64,000 nucleotides of DNA from Ruditapes philippinarum. Taxonomy: Eukaryota. Positions within the stretch are counted from its first letter, which is position 1. Every line of letters begins with the position of its first letter. The position numbers were made by a program, and so were the translations under genes. The DNA lies in contig NW_026864809.1 in NCBI RefSeq assembly GCF_026571515.1, positions 124,001-188,000 of the forward strand. The letters are read 5' to 3'. The notes beneath the pieces were generated by a model. The model saw only the letters and a program-made list of their open reading frames with translations, was not told the DNA's origin and did not search any database. Positions 1 to 64,000 of this stretch are shown here, one piece after another.

Positions 1-489
1 ATATTTAGGTAATGTGTTGCCATTCATTTGCTTTTGTTTCAAAATAACCCATTCATCTGCTTTTGAATTATTGGATTCCGAAGTTAACCATAATATAAGG
101 CACAACAGGTTTACGTATAACTTAAAATGACCAGTATGATACTCGCAATTTACTCCCACAAGGTGACAAGGTGTTAGATTTTCAGTTGTATGTTCAAATA
201 TAATGAAACAATAGTTCTTATATTCTCTTTACATTTATGTTTTTGACATGATGGTAAATATTGCAAAAAGATAGCAAAACGTAAATCAAGTGGAACTTTC
301 TGTTCCATACGATATACTAAAACACTATAACATCATTAATGTCTAAATGCTAAAGATGGTTTAAGCCACAAAACCAATGTCAAAGGTATCGGAAACTGTA
401 ACAGAACACTGAATACAAAAACATTTTCAGAGAAACGAATGATAGAACTTTATAGGGTCAACGAATCTTTTAACAATTCGTATGTTAAA

Positions 490-1330
490 TACAGGCTGGC
501 TAAGCTATCAAGATAATTTATTCTGTTTTAAATTACCTAACATACCTCATTTAGGAGAAGTATTGAAACATTTATTCTCTTTACAATTGAAACACTAAGT
601 GATTAAATCGTTTTGTCTTAAAGTGTAAACATCGGCTTTGTCAATGGCCTACTTTCTTTGCGTTATTCTCTTAAGAAATGACAATAATTTGTAACTATAA
701 GACAATAAACAATAGCAGAGATAAGACTGTTAAAATACACATTAAATTCTATGTTCTTTAATTTATTGCATTTGCAAGATATGAGGCATGTTGCAATAAA
801 ATGAAAGCAGTCTTTAACGGAGATATTGCTAAGTTTCGTTTGAAGACTGAATGTGGAAAAATGATATATCGAATTTTAAGGATAACGTTATATTACAGTC
901 ATTTTATATTCAGTTGTGTGATTTCAAAATTAGTTTTCTTTCCTATAATGCTAGTGAAACTTGTGTCAATTTAGCTACACTCTTGGGCGAATAAAGAAAT
1001 AAATAACTAAATGAATAAATAAATAAATAAATAAATAGCAATTTAGCAATCAGGGATTAGTAGAAATGACATTGCATATAACACGTATGCAAGGTAATAC
1101 AAACAGGGATGCCAAATAATCCAAATGATGTTCAGACAAATTATGATACTGTTCAGACAAATTATGAGAAATAAATTAAAATTTCGCTGACTTCGTTTAT
1201 CTCTTGATAATATTTTCAACAATTTTGTGACATAACAAGTTTACCATATAGATCCCAGTGGAAATGAGACACAACTAATAGACTTATATAACATTTCAAG
1301 ACATATATTTATGTAAAGTATGTTGACCTA
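490..1330 (+). repeat. Old repeat block, also at about 47645-48255 and partly at 46120-46310
   Basis: Shared strings such as tcgctgacttcgtttatctcttgataatattttcaa, atatagatcccagtggaaatgagacacaact and ctataagacaataaacaatagcag-like. Confidence 0.85.
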
Positions 1331-3524
1331 ATGAGAAATCAAACACTTTCATTTAGCCATGAACTTGATTTTATTTTTTTGCGTTCAATTGCTGTTTCTT
1401 TAACTTTTGACGTTTTGTTATTGACTATTAAAAGATTTCACTTTTTTTCTAAGTTTTTTAGATTCTTTGGATTATTGATGAAGATTTATAATGTTTGCTT
1501 TCAAGATGTATTAGACAATATTTTATTGCTTTTCATGTAATATTTGTTTATAAGGTTCAAGCATTTTCATTCAATACTACAAATGTCTTTTTATTATGAT
1601 GAAATAACAACGCTTTAAGATTGGTTAGAATATTGGTTTAACTTTTATCAGTAATAAAAGAATGTATTTGGTACTTTCACTGGTATTTCTTTTTTAGATT
1701 TGCACACAAACAAATTTACTTTTCAATTTGAACAATAAATTTACTTTCACTAGCAACTCGTCTCTAGATTTGTACACCACAACCCATTTTTATTTGCATA
1801 TCTCACTCTTTTGTTATTATTCTCGCTGATGAATTTTTCTCACTGGTCCATGATATATATCAAGACACATGCAAATATATCCCGATGAGAATTCTATTTC
1901 TCTTAGCTATCAAAGTCAAATATTTTACTGTAATTGTCAATTGGATATCGTATTGATAACGTGTTCGTGCTGGAATAGAAACAAAGGCAATTCATAGATA
2001 ACTGTTCATTGATGACATACGTATGTAATACTGAGATATCAGCTGAAAGGGCCAAAATCTACACTATGTAAAACGGCAAAAAGTATAATACTAATTGAGA
2101 ATAATTTTCATAAACTTGATTCGTAAATATAAGAGATATAATGTATATTTCGAGGATGACGGTGTCGGTATTATCATACATACTTATTTGAAATTTAAGA
2201 AATAAAAGATATATCAGAAACAAATAAATTCCACATTACCATATTGTCCTAACCGTTTATTTATGATAGCCGTTTTTTGTTGATTTTTGTCTTCCCGTTT
2301 TGTTTTCGATTGTCGTAAATGTATTTCACAAAAATAAAGTTTTATTACATTAGACATTGACTGTGTTATTCCCAATGCAGTTTTTTTTCAATTTATTTGA
2401 TTTTCGCCAACGCATTTTATTGTTTTCTTTTCAAACCGCACATAAAAGTTAATACCATGGGAATAATAAGATATCGGTAATTCAATTTGATTCGATTTCA
2501 ATTTGAATTTAATGTAACATGTGTCTGACTTACATGACTTATGTCGAAATAATTTTTGTTTTATGTCACTACTTTTTACATTTTACATCTTTACTTCACA
2601 ACTGCGTGCATTATTACCGCCACATCCATTTTAAGCAAAATCTTAGAAACTCGCTCTTTGAAATTTAAATCAACACAAATCTATTACGGTTGTATAGTTA
2701 AAAAGTAAAATAAACAGGAATATTTGTATCTATAGGAAGATTACTTATGTTAACATAGCATTATTTTATATAAGTAGATTTACAGATTTTATCCGCAGAT
2801 GTATGAACATACGGTGGTAACCATGAAACCTTCAATGATACACGTTCGTGATATTCCACAAAGAGCGGCTTATTGTCCCCAAGAAAATTAATGAGTGAGC
2901 CCTTTACGAGAAAAAATGGGCAAACTTGTGATCAATGTAATTAATTTTCTTTAAAAATCAGACTCGGTTTGACACAGAAAATGTGCAGGAATCACAAATA
3001 AATAAATTTAATTGAACAACATGTAGAATGTGGGAGCAATAACTTTATATATTACATTTCAACTACAACTGTGATATTATGTTTTGTTTGTAAAATCTTT
3101 GAAGAATTAGATCAATTTTAATGGTGATTAATACTATGATGAATTAATAAGATTTATATACGTTATAGTTTTGTTTCCTTTAAAAATATGTTACCATAGT
3201 TTAACTGTTTATGTTATCAAAATTGTTGCACGTGTTGCATGTATTGACGAAAATCAAATTTCAATTCCCTAGCTGCTGTTGATATATAGCAAATTGCAAA
3301 GACGACAGAAGATGACTTAATAATAAGAAAGTGTCAAATATTCTTGCGAGCTTTTACGATTTCGCGAGTGAAATAAGAAAAATTTTATGACTTGCGGACG
3401 AATTTCACTCTACATGGGAATTACTAATGATATCTCACTGGTTTTCTGTTCTACGGGAATCATTTTGTTTTAGAATTAAAGAGTAATGTAGGACTGAAAT
3501 GCCAGAACAGTAGCTTAGCGTATA

Positions 3525-3790
3525 CTATAGAGGATATTCAATGAGTGTAGGTTCAATACTGAATTTATTGCAATATTTTCAGTATTGAACCTACATGAAT
3601 AAAATATTCTATTTATCACATACCCAAAGTAAAGACAGTTTGAAGTGCAAAAGAATCTTTTTTCATTGACGCACATACACTGTAACGCTAAAATTTAGTG
3701 CGTATTTACGCTGTTTGTATAACGCAAATTACGTCACGTCAGAATATAATATTAAGCACGACCACAAAAACGGCACGGGTGTTTGATAAA
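3525..3790. mobile_element. Small non-autonomous element with internal inverted repeats
   Basis: TGTAGGTTCAATACTGAA / TTCAGTATTGAACCTACA hairpin at 3546-3596; tttatca...tgataaa pair. Confidence 0.5.
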
Positions 3791-6700
3791 ACTATAGTGA
3801 ATTAGCTTTGGATATCATTTTTTTACAAATATAAAAATATATATTTGTACCATGAACAACATGTTTTTAATACTATTTAAGGTGAGAAAGTATTGTAGAA
3901 ATTGAAAATTGTGGAACGTTGTCTATAAAAGCACGAAAGCTTATAGCGAAATAATTGTTTTTGTTTTTTCTTATTAGGAGAAACCCTTGATTTATATGCA
4001 AAACAATAAAAACGTACAGATATTGTTCATAAAAGTTTTCTATTGATTTACAATGTTACTATACTACTGGAACTCCTGCGTAACAATATGATACATTTAA
4101 CAAAATTATATAATTTTATTGTAAATATTTACAACAAACAAGATTAAATTTGGTGAAAACTTGAACTTCCAAAGGTGAATTGGTTTGACGTTTGAATTAA
4201 ATCAAAGACATTTGAAATTAATATAAAACGTTTTTATATGCATAATTGATACAGCAGTCTCTTGTACAAAGTGTTAGTAACGACACTCGTCAAAACATAT
4301 TTAAATATTAAAAATAAATCAAAGTGAAACGTGAAACTTCAAAAATGTCAAAATTGAAATAAGTTCCTAGATAATCATGACCATATATTTTTTTCTTACA
4401 CTGAAATATTGGAATAGTAATTCATTATAGATATAGAAGCATATAGTATTCAAACCACTTTGCTAGAATAATCAAATGCTTGACATCACTATTGTGTTCA
4501 AATACATTTCTGCAAACTTCTTATATTGAAGTATTGACTTTATTTCGAGGTTATTTTCTAAATTCCGTCTCAAATCTCATGATTTGCATTGGCCAGTGTG
4601 CATTTGTATTTGTTTCTGTCTCTCAGATACATGAGATCAAAGCTGAAACAGAGGGAATGTCTTTATAACATAAGATCCTAGTCTAAATAAAATTTGAACA
4701 AGTAGGAGCAAAAAAGGAAATCATTTTGACAGTTTAAAGACTCAAATATGAAGGTTAACTAACTCACACTAATGTTTTATAAGAAGATTTCTGATAATCA
4801 ATGCAAATCATGAAAAGCAATGTTTGATCACAAATGTTTAAACAAACTTTACATTATATTATTACATTATATCTAATCAGATAGTCTAAGTATGTGACGT
4901 TTTGCTGATGTCTGTCTGCAACAGGATGGGATATATAAAGAGTAGCTGGCATTTATGAAATTACCACTCCAGTGATAGACAGTGGTGTCTAGAGTTGTCT
5001 GTTGCAAACATATAACAAGATGTGGCTTTTATCTGAATGAACAGAAATCATCCAATATGTTGTCATTACTGGCTTTCACTTAAAAGCTAGCTAAGATGTC
5101 ACGTTTCCAGGGTAAATAAGAATTGAAACAAAAATTGATCGCACTGTCTCCTTGTTCGTGAAATAATATCGTAAGGAATAAGTTTTTCATTTCAATAGTT
5201 CAAATAAAAAACCTTCTGATAAGAAAAAAACAACAATAAACAAAACAAAAAAGAAAGAATTAAGAAAAAAATGAATACCGTCATCACCAATCTTGTAGCC
5301 ATAGTGTTACATTTAAACATCATCTGGATATACTGAATATAAACGTCATTCTTTATTTTCTACATTTCTTTATATTAAAAAATAATAGATAAATGCTCTG
5401 GCTTCTGTCATTGGCATGTAACGTTGCATACATATAGATAAATGAATCTCAAGGTTTAATAGAAAATAGTGTACAACCATTACATTCTGGATAACAAACA
5501 TTCATATCTAAATTAAAAAAAAGATAACAGGAAAACAATTATGTAAATTCTCGAAATAACAAGTTTGTGCCAACAGTTCTTTTCTAACATTTTTATTGAC
5601 CATTGTATTTTTGTGATTTATTTTTACCATGTTTTTACCATTTTCAAAAGATGAAGATTTATTACATAAAGCATCGAGTGTGATAGTCATAATACAATTT
5701 CCTTAACTTTATTTGATTTGCTTAAACACATTTATTGTATTCGTTTCAAGGCCCACATGAAATTGAATGTCTAGGGTATTGATGAGATCACGTTTATTCA
5801 ATTTGACTCAAACACAGTTTGGATTTATTGCAACTTGTCCCTGACTTCTGTCGAAATATTGTTCTATTATTATAATCACCGTTTAGACTATGCAGTATTT
5901 ACATGATAAAACAGTTGTAACTTGTTTTTGTAATAGTTGTTACATCAAAAGGAGAACATTCAAATTGAGACAATGCAACTTCATTCCTATTTTTATGATA
6001 TTCCTCAAGACGATTACTAAAAACGTTCATTATTGACCAACATGCCGTTTTACTAAACACAGATAAATGATTTATCACACATCTTATAAACACATCTGCA
6101 GATGTTTCTAAATTCAAAATTTCACCATTACCATGATTAAATGTTGAATTCTGCTTAACCCGGTGCTAGGAGGCGTGGACGGTAACTTGCACTCTCCATT
6201 ACGTCCATGAACAGTCTCAATCAATCCGAGCCTGCAACATTATCAATTTTGTCTTGTTGGGCTTTCTTTAGGGATTCTTTATTTCTCTCTATTTTATTAT
6301 AAATATATTGAAAATACACAGTCGTCAATTATTAACAATTTTCATAAAAAATAAAGCTAATGTGGATATAAAACGAATTTTACTAATGAATAGCTATAAT
6401 TATAAATGAATTTTACTAAAATGTTCAGAATTCAAGAATATACATTTGAATAGAATTCTTATTAATTATTTTAGAATAAAAAATAACAAGCATTTCCAAT
6501 TGTAATTGTTTCTAGGACAACATGTTAAATGAATTTTAGCTTTGTTTAACCCACCGTTACATGACATTTGAATAATCTTTATACCTAATCTAAAAAGAAC
6601 TATCATGTTATCTATTACATTGCAAATTTTTGTCATTTTCTTTGGAATAACATTTTTAATGGCCAATAATAATTTCGATGTAAGACATAAAATTTAGGCA

Positions 6701-7426
6701 CAATTTCCTCTCGTTCTATTCTCGTGTGGCCTTCCATAATCTGACGCTGACAGCCTGTTTTGCTTTGTCAATTCAAGAACAAATGTTTTGACAATCTTGT
6801 TATCCATGGATATTTTAAATTTACTGCAATGTAAAGTTTATTCTCAGTGACATACTAAGAATGCTGTAGATTATGAGTATTTGTCATATTTAATGAATGC
6901 ATGAATATTTGTATAAAAATCTAAAAATTATCATTGATTTGCATAATCTTGTAGCAGTTAAATTAATGTCAATACTTATTATCTCTACCACTTAAAGCCA
7001 ACTTTCTTTATAGCAGCTTTGCTTCAAATATTAAACAACTGCAAGGGCATCATTTTTATATCGATTGATTTATTGTGTAATGTTAGAAGCATTATATATT
7101 AATCAATTGTTTGACTAAGTGACATTTGAGCATATTCAAAATGTTACATAAGTGTACACAAAATAGATTTATAATCTACTACATTTATTTGAACATTACG
7201 ATGTCAATAAATCCTTGTGAAATTACTAATGTGTCGATCACTTGACATAGTACAAAATGTCGGATTATGAAGAAATTGATGCAAAAATCTTCACACATGA
7301 ATCAAGTCAATTTGCCGTTTGAATCAGCTAATTTCAGCTTTCAATTTTATACATCATTGCATTTACACCATTTATTATCTGTTAAATGAATAAGTTTATT
7401 GATATAAGTTGTTTAAATGCAACATA

Positions 7427-8381
7427 CGAGGGCTGTCCGGAAAGTTCGTAGACAAGGCTATAAAATTATTATGAGCAGTCATATTAATATGATGATTAAA
7501 TATTTTGCTTAAGTATTTATTCTGCTACAAATTTCTAAATTAAAAAACATGATAATAGTTGTATTCGCAAATCGCCAATCACCATAGCAACATGATCAAC
7601 GAATCACGGAGCACTTTGATTTCATGACAATAGCTACTCGAATAAAAAGTTGCTAAAAGTTGTAATTTTAGCGCAAACTCTTGTTTTAATGTTGTGACAT
7701 CAAAGGGTACTATTGCTTGATATTTAGTGAAAATTTCGAAGTCATACGCAAAGAAACAACTTGTTAACGACGATTATAGGCAATGAAGTTGCGTTAGTTT
7801 TATGTCGCAAAAATGACTTCTAATTCAAGGACGGAGCATCGTGATGTTATTTAACTTCAAAGCAACGCTAATAATTATTATAATCTTTACTTTAAAAACA
7901 AAATCAACCATAAATTGTTAAGGACAACTTGTGTTTAATTGTCAAACACGATCAAGAAGCGGTGATGATAGTATTTTCTATAAAAAAACGTATCAGATGA
8001 CCAAGAGTAGCATGGCCGAAATGTCGTAAATTGCGTTACAACAATCCTTGAAAATGACAGACATTTCACACACTGTATGGGAACCAGTGACACCTTTGTT
8101 GTTTTTTTTTAAAAATGTAGTATATGAAATTCATAAATCGGAAGAAATTGAATAGTGGATAAACATGAAGTTGACGCCGTTGACGTTGTCAAAGTGCTCC
8201 ATGACGATGTTTATATGTTGTATGTAAATACTGTAAAAATACAAACGTAAGTCACAATTCAGTAACTTTTGATAAATGTGTTCGCTAGATATGTATATTT
8301 TTGCTGACAAATTTTGTACAACGTATGTATTGTAATACAATAAAAAATGAAGAAGTATATGAACTTTCCGGAAATCCCTCG
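7427..8381 (+). mobile_element. Mariner/Tc1-type non-autonomous element
   Basis: TA|CGAGGGCTGTCCGGAAAGTTC...GAACTTTCCGGAAATCCCTCG|TA: terminal inverted repeats and TA duplication. Confidence 0.85.
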
Positions 8382-8454
8382 TACATTGTAAAAATCGTGT
8401 TATATAAATGTATCAGAGAAACTGATACGAACTAATTACTATAGGATTGTTTCA

Positions 8455-8700
8455 ATTTGGTTTGGTGTTTTGTTTCAGTTGTCACAATCAGGATTATTTT
8501 TCAGTTTAACTCGTTGGGAAAAACATCAGGTGCCGTTCTGTGTATTATTTAAGTTAAAACGGCTCCTGAGTCGCACCACCGACCGACCTTCCGTAAGCGA
8601 CCAAAACAATTCAAAGTCCTTGAAGGGATTATAACCCACTTCAACGAAGTGACAAGTGAATTGCAGTCGGCGACCACATCCACTTTACCCAAAAGGCCTT
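8455..8700 (-). mobile_element. Possible degenerate tRNA-derived SINE
   Basis: ttggtttgg tail at the left and a reverse-complement tRNA-like head (gggatt..aaccca...agtgaattgcagtcggcgacc...ccact...aggcc); recognised by resemblance only. Confidence 0.4.
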
Positions 8701-11700
8701 ATTTAAATATGATGTAGGGTTGTATTTTAACATGCAACCTTTTGTTTACAAGAAAAAAACTGTTTGGGATATGTTGTATTTCTCCTTCTTGAATATGAAT
8801 GGAATTATTAAATTTCTGGCTGATATATATAAGATAAGCCGGCAATATATCTTATCTCATATTTTATTGAAATTAATATCATACTACATCTTTCTTCAAT
8901 GATTTGTTTACTTTCTGTCTGGACAAATAAAGAGATCATTCTTTGTATATAAGAATAACAATATTTGTTTCTTGTGGTGGCATCGATTTAAAGGGGACTT
9001 CACTGAGGTAAGAAGCCTATAAACTTAAAATTTAAAATGGTATAATAGATCAAGTGAGAACACCGCAAAGGTAATATAGAAATTAATTCAGAGTTTAATT
9101 CATAGTCGACCTTCTGCACAATTGTTAGCCCGGTTAAAGTGAAAAGCGTTGCAATGCTTATCATTCTTTAGCCATTTTGCACAATAAAAAACGTATTCTA
9201 GGAAATCATGGTGAGGGAATTATCTAAAATTTTACACATTTTAATCCAATCATGTCAAAAAAACCTAAGTCACAAAAAATAGTATGAATAGGCAATGGAT
9301 ATGAAAAAATTCTTGAATTGATTTCTTAAATAGTTCATTTAAGACGTTTAACAATTGTGCTTTAAAATATATATAAGTGACCTAAAAAGGTCTCATTTTA
9401 AAAAAATACAAAAAACAAGTCATTCCTTTGATTAAAAAGTTTGCATTAGATTAATAAACAAATGCTTTGTATATTTGTAATCGTATCTGTTTCAAATGAT
9501 TTAATATTTAACATACGACTCAATTAACGCAACGTGTTTTGTCATATTAACATGTAACATTCTTTAATTTTTTCTTCTTTCTTTCTTTCTTTCTTTCTTT
9601 CTTTTTTCTCACGATTCAAGTTCATGTTTTAATGAAGAACATTCTACAACATCTGTAACTGTCACTAAAATATACTAGTAAAAGGGTACTTTTTATGCCT
9701 TTTCATACTTTCTGATCTAAACTTTCTATTGTACTAATTATGTGATCATCACATAGATTTACTATTTTAACTTGTTTTGTGTATCAGTTATCTTATTCGC
9801 CATCTGCCGTGAAATGATGTACGCTTTATATGATATTTCTTTTCTTTTCACTTGATACACCCCTAGACGCGAGCATTTTTCCTTGAACTGGTACCAAAGA
9901 GAACAATTCGCAATCGTCTGATAGACTCAATAACTATCCATAATTAACAATGCAAGGCTTATTTCAACTTTACAATTACTTTACATTTACATAAGAATAT
10001 TGTGTATATTCAAGACATACCTTAGACATGAGGATCTGCGTTCCGCCAAGATATGTGATACAAGTTTGTAGTATTAATGTATCGCATTAATCGTTACCTT
10101 GTAAACGAATCCAAGCGAAGGGTATTGTAGCGACAGTTAGGATATGATTTAAATGATATCGCATCATTTTCATAATTGTAATAAACGAATTGTGTTTTTC
10201 TATTTCGTGAAATCAATTAGGAAGGGGGGGTTAAATGAACGCAACACCCACAGGACCCAGCAACATAGGCCCAAGGAGCCCAGCAGGACCCCAAACAAAA
10301 ACATAACAAGGCCTAAGGCAAAGCACGGACGGGGTGATTACTTTAATAAAACGTAATAGGAAATAAAGGGACCATCATGGAAATTAAAGAGACTAAAGGG
10401 GTGTCTGTGAAGGGAACTAGAGGGTCGGGGCAAAATTAAAATAAAACACTAGGGCCAAAGAGAAGATACTTACTGTAGACGAGAAAACAACAAGAATGGA
10501 CAAAAAATGTATCACCATCTGATTCATAGTAAAAAACGACAAAGACATTCATCTGAAGCACGTGACAAAATATTTCCGCTGTCTCATAGCATGTGACTCC
10601 ATCCGGTATTTGAATACTGCATAGTTGAAATTTTAGAACAGTTTTGAACATCTTGTTTGGATTAAGAGGGAAATACAAAGTTGAGGCAAAAATTCCATAG
10701 TATCTTCAAAAATCTTTTAATGGTTTTCTAAGAAAAATATGTCTTTAGTTGGATCACTTTGTTTTTTAGTGTATTTTTGCTTTGTTTAAATATAGTTTTA
10801 TTATTTTCTTTTCTCGTAATGATCTTCAAAATATTATTTTCCGAACGCGTATTATCGGGTCAATATATTTATTTCTTTATAGCTGATTTTCTTAAAGTAG
10901 TTTGATCTAGCTAACCAATTTACAGCCAGTAATGAAAACATATTAGATGTTTTCTGCTCATTCAGATAAAAGCCACAACTCGTTATGTATTTGCAATAGA
11001 CAGCTCTTGACAACTTTGTCTATCACAGGAGCTATAATTTCATCAATGTCAATGACTCTTTAGATATATCATTCAGAGGAACGGAGAGAAATAGAATCCC
11101 TAAAAAACGTCCAAAACTATAAAAATTGAAAATCTTACAGACTCCGATATCTGTATTTCTCTTAGATTATTCGAATAGATGTTGGATAAGTATAAAATTG
11201 TAAGTTTCTAAGAAATATTATTAGTAAAAAGATGGCAAAGGAGATTATTTATATTAATTAATTCATCTTGAAACGGTCAAAAGAATGTGTGTTTTGTTGT
11301 GTTCAAGATAATTGTGGATTTTCTTTTATTTGTTATCGCTAGCTGGTTCTAGAAATTCTGCAGGACTATAATTATGTAAACGCCCACAGGATATGTTGCC
11401 TGCTGGGTCATGTTGTCTGTAATACGCAGACAAAATCTGATACCCTTAATATTTTTTTTATATTTAGATGCACCAATCGTTTTTTAAGAGATTATACGCT
11501 GTTGTTTATGGAATGACTAGTATCTCCTTGAATGAACAACGTCGAATGAGCATGTGTATATGTTGAAAAAATTCTTAATCGTGCTTAGAAATTGAATAAA
11601 GCTTAGTATGGTGCTAGGTTAGTTATGAACAAACAGTTTGCTTTGTTTGGCGACCTTTAAGATCTAAAAAATTTTATACTATATATTTTTATTAGTTAAC

Positions 11701-13799
11701 TTTAATATATCATCATATCTGATAACCTTTTGCAAACTTATTGACCCTAAGAAGTATAAATATGGTTTTTCATAAATTATAATTTAATGTATTGTTTTTC
11801 GTGCATTAACATTTGCAGAAACACAAGGACGCATTTCAAGCGCGAGCCTGCCTTTCTTGCATAAATTCATACAACTAAATCGGTAATTTCGCGTTTCTTT
11901 ATCTGTATTACATTTTAAGAACAACTGTTTGCGCCATGCTTTCCGTATGCTAGTACTTTGTTTAGTTAACTTTTGTTAAATAAAAATACCGCTGCCATCA
12001 TTGCATTAAGCTGGTTTTACATCGTGCGTGGGTCACGCATTTTTAAAAACGTGTTACAACGATGAGTGGGGGTGGTGACGTGAATCAGTCCGTTAATGCA
12101 TGTTTTCTTCTCCGTTAATTAATACCTGTGTGCCCAGTTTTTGTGCAGGAAATAATGTTGTTGCACATTCCACTATACATTGAATCGAATTTAATTGGTT
12201 AGTGGTATAATCGAATACTCGGAATGTTATGATATTGCTATAAAAAGTCTTGTAAACATATTTTACAAGGACAAATTTTAAAGTGGTTCATCGCCGGGAA
12301 AGCACGCTTTGTTTCATTTATGACAGAGATTGATGTCATGTCATGATTACTTGTTCTTTCGATTGAATTGATTGTTTGTTATACATGTACTCACAGTTCC
12401 TTATAATTCAGATAACAATAGGTCCATTCAATGAGGTTTCCCATTCTAATAAAACGTTGAACCGTACATATTCCATAACATTCAAACAAAAAACAAAGAA
12501 CTCTCTTTGGAACCAATTCCATTACCATAATAAAATTTATTTTGATGTTCGTTTTCAAATTTCACTGAATTCCTGTAACATGAAACATATGAAATAAATA
12601 CTAACCTAGACAAATCGCTTGTTTGAAAAATATCAATATTTTCTCATATGCAATATACCCCAAGCTTAACCACTATTTCTAACCTTAAAATAAATAAATA
12701 CAAAACAAAATTTAGCGGTTTATTAATAATAAAATGACATCTCTAGTGTATTTATTTTAAAGGCTTAAAATATCTTTTTGCTTTTAGGTCTTAAATGCTA
12801 CTTAAGTTTTGACAAAAATTGTTCTCGTAAGAAACATAAATACAGGAAAAAATATGAGCATTTCCTTTACATAGTGACATTCCAAAAATCGTTAACTTTC
12901 TATTTTTCCCATGTGGCATAGAAATACATATTAACAATAATATATTTCCTAATTATCTGTCTTATCTTTTCCCCAAAAAATATATATGATAATTCATGAA
13001 AGCTTAAAAAGTGAAACAAAATTTGACAGATTCTGCTTATTTAGTATATTTCAGGGATGTATGAAATCAATCTAAATAACATACGTACGGATAAGGCTTT
13101 GAAGTTCGATTTACGTAATTGGATCAATGCATACTACTTAAGTACACTTTTACCTCAGCAGTGTTTTTTTTCGCGCGCGTGTGTAAGGGGGGCAGAGATG
13201 GAATAGTATGGTGTTTGTTTGAGTTTTATTTAAGTGTGATTTTTTTTAATTCTAAGCTGTCTGTAATACTTGTATTTACTTTTGAAATTCGTTCGTTTAA
13301 TATCTACTTTGATAGCAAATTAAACCCTTAGTGTTTCGTCTTTTTCAAATTTACAAATTGAAGACACAAAATGGTGACCAGTATATGTTGGATTGTACGG
13401 CATAACAATACGTATCTAGATTTAACCAGCTGTAGGTTCATTTAAGACGTTAATGAAAAAACACAATTGACATTTTCAGCAGTATCAGAACATTAATTCT
13501 TAATTAAGAATAAGAAAACAAAATCCAATAGGATGATGTGAAGAAGATTTGTCAGAAGAAACAAACATGAATCTGCATAAAAATGATGTCTCTCTTAATA
13601 GCGGAAATGGTTTATGCGATACCATCAACTTGTTCCTTATAATCACTTTATATTTCTAGAATTACTGATAGTTAAATAGGAAGCTTCATATACAGAAAGT
13701 CAGTAAATCGATTAAAGACACAGAAGGAAAATGATAAAAAGAGTCCCTGTAACAAGTTTCTGTTATACGCATATTTGTTCTACAGGTTCAGAAATATAA

Positions 13800-13980
13800 C
13801 AAAACAAGCGTTGTGTTCAAATGAACGTCATGCCCCAAGGATATCGTGATCATGTGGTCTCTTAGTAAGTTTAGTAATTAGAGTCAAATCAAAGGTGGGT
13901 AACAAACAGTCAGTCATTGAGACAAACACACAGACCAAAAGCAATATACCCTTCTGGTCTTATGACCTGAACGTATAAAA
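13800..13980 (-). mobile_element. Short HINE-like remnant
   Basis: aacaag...hairpin...atgcccc start and acagac..aaagcaatataccc...ataaaa end. Confidence 0.5.
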
Positions 13981-16550
13981 CTTATTTTGTAAGAAACGAA
14001 CCAATTACTTTGTGACCAGATAGTATTATTTCAAACGAATAAGAATGATAATTATAATAGCAAACTATTTTCAAATAAATAAGTAATGGTCATTATAATG
14101 GCATGCATCAAATGAGTGCAGTTACAGTTTCTCTGATAATCAATTTCAGCACATTGGTGTAGAAAATTGAATATCTTTTGAGACGGTGATCATGGGCGTA
14201 AGAGATTATGAACTATTTATTTCTTCTCTCATTATTGGACTCAATTGGAGTCAAAACCCACTTACAGAAATTGTCTTTTGCATTCATTTTTATTTCTTGA
14301 AACATTTTCTAAAGCAAAACTTATTAAATAATTTAAACAGAGATGAAATATAAGTGTACGACTTACACGCTTTTTGCTTAATCTTATACTTAACATTGAG
14401 ATCTGCATAGAATTAAAGGAAATGACAGAAACACAGTCAAACATAGGAAACCCAGCGAAAAAAACTCATAATAAGTTGTTTTTGGGTCATATGTGTTACC
14501 ACGTCTGTCCATAAGCAGTCTCAATCAAACGGAGACTGCAACATTTTCAATATTGCCCGTCATTTACCCTATTTTATAAAATCTAAAATTCAATCTCCAA
14601 ATAATAATGCAACAATTAAAAATCAATTTTCATGTTATGAAGATTTACAATTACATATATCATATATACGTAAAGTTTATACAACATATATACTCTTATT
14701 TATTCATGGTAATAAACTAAATAAGTAATTATGTAATGTTCTGTATTAGCTGGTTGTTCATATGAGGATTAACATTCAAACAGATTAACTTAATACGCAA
14801 GTGATAACATCAAAGTTAAGCCTTAGAAATATACATTTTGCTGTCAATATTGACATATCTTTGGTGGTTTCAGATCATTTCTGATGAAAGCCACAAGTCA
14901 TTATATGTTTGCATCAGACAGCATTCGACCACAACATCCATCACAGCTAATTAAATATCTGTCGAAACCTAATGCATGTATACAAAAGTCACGCATATGA
15001 TTAAACATAGGATATAATATACTGTATGAACTTATTTGAACAGTGTGTAGTAATTTTAGGCATATATCTATCTTTGTAGGAGAAATAAATTAAATTTTCT
15101 ATTGGCTTTATACAAAAACCACTTTGTTTTCATAGAAAGGAATGAAATTACGCATTACGGTAAACAGCATAAGTAAAAGACATGATGATTAGTCATAGAA
15201 TATATTGCTTGAGTTTACAAATGTGACAAATAATGTATGGTCGTAACCCACTCACCCGGGAATACTTGCTTGTCTAATGTAATGAAACATTTAAAAAATT
15301 AATTCCTATATTACAAGCACTTTCTGAGACTCCTCTGCATCTTCCAACAACAAACCACGAACATCAAAATAAAGTTGACCTGTAAAAATCTTTCAAATAT
15401 AATTGCCCTTCGTCGATGTTATAAATTAAACAACAATAGAAATTTTTCGTGTGATATAATGTTTTTTACAAGTGGTATAACGTAAGTGCCAAATAACTAA
15501 TCAAATAAGCTACTTAAATAGGAAAGCTATTTAATTTCTATGAATAATATTTGGAATCTTTAATATCATATAACTCAGTAAACATTTGACTAGCTCTTGC
15601 TGTATAAAGAGTTGAAAATATTTTTCTTTTTCATTAAAGGTGTATGCGGCAGTTTCATTATGCATATCAAATGATAATCTCTCAGTTAAAAGTTATCAAT
15701 TATTTACCTGGAATTTAAAGGTTTTCTGCAACAACATATTAAAACTATCATAAATCAATTATTATGCATATGTAAACAGTCCATGCTTAAAATGGCTTCT
15801 GCATGTTTATCTTTTCGTTTTATTTTTGACCCTATTATTTTGCAATTGTTTTATGACATCATGACTTATTGCAATACTGTAGTCCAGAACGTTATATTTA
15901 CAATGTATCTTATTGAATTTAAATTAACTATGAATGAACGTTAAAGTGTAATCATTGGTTTGACGAAAACTGACAATGCTAGGAATTGTATGTCTTCTGC
16001 CCAATGAAGACAAGAGGATATTTCAACAATCTGAAAAAATAGACATGTCTGGTAACAAATTAATTAAATTTGTTGAATTTGCCTTTTTGTCCTTTGAAAC
16101 CTTGAAGCATGTGGTATATACATCGATGTACTAGATACAGAAAATAGGTTACTGTAAACTGACTAATATTTGTTGTTTAATGGTTTTGCATATTTGTTTT
16201 CTATGTATTGATTTATGCCTTTATAAACCAATATCATCATAGTAATTCAGGTTATTTAAATATATTTACATATCGATTTTCATCAATAATTCAAGTTTAA
16301 GAATCCATTGCAAAACTATAATTGTCAGAAGAAGATACGACCGTCAATTATTCAGTGCAATCTAAAGAACCATTATCAAAATTGCATAACTATTAGACTA
16401 ATTACACAATAAGTTGTCTCAAAAGTGCCTATTGTTTTTATTCAAGAGTTTATTCAAACCAAGTTAACGAAACCAAATCAAAATTATTACCATTTATTTC
16501 GGGAGGTGCTTTGAAACCTTTTTGACATGTGCCAAATAAATAACGCAAAT

Positions 16551-17125
16551 ACCAGTATTTAATCATTCAAGTGTTTGGTGCAATATAAGTATTTAATCAC
16601 TAAAGTGTGTGGTGCTTATCCAGTATTGAATCATTCAAGTGTGTGGTGCAAATCCAGTATTTAATCATTCAAGTGTTTGGTGCAATACCAGTATTTAATC
16701 ATTCAAGTGTTTGGTGCAATACAAGTATTTAATCATTCAAGTGTATCGTGCAATAACAGTATTTAATCATTCAAGTGTATCGTGCAATACAAGTATTTAA
16801 TCATTCAAGTGTATCGTGCAATACAAGTATTTAATCATTCAAGTGTATCGTGCAATACAAGTATTTAATCATTCAAGTGTGTGGTGCAAATCCAGTATTT
16901 AATCATTCAAGTGTTTGGTGCAATACAAGTATTTAATCATTCAAGTGTATCGTGCAATACAAGTATTTAATCATTCAAGTGTGTGGTGCAAATCCAGTAT
17001 TTAATCATTCAAGTGTTTGGTGCAATACAAGTATTTAATCATTCAAGTGTATCGTGCAATACAAGTATTTAATCATTCAAGTGTATGGTGCAAATCCAGT
17101 ATTTAATCATTCAAGTGAATGGTGT
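16551..17125. repeat. 34-bp minisatellite, about 17 copies
   Basis: Unit CMAGTATTTAATCATTCAAGTGTDTSGTGCAATA. Confidence 0.95.
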
Positions 17126-20100
17126 TAATGTCCATAGAAATCCTGTCAAAATCTACATAGAGAAAGGTTATTTTTTGTGTATTTATATAAATGTTCTAAT
17201 TTTGTCTTTGCATTGGACGTAAGTAAGGAAATATATCAGTGCTGTGCATTTTAGTAAATCAAATGTCCGACTATTGCGTAACAATTGTAACGATTGTGTT
17301 ATGTTAAGAAAAATACGAAAGATATTACAATTTATTATCTTTTTATTTATTTTTTATTTGTTTAAAGTATCTATTACGTTCTGTACACCACCAACGGCAA
17401 CATAAGAACATAGTGGAAACCTAGAAATAAAAGAAACAACTCTAGTTATTTCCAAAAGATTTATTGGTATTGTCTGAAGATTATCTAATCTAATCTAATC
17501 TAATCTAATAATTGACAATTTATAGTGGACTTTTCTTCCATTTCAAACTCATGAATTATTAAAGCCTTCGTAATGTTTCCATGTTGTTGTTCTTTCTTCT
17601 TTTTTTTATTCCTAATTATTTATTGAAAATGGCAATATCTACATGTTTATATTTTATCTTATTTTGAAATAAGTGCCTATAACTGTGCAAATTACTGACA
17701 AGCTTGTATTTCGAAACTTATTTATAAATTCGAAAATCTTTGTCAAATTAGTTTTGACCTTGAAATAATCTCTACAATTACAATTTGTGACATGCTTTTT
17801 TTCAAAACTAACTTAAATTCAGAGAGTAATGCGTTACTGAGGCAATTTAGAAGAAATTCATTATTGTTTAATATGATTGTTTTGTAAATTATGACGGTGG
17901 AACTCTAAGGCATTTAAATGACAATTATTAACGATTGAATTTTCTGACTGAATATTTAACAATTTAGATACTTTGACAATATAATATTCTATTAAACATG
18001 AGAGTTAAAGCTAAAAAGACATTTTTCGAAGGTGTATTACGTTATCCGTTTAAATAGAAAAGAAACATCTAAGAAACATGACTTAAAGCCGCTGATGATG
18101 ATTATGGAAGGGATTATCCGCCAGTTCACTTATTATGCTTTATGACATTCTAATTTCCGTTTTTGCTTTTGCGATAGTGAATGTGATGTTAGATTTTGGT
18201 TAGTGTATTTCGTATCATTCTAATTATAAAGGTATTTTGAAATATATCTTTGTTATACGTTAATTTTATTTTTATACACGTTTTTCTTGTTTCATTCTGA
18301 AAATTGGTATGATTTCCCTTAAAATATATTTAATACATTTTAATTCAAAATCACACATTAAAATCAACATTAGGTATTCAGTGTATGGACGCTACCGAAT
18401 ATGTGTTAATTCATTTGTAATAAAATGTTCAACATTTAATCAAAACAATCGAAACATCATTCGCAGTATAAAATGCTGTTTAACATTGACTCATTAAAAC
18501 AAAATCGTCTTCATAACAATGTTGACGTTATCAAAAAACGAAGCGGGGAACCAATTTTTGTAGTGCGTTTTCTTACGACAGAGGTCGCTGTTTAATACTA
18601 ACTGATCCCTTTCGGTGCGGACGTAAAATTCACATCATGGAAATGATCCGATCAAACATCGTGATACCTTGCCTTGAAAAAAGCTGTTACTAGCTCTATA
18701 TACAACAACAACGAACATGTTCTCTCTTGCATAATGCGCAACATATCATTTTTATTCTTTAAATCAACTCATTTTTGAAGATCTTTCAGAAAAGGTATGC
18801 ATCTGGCATACTGTATGCGGCGGATTTTGAGATATTTTGCCTCAAACTTGGCTTTTTTACTATACGTTATATATAGGGGGGATTTTTTGGAGTCATTAAC
18901 CTCCACATGATCGGATTAGTTTTCGTAGTAACAGATTTGTGAACACCGGTCAGGGAGCGGTTATTATTTTTTACATTTTACCAGTTATTCCCCGCTGATT
19001 AAAAGGGCCAAATTCAAGCGCAAAAAACTAATTAATTTTGAATTATACTTCGAAACTCTTAGTGTGCTATGCAAACTGCTGTTTCGAATACATAATACAC
19101 AATGTCAGCATGGGACTTAAATTAGTAAGATTTTTGTAAAATAAATACAGAAACACTGTAAGAATAAAATGTGTGTCAAATTAATTTTAGAAAGCAAATT
19201 CAAATAACGGAAAAATATTTGAAAGCTAGCAAATTAAATATCTAATTATAGTTTGCATGTTTACAGCCTTAGAATTGAAGTGTAAATTAAATGTTCGCAT
19301 ATTTCAATAAGAACTCGAGTTACGTCAGCAAGTACAACATCTTAATATTGTATAATGATTACAACGTATTGATAATAATGTCTTCGATTTAATAAAAATG
19401 TTTTCATAATAATAATAATAATGTCTTCCTATCAATAAGAATGTCTTCAAAATAATAAGAATGTCTTCATATTAATTACAATGTATTCATATTAATTAAA
19501 GTGGCGGTTAATCCCGTCCAAAGATGATGAGTAAAACATTGTTTAATTCTTTTTGGACAAAAGGTTATTTCACAAAATCTTGATAATTTGCCAAATTAAA
19601 TTGACCGAGGTTCAAAGGCATAAAAAACAGAAAAGTTTAATTTCTCACAATTTCACATGGGGTACAAAAAATGATATGCAAAGGATATTTAAGAAATGAA
19701 ACTAAAATATAGTCTGGAATGTCTTGTGTTTTCTTAGTTCAATTACAGTTAAAAGCGATGTAATTTTGGGTATTTTTCCCAATAAGAATAATTATTTGGA
19801 AAAACGAAATGAGCGAAAGATTTGAAATTTATTGGTCTAGATCTACATAAAAAAAGATAAATCTCGGAAAATTATATCCATTTTTGTCATGTCAAAAAAA
19901 ACATCGGTGGAGAACGAAAACAGCTTACATTCCTTTTTATCATTTCGGTGTTCGTACATACTTTGAAAGTTACTTTAGACCAATACATTTAAGGAATTTC
20001 AACAAAGAAAAAGAAATATACTTCAAAAGTGATGCTCATTTCAATACGTGTATTGATTGATTATCAAACAATGAACATTCCTTTCTAGAGGCAGAAGTGT

Positions 20101-20482
20101 ATGCCATATTATCAAACTCTTCCATTCATTTGCTGATTTCACACATACATAGCACGTGTAAACTCATCACTACTATATAGGATAGTTGTACTTCGCCTCA
20201 GTGATATGTTTTAACTGTCTCTTATTATGTAAACGGCTTATCAAAGCCATTATCATACACAATTTCTTACATACAAAAGCGGTTGTTTACTTTCACCTTT
20301 ACCCTACTGGCGTCAACTCATTCTACCTATGCGATCAAGACCAAGGTCTACACTGTTCTCTAAACAGCCAGTAATTTATCTTGAACTTTTACCTCAAATG
20401 ATGAATGGTTTTGTCCACATTGAATTATGACCAAGTTTATTTCAGGGATTTATTTTTTCAGGGGTTAAATAAACCTACTTAC

Positions 20483-20623
20483 CCCGTTAGATGTCTTGTT
20501 AAGGTGCATTGCTCTTTGTCTTATGTTGAACATGTAACAATCCGCGCATGGATGACCCACTTCATTTTTGTATGCTAGAATATTTTCTATGAGCATAATT
20601 AAAAACAATAAAATACTATGCAT
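20483..20623 (-). CDS. Exon of unknown secreted protein, paralog 1: MHSILLFLIMLIENILA-YKNEVGHPCADCYMFNIRQRAMHLNKTSNG
   Basis: Hydrophobic N-terminus; donor GGG|gtaagt. 24 of 30 mature residues match the 37.2-kb paralog, and 12 of those codons differ synonymously. Confidence 0.8.
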
Positions 20624-23600
20624 ATTGGCAGTCAGTTTAATTATCGTAAATCTTGAAGTTTTGTTTATAGTCACACTTTATGCATTAATTCAAGTCATCC
20701 AAATTCAATTATTCTATTTTTGTACAAAACATAGTTTACGTTTAATAACATTATAGAAATAACACATCATCCTTAACTTGTTTACTATTACTTACAAAAC
20801 AAATCAAACGTAACTACTTGTACTCATATCTTTTGTTGTTGTATTCTTTTCACTTAATCCTTATAAAATCACAATTTCAAACAGCAAAGCAGCATAGCAT
20901 CGATCACATTTAAATTGAATTACATTGCATTATGTGAACTGACACATTACATGTGAATCGTCACACAAACTGAACTTCTTCTTTTGCATGTATAATCCCT
21001 CCTAAGTAGAGTCTTAGCAAGCAAAGCGTGCTTTATTGTCCTATCTTGGAAACATTTGACAGTCTCTGTTCATATGAATAGAGACCATTTCTCCAATGTA
21101 TCTGTTAAGCATAATTCTAGATAAATATATATGTGAGTATTGTTATTCGATATTTGTATCTGGTCCAAATCACGCAACATGATATTGTCTCATTGCGGAA
21201 CAAATAATGACTGCTCAATATGATATACAGCTTCCTCGGGCAATTGATAGCCCTTATAATAATATATAAAACTACAACATACACTTTGTAGACAACTATA
21301 TCAATTGGGAAACGCATTCAGTTCATGATGAATATACAAGAAAAAATGTATCCCCATAGAACAAATTTGTAGTATAAGGGAAAACAACTTTTGTTTTGAC
21401 ACATAATGATTATTATAAGACTTTGATTTAGATAACAAAACAAGCGTATGAGATAACAAAACAAGCGTATGGCCTAAATTGAATAAAAATAAAATCTCAA
21501 GGTTAGAAAGTCTTAACACTGATCAGCATTAGTTAATTTTTAACCATAATCACGCCAAAAGATTCTTGTTTGATCATATACAAATCGAGATAAAACCATG
21601 TAAACTATTTGCTTCAAATGGGGAATTGTGGGCAAACCTTCTCAAAAACAAGTTTTTGTCAATTTTCTGTGTAAACAAAACAAAAAATACATGATAGCGA
21701 TTGTATAACCACATCGTGTACAAACGAAGATAAATAAAGAAAGATACAAAGCAACACCAACAGTATTCCATTTAGAATTATGCACTTATTTTTAAATGTA
21801 TCTTCCCATTATATGAATTATGATACTACAGGTTTTATATGTTATTTAGATTGTGTCATAAATAAGTTATTACAAACAACTTTGAACATTTCGCTAGACA
21901 AAGTGGCGCTTTAACAATTTCTGCCAATTAATGAGATACAACAAAGACGGCATCCAGTTAATTTAATTATTCACCATGAACTCAATACAATGTATGCTAT
22001 ACAATGAGGCAATACATTCTATAGGGGCTTCATTATTGAAATGCTTTGAAGATTGAAGATATATTTTTAATTAAGAAATGAACTTAAAGAAATGACACAG
22101 ACGTGTCACTTTGAATATTTCATGATTAACACCGTATGAGCATATCTGCGAATCTTTCTCAATTCAAAATTACGACATTTCTATGTTTAAATGTTTGATT
22201 CTGCTGAGGCAGGTGCGAAGTGGCATGGATGGTAGCTTGAATTTTTTCATTGCCGCCAATAACTGTGCTCAAGCAAACCAAGTCTTGAATATTTTGACTT
22301 TTTTCATTGCATAAGTTCTTTAGGGATTCCATTTCTTTCTAACCCTTAGTCGATATATTTCAGTTCTATTTAGTGTTTTAAAAATTGCATTAGTATTTCA
22401 TATTTATTTAAATTGTATAGATAGCAAGATCACTTTCGTTTGCATGAAATGATCTAAAAACATCGGGTTGTATGCAAGGTTAAAGAGTTAAAAATAATTA
22501 CTTGCATATTTGAATATTTGCAAACATTTTCTAAATATAAATAAACGATTCATTATTACCAAGATATATTTAAACCTTAGTAACAAAGTACAAAACGACA
22601 ATAAATAGACTTAATGTTAAATGTGCTCTGTGTTAAACTTCCTTCTCATTAATACCGTTTTCCTTTCGATTTGTGATCTAGAAGTTATTCAACTTAACTG
22701 ACGCGCAATTTAATGCTTCTATTATCATAGCTGTATCTGTAACTTCTTTGTTTCTTGTAAATAAGCGATGCATGGCTAGTTTAGCATAGCTTAATTTATT
22801 TCGGGAAATAATTTATCAACGTGGACACATCAAGAAACATAGAAAAACAGACATAACATGAATATGTATAAATATATAGATTATTGCTAAATATATCAAT
22901 GATTACACGAAGGAAATGGGTTTTATTTTTGCTTTTCTCTATAGAAAGTTAAATCCACGATTTTAATAATATAATATCTTATTCAGTACATTAAGTTCAT
23001 TTTCAGTAACAAAAGTTCATGTACTGGAGTTTAAAGTTAGACTTTCAAATCACCAGTTGATAGGCAGTCTTTATTGCCTCAGATCCCTCTCAAAATTGTA
23101 TTTTATTTTACCCAACGTTTTGTTATTTAGGACACATTTGTTACTTTTCTAATGGCATACAATTTAAAAATAGCTGAACGATCGTGTTATAAAAATATAA
23201 AAAAACTGCAAAAATCCTTTTAAGGTAATTCTATGTAAATTGTTTTTAATGTTTTGTTGTATAAAAGCGCAGTTCAAATTAATGTTAAATACATTCTAGC
23301 CGAACAACAAATATTTTTACGAGACTGTACATGCTGTATGTTCCCCTTCATAATTTCAGCGACATTTCTGAAGTATAAAGTTCTTTGCAAAGGGTTTATA
23401 CGGGCACATCGTCTGAAATATTCCTCAAACTTTTCCTAATAAGTATTATTAAGCTCAATATCATTTCTTACTGGGCAACTAGCCTTGTCGTACGATGAAT
23501 CTACGAATACACTGGCTATTTGTCGGTAATAAAATATTATATCATAAACGAAAACACCAATTACAGCTGTTTTTTTGGTATTGATATTCGTTTTCAGTTT

Positions 23601-24261
23601 AAGTCAAATGTAATAATTATCTGAAAAGTAGTCTTTATGTCAAAGTGAATAAAAACATAACCTTTTCAAGCCGATACATCGTACATGACAAAACAAGAAC
23701 AATGCCTTGAAGCGTAATTGGGTTTATGCAAAAGATTTATTGGTATTGTAGGAAGACTTATCAAATTAGTGTCTACAAAAGATGTTGAGTAGAAAACGCT
23801 ACTAGACATTCCTCTAAAAGAATTTGTAAACCTTGTTATATGGTTATTTATAGTGTATGTTTATTCTCCCTGTACATTTCATCATTCGTTTTTAAACCTT
23901 GTTAGTATGTTTCAATACCATGGCTTAGGAATATTTGTACATTAAATCTGTGTTTGATTAAATGCATGGCCCTCGATGAACCCCATTGATAATTTCCATG
24001 TAACTAACTGCCTTCTACATACATTTATATGGAATCCTTACGATGTTTCCATTACTTAAGCAACTTTGGCGATCTGGTTTCATTCACCAAAAACATTGTG
24101 AAAAATGCATGTTATGCAGTAAATTAATGTTTCAGTCATATTTCTGGCTGTTTGGACAGTGTTTATACCCAAAGAAACCCTTGTTCTTCTAACGTCCTAT
24201 TTTGAATTACCTTTTCAACAAACACTTTTCAGTACTGATTTCTACGAAAGACCGGTAGGGT

Positions 24262-24755
24262 CATTTCAACTTCATTTATTCCTGACTTTATCTTCAAGAA
24301 TTCACATTTTTAACTTCGTGAATTCACGTTTTCAACATACGGAATTCACGAATTCACGATTTCAGCTTCATGAATTCACGGTTTCAACTTCAGGAATTCA
24401 CGATTTCAACTTCATGAATTCACGATTTCAACTTCATGAATTCACGATTTCAACTTCACGCATTCAACTTCGTGAATTCACGATTTCAACTTCACGAATT
24501 CAAGATTTCAACTTCACGAATTCACGATTTCAACTTCATGAATTCACGATTTCAACTTCATGAATTCACGATTTTAACTTCACGAATTCACGATTTCAAC
24601 TTCATGAATTCAACTTCGTGAAAAATTTACGGTTTCAACTTCACGAATTCATGATTTCATCGTCATGAATTCACGATTTCAACTTCATGATTTTTGCGAT
24701 TTCAACTTCACGAATTCACGGTTTCAACTTGACGAATAAACGATGTCAACTTCAA
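24262..24755 (+). repeat. Subterminal 22-bp tandem repeat (TTCAACTTCAYGAATTCACGAT) of the left arm
   Basis: Directly visible array of about 20 imperfect units. Confidence 0.95.
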
Positions 24756-25129
24756 CGTATATGCCACGTGGCCGTGACGTCATTTGTCGCCATATTGAAT
24801 TGGTAATGAAATTGCGTGAAAAAATGGTTAGTGCTCGTTTACTTATTTACTATTGAAATATATCATTATTTTCATTTCAAATCCTTTTAAGTATTTGTAG
24901 GAAAATTAATCATATAAGTTTGTTTATAAAGAACATATATCATGGTGATCTAGAACACATAAATCCGGCTTTTCTTGAATAAGACCCTGGGTCTCAACCA
25001 AATCTTTATATTTTAAAATATTGTTTAAAATACACATAAGGGTTCAATCTATATGCATCTGTTTGTCAGAATTGGATTTTTCGTGTACAATATATAATAT
25101 TTTAAGTAATTGTATTGTTTCATCTAATT

Positions 25130-25940
25130 GCAGATGCTGGTGTTATCATTCATCATTATTTCTATGGCATTTTCTTGCATTTGCAACAGGAGAATCGATG
25201 ATGGATTTGATAGTTCAGTATTTTTCGGTGGGATATAAATACTAAATACAAAAGATATTAGCTATTCTTCTGTTGATTCATGGAATGAAAGTTAGTTATT
25301 GTCACTTAAAAATCATAAAGAGACTAAATTTACATAAGCGGACAGTAGAATCGAAAAATAAAGATATTTTTCGTGCAATTCTTCGAGAATTATCTGGGAG
25401 TGGTAAATGTTTTGGTTATAAAGAAATGTGGAAAAGACTTAAACTTAAATATGGCCTGAATGCACATCGTTCAACAGTGATAAGATTCATGTGGATAGCA
25501 GATCAAAATGGCAAGGAAAGAAGAAAAAGCAAGCGGCTTCTTCGGACGAAGTATTCGTGTCCGGGTTCAAATTTCGTTTGGCACATCGATGGATACGATA
25601 AACAAAAACCTTTTGGGTTTGCAATTCATGGGGCCGGATACAGTCGTAAAATTCGGATGCTTAAAGTTGGAACCAGTAATAATGACCCGCAGTATATTGC
25701 AAAATACTACTTGAACACCATAACCAGCTTAGGAGATTAGAATATTCGGACGGCCATGCAGCGAACTGAAGTTTTATCGTTGGAAAAAGCACGTCTAATT
25801 AACGGATCGAATCATTGTGGAGTATGCTTCGACGTCAATGCGTAGACTTCTTTACAAATGGGTTCAAAGATATGAGAGATACAGACTTAAACAATGATGA
25901 AAATATTTTTCAAAGACAGTGTTTGCTTTATTGTATTCAA
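25130..25940 (+). pseudogene. Degenerate IS3EU/integrase-core DDE transposase (left arm)
   Basis: ORF 25273-25740 contains YSCPGSNFVWHIDGYDKQKPFGFAIHG..GYSRKI..L..SNNDP; downstream LRRQC..F...FKDMRD remnant; stops and deletions present. Confidence 0.85.
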
Positions 25941-25989
25941 GTAATTTCAACTGACGGGGTTGCCTTCCAGAGTTCATGAATTTATTACC

Positions 25990-26680
25990 TAGTGTTTTAA
26001 GGTACACACATTAGTGTCATTTACCATGCATCGAAGGATTTTAAAATTACTAGGCATTAATGTCTACCATATCAAGACGACATGTCGCGCCTAAGACCCA
26101 TGTCCCTACCTTCAAGGTCAAAGCCACACTTATAGTCTAATAGTTTGAAGGTACTCATTTTTCTCGAGAAGAGTTTGCAGATAAACATTCAAGTCTGACT
26201 GTAACTTTGTCATGCATGGGGGATTTTAAAATAACTTGGCACAAATGTCTACCACATCAAGACAATGTGTTACTACTAAGACTCATGTCCGTTTGTGCGT
26301 CTCGTCCCCACTTTCACAACAATCATGTTCAGACGGTAACTTTTTCAAGTTTTGAGGGATTTTGACATAACTTGGGCACAAATGTCTATCACATAACAAC
26401 GTTGTGACGCGTCCAAAAACCAGGTCCCTTCTTCAAAGGTCAAGGTCACACTTATATTTTTAAGGTATGCGCTATCACAATTAGTGATTATAGGCTCACA
26501 CATTCGTATCCGAACAATAAGTTTGTCATGCATTGAAGAGTTTAAAAAAAACTTGACACAAATGTCTACCACATCAAGCTGACGTGTTGTGTGGTATGTT
26601 CCTACCTTCAAGGTCAAAGTCTAATAGTTTGAAGGTACTTTTGCTCATTAGAAGATGTTGAAGGTACACATTAGTTTCGA
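25990..26680 (+). mobile_element. HINE-like element with about 180-bp internal subrepeats
   Basis: Repeated catgcat..gattttaaaataacttggcacaaatgtctaccacatcaag...ttcaaggtcaa units. Confidence 0.65.
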
Positions 26681-28069
26681 AAACTTTATATTTCTCTTAA
26701 TTATACAAATGGTTCAATTTAATTAGTCATGATGAAAACATGCCAGTTAAATATTCCTCTTAATTCAAATGGAATTCATAAATTTGCAAGCCATACTTTT
26801 TAAAGAATGTATGTTTAGTCATCAGAATATGATTTTTCTAATTGATATTTTTTCATATGATTTAATATTTACTGTGATTTTACTGTTATTGTACGAATAA
26901 TGATTGATAAGAACGCGTTGTTACGCGTGACCTACGTGCATGTGGTAAATCAAATTGAAACTGTAAAAGTGTTACTTATAGAGTAGGTCATTTGAATGGT
27001 AAATAAAAGCTTTATTTGTGTTTACTTTTGTCTTTTTTCAAATTGTGATTTTTGAATCTACAGCCGATTGCCAAAACATTTTTAATTTCTTTTTTATTTC
27101 TTTTAGAACACTCTATTTGACTATTCTTTATAATAGTTGTTGCAGCTGCCTGATCTAGTATAATATCGGATCGCTGCTTACAAAAATATCAATCATAGAA
27201 ATATGTTTATTAACCTCGTGGAAACTGCCTTTTTTTTCTCCCATGCATATTTTATAACTGTTGATGTTTTAGACCCGTTTTGGGCGAGAGAGTTGCTTTA
27301 ACGGTCAGTTCATTCCTTCAGGATTTTTCACAATTTCTTCAATTACGTAATGGATACAGTAAGAGTTTTTCTTCGCAACTGTCTTCTTACAAACGTTAGA
27401 CAGTTTGCTAGGATAAACAACAAATTGTTCGAAGCTAAGTCGTTGATAAATTGTTTCTCTTAGCAAACCGCCTTCTTCATGTCTGTAAAAGACACGTTTG
27501 AAGAAAAGGAACCGACTTAAACGACGACTAAGTGTAAAGAACAGATAAATTAATAAATACATTACCTATATTTTAATCGGACAAAATAGACTTTCAGTCA
27601 TTTACAATGTTAAATGGATGCATTCAAAAGAGAGTCATATTTACTAAAATTCATTATGTCGATCAATATGTATTGCGTCAATCTTATTTTGATAAATGTT
27701 GCGGACCTCTTAGTTGTTAAATTTTCTTATTTACATTCTTAACACAATGGCCGTTGACGTTTTATATCTATTTTTCAGTGGTGGGGTGGGAGGACGACAG
27801 TAAATGTCATATCATTGTTGTTTATCCTGATAGAATAACATACGGTATACAAGTGTCAGCATTATCCAACGAACAATTGTTTCGTCGATAGTCAATAGTA
27901 ACTTTGTTCCATGAAATGGCCATCAATTTTTTTTATTTTATTCTATTTTCGATAAACTAAAACTACTGGATTACGCTATCAAGCTCGCTACAAAGTTCAA
28001 TTTGTTTTATGGTGTCCTCATTGAGGCAGTTATTATATCGCCTGTCAAGTTTTAAGATTGACTTTATCT

Positions 28070-28355
28070 CTTGTAATTGGTCGACCAGAAGACTAGGTAG
28101 CGCTTTTGTACTCACTCAGGCGTAGGTGTAGACGTCACATTTTGGTTTGCGTGCAAGTTGGTATCTCAAAAACTACTAAGAGGAAGGATTGAAACGTATT
28201 TGGAAGCATAATGTGCTATATCCAAGACGCGTTACTCTAATATGGATTTTGAAAGAACTATGGCCCTATTTGACCTTAGAAAATTCCACATTATCCAGAC
28301 ACTTGTTTTCCTATCAAGCACTAAGAATAGTCGAGTGCAATGCCCTTGTTAATAG
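28070..28355 (+). mobile_element. Short HINE-like element
   Basis: gcttttgtactcactcaggcgtaggtgt start; agaactatggccctatttgac and aatagtcgag end motifs. Confidence 0.5.
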
Positions 28356-29007
28356 ATAAGTAGCTATATAATACATTCTCTTTAAAAAAATTATTGTAGT
28401 CAAACAAGAAACATGCGAGAATTAATGTTTATCATCGCGAATGTTTTTACATTTTGACTCTCATAGTTTAGCATGCAACAAATTTAACTTTGAATGGCGC
28501 CAAAACTTTCATTTGATAATGCAAAAATCTCGCTATTTTTAATAAAATACAGAAGGGCGAGACAAGACCTCCAGAGAAAAAAATCTTGCATTTCAATAGA
28601 TGTCATATAACTGGCACGAAACAGGACACCGTATAATGCAGCTGCACTAAATCTACATGGAAGGTAACTGTTATTTACAGACGTTAGAAGAATTTTTGAA
28701 TAGTTCTGCTGAGGGTATAGTCGTATTTTAATCTATAGTTAAACAAAATGTCACCTTGCTGGATGTAGATAAACAATATAAACAATTTTCGTGAAATGTA
28801 CTTTAATTTGAACAAATTCTGAAAATAAAAACAAACATAACAAGTTAAGGAACTAAAGAAGAAATACGGCTTAATGGTATAATCGCTCAACATCTGTCAT
28901 TTATTTCAATGCATGGTGATGAATAAATTAAGATTGTATAATCAAGTGTTAAAATCTATATAAGTACAGGTTACCATGACCAAAATGACCGATCAAAAGT
29001 AAGACAA

Positions 29008-29970
29008 AACTAGAAATGTGTCTATAGGACACAGATGCCCCCATTCATCCAATGCTTCTAGATGCAATTATATGCCTAGACATTACATTTCTCAAGTGCT
29101 GAATTTGTTTCCATGTATCTCTCTTTTATTTTGTTATAAAAATGACAAACCCAATGATAAATGAACACTTCAATAGTTCAGTTGTACAGGCATGAGCTAA
29201 AAGGGAGGATAGAAACAAAATGAACCAATAGAGAAAGGTAAAAGTTAATCAAAGACGCAAGTGTGTAAAAAGGAATTATTAGATAAAATAATGATTTCAG
29301 AAAATATAACTTGTAATAACAGAGTGAAGGTAAAAATAGAAATACAAAATGGTTGATAAAAATCTGATGTATTACCTAGGCGCACATGCTCATCAACATT
29401 CCTGTAAAGTTTTTTGACTAGCTCCAGGGCTTTTTGAGTTAATATAACTTGTAATAACAGAGTGAAGGTAAAAATAGAAATACAGAATGGTTGATAAAAA
29501 ATCTTATGTATAACCAAGGCGCACATGCTCATCAACATTCCTGTAACGTTTTTTTACTAGCTCCAGGGCTTTTTGAGTTACATGCGGCACAATTATAAAA
29601 TTGAAAACATTTGACATAATTCAAGGACCATAACTCTAACAATTTAATATAAATCTACACGTGAAAGCTCAGGTGCTTAGCCTAACATGCTGATCAACAT
29701 ATATGTGAAGTTTTTTACTCTAGCTCCAGCAGTTTTAAAGATAAAGGCGACACAAGTTGAAAATTGCAAATTTTGACTAAGTGAGGGGCCATTACTCTAA
29801 CAATTCCAAATTAATCCACATTTGAAACCCCGGGTGCATCAACATTCCTGTAAAGTTTCTTGACTCTATCTTCAGTACTTCAGATACAGGCGACACAACA
29901 TTTTTGGACGGACGGGTAGACAGCTGGACGAACAAGTGCAAATATAAATGCCCAACTCTGAGAGGCATAA
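29008..29970 (-). mobile_element. HINE-like element with a tandem internal duplication of about 137 bp (29305-29580)
   Basis: aactagaaatgtgtctataggacacagatgccccc hairpin end; (GGAC)n-like tract and atgccc...ggcataa at the other end. Confidence 0.7.
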
Positions 29971-31273
29971 TTATACGATCAACAAGGTATATGTACAATG
30001 TTTGGTTTACATCAACATTAAATAAAATCTTTGAACAAAATTGAAAAACAAAATCATTTATTACAGGGGGGGAGGGGGGAAACAATTGAAAAAAGTTAAA
30101 CACAGCAATGTTATGGTTCTTGGTTACTGCAATTCCTCTGAGTGATCTTTACATCTTTTTTCAGTTAAATTAAATTATTTCCCCTTTGTCTCGGAATATG
30201 AGTGACAGATGAATGGACAAGGTGACCAGTATGTACACTCTATCTCAATAAGGAGTATAATATACATGTCATAATTTTGTAAGTAGTCAATAATTGTTAA
30301 AAGATAAGTATCTTGTACCACAGAATGCACTTTTGTACATGTGTCTATAAAAAAGTTTAATTTCTTTCGTATTAAATCATTCATGTGACATAATTAATAT
30401 AAATCATATTCAAAAGTTCCACTGAAGGTGATTCAATCTCTATCACTCCACTTTCAAATATTTGAAAATGGAGTTTTCTGATGTGAAAATTGATCTAAAC
30501 CTATATTTTATTTTGTTTCATCAGTGAACCAATAATAATTACAATTAATTGCCTTGATAAAAGAAGAGTATAATAATATGCCAAACATGATTTTGGTAAA
30601 AACAAAAGGGCATATAACTAAGAAAATAATAATCTTCTGACGCCAAATTGAATGAAAAGACCAAATAGATTTAAACTTCCTATGAGAGTTATAAAACACA
30701 GTGCATTGTTACATCGCATTGATATTTCAAGTTCATGTTAATTTATCTACCGGTTCCTGAGACGGAATGATATTGGATAGGACATACAATAATAAACTTG
30801 TAGCAAGTCATATCAATTTTTTGAGAAAAAAGATGACTGAACCTGAAAAAAAGTCATTTATGAAGCAGGGTCATTGTAAGTCAACTTGAAAGTATATCCT
30901 CAAAGAATGTTGTGTCCATGTATATAGACAAATTCATTTATAGATAACTTAGCTATAGCCACTTAGGTACATTTTTGGTGATATTTTCTAACCTATAAAA
31001 TTCATATAATTAACTAACTAACTAACTAAAACTGTCAAAGTTATGAAACTTTACACGCATACGCACACACGCATGCACACGCGCACACACACAGATGCAT
31101 TGTAATTTTATATTGAAATGCCATTTTTGTCCAGGTTTTATAATTTCCATATACTAATTGCAAAGTATAATCACAGCAAAAAAGTGAGAATGTCAAGTCA
31201 AAGTTAAGTTTGATCTTCATAAATGTTTTGCCCTAAAAGATGTTGAGTCTAAATATGAAGACAGTCCATTTAT

Positions 31274-31835
31274 AAACTAGAGCTGCCACAGGTGTGACGA
31301 ATACCCCACATAATCTCTTTGATACAGCCTATTTGGTAGTATAATTTATAAATATTTTTAAATGAAAACATTTACTTCAAAGGTGACCTTAATTTTGCAC
31401 AGAAATGGAATGGGTTCTGCACATTACCTTATTAATGCAAACATTAAAATCAAGTTAAAAAATTCTTCAGAATAAAAGTATTTCTACATAAATTGTCTGA
31501 TAATTGAACTTTGCCTTTACATTGAGCCTGCAAGGTCGTGACATAGGTTCTACCCATTGCAATGCATAGGTATGATCCAAATTTTATGGAAACCTATGAA
31601 GGGGTAAAAAACTTTCAGAGCAAACACAAAATCGGATGACATTTGACCTTTGACCTTTAAGGGTGACCTTGACCCAAAGTCAGCACAAAGTGGTATGAGT
31701 TTTATATAACACCTTATCAATTTGTCAAGGTTGAAGAAAATTTTCGAATTGTAAAAGAAGTACTGAAGAGCATTAAACTTGTTTGATCTCAAATTGTTAA
31801 CTTGACTTTGAACCAGCAGAGTGGTGACATGAGTT
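31274..31835 (-). mobile_element. HINE-like fragment
   Basis: aaactagagctgccacaggtgtgacgaataccccc end; tgacctttgacct / tgaccttgaccc motifs. Confidence 0.6.
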
Positions 31836-31849
31836 CTCTCCGCTGCATG

Positions 31850-32490
31850 GCCGTCGACATGTCCTTATCTGAAAAATATTTGTAGTTTGCGTACAGTGAC
31901 ATTTTCAGTTCCTCGATCACTCATTATTGTTGGAACGATCCCGCCTAAGCTGGTTATGGTGTCCAAGTAGCATGCATTTTGCAATAATCTGTGGATCATT
32001 ATTACTGGTTGCAACTTCAAGACACAGAGTTTTACGGCTGTATCTTTCTACGGCCCCATGAATTGCAAACCCAAAAGGTTTTTATCGTATCCATCGATGT
32101 GCCATACGCGGCTTGGACCCGGACACGAATACTTCCTCTGCAGACGTCGCTTACGTTTTCTTCTTTCCATGTCATCTTGATGTGCTATCCGCATGAATCT
32201 TACAACCGTTGAACGATATACATTTACCACTCCCAGATAGTTCTGCAAGAATTGCACGAAAAAATATCTTCATTATTCGATTCTACTGTTCGACTATGAA
32301 ACACTAGTTTCTTTACGATTACTTTTAAGTGACGATAACTAACTTTTATTCCATCAATCAACAGAAGACTAGCTAATATCTCCCACCGAGAAATAATGAA
32401 CTATCAAATTCATCATCGTTTCTTTATTTACAATACGTTCTCCTATTGCCAATGCAGTCAACGCCATAGAAATAACACCAGCATCTGCAA
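31850..32490 (-). pseudogene. Degenerate IS3EU transposase (right arm, inverted)
   Basis: RSTVVRFMRIAHQDDMERRKRKRRLQRKYSCPGPSRVWHIDGYDK; homologous to the left arm, with frameshifts and an internal deletion. Confidence 0.85.
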
Positions 32491-32857
32491 TCAGATAACA
32501 ATACAATTACCTACTATATTATATTTTGTACACGCAAATGCAATTCTGACAAACAGATGCGCAGATTGAACCCTGATGAATATTTTAAAGAGTATCTAAA
32601 AAAACAACATTTGGTTTAGACCCCGGTTTCCAATTCAGAATATAGGCAGATTTATGTGTTCTAGATCCCAAAGTATTTTCATTTTAAACCAACTAATATG
32701 AATAATTTTCCTACTAATACTTTTAACCTATTTATAATGAAAATAATGATATATTTTAAACTTATATAAGTAAAAGATCACTAACCATTTTGTTCACGCA
32801 ACTTCTAAGCTATCCAATATGGCGACAAATGACGTCACGATCACGTGGCATATACCT

Positions 32858-33403
32858 TGAAGTTGAAATCTGGAAGCTGAAATCGTGAATTCGTGAAGTT
32901 GAAATCGTGAATTCATGAAGTTGAAATCGTGAATTCATGAAGTTGAAATCGTGAATTCGTGAAGTTGAAATCGTGAATTCATGAAGTTAAAATCGTGAAT
33001 TCATGAAGTTGAAATCGTGAATTCACGAAGTTGAATTCGTGAAGTTGAAATCGTGAATTCATGAAGTTGAAATCGTGAATTCGTGAAGTTGAAATCGTGA
33101 ATTCATGAAGTTGAAATCGTGAATTCGTGAAGTTGAAATCGTGAATTCATGAAGTTGAAATCGTGAATTCACGAAGTTGAATTCGTGAAGTTGAAATCGT
33201 GAATTCATGAAGTTGAAATCGTGAATTCGTGAAGTTGAAATCGTGAATTCATGAAGTTGAAATCGTGAATTCGTGAAGTTGAAATCGTGAATTCATGAAG
33301 CTGAAATCGTGAATTCATGAATTCCGTATGTTGAAAATGTGAATTCACGAAGTTAAATATGTGTATTCATGAAGATGAAATCGGGAATTCATGAAGTCGA
33401 AAT
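32858..33403 (-). repeat. Same 22-bp tandem repeat, inverted (right arm)
   Basis: (GAAGTTGAAATCGTGAATTCRT)n, more homogeneous than the left array. Confidence 0.95.
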
Positions 33404-33441
33404 GGCCCTACCGGTCTTTCGTAGATTTCTCATGTAACTGT

Positions 33442-33654
33442 TCACTTCCAAAAACATGACGTAAAACGTGTTTCATCGTAATTTAGTGTACTCGTCGCAT
33501 CAGTTGTCTTGTTGGTATGTACCGATCTATGCCAGATATTGAACATATAACAGTCTAGGCATGGATGACCAACTTCATTCATAGATGCTACAATAACCTC
33601 CATAAGCACATTCACAAGCACAATTAAGCCACCTGTGTTTAATATTATATTCAT
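33442..33654 (-). pseudogene. Paralog 2 of the same exon with the donor lost, reading through to a stop (70 aa); pseudogene or truncated peptide
   Basis: MNIILNTGGLIVLVNVLMEVIVA-SMNEVGHPCLDCYMFNIWHRSVHTNKTTDA. The position equivalent to GGG|gtaagt reads GCG|acgagt. The large IS3EU-type insertion lies just downstream. Confidence 0.65.
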
Positions 33655-35459
33655 ATTTGCATTTTACATACTAGTAGTTTGTTTCTTTATAATGCTAAAG
33701 TCAGTTCCTTGCAGTCAAATGAACAACCTCTTTTCACTATTTCTTATTACTTGTATTTAATTTTGTAATATTTTTCCCCGTTTATATTGCAAATAACCTG
33801 TTATATACGGCCATATAACCTGAGAAAAAGTGAGATTTCTTCATTAATTGACAGCAGCCATGTATATAAAACTTTATGAAAGTCATGATATTATACAATG
33901 AAAAACAAAGTTACAATTGTACAGTATTATAATAAGAAAATAATTTACGGAGCGGCGTATGAACAAACATAGCTGTTAAAGACGTTTAATATTCTTATTA
34001 GCGTCCAACTACTTTATTCGTTGACCTAATTTTCAGGTCATGTTTACGACATTTTAGTAAATGAAATAAATTGATATATTGCGAACAATATATGCAAAAT
34101 AGACTGACAAAATATCCAAATTTAGACATTCTTATTGGATTAAAGAGTAAGGCAAAGACTTACTGAGGTCGGTATTCATCTGATTTACCTGGAATTTAAT
34201 TATTCAGTTCCTTAGATTATTATTTCTACTTATAAGTTCGTCTTATGTTGTAGAACATTAACTGCAACATTTGTCTTATCGAACAAGTGTTTTATTAAGG
34301 AAACAGCTGATTCAAAAGAGAGAAAATACACGTACCAATACAGTTAGACAAAAAATGTGATAATTTATTCATTTTCAATTGTGTAATTGTTATATCAATG
34401 TAACTTGGGTTCAAATGATGATAACATATAAAACAAATATATTTGTCGTTACTTTTAATTAGACAATAGTTACTGTTATATTTCTTGAATACAAGATTGC
34501 AACAAATTTATGAACTTTTAATAAATTGATTCCAATTAAGCATAATTATATTATAACATTTAGTGTTTAAAGGCTCTTAAATCAGTTTTGGAATATTTCA
34601 CCCGTCTTAATGCATGTTTTCTTTTTATGTAATAACGTAAAGGTGTAAATAAAAAAGCAAACAACAATTATATGTAGAAAGGGTGATGAATAAGTTAAGT
34701 TTTAGGAAACTGTACTTAAACTCTTGCAATATCATGTGTTTTATTCCTAAAATCAATGGAACATACGACGGACATTATCCAATTTAATGAATTATTTACG
34801 AACACTGAAAAGGTCTTCCCTGCAATGATACGATACTATATACATTTACAATATATCTATCTTATATATATGCAAGCGAATTCGCAACATAAGTATATCT
34901 TTGACACCATTTTTAAACAACATTCACATGATTTCCCTTCTGGGAATATTGTTGTTTTTGAATTGATATAAGATTTTCATCGATCTTCCGTTGAGTGTTA
35001 CGCAACATGAAGTCATATTATTTTGTTCACAAGCGTCAATTAAGTTTATTAAACCGGAAATAATTGTGATTTAGACCGAAAAGACTCAGTGTCTAAAACA
35101 ATTAAAATTGTAAAAATGACTCTTTTTTGGGGGGGGGAGGTGCTCGTATTTATAATAAAATAAACTTGTCCGCAATTAGTTATCACCATAGGCGTTTTGT
35201 GGTGATTTGTTGTATATAGTGTTTTGATAACCTGGTAAACAAGAACGTTTAATAGTTACGGAATATAATGCATCATGGTATATGTTTTGACACAATAAAA
35301 CCAATCTGAATGTATGAAAACGAAATCAATAAACTTTCTGGCACCTTTGAAGAAATTGCACTTTATTATTCAGTACAAACAATATACGAGTACAAGTAAT
35401 GGTATACATAGGGTTTCAATATATTGTAAAATCATCAAGACAATTAATTAGACTCTTAA

Positions 35460-36060
35460 CCCATTACGCGATATACACGCCTTTTAACGCCTTATTTCAC
35501 CCCCCCCCCACCCTTTTAGTGTCTCTAATGGTGAAAAAATGCCTTATTTAGGCCCCCAATCCTTGTTTTTGTTTGAGAAATGTTGTTTCGGCGCGGTCCC
35601 CCAACCAAAAGATACATCAGGGGTTGCTAGGGGATGTGCCCCCTTCTGTTTGGTGGGTTTGAAGGGGGCGGAGTCCCCCTCATCGCCATGAAAATTTTGG
35701 ACTTGTGAGAGGCTATAAACGACCCCAGATTGGTCATAAGGTAACGTGTAACCAACGCTGAAAAGCATTTAACTCTATCCCAATCCATTGAGAAGTTGTA
35801 GCACTTTGAAATCAATTTTGATGGAAAAAATCAACGCAAAATAATGATTTTTGGCAATTTTAAGATGTCCCCTCGTTCCCATGGTAACAGAAAATTTAAG
35901 CCTGAACATGTTGTTTCAAGGGCAATGGTCCAGTCAACATTTGTGCCAAGTTTGATTAGTGTTGAAGCAGTTTTTATAGTATTATAGCATTTTGAACTTG
36001 TAACGGGAGACTTTTCAATGAAAACATCCATTTTTCACAAAATGCTCATGAAGTAATGGG
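35460..36060 (-). mobile_element. piggyBac-type non-autonomous element
   Basis: TTAA|CCCATTAC...GTAATGGG|TTAA; homologous in opposite orientation to 60741-61362. Confidence 0.85.
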
Positions 36061-37139
36061 TTAATGAATATTGACACAGTAACGTTACATACGTTGTCTG
36101 TTCTACGCGTGTGAACATCAAATAGTTTTGTATTATGCATCATCATGACATTGTAACGAACAAGAATAATTCAAACTTGAGAAATGCATATTTATAAGTC
36201 TGGTAAATGTATACCTGAAGCGTGCTCGCATCTATCTATCTTAACTCTGTTTTAAACTAACTAACATAAAACAGACTTACTTCGCTATGTTCTGAAAATG
36301 TTGTAATTATCCTTCATTTTTGTATCATATTAAAAAAATAATGATAGTTTACGGTTGCGTCATACAAACGTTAAATGCATTACATTTGTGAAAGTGTCAA
36401 AAGAATAATAATCAACTTTAAATAATATGAATCATAATATCGGTTAGGATTTTGATCAGTTTTGTTACCTGCGAAAATTATCAAATATTTAGAAAAAGTA
36501 CTTTATATCACATTTACATTCGATAAACGTAATATCTAAGTAATGCATAACAAAATATCAAATTTTTAACAATTCAGTGTTAAACTATATTGATTTCTTT
36601 GTAAGTTGTATAAGATAAGTATTAAATAACCTTGAAACTACCGAATGTGTAATAAAACACTTAGATAGGCGACTTACAACATATTTTTAGATGAAATTGG
36701 CATTTGACGGAGCCGCAACAGATACGATCCGAGAAGTGTTTAATAAAATACGTGTAAACATTGTTAAGGATATATCAAATGGTTGTTATTCTCTTTGATG
36801 AAAGCAATATACCCATCTTAATTCATACCAGGGAGTGCCGACACTAGCTTCATTATAGAAAAGCGCTATTCATAACTTCTTCTTGAGTATTAAAATTAAT
36901 AATGATATGTGTTGAAACTGGGATATGATAATTTATTGCATATTTAACGTTTATTTTGGTATTTCCTTTTCATTTTTATACTTTGATATCCAAGTAACTA
37001 CTATTGCTCTCTTCAAAGACGAAAAGATGTTAACATTATCTGTATTCATATATTTAAAAATGCATTACACTTGGCATCATTTGAATGATACACCCTGAAG
37101 AAAATATAACAATTTCATATCATAATAGCGTTCACCTAC

Positions 37140-37289
37140 CCCGTCCGACGTCTTGTTTATATGCAAGGACCTCTGTCTAATATTATACATATAGCAATCC
37201 GCACATGGATGACCAACTTCGTTCCTGTATGCTAGAATAATTTCCATAAACTCAATGGTGAAGAAAAATGCAATCAATATTTTATCCAT
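37140..37289 (-). CDS. Paralog 3 exon: MDKILIAFFFTIEFMEIILA-YRNEVGHPCADCYMYNIRQRSLHINKTSDG
   Basis: Same motif; donor GGG|gtaggt at the equivalent position; upstream in-frame ATGs at 37310 and 37307. Confidence 0.8.
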
Positions 37290-40200
37290 CTTTTGTTTGT
37301 GTGCCATCATATTTAAAACGTTTTTTTTTTCTTCTGATTTTTGTTTAATTGAAAGAAGTCAATATTAATGGATCTTATGTTAGATCATCAATCGCAACTT
37401 AAATACAGAACACATGATTCATGTTATAGTACTTTAAAACACTATGTTACAGTAATTAAGTGTCATCAAATCGTGTTTCATTGATTACTTTCCAACATAA
37501 CTTCAAACTGTAATTTAAAAGTATGTCACAGTTTTAACCATTTAGTAGCCGCAACAATAATGCTTTGCTTTTCATGTGTCATCCAAACTAAATAATAGGT
37601 TACTTTCTTCAACGATATCTAATAGAATCTGCAATACATGTAACTAATTTTAATTCAGAGCATATATAGAGAAAACGTGTTTCTTTATACATAATCCTTA
37701 CTAAGTATAACCTTAACTAGCTTTGAGTGATCATTTAGATTCAATGACCTTTTTTGTTCAACAATCGAAAATTTCTATTCATTTAGAGCCCATTTCTCTG
37801 GTATCATTGAATCAGATAGTTTCAAGTTCTTACTTCCTTACTATAGCAAGGATTGCTATTCGATATTTGTATCTGGTCCAAATCACACATTACTAGATTG
37901 CTCTGATTCTGTGTACAAGCTTCTACCACTCTAGTTATACATGCCGCTTTATTTGTTAGAATATTATACAACTTATAGGAGTTTCACTATAATTGTTATC
38001 AGATGTTTAGAAATTATAAATTGTTTTTCCCCCAAGTTTTTGGAATGTTTGACAGTGGTTCAAACAATGTCTTAGCTTTGTAATAATCAACAAATAATAA
38101 TTGTGTTTTTTATAGAAATCAAAGATATATGTGTTTGAACTTAAATATTTTAACTATATGTTTGAAAAAAAAACAACATTAATTAATACAATATTAATAG
38201 TTACACCAAGAATATGGCAATAACAAGGACGCCTTATTGCTGGATATAGAGGTGTTTCTTGATATCCCAGTATCAAAAATAGTGCATATATTATTATCCT
38301 CATATATTATGTACATAGCAGCTTGACTTGTAAAATTATATATGTTGTGTTTTTTTCGTGCAAAATAAGTTAACATAAACAATCATTAGTTCGTAAAAGT
38401 TCACAAAAAATATAGACTTTTATTGCCTTATGCTTTAATACATTTAAAGTCAGTCTTTGTTAGCATAGACACTGTTTCCTAAAAGGTATTTGTTTAGGGT
38501 ATAATCAGATTAATTTTTATTGCATTTTCTTTTTATTTATAACATAATTTTTTACTTATTCACTTATTTATTTATTTATGTATTTTATTTTCTATTTTTT
38601 TATAAATCTCCAATTTTAATATTTTACCATGTCAAAAACATGAATCATAGTTATGCAACAATTTTTACATTACGTCATTGTGTAATAAATAAATATAATT
38701 CCAAACATGTGAATACAAATGTCAATAATAAGCACATATACATAGTATGTTGATTCGCATTACCAAAGTTTACCGACTTTTTTAAATATTTGATTTATAC
38801 TCACAACAGCAGATGTCAAGTGTTGTGTTGATGCTGTAAAAGGATGCCCAGGACTTCACTTCAGTGTTGTTATGTTTTTTTATGCTATGGTCCTTCGGTA
38901 TCATTTATTCCAATACTTAATTGTGTTGTAGATTGCATACTTCCCAAGCCGTTGCTATGGGTGGTGACGTGGGTGATGTTGCTGTTTTTGTTTCTGTCGT
39001 GAACAGACTCAATCAAACTGAGTCTGTATTGTTTCCCTATAAAACTTTGCTTCAGAGGAATTCACGTATTCTAGACTTATATTTTTTTAATTCAATATAA
39101 TATATAAAAACGAGAAGGTTGTAGGTTTAAGTTCAAATATTGTTTTATATACAGACGTGCCAAAATACATATCGATATCAGATGATCTATAATGTACTTG
39201 TATATGATGTACCTACTTGATTCTGATTAAATGAATTATTTACAGAGACCACATTATCATTAACTTTCACGCAATGCTCCCTTGACGTGTCAAATACACG
39301 TATATTGAAATAGTAACTAATCAAAACCATGCAACCTTTAGATTAAGTCTGATTTAATTTGAATAAGATATTATTTCGTAGAAAAGATTGAATAAGAAAT
39401 AGTTATGTACATTGAAAAAAGTATGTCTTTAAGAATTTCTCTTACATCACTACTAACTCAGATAAACACTTTATACATTTAATTCATATCACTGGACGGG
39501 ATAGATAATTAATGAACCCTTTTAGGCTGCTAACACTCATTTAAATTATTCAGGGTGCCACAATAAAACTGTTATGCTTTTGGAACAGATTCCCATGCTG
39601 ATTCACCTTTGTTTTAACTTTCTTTTTAAGAAAATATAGTGTTTACTCTAGTTGAATATTTCTATTTGGCGTCCGCGCCGAAGCGCGACGCCCTTTAAGG
39701 AATGAGAAAGGGCAATTGCAACTTCTCGGGCCTTTTCGTCTTTTTTAATAGCCGACCATTAGGAAAAACAGCGAACTGGAGAATGCAAACAATTAATTGC
39801 ACTCTATATAAATCTATAGAAAAAAATTTTAAAAAGGCCATTTTTTACGAATTTTTATGTCATAGTATTATCATTTTGAAATTGTAGGTCTCTCCGATTT
39901 TGATTGCAATTATGACATTTTTACCGTATATATTTAAATAGACATAGTTCATAATTTTAAATGTCGCTTTTATTTTGACGTTGTGTGACATTTAACAGGT
40001 CTGACAGTAGTATACTATTAAACCTATTCGCTGTTCAAGTCTCTTGTTGTTTGAAGGCAATCGATTTTATGGTAGTTTGAGTGGAATGTTCATTTGCCGA
40101 ATATTGTGACATTTTAACAACAGAAACGTTCGTACACTTTTAACATGAGTTGTTATGGGTTAATTGATAGGAATGTAAACACATTGGTGGGTCAGACGAG

Positions 40201-40714
40201 GTTTTGAAATACCACATGAACTTGAAATTCTATCAAATAACCAATATTAATGATAATATCCAAAAAACCCTCTATATAATATAAATAAATTTATACCATA
40301 TAGATCTAGTGGCATATATTTCGGATATTATAGACCTGTATATTTTGAATATTATCGTTAATATTGATAGAACTTCCAGTTCCTGTGGAAAAAACATTCA
40401 ATATTCTAATCTCTAGCATGCCTACCAAAGTTCATGATGAACAATGTCTTTTGTCTGCCCATTCATAAATGATATACAATTCCGGTAAAAACCAATTAAC
40501 CATTGAAAAGTTTATAAGAATATCTGGTCATCAGATGTCTACTCGTTCATCACCACTTGCTGCATTTCTTGCTTGGACGCCAATTTGATGCTTTGCATCA
40601 ATGCTTTTCTTGTTCTGAATACTTTGAGTAGACTATCATAGTCATTTTATGTTAAAATATATGTGTGCGCTAGTTCATTATATTTTATCACTATAGTACA
40701 TTAAAAGTAGTATA

Positions 40715-40862
40715 TATATTATATTATATAATATAATATCATATTAGTATTTATATTATATAAGTATTTATATTATATTACATTAGTATTTATATTATAC
40801 TATATTACATTAGTATTCATATTATATTATATTACATTATCATTTCATATCATATTATATTA
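40715..40862. repeat. Low-complexity (TATTA)-like tract
   Basis: Directly visible. Confidence 0.85.
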
Positions 40863-41509
40863 AAATGTTTTATATAATTTTGTATATCTTAGGCAGTTTT
40901 TATATTCTTTATCCTGAACATTTTCATCAATGATCGGTCATTCGCCACTATGATAGTCATTCTTTTCACATACTTTGTAAATACAAGTCAACTTGACAGC
41001 GAACAGGATATGCATAACTTCACTTTAAGCATATGTTACAAATTTTGTGACGGGTGTTATTATGATATCTTCATTGTAAGCAATTTATCAGTTTGGGTAT
41101 ATATTTGTATACCCATATTTATATAAATATATTGACTAAGAAATTTACACATTTTTCTGAACAAACCTTACAAAAAGAAAACACTTTTTCCAAGAATGCC
41201 TTGAAAGTTTCGATTTATTGTGATTCTTAAGTACAGGGAATTATGAGTCGGTACCATAAAATAGACAATTTCCATGGCTTTAACTTCCTTTTTATAAAGA
41301 CATTTTGATATCGGACTAGAATACAAAAATAATGAAGACGAAACTCCGTCATGGGAAGGTGGTATGCTTGTTTTCCAATCCATATATACTCGTATTGTGA
41401 TCTAAAATGATATGTTTATTAAATATGATAAAACTAAATTAATACAAATCATAGTTTTTTATGTCTTTGTTTCCTATATATCTCATCATTTAATACATCA
41501 TGAATAATA

Positions 41510-41635
41510 CTATATCTGACAAGTGTCTGTTCTTACAGACTTGAAAAACGTCGTTTTCAATTGGTATTTCAATCAATCAAAACGAATTTCCGCTTTCACT
41601 TTACTCAACGAATGAATCGAGTAATGGTGTTTGAA
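41510..41635 (+). repeat. Block repeated at about 48900-49020
   Basis: Shared tgttcttacagac...aaaacgaatttccg...acgaatgaatcgagtaatggtgttt. Confidence 0.75.
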
Positions 41636-44087
41636 CATCGTGTTTATGTTGGTGATATGTCAATAATGCTTTGCAACAATCAATTCTTTGTATTCCCAAA
41701 CGAAACATATTTTGTTAAAAAAAATCTTTTCCTAACATTTAAAGGGGATTTGAAATATAAAATATCGTTACAAACTTTGTTTGTATAGACAAAAAGCATC
41801 ATGAGATAATTTTCCATTAAAGCAAACATGCCAATTAGTATTTCTGTTATGGCAGTTTTTTCATTTAAACCAACAATATTGTTTTATAATATAAAAAATA
41901 ATTTAAATTAACCTATGTGCATTTTCGAGCGTCTAGAAAGATATCAATAAGCACACCATAACAAAAGAAAATAATCATTTCAATATAATAAACAATTCGG
42001 CAATTTATTGAAATGTAATGCTCAAATCTGGTAAAAAGATCCTGAAAGCTGTAACCTAATAGTTCTTTATTATTTGTAAGCGGCACATGATAAATCTATT
42101 GATATATGTTTTATTATAGATATATTTGTTTTGCAATTTGCGTACATGTAAATGTTTATCATTGTTGTTAAATAGACTAGTATTTTAGGATTTCAAATCC
42201 ATGAGGCAAAGATATTTGAAGCGAGTCGTATGTTATAATGCATATCATATAAAGAAAACGCATTGAATGCCATCCTTCCTTGTTGATCATGTTTTTCATA
42301 TTCCACTCAGATTAAAGGGACAAATAGAGAAAATGCGAATTCGTCAACAAGACTGTTTTCAAAAACTGCAGCGCAATGAATATATTTAACTTGTTGATAT
42401 ACAAGCGGATATATTAATGAAATATTGACGATATTTGAACTGTATCTCGTGTTCCATTTCAGAAACTTACAAGGTCGTAGAACACGGCAAAATTAAAATG
42501 TTGTGAGGTCGCTTTGATTGCGCTTGTTTATGGCTGTTAAGATTAAAGTTTAATGCAGGATAAGGTCCAAGCTCCTAGAACCGTCTTAAGTAAGATCCAG
42601 GCTTTCATACTATAATATGTGGCACAGTCATGAACTGGTGAACAAATAAGGGCGAATATCATGACTCCTCCAATTTATCTTCCGTGTTAACCTATGAAGT
42701 GCCGCACATGGTCCACAGTCATGAAAAATTGTCCGCAAAAAAAAACACTAGAAATAATGAACAATTCTATCATTGATAAAATGAAACGTAATACACGTAT
42801 TTGGGTTGTTGTGGGGGAGGGGTGTTGACAAGGGTTGACAAAAATGAGGCGATCAATTATGTTTTCATAGTGTATAACTTTATTTGTAGGTTATAAAAAG
42901 CCCTGATAAATTCATTCAAAAGTATGGAATATATTAAGGTTTTCAATGTAATAATAAAATCCTGATAAAAATATTAAGACCTAACAACAGTAAAACAGAG
43001 ACATGCTGTCCACTATCTAGAATAAAACTCAAGATCCCATTGTATATGAAACTTATTATGCCAAACACCGATTAAGATGATCGAACGTTATACAATATGT
43101 GTTACTATCCCTTCTGTGGAAAGTTACGAAAAGACCAAATCGTTTGACAACGTGTTTAATGCGTTTCTCCTCAACCGACATACAGCTATACATAATTTAG
43201 AGGACCCATAGGGCATCCAATCTGAAATGAGTCGTGATATATTATTGAAATTATCATTATGTGGCTGTTGCTCTTCTAGCAATGTCTTAATTATTCATGT
43301 CTCATTGAATTAGTCTGCATTAATGAATACAGTTTACTCTGCATTATAAGTAATGTATTACAACACCGTGTATATCCAAGAACGCAGGAATGTGCAAAAA
43401 ACACGCAACACTGTGTCATTAGGTTGCTTAAACCAGCATCAAGTAAAGTAAATTATACAAATTGTTTAATTGCGCTTCAAATTGAAAAAAAAATGCATTA
43501 GCGCATACGATTGCTAAGATATTTTTAAACATCATTAAAAAATATTTCCATTAAAGTGTTTATTTTTCAAGATCATTCGTGAGAACGACGACTTACAAGC
43601 ATATTGATGGCAACTTTAGTGTTTTGTCAATATCTTTAATTACAATAACTTATACTTTACATTATGTTGTTTTTATATTATGTGTACCTGAGACATTTGC
43701 CAAACTATTCGTGTGATATTACACTTTAATTCGTAGATAAAATGTGACTAAGACTATTTTACGAGGTAACGCCGAAGTCGTGAATGATGCACTGGAGCAA
43801 CGCTGGTTCCATCATAAAAAGTAGCTGAATCTTATTTTACCTGCTTCCTTCTAGTGTAAAACAACAAAAGTAGTTCGGCAGATTCTGAGGATATTCTGAT
43901 ACTGAATAATGCTTTAATATACTTATCAATTTCGACAAAACACAAGATGTCGCCTTCAAAACGGTAGTCAGTTTGTCTTCTCCGCTAATAATCTAAAAAA
44001 AAGGTAAACTTATGCCTGGGAAAATGTGTATTGCTGGTTTAAGTATAATGCCATACCGCCGTATGCGCTTATTCATATTTTATTTGA

Positions 44088-45223
44088 GGCCCGGTTTCAC
44101 CGCAAGAACTTTGCTGGAGCGTTCCTTGAACGGTAAGGACAGGGACAGAATTTCGGCAACGCTCGTCACCGCACACAAAATTGGAAAATAAATCGAAAAC
44201 ACGGCGTTGCCTTTGCGGTGCACCGCTGAAGCCGGTGTTGCAAAAGCATGGCTTAACGGTAGCAAGCGGTGGCGAGCGTTGGTTTAGCGGTGACGCAAGC
44301 ATTGATAGAGCGGTGTTCTGCGCTCGCGGGCGTTGGCTCGGCGGGGGTTTAAAGTTGGTTCAGTGGCATACTGCTTTTGACTACGGAGCTGAATGAATCG
44401 CTTTGCTCATTCCTCAGATCCACCATCAACTTGTCATACAGTCCATGTTCAGGCCGTCTCAGTATCCACTGTCGGACCCACATATCACTGTCTCTCCTTC
44501 TTCTCTATCAACAGCTTATGGCGATCTGAGGAGATTCTGATTCTGCTGCTAGACTAGTGCACCAATCATAGCAAGTCTCTCAGCATCCATGATAGTACAG
44601 TTTTACAGTAACTTTGAGATAATTTGATGTAAATGAGGTCTGCACTCAACGGCAGCTCGATTCATTATGGGCTATTGGTCCAATTCTCTTCGTAATTATA
44701 CATGTAGTTAAATTCTGGCCTGCTCCGACAGCTCCTTACCAACGCCAAACCAAAGTTCATCACCGCAATGGATCGCTGCTTCAACGCCCAACACCATTCA
44801 GCAATCCAGTGTTCGCTCGTTAAACGCTAACAACCCAACCGCTCCACCATAGTGTGTGCAACGTTTAATCATCGCTCGTGCAAAGCTGGCGAAGCAGCGG
44901 TGGTCCAGCGTTCAAGATTTCTGCGTTTGCCTCGCGGACCAAAGCGTCCACGAAATTGCGTCTAGCGGTACCAAACTTTGACTGGGCGTTGTTGGAGCGG
45001 TGGTGAACTTTGTCGGAGCTGAAAATGTCCCGCTCTTCACTGCTCGCAATATTTTGTGCAGCTCTAAACTTTCGGAGCGATAGGAGGGACCATATGCGGT
45101 GACCGAGTGTATACGACGTTGCATTATCGGAGGCCAACTTCTGATGAACTTTAAGGAGCGGTGATGAATTCTTTTCAGAGCTCCAGAGACGCTCCAGCAA
45201 AGTTATTGCGGTGTGACCGGGCC
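44088..45223 (-). mobile_element. PIF/Harbinger internal-deletion derivative
   Basis: About 34-bp inverted ends GGCCCGGT..CACCGCAA.AACTTTGCTGGAGCG, flanked by TGA/TTA; GC-rich; minus-strand relic RRRRDSDMWVRQWILRRPEHGLYDKLMVDLRNE (about 44405-44510), typical of Harbinger transposase N-termini. Confidence 0.85.
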
Positions 45224-46313
45224 TTAAAATAAAATAAAGCGTTGCACTGATTCCGCGTAACTTTTGCGTTATTTACCCACTGTGTGTAAGCACCATTGTT
45301 ATTACAATGTACTGGAAAGGAAAAAAGGACTGTCTTGTGAAAAAACAATGTTCTTTTTTAAATTGTCGATGAGAAGCCTCTGCATATTAATTTTGTATAT
45401 AAATAGATCAATTACTTCACCGTTTACATCTGTGGAGAAAGTTACCTAAAACATGTCATATTAATGGTCATTGAAATTACATACCCAAATTATTCCGGCA
45501 ACTTTGGTAAAAATGGAAAATTGAGCAGAATAGTTTTAAGAATGTGACTTTTCATAAATTGAGACTTGCTGTTACTTTATGGTGTAAGTTATTTAAAAAA
45601 CTACTTAATGTCTTAGATATTGTCTACATCTCAAATTATTGACATTTTTTCATATAACGTTTATATTTTTGAGCTTCCATGGGCAATCCTAGTTTTTTTT
45701 TATAAATTGTGTTGGTTTTGTACCTATTTCAATTCACAATGAAGATGCAATTTGTTTCTATAAGGTTGAAGTTGTTCTGCTCCCTTCTATGTAACATTCG
45801 CAAACAACAGGTATGATTTGCCTGTACATATTGTTGTTGAGGAAAATGTTTAATAAAAAATTAACAGAGTATTTTATTCTTTAATTGAAAAACTACTAAA
45901 ATATGATTAATAACATAACGTTTCATAATTTTTATGTGACACGATAAGCATCAGTATTGTTACTCACGCATTAAGTGGCTAGTATAAATCATAGGACACA
46001 GCAAAACAGATGATACACTCAAGTGTCTTATTCTCGTAGAGTTCATTTTCCTGTTCTCAAATTGGGAAATATAAAACAGAGGCATGGTAATGCAAACAGA
46101 CATGCCAAATATTTTAACGATAGGTGCTCAGACAAATTATACTAAATGAATTACAAAGTCGCTGACTCTATATATCTCATGAGGCTGTTTTCAACATTTT
46201 GGTGACATAACTAATTTACCACGCAATATCCCATGGGACATATGACACGGCTTATTTAGAGACGTTCAGAAAATTTCAGAATATTTATATTGGTAAACTG
46301 TGTTGATGTTATA

Positions 46314-47050
46314 CGAGGGATGATCAAAAATAAACCGGACTGTGACTGGCAATTGAAGAATTTTCATCCTATCACTTATTGTTATATATAACACTTAATC
46401 GGAAAACAATACCTGTAAACTGATACTATATCTAATCTGATAACGCAAATAGCTTGTCCGTAACAGCGAATTCAAAAACCATGGTAACGCACACCCGGTG
46501 CAGTGCGTAAATTCGCCTTGACATGAGGCGCTTTATGCTGTGTGTATTTTACAATATGGCACATTTAGATTTCAAAATATGCCAAAACGTCATGTACCAT
46601 ATCTTTGAGGTTGTCAGTAAAAATGACTTCATTTAATTAAACCATATTTATATTTACAATCACAATTCAAACGCCACATGTTAATGAAATACTCGCGTTA
46701 AAACTATGTCGTCGGAATGTCTCGAAAATCGATCAATAGGAAAAATTTGTCAAATGTAAGACGAGAAACTGTTTAAAACGTAGAAAAAGATTATGGCTAT
46801 CAAGGGAAAAGTTCCAGAAAGCCACAGCATATTTTTTGATTAGCTTAAAAGATTAAGAAAGGATAATAGAGAAATAGAAACAAGTAAGGGAGAGACAGAA
46901 AAAAAAGACATTTTCAAGGACGTTGGTGACGTCAATCGCCAAGACGTTGCAAAATGACAGTCGATTGACTGCGGACATTGTCAACGATGTTCGACAGTAA
47001 CTACGGGACGGTGCAGTCAACTCTGAGGATCTTAAAATGATTTAGGTAAT
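46314..47050 (+). mobile_element. Truncated mariner-like element
   Basis: TA|CGAGGGATGATCAAAAA left end; degraded HTH-like coding remnant at about 46950-47040; no right inverted repeat seen, so the end coordinate is approximate. Confidence 0.55.
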
Positions 47051-47644
47051 GCATTAATGACATGTATTGTATTCTTGGTTTACAATTGTATCAATTATTT
47101 TCTTATTTTACGCAGAAGTCTTATGGAGAAATTGTGTCAACAATTTAACAGCCACTGTTCAAATTGGCTATGCGTTTTATTTATTTTAAAATAATGACAA
47201 TTTTGATCATTGTTGTATTATTCTGTTATTTTTTCGTACGTATGATACATTATCATTCAGCAACATTATTTTACATTACTTGTAATACATAATATAGTTA
47301 ATTGCATGTGCGATGTTTTCAACAATCAAGTTACAGAAGGAAATAACGGAAGTTTGCGTCATTTCAGGAGCTCTTTATCACCATTCATTCTATTACAATA
47401 CAATATGATACCCACTTGTACAGAAATATATATAGGCAGGGGATCCGCCGCATCAATAACATGACTGTACCACATATTGGCCTACTCCGTGAATGAGTAA
47501 ACATCTGCTCCGTTAAGGACAATACGCTTGTGACGTCGTTAACGTCAATTTTAAAGTTATACCGTGCGCCGCATTGCTTTACAATTTTCACAATGATAGA
47601 ATTTAGGCGGTTAACAAACCTTTTAACAAATTAGGATACTTTAA

Positions 47645-48255
47645 TGCAGGCTTGCTGAGATATCAAGATAAGTCATTCTGTTTTAACTAACCTAAATGCA
47701 TCATTCAGGAGAACTATTGAAACATTTATTCTCTTTGCAATAGAAACTTTAAGTGTTTATACATCGGCTTTGTCTGTTCAACGACCAACTTTTATTGCGT
47801 TATTCTCTCAAGAAATATCAATGATTTGTCACTCTAAGACAATAAACAATAGCAGCATTGTTTGGACTTACAAACGACAAACTCGATTCTCTGTTCCTTA
47901 ATTGATTGCATTGGCGAGTTATGAGGCATGTTGCTCTTGCAATAACAAAATGAAGCACTTTTTATAGTAGAACAGAGAAAGTGCTAAGTGTTTCGTTTGA
48001 AGACGGCCTGTGGAAAAATGATATTTAGGAAAACGGTACATTACAGACTTTTCAAAATATAGTTATAAGATTTCAAAACAAGTATTATTTTTCATATTAC
48101 TGAAACATGTGTAGGTTAAATTAAAAGTTAAAATGTCGCTGACTTCGTTTATCTCTTGATAATATTTTCAAATATTTTACGACATAACTAATTTATCATA
48201 TAGATCCCAGTGGAAATGAGACACAACTCATTGACTTTTAGAACATTTCAAGACA
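47645..48255 (+). repeat. Direct copy of the 490-1330 block
   Basis: Colinear similarity with 490-1330, with an internal deletion. Confidence 0.85.
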
Positions 48256-50799
48256 GGATCAAAGAAATATTCAAAAGGTTAAAAAAAATTATTTCTTTCA
48301 AAAAAGATATGATTACGGTGTCTGTGTGAAGTAAATGTGCATTTAAAATGCATGCATCATACATACTTTTATGGTTCTGCTTAAAATAAAGTATGAATAT
48401 ACTTGACAGCGGTGTATCTGGAAAAAAAACGTGCCGAGGTAAAAAAAAAAACAGAAAATAAATCAATGTTCATAGTAAACTATAAAAAAAAAACTTAACA
48501 GTGATAAATGCTTGTATGGGACCTATTTGTGTAGTTTCTTATAACGGAGTTTACGCTATAGGATAGTATACTTTGATCATGAGATACAGAAGAAAAATAA
48601 AAGAGACCAAAAGGAAGTGTTCCTTAAAACTGAGTTTACGTTATAGAGTGGACCAATGTAGAGTGTGTTGCATTTGTATTCAACATAATTAAATATTTTC
48701 CCTAAAATTTCAATTCCATTTTAATTAGATGTGATAGTATTGCTTTTAATCTTTATTATCAACCGAAATTGTTTATGAATTGTTACAGTAAGGGAACTTC
48801 GTCTCTAATAGCTACATTCTTAAATCATTTTTGTCTTAAAAGCAACTTTTATATATGAAAAACATGTATATCTCCTTCTGTAATACGCAATTTTTCTGAC
48901 GTCTGACGAGTGTTTGTTCTTACAGACAGGAAACACGTTATTCAAAATTTTAAAAAAAATCAATAAAAACGAATTTCCGTTTTCCGTTTATTCTACGAAT
49001 GAATCGAGTAATGGTGTTTCAAGGGCATGATCTTCCAGCTTTACATCATTATTGTATATATGTAATAGAAAATGCATTGAAACACGAGGCTATCTGATTT
49101 GTACGAGGGGCGTAGCCGATTGTTTTGATGTTCTTTCTCTTTTGTATCATAGTCAAACATAAAAACACGTTCCCTGTTGCAACAATATTATTCCCCAGAA
49201 TCCCAGAAAAAAAGTATCCAATGAACGAGTATCTGAATATGATATTTCTATCTCTTTCCTTTTCTCTGCCGTCACAATAAGTGAACCAGGAAAAATGAGC
49301 CAATCAATGGGCATGCTCTGGAATGCGGGTAACTAATACCTGCACTCCAGTTAACGCACTGCCCATGTATATGTATACGTATTCTATTTAACTCTGACAC
49401 ATTTTCAACAGAAAGGTCCCCAAACTATGATACAACATTTAAAATTATCCGATTGGCGCGAGTATATAGTAAGAAATATCTGAGAAGACATTTTCAACAG
49501 ATTTGTGTATTGAACACCATCTACCAAACATGTCTGCTAGACAAAATATAAACAAAACATACTATAGATAGAAAAATGTTTAAGTATATATACATAGATA
49601 CATTTTAGAAATGAAATTATGTACAATTATACTAATTAGTTCCAGGGAACGGACCCAACAGTTGTTCCAATAAACTTTGATTATTTTTTTTTCACTAACA
49701 TTTTAATAAACATTCCAGGAATACAGATTTTTCACACAACAGCAGAGACAAATTAAAAAATTCTCAAGAGTGATTGTATATTATTCAAGTAAATATATGT
49801 CATGAATATATTTGTCATGAATTAGAGTTTACTATTTCATGAAATATTGCAGATCTTATTACGTGAATTTTCAAAAGTCGCAAAAAAACATGGAAAATTG
49901 AAATTCTGAAGTTTCCGTTTAATGGACGGCAATGGTAAATTCATACAAGCACACTCCACGCCCCACTATAGTCACGGCTTTAGCATAATTCATATTTAAT
50001 CATTTCATATGGTACAATAACGTATCTATATATGATTTTAAAAAAACTCACTACAGTACCTATAAGCATTTGCAGATACAACAGTAGTTATAATGGTACA
50101 ACACATGTGACACTCCCGAACCTTTCAACAAAAGTCGGTGTTTGGTACCAAATAAATAATAATTGCTATCTTCTTTTTATAAAACATTCATCAATTTACA
50201 GAGAAAAATAAAAAACTGTTTCCTACTAGTGAAATGACACGCTGCATTTTTTTTTTTGACAACGATTGCTCTTAATGGGTTAAAAAAATAAGCGCTTCAT
50301 TTGCACCAATCATAATGAAACAAAGCATGGCTAGATCTATATGTTGTTCATTATAATTATTTGGTATTTACGCGCGATAAATTATGATCGAAGGGAAGTA
50401 AATGCTTATGCCTGTTAAAATATATTTATCACAGTTATTCGTCATTTTACATTTCTGTCATTGCACTGTCTAGTAAACCGTTATTTCAGGGTTGTTGTTT
50501 CAACAGAAACAACGCCGAACGAAAAAAAGCATTTCTCCGCATTCGCTTTATGTTAAAAGTGTTACAATTGATATTAATAATCCAAATTAGGTTAACCGAT
50601 AAAACCAAAGCCAATACCGCTTTAAAGAAACCTAAAGCTAACATAACATCGTATTCTGGATCTGAAATTACGGTTCTTTGTATAGTAAAACTGTCCTGAA
50701 GATACAATAAATGTATCAAAAATTGTAGAATTTTATACTATGTAAGAGCATATACAAGCCCCTACTTCTTGCAATGATGCATTGATTGATTTTAGATTA

Positions 50800-51885
50800 A
50801 AAAATCCAAATGAATAAAGATCTGTTTAACATGGCTACCTCAATGTATTCCATGGTATTGAGAAATTACCTGATGCTTGCACGATCAAAATATATCACAA
50901 CTATTCCCCTCTAGATCAACCTCCCCGACATTGTGCCAGTCTCCCTTCGAAGGAACTTAATGCTATGAAAAAAGCTGGCATTATAGAAAAGGTCACCACA
51001 CCAACATATTGGGTGAATATTATGGTCGTAGTCAATAAGTCACATTCAGATAAGGTTCGAATTGTAATTGACCCCAAAACCATATCCAAAGGTCACACTA
51101 TCCCTTAAAAGCTGTAGATGATAATTTCCGCAGTTGAATTCTGCATTTTTTTCACAAAACTTGACTGCACATCAGGTTAATTACTGGTCAGTTGTTTTAG
51201 ATGTCAAATCATCACATCTTACCACCTTCAAGACACCCTCAATGACGTTATATGCATTTAAGATGTCCCATGTGATTAAAATAATAAAATGCAGTCAAGC
51301 TATCTTTAAACAAAAGATGCATGATTGTTTAGAAGGCTTATTTGGTTGTTGTGGTATACGACACTCTAGTTTATGGCTCATCTCAAGAATATCGTGACAT
51401 AAATCTAAGAAACTTACTTGATAGATGTTCGCGAAAAGCTCATAAGGTTAATGGCAGGGATTTTTTTCCAGGATTTTGGGAACATGACCCATACCCATGG
51501 AATTGGAAATTTCAGCGGTGTTGTTTGTTTTTTTTTTAATTGGGAAAAAATGCATGACTGAAATTTTACATTGATAAAATCGATGCAAAGAAAAACTGTC
51601 TAGGATGGCATCTTCAAACATTTAAGCAATATTACAGTGAAGAAGCCCTTGTTTTCAAAGATTTTAGAATTTTTATTCAATATTTTTATTTTGTAACTTT
51701 CAAATGGGATTTTTTTCCTGTGATTTGGAAAATAATATACTATTTTCAATTGGGAAAATGACTCAATAACGGCAATAGAATAAGCCAAAAAATCCCTGAA
51801 TGGGGACAAACTTGTTGATGGTGTCTCAGAAGAAAAGTATTTCGGTCACATCCTTTCAGCAGATGGATTGAAATCAGACCCAGAC
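50800..51885 (+). mobile_element. Degenerate Ty3/Gypsy reverse-transcriptase fragment
   Basis: KELNAMKKAGIIEKVTTPTYWVNIMVVVNK...KVRIVIDPK, YWSVVLDVKSSHLTTFKTP, DTLVYG, KYFGHILSADGLKSDP; several frameshifts. Confidence 0.9.
51455..51798. mobile_element. Small TIR element inserted in the Gypsy RT relic
   Basis: CAGGGATTTTTT...AAAAAATCCCTG with 5-bp duplication AATGG; removing it restores the RT frame KVNGDKL. Confidence 0.85.
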
Positions 51886-51935
51886 CACTTTTAGAAATAC
51901 GCGCTATCCTACTTCTGACACCATGCTACATGTAT

Positions 51936-52148
51936 ATATGAGCCGCATCACGACAAAACCAACATAATGGGTTTGCGACCAGCATGGATCCAGACTAGCC
52001 TGTGCATGCGCGCAGTCTTATCAGGATCCATGATGTTCTACTTGTAATAGAGTTGGTAAGCGAACAGCATGGATCCTGATCAGACTGCGCGGATGCGCAT
52101 GCTGGTCGTAAACGCACTATGTTGGTTTTGTCGTGACGCGGCTCATAT
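51936..52148. mobile_element. Palindromic MITE
   Basis: ATATGAGCCGC.TCACGACAAAACCAACATA...TATGTTGGTTTTGTCGTGACGCGGCTCATAT; almost wholly self-complementary. Confidence 0.85.
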
Positions 52149-53127
52149 TATATTACATGTTGTAAGATGAAAACAAGATAATTGCGCTAAATAAATATTA
52201 TATTTTTCTATTATTTGTAAAAACAGCTATTGTTAAGATCAGAGATGATATATACTATATACTAGTAGCTAGGGGCCTACTATAGCAGTTTATAACACAA
52301 TTTAACTAGTTAGAAATGTTACCAAATAAGTTATATTTCTTGATACAATATCCTGACAAGATTACATCTCAGATAATGTACATTGATGAATTAGCCTAAA
52401 AATAATCTCAATTTTCTCCGTCGTTCAAGACCATGAAGACATGAATCAGGGAATAGCAGAATCAAACAACTTGAATCAAACAACGTAACTGCTCATCAAT
52501 TTGATCAAATTTATATGTTTTGACAAAAGCGTTTTTGTCAAATCAGAGATAAACTAGATCTATTAATATAATGGTATAGAAGTTCAGATCTACGCCAATT
52601 TAAGGGCAACTTACAAGATTGCCACGACACTACTGTACGAGTATGACACTATGGAGGGCGTTTGTTGCCAAAATTCCATACATGTAAAGTGTTCGGTACA
52701 TGTCTATGGAAGGCGTTTGTTGCCAAAATTCCAGACATGTAAAGTATTCCTTTTGAAAACTACTTTTGAAAATGCAAACGTGCATGTCTAGTTTTTTTTT
52801 ATTGTATTCGTGCACAGCAAATAATATGCCTCTTAATCCAATCTTTTAATTGAAGGCACCTGCTTTAAATAACAAGTTTACATGTAGATCTTAACAACTG
52901 ACTTAACAATAAATTTACAAGTTCGTATCTTCCATTGCATATAATACATAAGCATGTTTGCACGCTTATCATGCTTATATATATATCTAACCGTATCTAA
53001 GACATATATAAATGAAATGTAAAACTCGAATACAGAAAATAGAGTTTAAGAAAACGTGTTTCCAGTTGTAGAACTGCAACAGTACGTTTACACTGTAACA
53101 TGTTTAAAATAACAAAATTAGATTTAC

Positions 53128-54260
53128 AAGTAGAGTTTTTGATGCTAAAGCATCAAGTCGCCGGATAGAAATATGATTGTATTATCGAAAATAAAAGAAA
53201 ATATCAGTTTAATGGAAAAGAGGAACAATATTATAAGTTGAGTAATGTTTATTCATAAACATGTTTTCATGTACTTGTCACAATTATATATTTCTTGCTA
53301 TAAAATTTGTAAAAGAGTTTTATGCAATAAATTTATGTTATGTTCTAACAAAACATCATATTTGAAGCAAACATGCTTAGCAATTTTGTCAAAAAAACTG
53401 TTATCATTGTTAAATGAGCAAGTATTGTTTGGCAATATTTACACGAGACTAATTAATTTTCGGGTGGTGTTTCGTTAGCTTTCATAACTTATTATGATAA
53501 ATATTATGGTAAGTATAATTACATGAATATAACAATTAATTGAGTGACGAAGTTGTAACCTAGTAGGCGCAAATTCGAATCTTGGACAAATCCTGTTTGT
53601 AGTTTTCATAAATTGATTTTATTATATCTTTCAACTATATGAAACATAAGTTGATAAATCGTGTGTTTCATTTCTATAGCACTTTTTTATTTCATAATTT
53701 TGATAAATGGTCAAATTTTGAAAAAAAAAACAATATCATAAAAGAAAACATAAAAATCACTTATCGAACCTACAGTCTTCAATTTGAAACTAACAATAAA
53801 ACTAACACCTTGTCATCGAGGCTTGTAAAGCAAGTGATATGCTTGTAATTCTACTTGTAATTAGATACTTTATACATATACCGTTGTACTTCAGAATCCG
53901 ATAATTACCGATCATCGAATATTTGGAAAGTGACTATGAAAATATATATGCTTAATTATTGCATGAAACAATGCAATTCTACTGTAAAAGTGGTGTGTGC
54001 ATAAAAAAATGTTCTTATGCGCTATCGAATAAATATATAATTTAGTTGAAATCAATATTCCCGTCGTTGCATACGATATAGTTAACGTTTAATTGTCTTT
54101 CAGTGCGATAAACTATCAACACAAAGATAATTTATTAGTTTTCTCTGTGTATCCAATACGATTCCGGCCCCCTACCGTCATACCGAGATTTTGCAATTAT
54201 TCATATCAAATTACTTTGATTTGCACTTTATTTGTCGCCGGTAGAAACCGGCGACTATAT
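53128..54260. mobile_element. Helentron-type non-autonomous element (HINE-like) nested in the 52.6-57.6 kb element
   Basis: Terminal hairpin TTGATGCTAAAGCATCAA plus GTCGCCGG at one end; GTCGCCGG-tagaaa-CCGGCGAC at the other. Confidence 0.6.
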
Positions 54261-55549
54261 TTGTAACAGTTTAATATAATATCTATTTGTAGGAGAAGGC
54301 CTTAAAATCTGAATATAAAAGCAAATCAATTACTAAACAATTAAGGACCACAATTATTTTTCATAATCTTAAAAATTCAAATACAAAGTAACGTTGCTAA
54401 ATGAAATGAAATATACAAATATTGACATCTTAAAAAGCAACATTACAATTTTCATAAAATGAATTAATAACGTATCCCTATGGACCAGTCATTGAATTTA
54501 TGGATACTTTTACTTTTTTTCTAAGTGTCATTCGTTGCTATTTTATGATTGATAAATCATGAATGATATTTGAAATGACACATTTAAATTATTTGGTTGT
54601 TTATATCTTATGAGACCTATTATATTTCATTATTTTATCTAATTATAAACAGATTCTCCCTGAATCACGTGACTACACGTTGTGTGTTATCGTTATAAAA
54701 TCTATTAATAGTAACAGATTGCTGATAAGACATACAGGTAACTTGTGAATAGTTGAAAAGGTATGGCGGCTGATTAGATGCAAATGTATAAATAATTACA
54801 AAGTTATCTTTCATTAATCAGTTTCATATTTTATATCCTTAGAAAGGTCTGTATACTCATACTCATAATTTACACATTCAAGAATAAGTTTTCAAAACCG
54901 TTTCGTTTTTTCTTGGTAGAGGGTTAAACTTGGCCCTTTCTGTCAACGTGCAATACTTTAGTTTAGGTTGAACATCACAAAATAGATTTATGCTAAAGAG
55001 GCACATTAGTGGTAATCGTCGTCTTCGTTATATTCCGTCGATTTCCGTCGCGCTGGTTCCCAAAAGGTGTCGGCCTGGTGATTTTTCGTATTCTTGATTC
55101 TATAGTAAATCAGTCACATTTGAGGCTTAATTCTGGATTCCACTGTTCTTGATGAATTATATACTGTCTTCAACTTTAAACATCAACACTATCTGAGTCA
55201 AATGAGGCCCAAAATATAATAGGTTAGCCATCTCCTTTTTTCAGAAATCTTCATTCTGTTGTAACACAGTTTAAATTCACCACTTTAAAAACTCCTGACT
55301 GCTGGTGGGTGGTACATCTTTAATCCTTCCGCCAACAAATGAGTTCCTGGAGAATACACAAAAAAACTACTTTTAAACTCATCATATAACACACAAAAAC
55401 TACACACATGCAATAAATACACTTAAATTATGACCAATAGAGATGACTTAAATTGGGCCACTTCAAAATTTTAAAGAACTACTTTCTAGACTACAATGAG
55501 CTGGGTCTAATTCCGTACCGGGTTGAGACCAAAACGGTATGACGGTAGG

Positions 55550-56446
55550 GATCCGGAATCGTATTAGATACATAATAAAGAAAACTAATAAAATATCTTT
55601 TTGTTAATATTTTATCGAACTGAAAGGCAATTAAACGTTAACTACATCGTATGTAACGACAGGAATATTGATTTCAACTAAATAATTTATTTTTTCGATA
55701 GCGCATAAAAATATTTTTTATGCAGATACAACTTTTACGGTGGAATTGCATTGTTTCATGCAATAATTAAAACATATATATTTTCAAATATTCGATGACC
55801 GTTAATTATTTGGCGGTAATTATCAGATTCTGAAGTATACAATACGGATTTCGATGTCTGGTATAACGTAGAATTACAAGTAGAATTACAAGAATATCAC
55901 TCGCCTTACAAAATTAATTAAAATTATCAAATAAAAAAAATGCTAGAAATGAAACACGATTTATCAACTTATGTTTCATATAGTTAAAAGAAATAATAAA
56001 AAAATAGTTTTATGAAAACTGCAACAGGGATTTTCAAAGATTCAAACTTGGCCTACTAGGTCACAACTTCGTCATACTTACCACCACTAGGCCATCAAGC
56101 AATATTAATTGATTTAATATCTTTACTATCAATAAAATCTTTAGCATTAATCATAATAAGTTACGTACTAAACTAACGAAACACCTCCCGAAAATTAATG
56201 AGTCTCAGCAGGTCAATATTGCCAGACAATACTTGCTTATTTAATAATCATAGCAGTTCCTTGACAATATTGCTAAGCAAGTTTGCTTCATATAATTATG
56301 ATGTTTTATTGTGAATGAATAGTTACTCAACATATTGTTCCTCTTTTCTTTATACTTGAACCATTAATTAAACTGATATGTTCTTATATTAATGATAATA
56401 CAATCATTTTCTATCCGGCGACTTGATGCTTTAGCATCAAAATCTC
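55550..56446. mobile_element. Second, inverted and truncated copy of the 53128-54260 element
   Basis: Reverse-complement similarity along its length, e.g. tctatccggcgacttgatgctttagcatcaaa; tRNA-like A/B-box remnant at about 56030-56100. Confidence 0.7.
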
Positions 56447-56920
56447 AGAATACAAGTTACCTGTATGTCTGTCTCAACAGCCATTTGTTACTAATAATAG
56501 ATTTTATAACAATAACATACAACGTGTAGTCACGTGATTCTTACAAAATAAACAGGGAGAAATAGTTTATAACTAAATAAAATAAAAAATAGAATAGGTC
56601 TCATAAGATAAAAACAACCAGATAATTTAAAGTGTCATTTCAAATATCATGCATAATTTATTTATCATAAAATAGCAAGGCTTGACACTTTGAAATAAGT
56701 AAAAGTATCCCTAAATTCAATGACTTATCCATAGGGATACATCATTAATTCATTTTATAAAAATTGTATTGTTGCTTTTTAAGATGTCAATATTTGAATA
56801 TTTCATTTCATTGAGCAACTTTGTATGTTTGAATTTTTGAGATTACTGAAAACAATTGTAGTCATTAATTGTTCAGTAATTGATATGCTTTTATTTACAG
56901 ATTTTAAGGCCTTCTCCTAC

Positions 56921-57025
56921 GCAACGGGATAGCGGGGGCGTTATTGTGTATTTCAAAGAAATTTACCGTAACGCCGTCGAGTTAGTGTCATTAAATGTAA
57001 ACGGTATTCTTTGTATTAAAAAAAT
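56921..57025 (+). mobile_element. Short LINE apurinic-endonuclease fragment
   Basis: QRDSGGVIVYFKE...VELVSLNVNGILCIK resembles the GGV-x-x-Y motif region of non-LTR retrotransposon endonucleases; absent from the opposite arm. Confidence 0.55.
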
Positions 57026-57954
57026 AGATAGATATTCTTTATTTCCTCCATTTAGAAGAGCATATTGATCATATGTACAAATATAATATAATCGTGACAT
57101 ATTTACAAATATTACAGTTACATATATAACAGTTTTATATGATATTAACATTGTTTCAAACATATTCATACATCCTGTAATCGTATATGGTTTTAGAAGC
57201 GGATATTTACAACCATTACAAACAAATTTGAACAATTTTCAAGTGATGTAGCTAGAGATAAAACTTTTGTAACAAATGCGAAGAATGCGGCGTGTTTCCT
57301 TCAGTTTTATTTAGAAATATGGGAGAGACGCCTGTCCGCAAAAGTTCGTAAGTACTAAAGAGGGGCGGGGCGTCATGCATGATGTCTGGAATTTTGGCAA
57401 CGAACGCCCTCCATACATGTCTAGCATTTTTGATTGTACATACAAACTTGTAAATTTTTTGTTGTATTCCATGTTAAGTAAACGATCTATATGTAAACTT
57501 TGTTATATAAAGACGGGAACCCTCAATTACAGGCATATTATGTGCTATGCACGGGTACAATAAAAAATGGTAGGCATACAAGTTGGAATACTTTACATGT
57601 CTGGAATTTTGACAACAAACGCCCTCCATATGACACCATGGGTCAATTTTAAACGGGGTCAAAATTTTATATTCCGGCCCTGCCCATGTGTTAGTGCATT
57701 CTCAAAGAAAGCTATACCATTAGATGCGGAATTAATTTTGGAAAAAAAAACATAAAGCTCAACAACCGTGCGATTATTACGCGACACCAGTCAATGAACT
57801 AATAAATGACTAATGTATGCTGACGACACATTGCATTGTGGGTAATTCACTGTTCAGAACGAGGTAAAGTAGGGCAGTGTGTATTGGAAGAGGAAATTGA
57901 CAACGTCACATTTCTAAATTATTTTGCATCTCATGTGTTTACATGTACAAAACA

Positions 57955-57973
57955 ATGGATGACAATGCCATGG
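57955..57973 (+). CDS. RXR: RXR coding exon 1 (MDDNAM + first base of E)
   Basis: aaaacaATGGATGACAATGCCATGG|gtatgt: A-rich start context and canonical donor. The phase-1 join to the 61554 acceptor gives [22 protein letters not shown], resembling molluscan RXR N-termini. Confidence 0.8.
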
Positions 57974-58253
57974 GTATGTACATCTTAAATAATTATATTA
58001 TAATTTAGTCTTTGATTAGATGTTCATTGTCGTTTAGAGAAGCAAACTTAGATTTTACTCAAAATTCCCCGATGTTTGTGGTCGCCATTTTGGATCGGAT
58101 TGAAACGAAATTTTCTATCGGCAGACTCTTGCTTACACATATAATATGGCTAGGTAGAATGTTACGATCATCATATTATTGTATTTGTAACATGTGCAGT
58201 TTGTGCTAATTGGATTATTTATGCATGCTTGCGGTCAAGACAAAAAACTTCGT

Positions 58254-58317
58254 GGGTCAACAGAGGTCATGTTTTGGTTCGAGTTGCCCTCGGTATGAAC
58301 CGTTGAACTTATGAACT
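58254..58317. promoter_or_regulatory. Cluster of nuclear-receptor response elements in RXR intron 1 (DR4 on +; DR2-DR2-DR5 on -)
   Basis: GGGTCA-acag-AGGTCA at 58254-58269 and TGCCCT-cggta-TGAACC-gt-TGAACT-ta-TGAACT at 58285-58317. Confidence 0.6.
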
Positions 58318-58786
58318 CTAAATTGTTGTGATTCGATTACGCAATATATATCGCCACAATGCAAATTTTATATGTGTACTGAGGTAAAAAGGAATTTCAA
58401 CTTTTTTGCAATGAGTTTTATTTCAAAATAGATACATCTTTTTAATTCTTAATATATAGATCTAGATACATCAAGAACAAATAATATGGTGCTAAATTAT
58501 AGTATAGTATACAAGCATTAGTTAGTATCTTGGTGCAACCATACCTTCCATTCAACTTGACTTTAATGGGGTTACTCGACAATATCCACCAGGTAGACAT
58601 CCACGTCGAGTAGGTGAGGACTGTACATCGGTGTAGAGTGGTGTGTTCCGACATAAATTTTAAAACTATATTACACAATTCTATCTGGAGTTAGTGTACC
58701 AGGTTTTGTAAAATAAGAAAATCATTTCACTCATCTTAATTGATATTCAATCCATCTTCCATTGAGTCAAAACACTGCTGGAGACC

Positions 58787-60273
58787 GGTAAAGAATCAAC
58801 TCGGCCCTATAGGCTATACCAAAATGGCTAAGGTTAACTCGGCCCACTTAAGAAAAAAACATATTTAATGTGTTAACTCTTTCTAATGTCTTGGATGGTT
58901 TCAAGGCAAACTGATTTTAATGAAAAATAAGAGATATCTGGTATATCATTATATAATTGTACATTGTACTTCTGCAGAATTTTAGTATATTAAGAAGAAA
59001 TTTGTTACGTTTATTCTTGCAGATTCGTTAAAAATAACTATAATACAAATGTGTTCCCTTTGATGCTTTTTTGTTTGTAAAGTTATCTACATTAAAATAT
59101 GAAATAAAAACGTGTTTACTTATTATCATAAGCTTCTTATTAGGCCATAGAAAATTAATCTTTAGACTCTCATCCAGGTTCAAGAAATAATTGGGGCGGG
59201 TGGGCGGAATTTATAATTTATAATTTATTTTATCCATCACTTTTAAGACCTGAAAAAAAAACAGAAATGTATGAATATATTGATGAATGTCGCATCATTT
59301 CCACCCAGATTTTGATCAAAACTAAACCCAAACCAATCACAAACAGTTTTCTTGTTTTACTGAATCATATATTTCACATATGACGAACATTTTGACAATT
59401 TTACTGATCGAAAACGAACGTATTTAAAATCTTGATCACTAGACGCTGTAAACCTCAGTCTGAGTTTTATGTGTTCGTCCCGCGAATATTCAACCACGAT
59501 TTTCGGACGAATTTTCGTCCACAGACGTCTGCAAAATCATGCAGGGTTCCCGCTGTCGATCGCCAATGGCTTCAAATGCGACAAAATATTAATTCTGGCG
59601 CATAAAATCTTTAAATTTGCGAATTTAACTGGCGCCAACGTAAGATAAAAGCATCCGACAACTAGTACACTTAAATGTCATAAGCGGCCGCGTCAATTAC
59701 ATAAGCAGCCCAAATGTGAAAGGTCACGCACTATTAGTTTGTTTATCAAACTGTATAATCGGGTACCGTATTCAATTGTGTGACACTTCGGGAACATGTG
59801 AAGATGAAACTAATTTTGACCCAGAGGGAACCCTGGAAATGAACAATTTTTTTTTATGAAAATAAATTATTTTGGGGCGGAAAGATTTTGATACGGGCGG
59901 GCGGGGATGAGAGTCTAAAGATTAATTTTCTGTGGCCTTAGTTGCAGGTGGTCATTAATCAAATTTGAATAATAACAATTAACATGCAACTTATTTTGCA
60001 ATGCCACAAGGATGGCTTGTAATAAGGTTTTATTACCCAAATCATTGAAAACTCTTTCATTACCAAAAATGTTATCATAATTTAAGAAAACATCTTTCCA
60101 CGTCTAAAAAGTCTATATATAAATCATATAGTTCCAACAATAAGGAGTGTATAAAACAAACCAATAAATTAATAAATTAAAAAAGTGGACCGAGTTGACC
60201 CGTACCGAGTTGGAATAGGACCGAGCTGACACTGGCGCCGAGTATTTTTTAAGGCCGAGCTGACCCTTATTCC
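58787..60273. mobile_element. Old TIR element with subterminal ACTCGGYC repeats (superfamily unassigned)
   Basis: aactcggccc motifs at the left and multiple ccgagttg/ccgagctg motifs at the right; imperfect GG..CC ends. Confidence 0.6.
59143..59937. mobile_element. GGCC-ended TIR element with TTA duplication (Zator- or Harbinger-like), nested in the previous element
   Basis: TTA|GGCCATAGAAAATTAATCTTTAGACTCTCATCC...GGATGAGAGTCTAAAGATTAATTTTCTGTGGCC|TTA. Confidence 0.85.
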
Positions 60274-60439
60274 TAGGGACTAGACTGCATGTTATTGTTA
60301 AGACGGATAAAACAGGTATAAAAGCAGAATCAAATTTTTAAAACATAAAAGAAGGGTTGTTGTGTCTAGGGTGAGACATGTTCAATCAGGGTAACAGCCA
60401 TACTGAGTATAGAGAACATTTACTAGCAAGGAAAACATA

Positions 60440-61500
60440 CTTTTTGTGTTGCCTTTACAAAGTAGTGGTGACATAAAGGAATCACTTCTCCATCGTCTGA
60501 CCGTCACAAAACTGGTCAGGACTACTCCTCAAAAACTTATTGTGCAATTTCATCCAAACTTTACAGGACTGATCAGTACCAAGTCTAGTTGTGCATATCA
60601 TTGACATTTTCCGGTTCAATGATTTTGCCAGAGTTATAGATTTTTATTGTCCAGATTAAGTTTGTACTTTTATTCCACTAGCGCAATTTCAATGAAACTT
60701 TGCAGAATTGATTGGTAGCTCAAGTACTTGTGCATATTAACCCTTTCCCCCATGAGCATATTGTGAAAAATGGCCGTTTTCACTGAAAAGCCTCCTGTTA
60801 CAAGTTCAAACTGCTATGAAACTATGAAAAATGCTTCAATACTAATCAAACTTGGCACAAATGTTGACTGGACCATTGCCTTTGTAACGACATGCTCAGT
60901 CTTAAATTTCCTGTTACCATGGCAACGAGGGGTCATCTCAAAATTGCCAAAAATCACTATTTTGCCTCGATTTTTTCCATCAAAATTTATTTCAAAGTGC
61001 TGCAACTTCTCAAGGGATTGAGATAGAGTCAAAGGCTTTTCAGCGTTTGTTACACGTTACATTATGATCAACCTGGGGTCATTTTTAGCCTCTCACAAGT
61101 CCAAAATTTTCTTGGTGATGAGGGGGACTCCGCCCCCCTTCAAACCCCCCTAACAGAAGGGGGCACATCCCCCTTCTGGCAACCCCCTGATGTATCTTTT
61201 GGATGGGGGGCGGCGCCGAAAATGTGCTCATTTTTTTAAGCAACATTTCTCAAACGAAAACTTGTGTTTGGGGCCCAAATAGGACATTTTTTCACTATTT
61301 GAGGCCTAAAAAAAGGGGGGGGGTCGAAAGTGCGTTGTTTCGCGTATATATGAGGTAAAGGGTTAAACAGAATTTCCGGTTGAATGAGGAGTTATGGTCC
61401 TCAAATAAATAATGTGTTTGACCTGTAAATATTTTTTGTGTCTCCTGCTACACAATAGCTGCAACATGCAATTGGCTAATATCAGGTGACAGGTGATCAT
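60440..61500 (+). mobile_element. HINE-like element interrupted by the piggyBac-type insertion
   Basis: Typical motifs (caatttcatccaaactttacag, ttcaatgaaactttgcag, gagttatgg) continue on both sides of the TTAA insertion. Confidence 0.55.
60741..61362 (+). mobile_element. piggyBac-type non-autonomous element of the same family, nested in a HINE in RXR intron 1
   Basis: TTAA|CCCTTT...AAAGGG|TTAA. Confidence 0.85.
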
Positions 61501-61553
61501 TAATATCGCTTTTGTCATTGCTCATTAAAGAATTGTTGTTTTTTTTCTTTCAG

Positions 61554-61959
61554 AGTCTTTAGAAAGTAGTGTTAGCAGTGGTCCCGGGATGTCAATGGGA
61601 ATGGACATGGGTGGTATGGGGATGACAAGTCCCATTTCTTCTGTCGGTTCAATGTCACCCGGAATGTCTTCACCTGATATAAAACCCGATATTACGTCAT
61701 TGTCTGTAACATCGCCTCCCGGATCCTACTTCAGTTACGGAATGCATCAAGGCATGAATTCACAATCTGGTTCAATACATTCTCCACCATTACACTCGCC
61801 ATCATCGTCAGTACAGTCTCCTACAATGATGTCCATTGGGTCGCCTGGCTCTGTTGGTTCACCACCAAATCCTCACATGCCTCATACAACCCTGAGTAAC
61901 AAACACATATGTGCGATATGTGGGGACAGAGCTTCTGGAAAACATTACGGTGTTTATAG
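61554..61959 (+). CDS. RXR: RXR coding exon 2: Ser/Pro/Met-rich A/B domain (PDIKPD motif) and start of zinc finger 1
   Basis: Acceptor ttttctttcag|AG; translation ends [20 protein letters not shown]; donor AG|gtaaga. Confidence 0.97.
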
Positions 61960-62397
61960 GTAAGATCATTCAGTTCACTGAATTTCAGTTTTTTAAAGCC
62001 TGTTTTTAGAAAAGATTATGATCTATAGGCAATGTTAAGAGCCTCAAAGGTAAAACAGAGCATTGTTAGTGATTTATTGATTTCACTTATATAACAGAGA
62101 CCTATATAAGGCCTCTCTGTAATGGAAATTTTCTTTATTATCATGCAGTTTTACCAAAAATCTTAACCAGGTTTTTTAATTCCCAAATTAGCAATTTTAG
62201 TGATAACTTTTCCTAAAATCATGAGGGTAAGGCCTGTTCCCATTTAAAAGAGAAAAACAGCTGACTATTAATTTACACACTAAAATGACATTGTGCACTT
62301 AACTTCACAGAAAATGCATAATAATTGTTTCCAGTACATGAGGATGGAAAATAAGTCTCAAGTTTTATCAATAAATTATTCTTTTCTTTTGTCACAG

Positions 62398-62555
62398 TTG
62401 TGAAGGATGTAAAGGATTCTTTAAGCGCACAGTAAGGAAGGACCTGACCTATGCTTGCAGGGATGACAGAAATTGCATGATTGACAAACGACAAAGAAAT
62501 CGTTGCCAGTACTGTAGATATATGAAATGTCTTTCAATGGGCATGAAACGTGAAG
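62398..62555 (+). CDS. RXR: RXR coding exon 3: remainder of the DNA-binding domain; gene continues beyond the window
   Basis: Acceptor gtcacag|T; translates [52 protein letters not shown] (RXR P-box CEGCKG); donor G|gtatgt. Confidence 0.98.
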
Positions 62556-62814
62556 GTATGTCTATATGTATATGAAGAGTGGAATTTTTTGTGTGTGCTT
62601 TCTTAACCTGGATACATACAGCTCTCTGTAAGCTTTTTTGGTTGCTAGAATTCTGTTGTAATTCCTGTAGCTAATTTTCTCAAACTTCATTGAAAAATTC
62701 ATTTGCAATCAGGTTAAATTTTTAATCAAATTTATGCTTACGATTCCTTGATCATTGTGCCAGAATGAGAAAATTATATAATAAAGATAATAAGTAACCT
62801 CTTAGTCTTACCAT

Positions 62815-63142
62815 AAAGCAGTGCATTACATTTATACAAACATAGATTACTTTAAAAATTGAGCATTACTTTAATACAAACATTGAATTACCTTAAAAAT
62901 TGAGCATTACTTTTATAGAAACATTGAATTACCATAAAAAATTGAGCATTACTTTTATACAAACATTGAATTACCTTAAAAATTGAGCATTACTTTAATA
63001 CAAACATTGAATTACCTTAAAAAATTGAGCATTACTTTTGTACAAACATTGAATTACCTTAAAAAATTGAGCATTACTTTTATACAAACATTGAATTATC
63101 TAAAATATTGTGCATTACTTTTATACAAACATTGAATTTCCT
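62815..63142. repeat. 41-43-bp minisatellite, about 8 copies, in an RXR intron
   Basis: Unit AAAATTGAGCATTACTTTTATACAAACATTGAATTACCTTA. Confidence 0.95.
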
Positions 63143-64000
63143 GCAATTGTTACCAGTATTCTTTAACATAAATAAGAGTTGACTTTACCTTTAATAAGTT
63201 GTGTTTAATTTGTTGTAATGAACCTGCTTTTTATGCAGACATTCTGAAAAGTGTCAGTCTGTTGCCAATTATAGAAATAGAATAAAAAAAAGTCCAAAAT
63301 AGCAAAATTTTAAATGTTGCAGTCTCATTGTGATTACTGATAGCATTAAATTGTACTACAAATTTTTGTTAAACTTGCTAGCTCTGATCCTAATTTGCTT
63401 ACAGTTGCTTGTTGTTTGAATGTAGTTTTGTAATAAACTTGTTTTTATCATGGAAGATATTGATCAGTATTTATCACTTAAAATCTACTGAAATTTGAAA
63501 TTATTATTAGTATAATGTTACCACTCGAAAATGAAAAACACATCAAGACCAGTCTAAAAATAGCACACAATGTCCGTGATTGTTCATGTACAAAATTTAA
63601 TTAAGTTGATAAAACTTTAATATTCAGATGTATCTTATGATCTTTATCAAAACTTAAACAAATAATAAAAAAAACAACTTTGTAAATCTTGCTCAAACAA
63701 TATCAAATATAATTACATTAATTATGTAGTACACAAAATAACACCAGACAATTTTTCATCAAATAAAGTAAGTGAATAGACTTTTCTGAAATGCAAGCAT
63801 TAAATGATTGATATTCTGGCAATGCACAAGCACAGTTCCAGGCTCATTCTTTACCTTCATCTGTAGTTTTCCAAACAAATATAAGATCTTTTGTGAAAAT
63901 ACTACTATGAGTAAAGCAGATTTACAGAAAAAGGCCATGATTGATTTGATTTAAGATAAACAAACCTATTGTAAAAATACTACTGTAAGTAAAGCAAGAT

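What the first reader, a model, noticed from the sequence alone, without database searches (positions are those of the whole stretch)
20483..37310. Three paralogous signal-peptide + CxxC exons with no visible second exon: unknown secreted family, possibly a variable-first-exon array
Seen: exons at 20483-20623, 33496-33654 and 37140-37289 share M-x-x-I-L...(L/F)(I/M)E-x-I-(L/V)-A followed by NEVGHPCxDCYM(F/Y)NI..R..H.NKT, including a conserved N-glycosylation sequon. Copies 1 and 3 have 24 of 30 identical mature residues, 12 synonymous codon differences and a phase-0 donor at the same position, which indicates purifying selection. With the 9.2-kb insertion removed, the copies are about 3.7 kb apart. 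By eye I found only indel-ridden non-coding similarity between them (about 17400, 23690 and 36150) and no conserved downstream exon. Inference: these may be alternative first exons spliced to shared constant exons further left, as in UGT1A or clustered protocadherins. Since each has TAG just before the conserved part, they could instead be 92-nt mutually exclusive cassette exons. I do not recognise the protein family.
Basis: partly seen in the sequence, partly recalled or inferred. Interest (0 to 1): 0.8.

Follow-up and report, generated by a model that had tools for sequence, protein, structure and literature searches.

The report
Extra first exons of clam CCN gene
The three look-alike "signal peptide + CxxC" exons are alternative first exons of a matricellular CCN (CTGF/CYR61-like) gene of the Manila clam, part of a very large array of about twenty interchangeable first exons, and they add a small cysteine-bearing, glycosylated tip to the protein.

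Summary
Three paralogous minus-strand exons lie at 20483-20623, 33496-33654 and 37140-37289. Copies 1 and 3 share 24 of 30 mature residues, differ by 12 synonymous-only codons and have phase-0 GT donors. Copy 2 has no donor.

The genome (Ruditapes philippinarum) holds 8 such exons, all on this contig, in three ~45-kb segmental duplicates. Neither the 3-4-kb sub-units nor the ~19 kb downstream of copy 1 hold a second exon.

One RNA-run contig covers copy 1 up to its predicted donor. It then continues into sequence that encodes the start of an IGFBP-domain exon. The only such exon in the assembly is exon 2 of a CCN-family gene on another scaffold, C6934.

That gene already has 8 RefSeq isoforms that differ only in the first exon. 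The starts of the two scaffolds dovetail at 97.4% identity.

In Mya arenaria, RefSeq CCN isoform X1 begins with the same exon type.

The "unknown family" is an N-terminal module of CCN, with a sub-threshold likeness to NICOL.

The parts
20483..20682 (-). First exon C1 (type 1). The CDS is 20483-20623: signal peptide plus the module YKNEVGHPCADCYMFNIRQRAMHLNKTSNG. The 5' leader reaches at least 20682.
   Evidence: Translation. X1 contig record 8 lies on 20483-20682 with 1 other letter and leaves the genome exactly at 20483.
20477..20482 (-). Phase-0 splice donor of C1 (GTAAGT on the minus strand).
   Evidence: Sequence. Its use is shown by the loose end at 20483.
21139..21176 (-). Conserved ~35-38-nt upstream element of C1, about 515-550 nt 5' of the ATG. 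Candidate promoter or enhancer element of this exon class.
   Evidence: 97% identical between type-1 and type-3 copies in all three units, while the exons themselves are 78% identical. No RNA depth over it.
33496..33654 (-). Exon copy C2 (type 2). The frame is intact, but there is no GT at the conserved donor position and the frame runs on to a TGA at 33442. Probably defunct.
   Evidence: Its counterpart A2 has an in-frame stop in the signal peptide, and unit B has lost the copy.
24243..33424 (.). 9.2-kb insertion just downstream of C2, absent from the matching place in unit A.
   Evidence: Self-comparison of the contig. An earlier scan note places it at 24237-33429.
37140..37289 (-). First exon C3 (type 3): signal peptide plus YRNEVGHPCADCYMYNIRQRSLHINKTSDG, with a phase-0 donor GTAGGT at 37139-37134.
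   Evidence: Expression and splicing were not tested.
37852..37886 (-). Conserved upstream element of C3, about 565-600 nt 5' of the ATG.
1629..48119 (.). Segmental-duplication unit C (contig 125629-172119), the third of three tandem ~42-47-kb units. Each unit carries 2-3 of these first exons.
   Evidence: Self-blastn of C13296:24001-188000. The copies are listed.

Best explanation
The three exons are promoter-linked alternative first exons of a CCN-family gene (domains IGFBP, VWC, TSP1, cystine knot) of Ruditapes philippinarum.

Locus layout. The genome has eight exons of this class: types 3-2-1 in three tandem ~45-kb duplicates on contig C13296, all on the minus strand. They lie upstream of a second class of at least 12 short first exons that encode only a signal peptide. 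After those come the constant exons, on scaffold C6934. The start of C6934 dovetails with the start of C13296. If the two scaffolds are simply joined, the constant exons lie about 165-266 kb downstream of the exons of this class, 246-249 kb for C1 (my arithmetic; it assumes no sequence is missing between them).

How it works. Transcription starts at one first exon. Its phase-0 donor then splices to the first acceptor met, the phase-0 acceptor of the IGFBP exon. The first exons in between are skipped (inferred: they carry donors only; I did not scan them for acceptors).

Product. This exon class gives a CCN isoform whose mature N-terminus carries an extra ~30-residue module with a CxxC pair and an N-x-T sequon.

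Shown here: the exons, their purifying selection, use of C1's donor, its junction to an IGFBP-type exon, the first-exon array of the CCN gene, and the same junction in a Mya arenaria RefSeq model.

Inferred: that C3 and the copies in units A and B behave like C1; that the partner is the C6934 gene body itself; that the conserved upstream element acts in promoter choice; and that the CxxC module forms disulfide-linked contacts. C2 and A2 are probably dead copies.
For: Exons and selection. In one search, type 1 against type 3 has saturated synonymous sites with dN 0.04-0.09, and between units dN/dS is 0.21-0.32.

Eight copies in the genome, all on one contig and one strand, in three segmental duplicates.

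No other conserved exon between sub-units, and no coding signature in the ~19 kb downstream of C1.

RNA: X1 record 8 (743 letters, word depth 28) lies on 20483-20682 and continues 536 letters past the donor. The 30-letter loose end reads I-C-Q-Y-P-C-Q-C-P-V in phase 0. No joint lies inside 15300-21299.

That 30-mer has one place in the genome, with 3 mismatches: the start of an exon on C6934 behind a cag| acceptor. All 3 mismatches are synonymous third positions. The exon is an IGFBP domain (PF00219, E 7.8e-10). VWC, TSP1 and cystine-knot exons follow it.

The gene matches RefSeq 'CCN family member 2-like' isoforms X1-X8, which differ only in exon 1. These first exons map at 2158 to 99005 of C6934. 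Four or five further candidates are not annotated.

The gene body is single-copy in the assembly and absent from C13296:1-188000.

C6934:2-1489 equals C13296:3773-2295 reversed, at 97.4% over 1492 nt, and C6934:3718-4498 matches C13296:879-1 at 76%. That 1.5-kb piece occurs nowhere else in the genome except as 72-84% partial copies inside the C6934 array.

Mya arenaria CCN isoform X1 (P0031, XP_052789353.1) begins with a signal peptide, then TEVGHPCAECYLFNIRQRRLGHPANQTDAK, then the IGFBP domain.

A profile search of 1.84 billion representatives found the motif in only 3 other proteins. All are short, and two of the three read on past a GT at the same position.
Against: The junction rests on one assembled contig of one run whose kind is only guessed to be RNA. 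Only 30 of the 536 onward letters were shown.

Those 30 letters differ at 3 places from the only IGFBP exon in the assembly, while the exon-1 part differs at 1 of 200. The true partner may therefore be a second, unassembled CCN copy or a very divergent allele.

The two scaffolds are not joined in the assembly. Their overlap has an unalignable middle: 1.3 kb on C13296 against 2.1 kb on C6934, and the C6934 side holds isoform X4's first exon. One arm of the overlap is only 76% alike. They could be neighbouring array units rather than a true overlap.

An intron of about 250 kb would be very long.

The polyA RNA run X24 (19% read) gave no reads on the exon. X2 and X3 gave only word depths of 2-3.

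No Ruditapes protein with this junction is in the protein collections. The Mya protein is an automatic RefSeq model, and I could not see what evidence it rests on.

C3, and the copies in units A and B, were not tested for expression.
Confidence: 0.8

Rival explanations
1. Same mechanism, different partner. The exons of this class belong to a second CCN paralogue, with or without its own array, that lies beyond the start of C13296 and is missing or collapsed in this assembly. They do not belong to the gene body on C6934.
For: There are 3 differences in the 30 junction letters, all synonymous, against 1 in 200 for exon 1. The overlap of the scaffold ends is imperfect: 97.4% then 76%, with an unalignable middle. 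The region is prone to segmental duplication.
Against: The IGFBP and cystine-knot exons each have one place in the 1.4-Gb assembly. The 1.5-kb end piece is found only at the two scaffold starts, in dovetail orientation. Isoform X4's first exon lies 2.1 kb from the start of C6934, so that array is cut off by the scaffold end.
Confidence: 0.15
2. Ordinary tandem genes. Each exon starts its own small secreted, NICOL-like peptide gene, with a short second exon nearby that diverges too fast to be seen.
For: Weak likeness to the stand-alone secreted protein NICOL. Database predictions of 57-84-residue proteins. A 38-nt match holding AATAAA downstream of C1 and C2.
Against: No joint inside the 5.2 kb downstream of C1, and the only RNA contig that leaves the donor enters an IGFBP-type exon. 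The tails of the short predictions differ in frame and length between copies, and at least two of the three begin at a GT donor, as intron read-through would. The Mya isoform X1 junction. No conserved second exon.
Confidence: 0.03
3. Artefact or relic. The junction contig is a mis-assembly, and the exons are untranscribed remnants or cassette exons that use the TAG as an acceptor.
For: One contig only. Logan contigs can be chimeric. The conserved TAG lies before the core motif.
Against: The break lies exactly at a consensus GT donor and keeps the frame. The contig is colinear across the TAG. Purifying selection persists across saturated synonymous sites. The upstream element is conserved. An independent Mya model has the same junction.
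Confidence: 0.02

Closest known systems
UGT1A and clustered protocadherin (alpha, gamma) variable-first-exon arrays of vertebrates (features recalled, not from a call)
   Same: Tandem paralogous first exons, each apparently with its own upstream region. Each splices from its own donor to one shared set of constant exons far downstream, and the first exons in between are skipped. A short conserved element lies upstream of each exon of the class, which resembles the protocadherin promoter element in layout only.
   Different: Here the variable exon encodes only a signal peptide (class on C6934) or a signal peptide plus a 30-residue module (this class). It does not encode a whole binding domain or ectodomain. 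Promoter choice, stochastic or tissue-specific, is untested. The array is broken over two scaffolds.
Vertebrate CCN genes (CCN1/CYR61, CCN2/CTGF, CCN3/NOV). Their five-exon layout, with exon 1 as the signal peptide, is recalled.
   Same: One module per exon in the order IGFBP, VWC, TSP1, cystine knot. Exon 1 supplies the signal peptide.
   Different: About 20 alternative first exons instead of one. One class adds a CxxC, N-glycosylated N-terminal module that was not found in any other CCN sequence seen here, except Mya isoform X1.
Mya arenaria 'CCN family member 1-like isoform X1' (XP_052789353.1, P0031)
   Same: The same exon type (..EVGHPCxxCY(M/L)FNIRQR..N-x-T..) joined in frame to the IGFBP domain. 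It is one of 11 first-exon isoforms.
   Different: It is an automatic annotation in another order of bivalves. One such exon is annotated there, against eight copies here. In Ruditapes none of the eight annotated CCN isoforms uses this exon type, probably because the gene is split between scaffolds (inference).
NICOL / C4orf48 (Pfam PF15161; PDB 9oz8)
   Same: A secreted N-terminal P-C-x-D-C motif followed by a stretch with ..F....QR... It is the top and only notable hit in Pfam and the top hit in the PDB sequences. In NICOL the cysteines at the helix ends make intermolecular disulfides to the NEL coiled coil (passages of PMC13044245).
   Different: The scores are below threshold (17.2 bits against a cut-off of 27; PDB E 0.53). 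Only the CxxC half is present, while NICOL has four conserved cysteines (passages of PMC12376267). NICOL is a free-standing small protein. This is an exon of a CCN gene.

Membership tests
Variable-first-exon array (UGT1A / clustered protocadherin type) | Several tandem paralogous first exons in one orientation. | tested here: met
   8 copies of this class on C13296, all minus strand. 8 annotated plus 4-5 predicted signal-peptide first exons on C6934, all plus strand.
Variable-first-exon array (UGT1A / clustered protocadherin type) | Each first exon splices to the same constant exons. | tested here: inconclusive
   Met for the 8 RefSeq isoforms, which are identical after exon 1. For this class it was seen for C1 only, in one contig, with 3 of 30 junction letters differing from the assembled constant exon. 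The Mya isoform X1 supports it. C3, A1, A3, B1 and B3 were not tested.
Variable-first-exon array (UGT1A / clustered protocadherin type) | Each first exon has its own promoter, and the variable exons have no acceptor. | tested here: inconclusive
   The RNA contig is colinear from the donor to 59 nt upstream of the ATG, with no upstream joint. The upstream element is conserved at 6 of 6 type-1 and type-3 copies and partly at A2. Transcription start sites were not mapped.
Variable-first-exon array (UGT1A / clustered protocadherin type) | First exons and constant exons lie on one chromosome, in cis. | tested here: inconclusive
   They lie on two scaffolds. The scaffold starts dovetail (97.4% over 1492 nt, then 76% over 887 nt) in the right orientation, and the piece is unique to these two ends. 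No read or contig was seen to span the gap.
CCN family | IGFBP, VWC, TSP1 and C-terminal cystine-knot modules, in that order, behind a signal peptide. | tested here: met
   P0006 scores: IGFBP 34.3 bits (cut-off 28) and TSP1_CCN 52.8 (27). VWC at 27.5 (27.6) and Cys_knot at 23.2 (24) fall just under their cut-offs. The exons lie in that order on C6934. NCBI names it CCN family member 2-like.
NICOL / C4orf48 (PF15161) | Score above the family's gathering threshold. | tested here: not met
   Best score 17.2 bits against a cut-off of 27. 7 of 10 members reach E <= 1, best 0.0042. The PDB profile hit 9oz8_A has E 0.53 over 16 residues.
NICOL / C4orf48 (PF15161) | Four conserved cysteines (CxxC ... 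CxC) in a free-standing small secreted protein. | tested here: not met
   The exon has two cysteines only and is spliced to a CCN body. The four-cysteine rule comes from passages of PMC12376267.
IGFBP-domain duplicate (module derived from the neighbouring IGFBP exon) | Detectable profile similarity to the IGFBP exon. | tested here: not met
   hhalign probability 1.9% over 10 columns.

The most novel reading that the evidence does not exclude
Heterodont bivalves run their single CCN matricellular gene from a protocadherin-like array more than 260 kb long, with about 20 promoter-linked first exons in two classes. One class grafts a NICOL-like CxxC docking module in cis onto a VWC-bearing secreted protein. 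On this reading, the vertebrate free-standing co-ligand NICOL and this exon share an origin, and choice of first exon decides whether CCN is made as a plain or a disulfide-docking form, cell by cell.
Probability: 0.1. Interest if true: 0.8.

Novelty: new member of a known kind. Interest (0 to 1): 0.55.

Why it matters
CCN proteins (CTGF, CYR61, NOV) are central regulators of the extracellular matrix. As I recall, vertebrate CCN genes have a single signal-peptide first exon.

This locus shows a CCN gene driven from about twenty alternative first exons spread over more than a quarter of a megabase. Eight of them change the mature protein by adding a strongly conserved module with a CxxC pair and a glycosylation site. 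The same arrangement appears in clams of two orders.

It gives a tractable invertebrate case of a 5' variable-exon array. It also poses a concrete puzzle: why keep a dozen exons that encode only signal peptides? And it offers a testable lead on a new N-terminal CCN module.

On the practical side, it shows that the Ruditapes reference splits this gene over two scaffolds, and that none of the eight annotated isoforms I saw uses this exon class.

I found no paper describing any of this in three full-text searches. In one search none of the 12 listed papers held the phrase 'CCN family member'. The isoforms exist only as automatic annotation.

Tried and rejected
Second exon inside each unit. blastn (word 7) and tblastx between the three sub-units found only the exon, a 41-nt upstream match and a 38-nt non-coding match.

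Second exon downstream of C1. Three-way conservation among units A, B and C gave six blocks at 93% or more. None has a coding pattern. Two of them (10910-11009 and 4870-5019) are inverted copies of one repeat.

ORF listing of 1-20700 showed nothing coding.

Earlier notes of this scan, by words and by sequence: nothing. A look-up for 'CCN IGFBP' met no finding.

Module derived from the IGFBP exon: rejected, hhalign probability 1.9%. MAFFT had lined the exon peptides up on GCGCCYMC.

Synteny between C6934 and units A, B and C: none, only repeats.

CCN-type short first exons on C13296:1-188000: none, best E 0.044.

Proteins carrying the junction. Searches with the IGFBP region of P0006 and with the N-terminus of P0031 found none. 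Only cluster representatives are searched, so isoforms are hidden.

AlphaFold2 model of Mya isoform X1 with 18 CCN sequences: mean pLDDT 42, N-terminal module under 35. Uninformative, so I ran no fold search.

ESM Atlas look-up of the exon: no usable hit.

The sigma-70-type promoter scan does not apply to an animal genome and I disregard it.

Papers. I saw passages only of PMC13044245, PMC12376267 and PMC10125973. Everything else I saw only as search listings. I opened no supplements. Alignments of NICOL and isoform tables there might bear on the NICOL likeness.

Exon 1, the IGFBP exon and the cystine-knot open frame were searched apart, and natural database proteins were used for full-length work.

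Full report
**What is there**

The three exons are real and lie on the minus strand.
- C1 is 20483-20623 and encodes MHSILLFLIMLIENILAYKNEVGHPCADCYMFNIRQRAMHLNKTSNG.
- C3 is 37140-37289.
- C2 is 33496-33654.

C1 and C3 end in phase 0 at GGG|GTAAGT and GGG|GTAGGT. C2 has no GT at that place, and its frame runs on to a TGA at 33442.

- 24 of 30 mature residues are identical between C1 and C3.
- 12 codons differ only synonymously.
- Synonymous sites are saturated (Sd 16.0 of 16.7 sites) while dN is 0.087.

The spacing of about 3.7 kb, once the 9.2-kb insertion is removed, is confirmed against an uninterrupted paralogous unit.

**Copies in the genome**

A six-frame search of the whole 1.4-Gb assembly finds 8 copies. 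All are on this contig (C13296; the window is 124001-188000) and all are on the minus strand.

Self-comparison shows three tandem segmental duplicates of 42-47 kb: A at 30150-83667, B at 83654-125584 and C at 125629-172119. They are 72-92% alike, and each carries exon types 3-2-1. Unit B has lost type 2.

Six copies look intact (A1, A3, B1, B3, C1, C3). Two look dead: A2 has a stop in the signal peptide and C2 has no donor.

Between the older sub-units, only two things are still alike:
- the exon itself, at 72-78% nt;
- one element about 35 nt long, some 500-600 nt upstream (840-890 nt in B1, which carries an insertion).

The element is 97% identical between types 1 and 3 and is present at 6 of 6 such copies. 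It is partly present at A2 and was not found at C2.

**No local second exon**

I looked for a second exon in three ways.
- Three-way conservation among units A, B and C downstream of type 1 gave six blocks at 93% or more besides the exon.
- None has an open, codon-patterned frame.
- ORF listing gave nothing.

**RNA**

Eleven runs guessed to be RNA hold part of 20300-20800. My one read-laying run covered 15300-21299 with runs X1, X2, X3 (contigs) and X24 (raw polyA reads).

- X1 record 8 is 743 letters at word depth 28. It lies on 20483-20682 with one other letter and then continues for 536 letters that lie nowhere on the stretch.
- The break is exactly at the predicted donor.
- The 30 loose letters shown read, in phase 0 on the minus strand, I-C-Q-Y-P-C-Q-C-P-V.
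- No joint lies within the 5.2 kb downstream.
- X2 covers 20486-20673 at depth 2.2, and X3 covers 20645-20809 at depth 2.8.
- X24 gave only 5 reads, all on an unrelated 33-nt match.

So C1 is transcribed, at least in X1, and its donor is used.

**The partner**

The 30-mer is absent from the window (up to 3 mismatches) and from the 21 loci fetched up to then (exact match only). In the whole genome it has one place, with 3 mismatches: C6934:104908-104937.

That place is the start of an exon behind ..ttgcag| in phase 0. All three mismatches are synonymous third positions.

The exon is an IGFBP domain (PF00219, 39.7 bits, E 7.8e-10). VWC, TSP1 and cystine-knot exons follow it on the same strand.

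The gene body is single-copy in the assembly. It has no counterpart on C13296:1-188000 by tblastn or blastn.

**Whose gene**

The cystine-knot frame finds XP_060599610.1, 'CCN family member 2-like isoform X1 [Ruditapes philippinarum]', at 99% identity. Its recorded contig is 123147 nt long, the same length as C6934.

Its 90% cluster holds isoforms X1-X8, which are identical except for a first exon of 25-31 residues. These eight first exons map exactly at C6934 positions 2158, 15299, 44886, 57783, 69449, 73613, 90200 and 99005.

A small HMM adds four or five unannotated candidates. The eight annotated exons match that HMM by construction.

So the CCN gene is already a variable-first-exon gene, and its array runs to within 2.1 kb of the scaffold start.

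**Linkage**

C6934:2-1489 equals C13296:3773-2295 on the opposite strand, at 97.4% over 1492 nt. C6934:3718-4498 matches C13296:879-1 at 76%.

This is a dovetail of the two scaffold starts. Its orientation puts the minus-strand exons of C13296 upstream of the plus-strand CCN array.

The 1.5-kb piece occurs nowhere else in the genome, except as 72-84% partial copies inside the C6934 array. It is therefore array sequence and not a dispersed repeat.

The middle of the overlap does not align: 1.3 kb on one side against 2.1 kb on the other, the longer side holding X4's first exon. The two ends may be neighbouring units or divergent haplotypes rather than a clean overlap.

If the scaffolds are simply joined, the distances to the IGFBP exon are as follows (my arithmetic).

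| First exon | Distance to the IGFBP exon |
|---|---|
| C1 | about 246-249 kb |
| C3 | about 262-266 kb |
| A1 | about 165-169 kb |

**Independent support from another species**

The Mya arenaria CCN cluster holds 11 isoforms. Isoform X1 (P0031, 407 aa) begins MMHVIFCVLLLPVVWHMTDGGLGRVTEVGHPCAECYLFNIRQRRLGHPANQTDAK and then runs into VCRYPCTCP.., the IGFBP domain. This is the same exon type joined at the same point.

Mercenaria has 5 isoforms and Dreissena several, all of the short signal-peptide kind.

A profile of the exon, searched against 1.84 billion cluster representatives, gave 4 hits. One is a spurious repeat protein. The other three are proteins of 57-84 residues, and two of them read on past a GT at the exon's end, as intron read-through would. 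Isoforms are hidden behind cluster representatives, which explains why the Mya protein was not among the hits.

**How it most likely works**

Transcription starts at one first exon. Its donor then pairs with the first acceptor downstream, that of the IGFBP exon. The first exons in between are skipped (inferred: they carry donors only; I did not scan them for acceptors).

The short class changes little more than the signal peptide and a few N-terminal residues. Its role is presumably regulatory, through many promoters (inference).

The class in this window changes the mature protein. It adds about 30 residues with an invariant E-(V/I)-G-H-P-C-x-x-C-Y motif and, in the Ruditapes and Mya copies, an N-x-T sequon.

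Cleavage after ..ILA is my reading of the sequence. No predictor was run.

**The NICOL lead**

What the module does is not shown. The only lead is NICOL.
- PF15161 is the single Pfam hit for C1, at 17.2 bits against a cut-off of 27, E 0.0042. It is hit by 7 of 10 family members at E <= 1.
- The top PDB sequence hit of the profile is NICOL1, 9oz8_A, at E 0.53. It aligns PCaDCYmfNirqrslH with PCVDCHAFEFMQRALQ.
- Both hits are below threshold.

In NICOL, the cysteines at the ends of a helix make intermolecular disulfides to the coiled coil of NEL (passages of PMC13044245). Mouse NICOL has four conserved cysteines (passages of PMC12376267). The clam module has two.

I therefore do not file the module as NICOL. 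I propose only that its CxxC may serve disulfide-linked docking or dimerisation (inference).

**Limits**

- The junction rests on one contig of one run, and the scaffolds are not joined.
- The partner exon differs at 3 of 30 letters. A second, unassembled CCN copy is a live rival (0.15).
- C3 and the copies in units A and B were not tested.
- The structure model was too poor to use.
- Supplements were not opened.

**Verdict**

The constant exons are those of a CCN-family gene, and the 'unknown family' is an N-terminal CCN module shared with Mya.

It is a new member of a known kind of gene architecture. It exists in part as automatic annotation, and I found no paper on it.

Noticed in passing
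window 20396-20428: A 33-nt piece of C1's first intron has very high word depth in RNA-run contigs (summed depth 2760 in X1, 986 in X2, 4450 in X3), with loose ends on both sides and a C>G at 20418. The variant form matches C6205:65706-65738. The reads therefore come from a highly expressed RNA of that other locus and not from this intron.
   Followed up: partly
window 10910-11009 and 4870-5019: Two blocks that are 93-100% conserved among the three duplicated units are inverted copies of one another. They look like repeat or MITE-like ends. They have no coding pattern.
   Followed up: partly
window 17453-17489 and 23729-23766: A 38-nt match (89%) downstream of C1 and C2 that holds AATAAA. It may be a relic of an older 3' end or just chance.
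   Followed up: partly
L017 (C13296:104001-114000), about 112000-112770: In unit B the upstream region of exon B1 carries an extra insert with a tRNA-like start (GGGCCTCCGTGGCCGAGTGGTTAAGG..), likely a SINE. It pushes the conserved element out to 840-890 nt from the ATG.
   Followed up: no
C6934:10517-10732, 51007-51123, 63687-63806, 77068-77235, (84244-84336): Four or five further CCN-type signal-peptide first exons that are not among the eight RefSeq isoforms, found with a small HMM.
   Followed up: partly
protein P0010 (KAL4219426.1, Mactra antiquata): A full-length CCN protein (IGFBP, TSP1_CCN, VWC) is named 'Tigger transposable element-derived protein 4' in its source. This looks like a naming error.
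   Followed up: no
window 33424-33782 versus C13296:67773-68131: The defunct type-2 exon and its flanks are 96.9% alike between units A and C. In the 90 nt compared inside the exon there is 1 difference and none is synonymous. The neighbouring aligned segments of the two units are 80-92% alike. This suggests gene conversion or recent constraint.
   Followed up: no

What the first reader, a model, noticed from the sequence alone, without database searches (positions are those of the whole stretch)
52644..57636. Second IS3EU-type foldback element abutting the RXR promoter
Seen: TATGG...CCATA ends, a perfect TGACAC duplication, the terminal motif repeated internally (52706 and about 57385-57415), and hundreds of bp of inverted homology between the arms. 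Its right end is 324 bp before the RXR ATG, and it contains a GC box (GGGGCGGGGC, about 57362). Its end sequence differs from that of the 24-33 kb element but follows the same TAY..RTA plus 6-bp rule. Inference: long inverted arms may be a recurrent product of IS3EU elements in this genome, and this copy may have displaced or supplied RXR upstream regulatory sequence.
Basis: partly seen in the sequence, partly recalled or inferred. Interest (0 to 1): 0.7.

Follow-up and report, generated by a model that had tools for sequence, protein, structure and literature searches.

The report
Nested transposon pile-up before RXR gene
The 5-kb stretch just upstream of this mollusc's RXR hormone-receptor gene is not one fold-back element but pieces of seven jumping-DNA insertions from five common families, most sitting one inside another; it ends about 240 bases before the likely start of the gene's RNA, and any effect on the gene is untested.

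Summary
The listed motifs are real, but the reading is not. 52650-57630 is a nest. (1) A 264-bp deleted copy of a TATGG..CCATA family ('X', TSD TGACAC). (2) Inside it, a second X copy, 52705-57415, with its own 6-bp TSD, CATGTC; these are the 'internal terminal motifs'. (3, 4) Two Helentron-type (HINE-like) copies from two subfamilies, one inserted the other way round into the other; these are the 'inverted arms'. Each is closer to dispersed copies (93%, 95%) than to the other (88.5%), and the blocks share no symmetry axis. (5) A KolobokP-type solo LTDR. (6, 7) Two LINE scraps at a deletion scar. X is a real non-coding family: 502 exact end matches in the genome, exact 6-bp TSD in 24 of 34 paired copies, ~550-bp imperfect TIRs. 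It is IS3EU-like by its ends only; I found no partner transposase. The GC box is standard X sequence. RXR exon 1 (ATG 57955) is spliced in RNA contigs that reach back only to 57869-57891, outside the nest. DNA contigs of three other samples match the right junction; no empty allele was seen. The scan earlier noted HINE-in-HINE nesting on other DNA of this genome. Ordinary.

The parts
52644..52649 (.). Left target-site duplication of the outer element (TGACAC)
   Evidence: Identical to 57631-57636
52650..52704 (+). Outer element, left piece: X left end with a ~30-bp deletion; its last 6 bp (CATGTC, 52699-52704) are the TSD of the inner X copy
   Evidence: 93% to 52704-52749; junction motif found once in the genome at up to 1 mismatch
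52705..53125 (+). Inner X copy, left arm (first ~421 bp of the family's ~550-bp TIR)
   Evidence: Most genome hits begin at 52705; median 90%, best 96% to 34 full copies
53126..54229 (-). Y1: 3' part of a HINE-like non-autonomous Helentron, subfamily 1; 3' subTIR, hairpin and end at 53126-53175
   Evidence: 92.3-93.6% to 9 subfamily-1 loci
54230..55065 (+). Y2: 5' part of a second HINE-like copy, subfamily 2, inserted in opposite orientation into Y1; TT, 5' subTIR and inverted repeat at 54230-54255
   Evidence: 94.2-96.0% to 10 subfamily-2 loci, 88.5% to Y1
55066..55530 (+). Z: solo long terminal direct repeat of a KolobokP-type DNA transposon, GG..CC ends, 4-bp TSD AAAA
   Evidence: 97-98% to 14 loci; 3.0-kb LTDR-INT-LTDR copies with 4-bp TSDs; first 14 bases shared with KolobokP-5_GarTel LTDR
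55531..56447 (+). Y2: 3' part, ending in 3' subTIR and hairpin; the last ~7 bp of the family end are missing
   Evidence: Continuous with 54230-55065 in subfamily-2 loci
56452..56920 (-). Y1: 5' part, lacking the first ~57 bp of the element; 16-17 bp of Y1 are lost at the Y2 insertion point
   Evidence: Continuous with 53126-54232 in subfamily-1 loci
56923..57020 (+). V: 98-bp internal scrap of a young LINE family (inside its endonuclease frame)
   Evidence: 96-97% to the four best copies; those loci carry ORF1- and endonuclease/reverse-transcriptase-like frames (domain names from my reading of the translations, not scanned)
57024..57227 (-). W: 204-bp 3' end of another LINE-like family with a (CTAT)n tail
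   Evidence: 95-99% to 9 loci; tail and variable 5' truncation; a 186-aa frame upstream in L141 (not scanned)
57233..57415 (+). Inner X copy, right arm: family positions about -590 to -410 joined to the last 34 bp; holds the GC box (57362-57371)
   Evidence: exact GC box in 29 of 34 family copies
57416..57630 (+). TSD CATGTC (57416-57421), then the rest of the outer element: X left-arm positions ~85-101 joined to a shortened X right end
   Evidence: 57416-57438 is 23 of 23 identical to positions 79-101 of copy L081, which shows the empty site; right end 83% to L081
57631..57636 (.). Right target-site duplication of the outer element (TGACAC)
57869..57973 (+). RXR exon 1 as far as RNA contigs show it; ATG at 57955, donor after 57973, spliced to exon 2 at 61556
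   Evidence: Contigs from 57869 (X19) and 57884 (X17) continue into exon-2 sequence; a contig from 57891 (X15) stops at the donor; RXR identity

Best explanation
The stretch is a nest of non-coding transposon copies, likely built up by successive insertions into one spot and likely neutral for RXR, not a single foldback element. Order of events (the nesting is shown by TSDs and uninterrupted copies elsewhere; the chemistry is inferred from the named families). First, a copy of family X inserted at TGACAC and was reduced to 264 bp. A second X copy then inserted into it at CATGTC. Both were likely moved by cut-and-paste, in trans, by an IS3EU/GingerRoot-type DDE transposase that leaves 6-bp duplications. 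HINE-like copy Y1 then landed in the inner X, and Y2 landed in Y1 in the opposite direction, likely by rolling-circle transposition without TSD; this pair is the inverted homology. A KolobokP-type LTDR landed in Y2 with a 4-bp TSD. Last, a deletion removed Y1's 5' end and X's interior and left two LINE scraps at the scar. The pile-up likely reflects that insertions into existing transposon DNA are tolerated next to an essential gene, while RXR keeps its start site in the single-copy DNA downstream.
For: Second perfect TSD CATGTC, with the same hexamer present once at that position in intact X copies. X: 253+249 exact 25-mer ends, reversed control 0; exact 6-bp TSD in 24 of 34 paired copies and 1 mismatch in 4 more, from 40 loci. 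Y1 and Y2 each map end to end onto dispersed copies of their own subfamily at 92-94% and 94-96%, against 88.5% to each other. No common axis. Y ends match the HINE pattern; 239+209 exact 5' ends, control 0. Z: 4 of 4 LTDR-INT-LTDR copies have exact 4-bp TSDs; end shared with published KolobokP LTDRs. Identity to dispersed copies rises inward: X about 90% (median), Y1 93%, Y2 95%, Z 97-98%. RNA contigs of three studies start at 57869-57891, and none of the three runs covers 57757-57850, where DNA run X9 goes on.
Against: No transposase with X's TIR was found in 40 of 151 integrase-core (PF24764) loci, each read 5 kb to either side. No X copy carries transposase remains (0 tblastn hits with 35 proteins on 34 full copies, 24 longer loci and the nest). 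So the IS3EU assignment rests on ends and TSD alone. The outer 264-bp piece is a single case, so its history is read from one sequence. The order of V, W and the deletion is not resolved. Neutrality is assumed, not shown: the nest lies within 240 bp of the apparent start, and contigs cannot fix a start site. The HINE partner and a 5' microsatellite were not shown.
Confidence: 0.88

Rival explanations
1. A single IS3EU-type foldback element whose long inverted arms arose by duplication of one arm.
For: Outer ends and TSD are real; about 1,350 columns of inverted homology lie inside. True foldback forms exist in this genome: the 24-33 kb element (1.5-kb arms) and X copy L086 (1.85-kb internal palindrome at 96%).
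Against: The arms start about 480 bp and end about 700 bp inside the termini, have two different axes, and are each closer to dispersed copies than to one another. None of 34 full X copies matches 53131-57224.
Confidence: 0.02
2. The nest is as described but has been co-opted: it is fixed in the species, moved older upstream DNA 5 kb away, and its X-derived GC box, brought nearer to the gene by a ~375-bp deletion, now acts on RXR transcription.
For: The nest ends 238 bp before the 5'-most RNA base seen. The right junction is present in contigs of three other samples from three studies: 55 bases into the nest in X9, 30 bases in X4 and X7 (one short of the tool's 31-base rule). The upstream flank is single-copy.
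Against: The GC box is standard family sequence (exact in 29 of 34 copies) and lies about 500 bp from the apparent start. RNA contigs do not reach the nest at this locus. Several parts are young (97-99% to other copies), which fits continued tolerance of damage rather than constraint.
Confidence: 0.1
3. Family X is moved by a hAT6-type transposase (6-bp TSD), not by an IS3EU one.
For: hAT families with 6-bp TSDs exist in animals (PMC12730594, passage); no IS3EU partner with X's TIR was found.
Against: X's ends match TAYGG..CCRTA, given for fungal IS3EU families. Elements in this genome with IS3EU-type transposase frames have TA..TA ends and 6-bp TSDs, two of them starting TATGGA (L208, L227). 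hAT transposases were not searched for.
Confidence: 0.12
4. The inner CATGTC duplication is not a TSD but the trace of a local rearrangement of one X copy, or an assembly error.
For: CATGT occurs several times in X's termini; the outer piece is unique.
Against: The pieces outside the two CATGTC copies continue X's left arm across exactly that hexamer. A chance 6-bp match has odds of about 1 in 4,000. X-in-X nesting also occurs at C699, although no exact TSD pair was recovered there. Contigs of other samples reproduce 57576-57630 and 52650-52677.
Confidence: 0.05

Closest known systems
IS3EU/GingerRoot DNA transposons (PMC10045372, PMC12730594, PMC6839031; passages read, plus supplement passages of the first)
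   Same: Family X has TA..TA (TATGG..CCATA) ends and 6-bp TSDs. Most Repbase IS3EU families are non-autonomous (17 of 45 autonomous).
   Different: X encodes nothing and no partner was found. Its TIRs are about 550 bp at 80% identity, against 100-150 bp in clubmoss GingerRoot and 64-98 bp in four transposase-bearing elements of this genome.
HINE / DINE-1 non-autonomous Helentrons; oyster Cg_HINE (PMC4067079, PMC7492417; passages read)
   Same: Family Y has a 5' subTIR with an adjacent inverted repeat, a 3' subTIR followed by a hairpin, TT at the 5' junction in 13 of 14 copies, no duplication in the printed flanks, and no long frame.
   Different: No clear 5' microsatellite or central tandem array in 3 copies scanned; partner not sought.
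KolobokP solo LTDRs (PMC9587614; passages and supplement passages read)
   Same: Z is 465-471 bp, has RR..YY ends and a 4-bp TSD, occurs as solo, tandem and LTDR-INT-LTDR forms, and shares its first 14 bases with KolobokP-5_GarTel and its first 10 with KolobokP-3_MeMe.
   Different: The four internal regions examined have no frame of 90 aa or more, so this is a non-autonomous family; not the same family as those published.
Foldback (FB-like) elements (definition recalled, no paper read)
   Same: Long inverted homology inside one TSD-flanked stretch.
   Different: The arms are not terminal, not symmetric about one axis and not derived from each other.

Membership tests
IS3EU/GingerRoot (family X) | TA..TA termini (TAYGG..CCRTA in fungal families) | tested here: met
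   definition
IS3EU/GingerRoot (family X) | 6-bp TSD | tested here: met
   Exact in 24 of 34 paired copies; two in the window
IS3EU/GingerRoot (family X) | TIR longer than 30 bp | tested here: met
   248-593 bp, median 544, in 34 of 34 copies
IS3EU/GingerRoot (family X) | IS3EU-type DDD/E transposase in the element or in a partner with the same TIR | tested here: inconclusive
   None in X copies; none with X's TIR in 40 of 151 PF24764 loci; 111 loci not examined. Filed as IS3EU-like, membership not shown.
Foldback element (whole 52650-57630) | Arms symmetric about one axis and running to the termini (recalled definition) | tested here: not met
   Axes at 54,790-54,867 and about 55,600; arms lie at 53133-56920
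Foldback element (whole 52650-57630) | Arms closer to each other than to dispersed repeats | tested here: not met
   88.5% to each other; 92-94% and 94-96% to their own subfamilies
HINE / non-autonomous Helentron (family Y) | 5' subTIR with adjacent inverted repeat | tested here: met
   14 of 19 loci show it; in the rest the 5' end was missing or an end motif was not found in the locus
HINE / non-autonomous Helentron (family Y) | 3' subTIR followed by a hairpin near the end | tested here: met
   15 of 19 loci and both window copies
HINE / non-autonomous Helentron (family Y) | Insertion at TT without TSD | tested here: met
   TT before the 5' end in 13 of 14; T after the 3' end in 10 of 14; flanks read by eye, no duplication seen
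HINE / non-autonomous Helentron (family Y) | 5' microsatellite (DINE-1, Cg_HINE; only some mite HINE copies) | tested here: inconclusive
   Only 2-3-unit repeats in 3 copies
HINE / non-autonomous Helentron (family Y) | Autonomous Helentron with the same subTIR | not tested
   No search made
KolobokP (part Z) | LTDR of about 450 or 660 bp with RR..YY ends, 3-5-bp TSD, LTDR-INT-LTDR and solo forms | tested here: met
   (the two length classes are recalled from the abstract; published LTDRs of 467 and 470 bp seen)
KolobokP (part Z) | DDD/E transposase and His-Me nuclease in the internal region or a partner | tested here: inconclusive
   No frame of 90 aa or more in 4 of 4 internal regions; partner not sought

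The most novel reading that the evidence does not exclude
A species-wide, still-growing nest of transposons has cut the RXR gene off from its older upstream DNA, leaving about 240 bp of native promoter, and the GC box of the IS3EU-like arm now serves as an upstream activating site; RXR expression in this mollusc would then depend on a transposon end.
Probability: 0.1. Interest if true: 0.55.

Novelty: new member of a known kind. Interest (0 to 1): 0.17.

Why it matters
As it stands it is a clean, datable example of nested insertion, and a caution: a repeat inserted head-to-head into a relative mimics a foldback element, and a self-nested TIR element mimics internal repeats of the terminal motif. 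It also defines a non-coding IS3EU-like family of at least about 250 copies with unusually long (~550 bp) TIRs. It would matter more if the nest changed expression of RXR, the receptor linked to organotin toxicity in molluscs (recalled), but nothing here shows that.

Tried and rejected
Foldback reading: rejected. Outer 264-bp piece as its own MITE family: its junction motif occurs once in the genome. Partner transposase for X: none in 40 of 151 PF24764 loci or in X copies up to 8 kb; L217, L219 and L229 have X-like ends near, but not around, a transposase. A 283-bp module inside X seemed enriched beside transposases, but gave 14 hits in 395 kb against 7 in 255 kb of control loci, so it is just another repeat. 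Z as solo LTR or Penelope repeat: dropped, since its ends are GG..CC, the interior has no long frame and the KolobokP match is direct. V and W as two ends of one LINE: no tblastx match. Rfam scan of 52000-58600: 2 matches, both far below the gathering score. Runs X23 and X24, on record as RNA, showed GATC-starting loose ends, no strand bias and no exon enrichment; they look like proximity-ligation DNA libraries and were not used. Empty allele: none seen in X4, X7 or X9, but the joint and loose-end tables were cut (1,379 and 83 rows not shown) and contigs cannot show absence. Paralogous empty site for TGACAC: the left flank is single-copy, and the right flank has only a 41-58-bp repeat scrap. 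Literature: one search for RXR + Mytilus + promoter + transposable element gave 0 papers; the genus word was a guess, so this says little. No search could check Repbase for families X, Y or Z.
Full report
Observation. A self-comparison of the window gives four inverted blocks: 53133-53213/56367-56446 (91%), 53347-53708/55913-56310 (75%), 53823-54185/55535-55911 (82%) and 54289-54746/56452-56920 (85%). Their order is not that of a hairpin. Three blocks fold about 54,790-54,867 and the fourth about 55,600.

The gene. The frame at 61529-61963 ends in the start of a C4 zinc finger, and the next exon, 62399-62554, hits RXR-alpha and USP best among solved structures (E 1.8e-28). Contigs of run X19 (on record as RNA) and X17 (RNA by guess) cover 57869-57973 and 57884-57973 and continue with the first bases of the exon at 61556. 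A contig of X15 covers 57891-57973 and stops at the donor. So the ATG exon is real. None of the three runs, from three studies, covers 57757-57850, where DNA run X9 goes on.

Family X. A search of the genome with 52620-52900 gave hits that mostly begin at 52705, not 52650. An exact 25-mer of the end occurs 253 times forward and 249 times reverse, with 0 for the reversed control. Of 40 loci fetched, 34 had both ends; 24 of these had an exact 6-bp TSD, 4 had one mismatch and 6 had none. Copies are 1.8-5.4 kb (median 3.0 kb), with TIRs of median 544 bp at 80% identity. The window matches them only at 52705-53129, 57233-57415 and 57440-57630. The inner pair of terminal motifs, 52705 and 57415, is flanked by CATGTC on both sides, and the sequence after the right CATGTC is identical over 23 bases to positions 79-101 of intact copy L081, where the hexamer occurs once at that position. 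The plain reading is an X copy inserted into an older X copy that had shrunk to 264 bp; the junction motif of that small copy occurs once in the genome. The GC box is part of both arms of X (exact in 29 of 34 copies).

Is X an IS3EU? Complete IS3EU families have TA..TA ends and usually 6-bp TSDs (PMC10045372, passages), and fungal ones end TAYGG..CCRTA (PMC12730594, passages). X fits. The genome has 151 scored PF24764 matches. In 40 of them, read 5 kb to each side, four elements had TA..TA TIRs with 6-bp TSDs (L208, L225, L227, L228). The L227 frame and the frame in the 24-33 kb element carry the WH[I/L]DGYDKxKP motif seen in published IS3EU transposases. None had X's TIR around the transposase, and no X copy held transposase remains. 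hAT families with 6-bp TSDs exist and were not searched for. X is therefore IS3EU-like; membership is not shown.

The 'arms' are family Y. A search with 53130-54760 split it into two modules at about 54230. Nine loci carry 53126-54232 and 56452-56920 as one continuous element; ten others carry 54228-55065, and nine of these also 55528-56446 in whole or in part, as one continuous element in the opposite direction. The outer copy, Y1, is 92.3-93.6% identical to the first group; the inner copy, Y2, is 94.2-96.0% identical to the second; the two are 88.5% identical to each other. Arms made by duplication would be closer to each other than to dispersed copies, so this settles the point. Y has a 5' subTIR with an adjacent inverted repeat, a 3' subTIR followed by a hairpin, TT at the 5' junction in 13 of 14 copies and no visible TSD. 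This is the HINE/DINE-1 pattern (PMC4067079 and PMC7492417, passages). Its exact 5' 24-mer occurs 239+209 times. An earlier, unreviewed note of this scan (e1-9530797) describes another HINE-in-HINE nest in this genome; I saw it after reaching this reading and did not test it.

Further layers. 55066-55530 is a 465-bp unit with GG..CC ends and TSD AAAA, 97-98% identical to 14 loci. Elsewhere it occurs solo, in tandem, and as the two direct repeats of a 3.0-kb element with exact 4-bp TSDs in 4 of 4 cases and no frame of 90 aa or more. This is the KolobokP LTDR layout (PMC9587614, passages), and its first 14 bases match the published KolobokP-5_GarTel LTDR (supplement passages). Between the truncated Y1 and X's right arm lie 98 bp from inside a young LINE and 204 bp from the 3' end of another LINE-like family. 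About 2 kb of X's interior and Y1's first ~57 bp are missing here, so this is a deletion scar; the order of events at the scar is not resolved. Identity to dispersed copies rises from outside in (X about 90%, Y1 93%, Y2 95%, Z 97-98%), as nesting predicts.

Other individuals. A contig of X9 runs from 57576 to 58153, 55 bases into the nest. Contigs of X4 and X7 run from 57601 to 58594, 30 bases in, and one of X4 crosses the left junction by 28 bases; these fall short of the tool's 31-base rule. All three are from samples and studies other than the possible source. No empty allele was seen, but tables were cut and contigs cannot show absence. The outer insertion is likely common or fixed; the inner layers were not genotyped.

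Mechanism and verdict. Shown: the nesting, two 6-bp TSDs and one 4-bp TSD, family membership of each piece within this genome, and the spliced RXR exon 1 outside the nest. Inferred: cut-and-paste by an IS3EU-type transposase in trans, rolling-circle insertion of Y, and tolerance of insertions inside existing transposon DNA next to a constrained promoter. Untested: any effect on RXR. All parts belong to known kinds; the finding is ordinary. Repbase could not be consulted, so the families may already have names.

Noticed in passing
window 24243-33423: The other element has TAC..GTA ends with TSD GATTTC, ~1.5-kb inverted arms at 78% that each hold an IS3EU-type transposase fragment (PF24764 hit at 25246-25737), and tandem repeats at both ends; 67-74% related to L225/L228. 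This one does look like a foldback derivative.
   Followed up: partly
L086 (G000:C8518:35582-40382): An X copy with 248-bp identical ends and a 1.85-kb internal palindrome at 96%, without a matching TSD: a true foldback rearrangement of X, or an assembly artefact.
   Followed up: no
L248 (G000:C699:218600-226000): Five X ends within 7 kb, a second case of X nested in or beside X; no exact TSD pair recovered.
   Followed up: partly
L219 (pos. 6987) and L229 (pos. 6844): Ends of a sister family whose TIR shares the first 8 bases (7 of 8 in L229) and a further ~11-base core with X.
   Followed up: no
L122-L135: Nine of 14 top copies of Z share the same flanks on both sides, so Z has been amplified as a passenger inside a larger repeat.
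   Followed up: no
L156-L162: A young LINE family (copies 97-99% identical over more than 4 kb, one at 86%) with long ORF1- and ORF2-like frames; possibly recently active.
   Followed up: no
window 58780-60230 and 59142-59938: RXR intron 1 holds what looks like another nest: outer inverted motifs near 58800 and 60200 (seen by eye) around a 34-bp inverted pair at 59142/59938.
   Followed up: no
window 35456-36065 and 60736-61366: Two copies of a very high-copy repeat, 83% identical, in opposite orientation.
   Followed up: no
window 51914-52167: A ~250-bp palindromic MITE-like repeat with the highest read depth in the region laid.
   Followed up: no
window 50830-51540: Broken frames that look like the reverse transcriptase of an LTR retrotransposon (motifs recalled, not scanned).
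   Followed up: no
runs X23, X24: On record as RNA-seq but behave like proximity-ligation DNA libraries (GATC junctions, no strand bias, no exon enrichment).
   Followed up: partly
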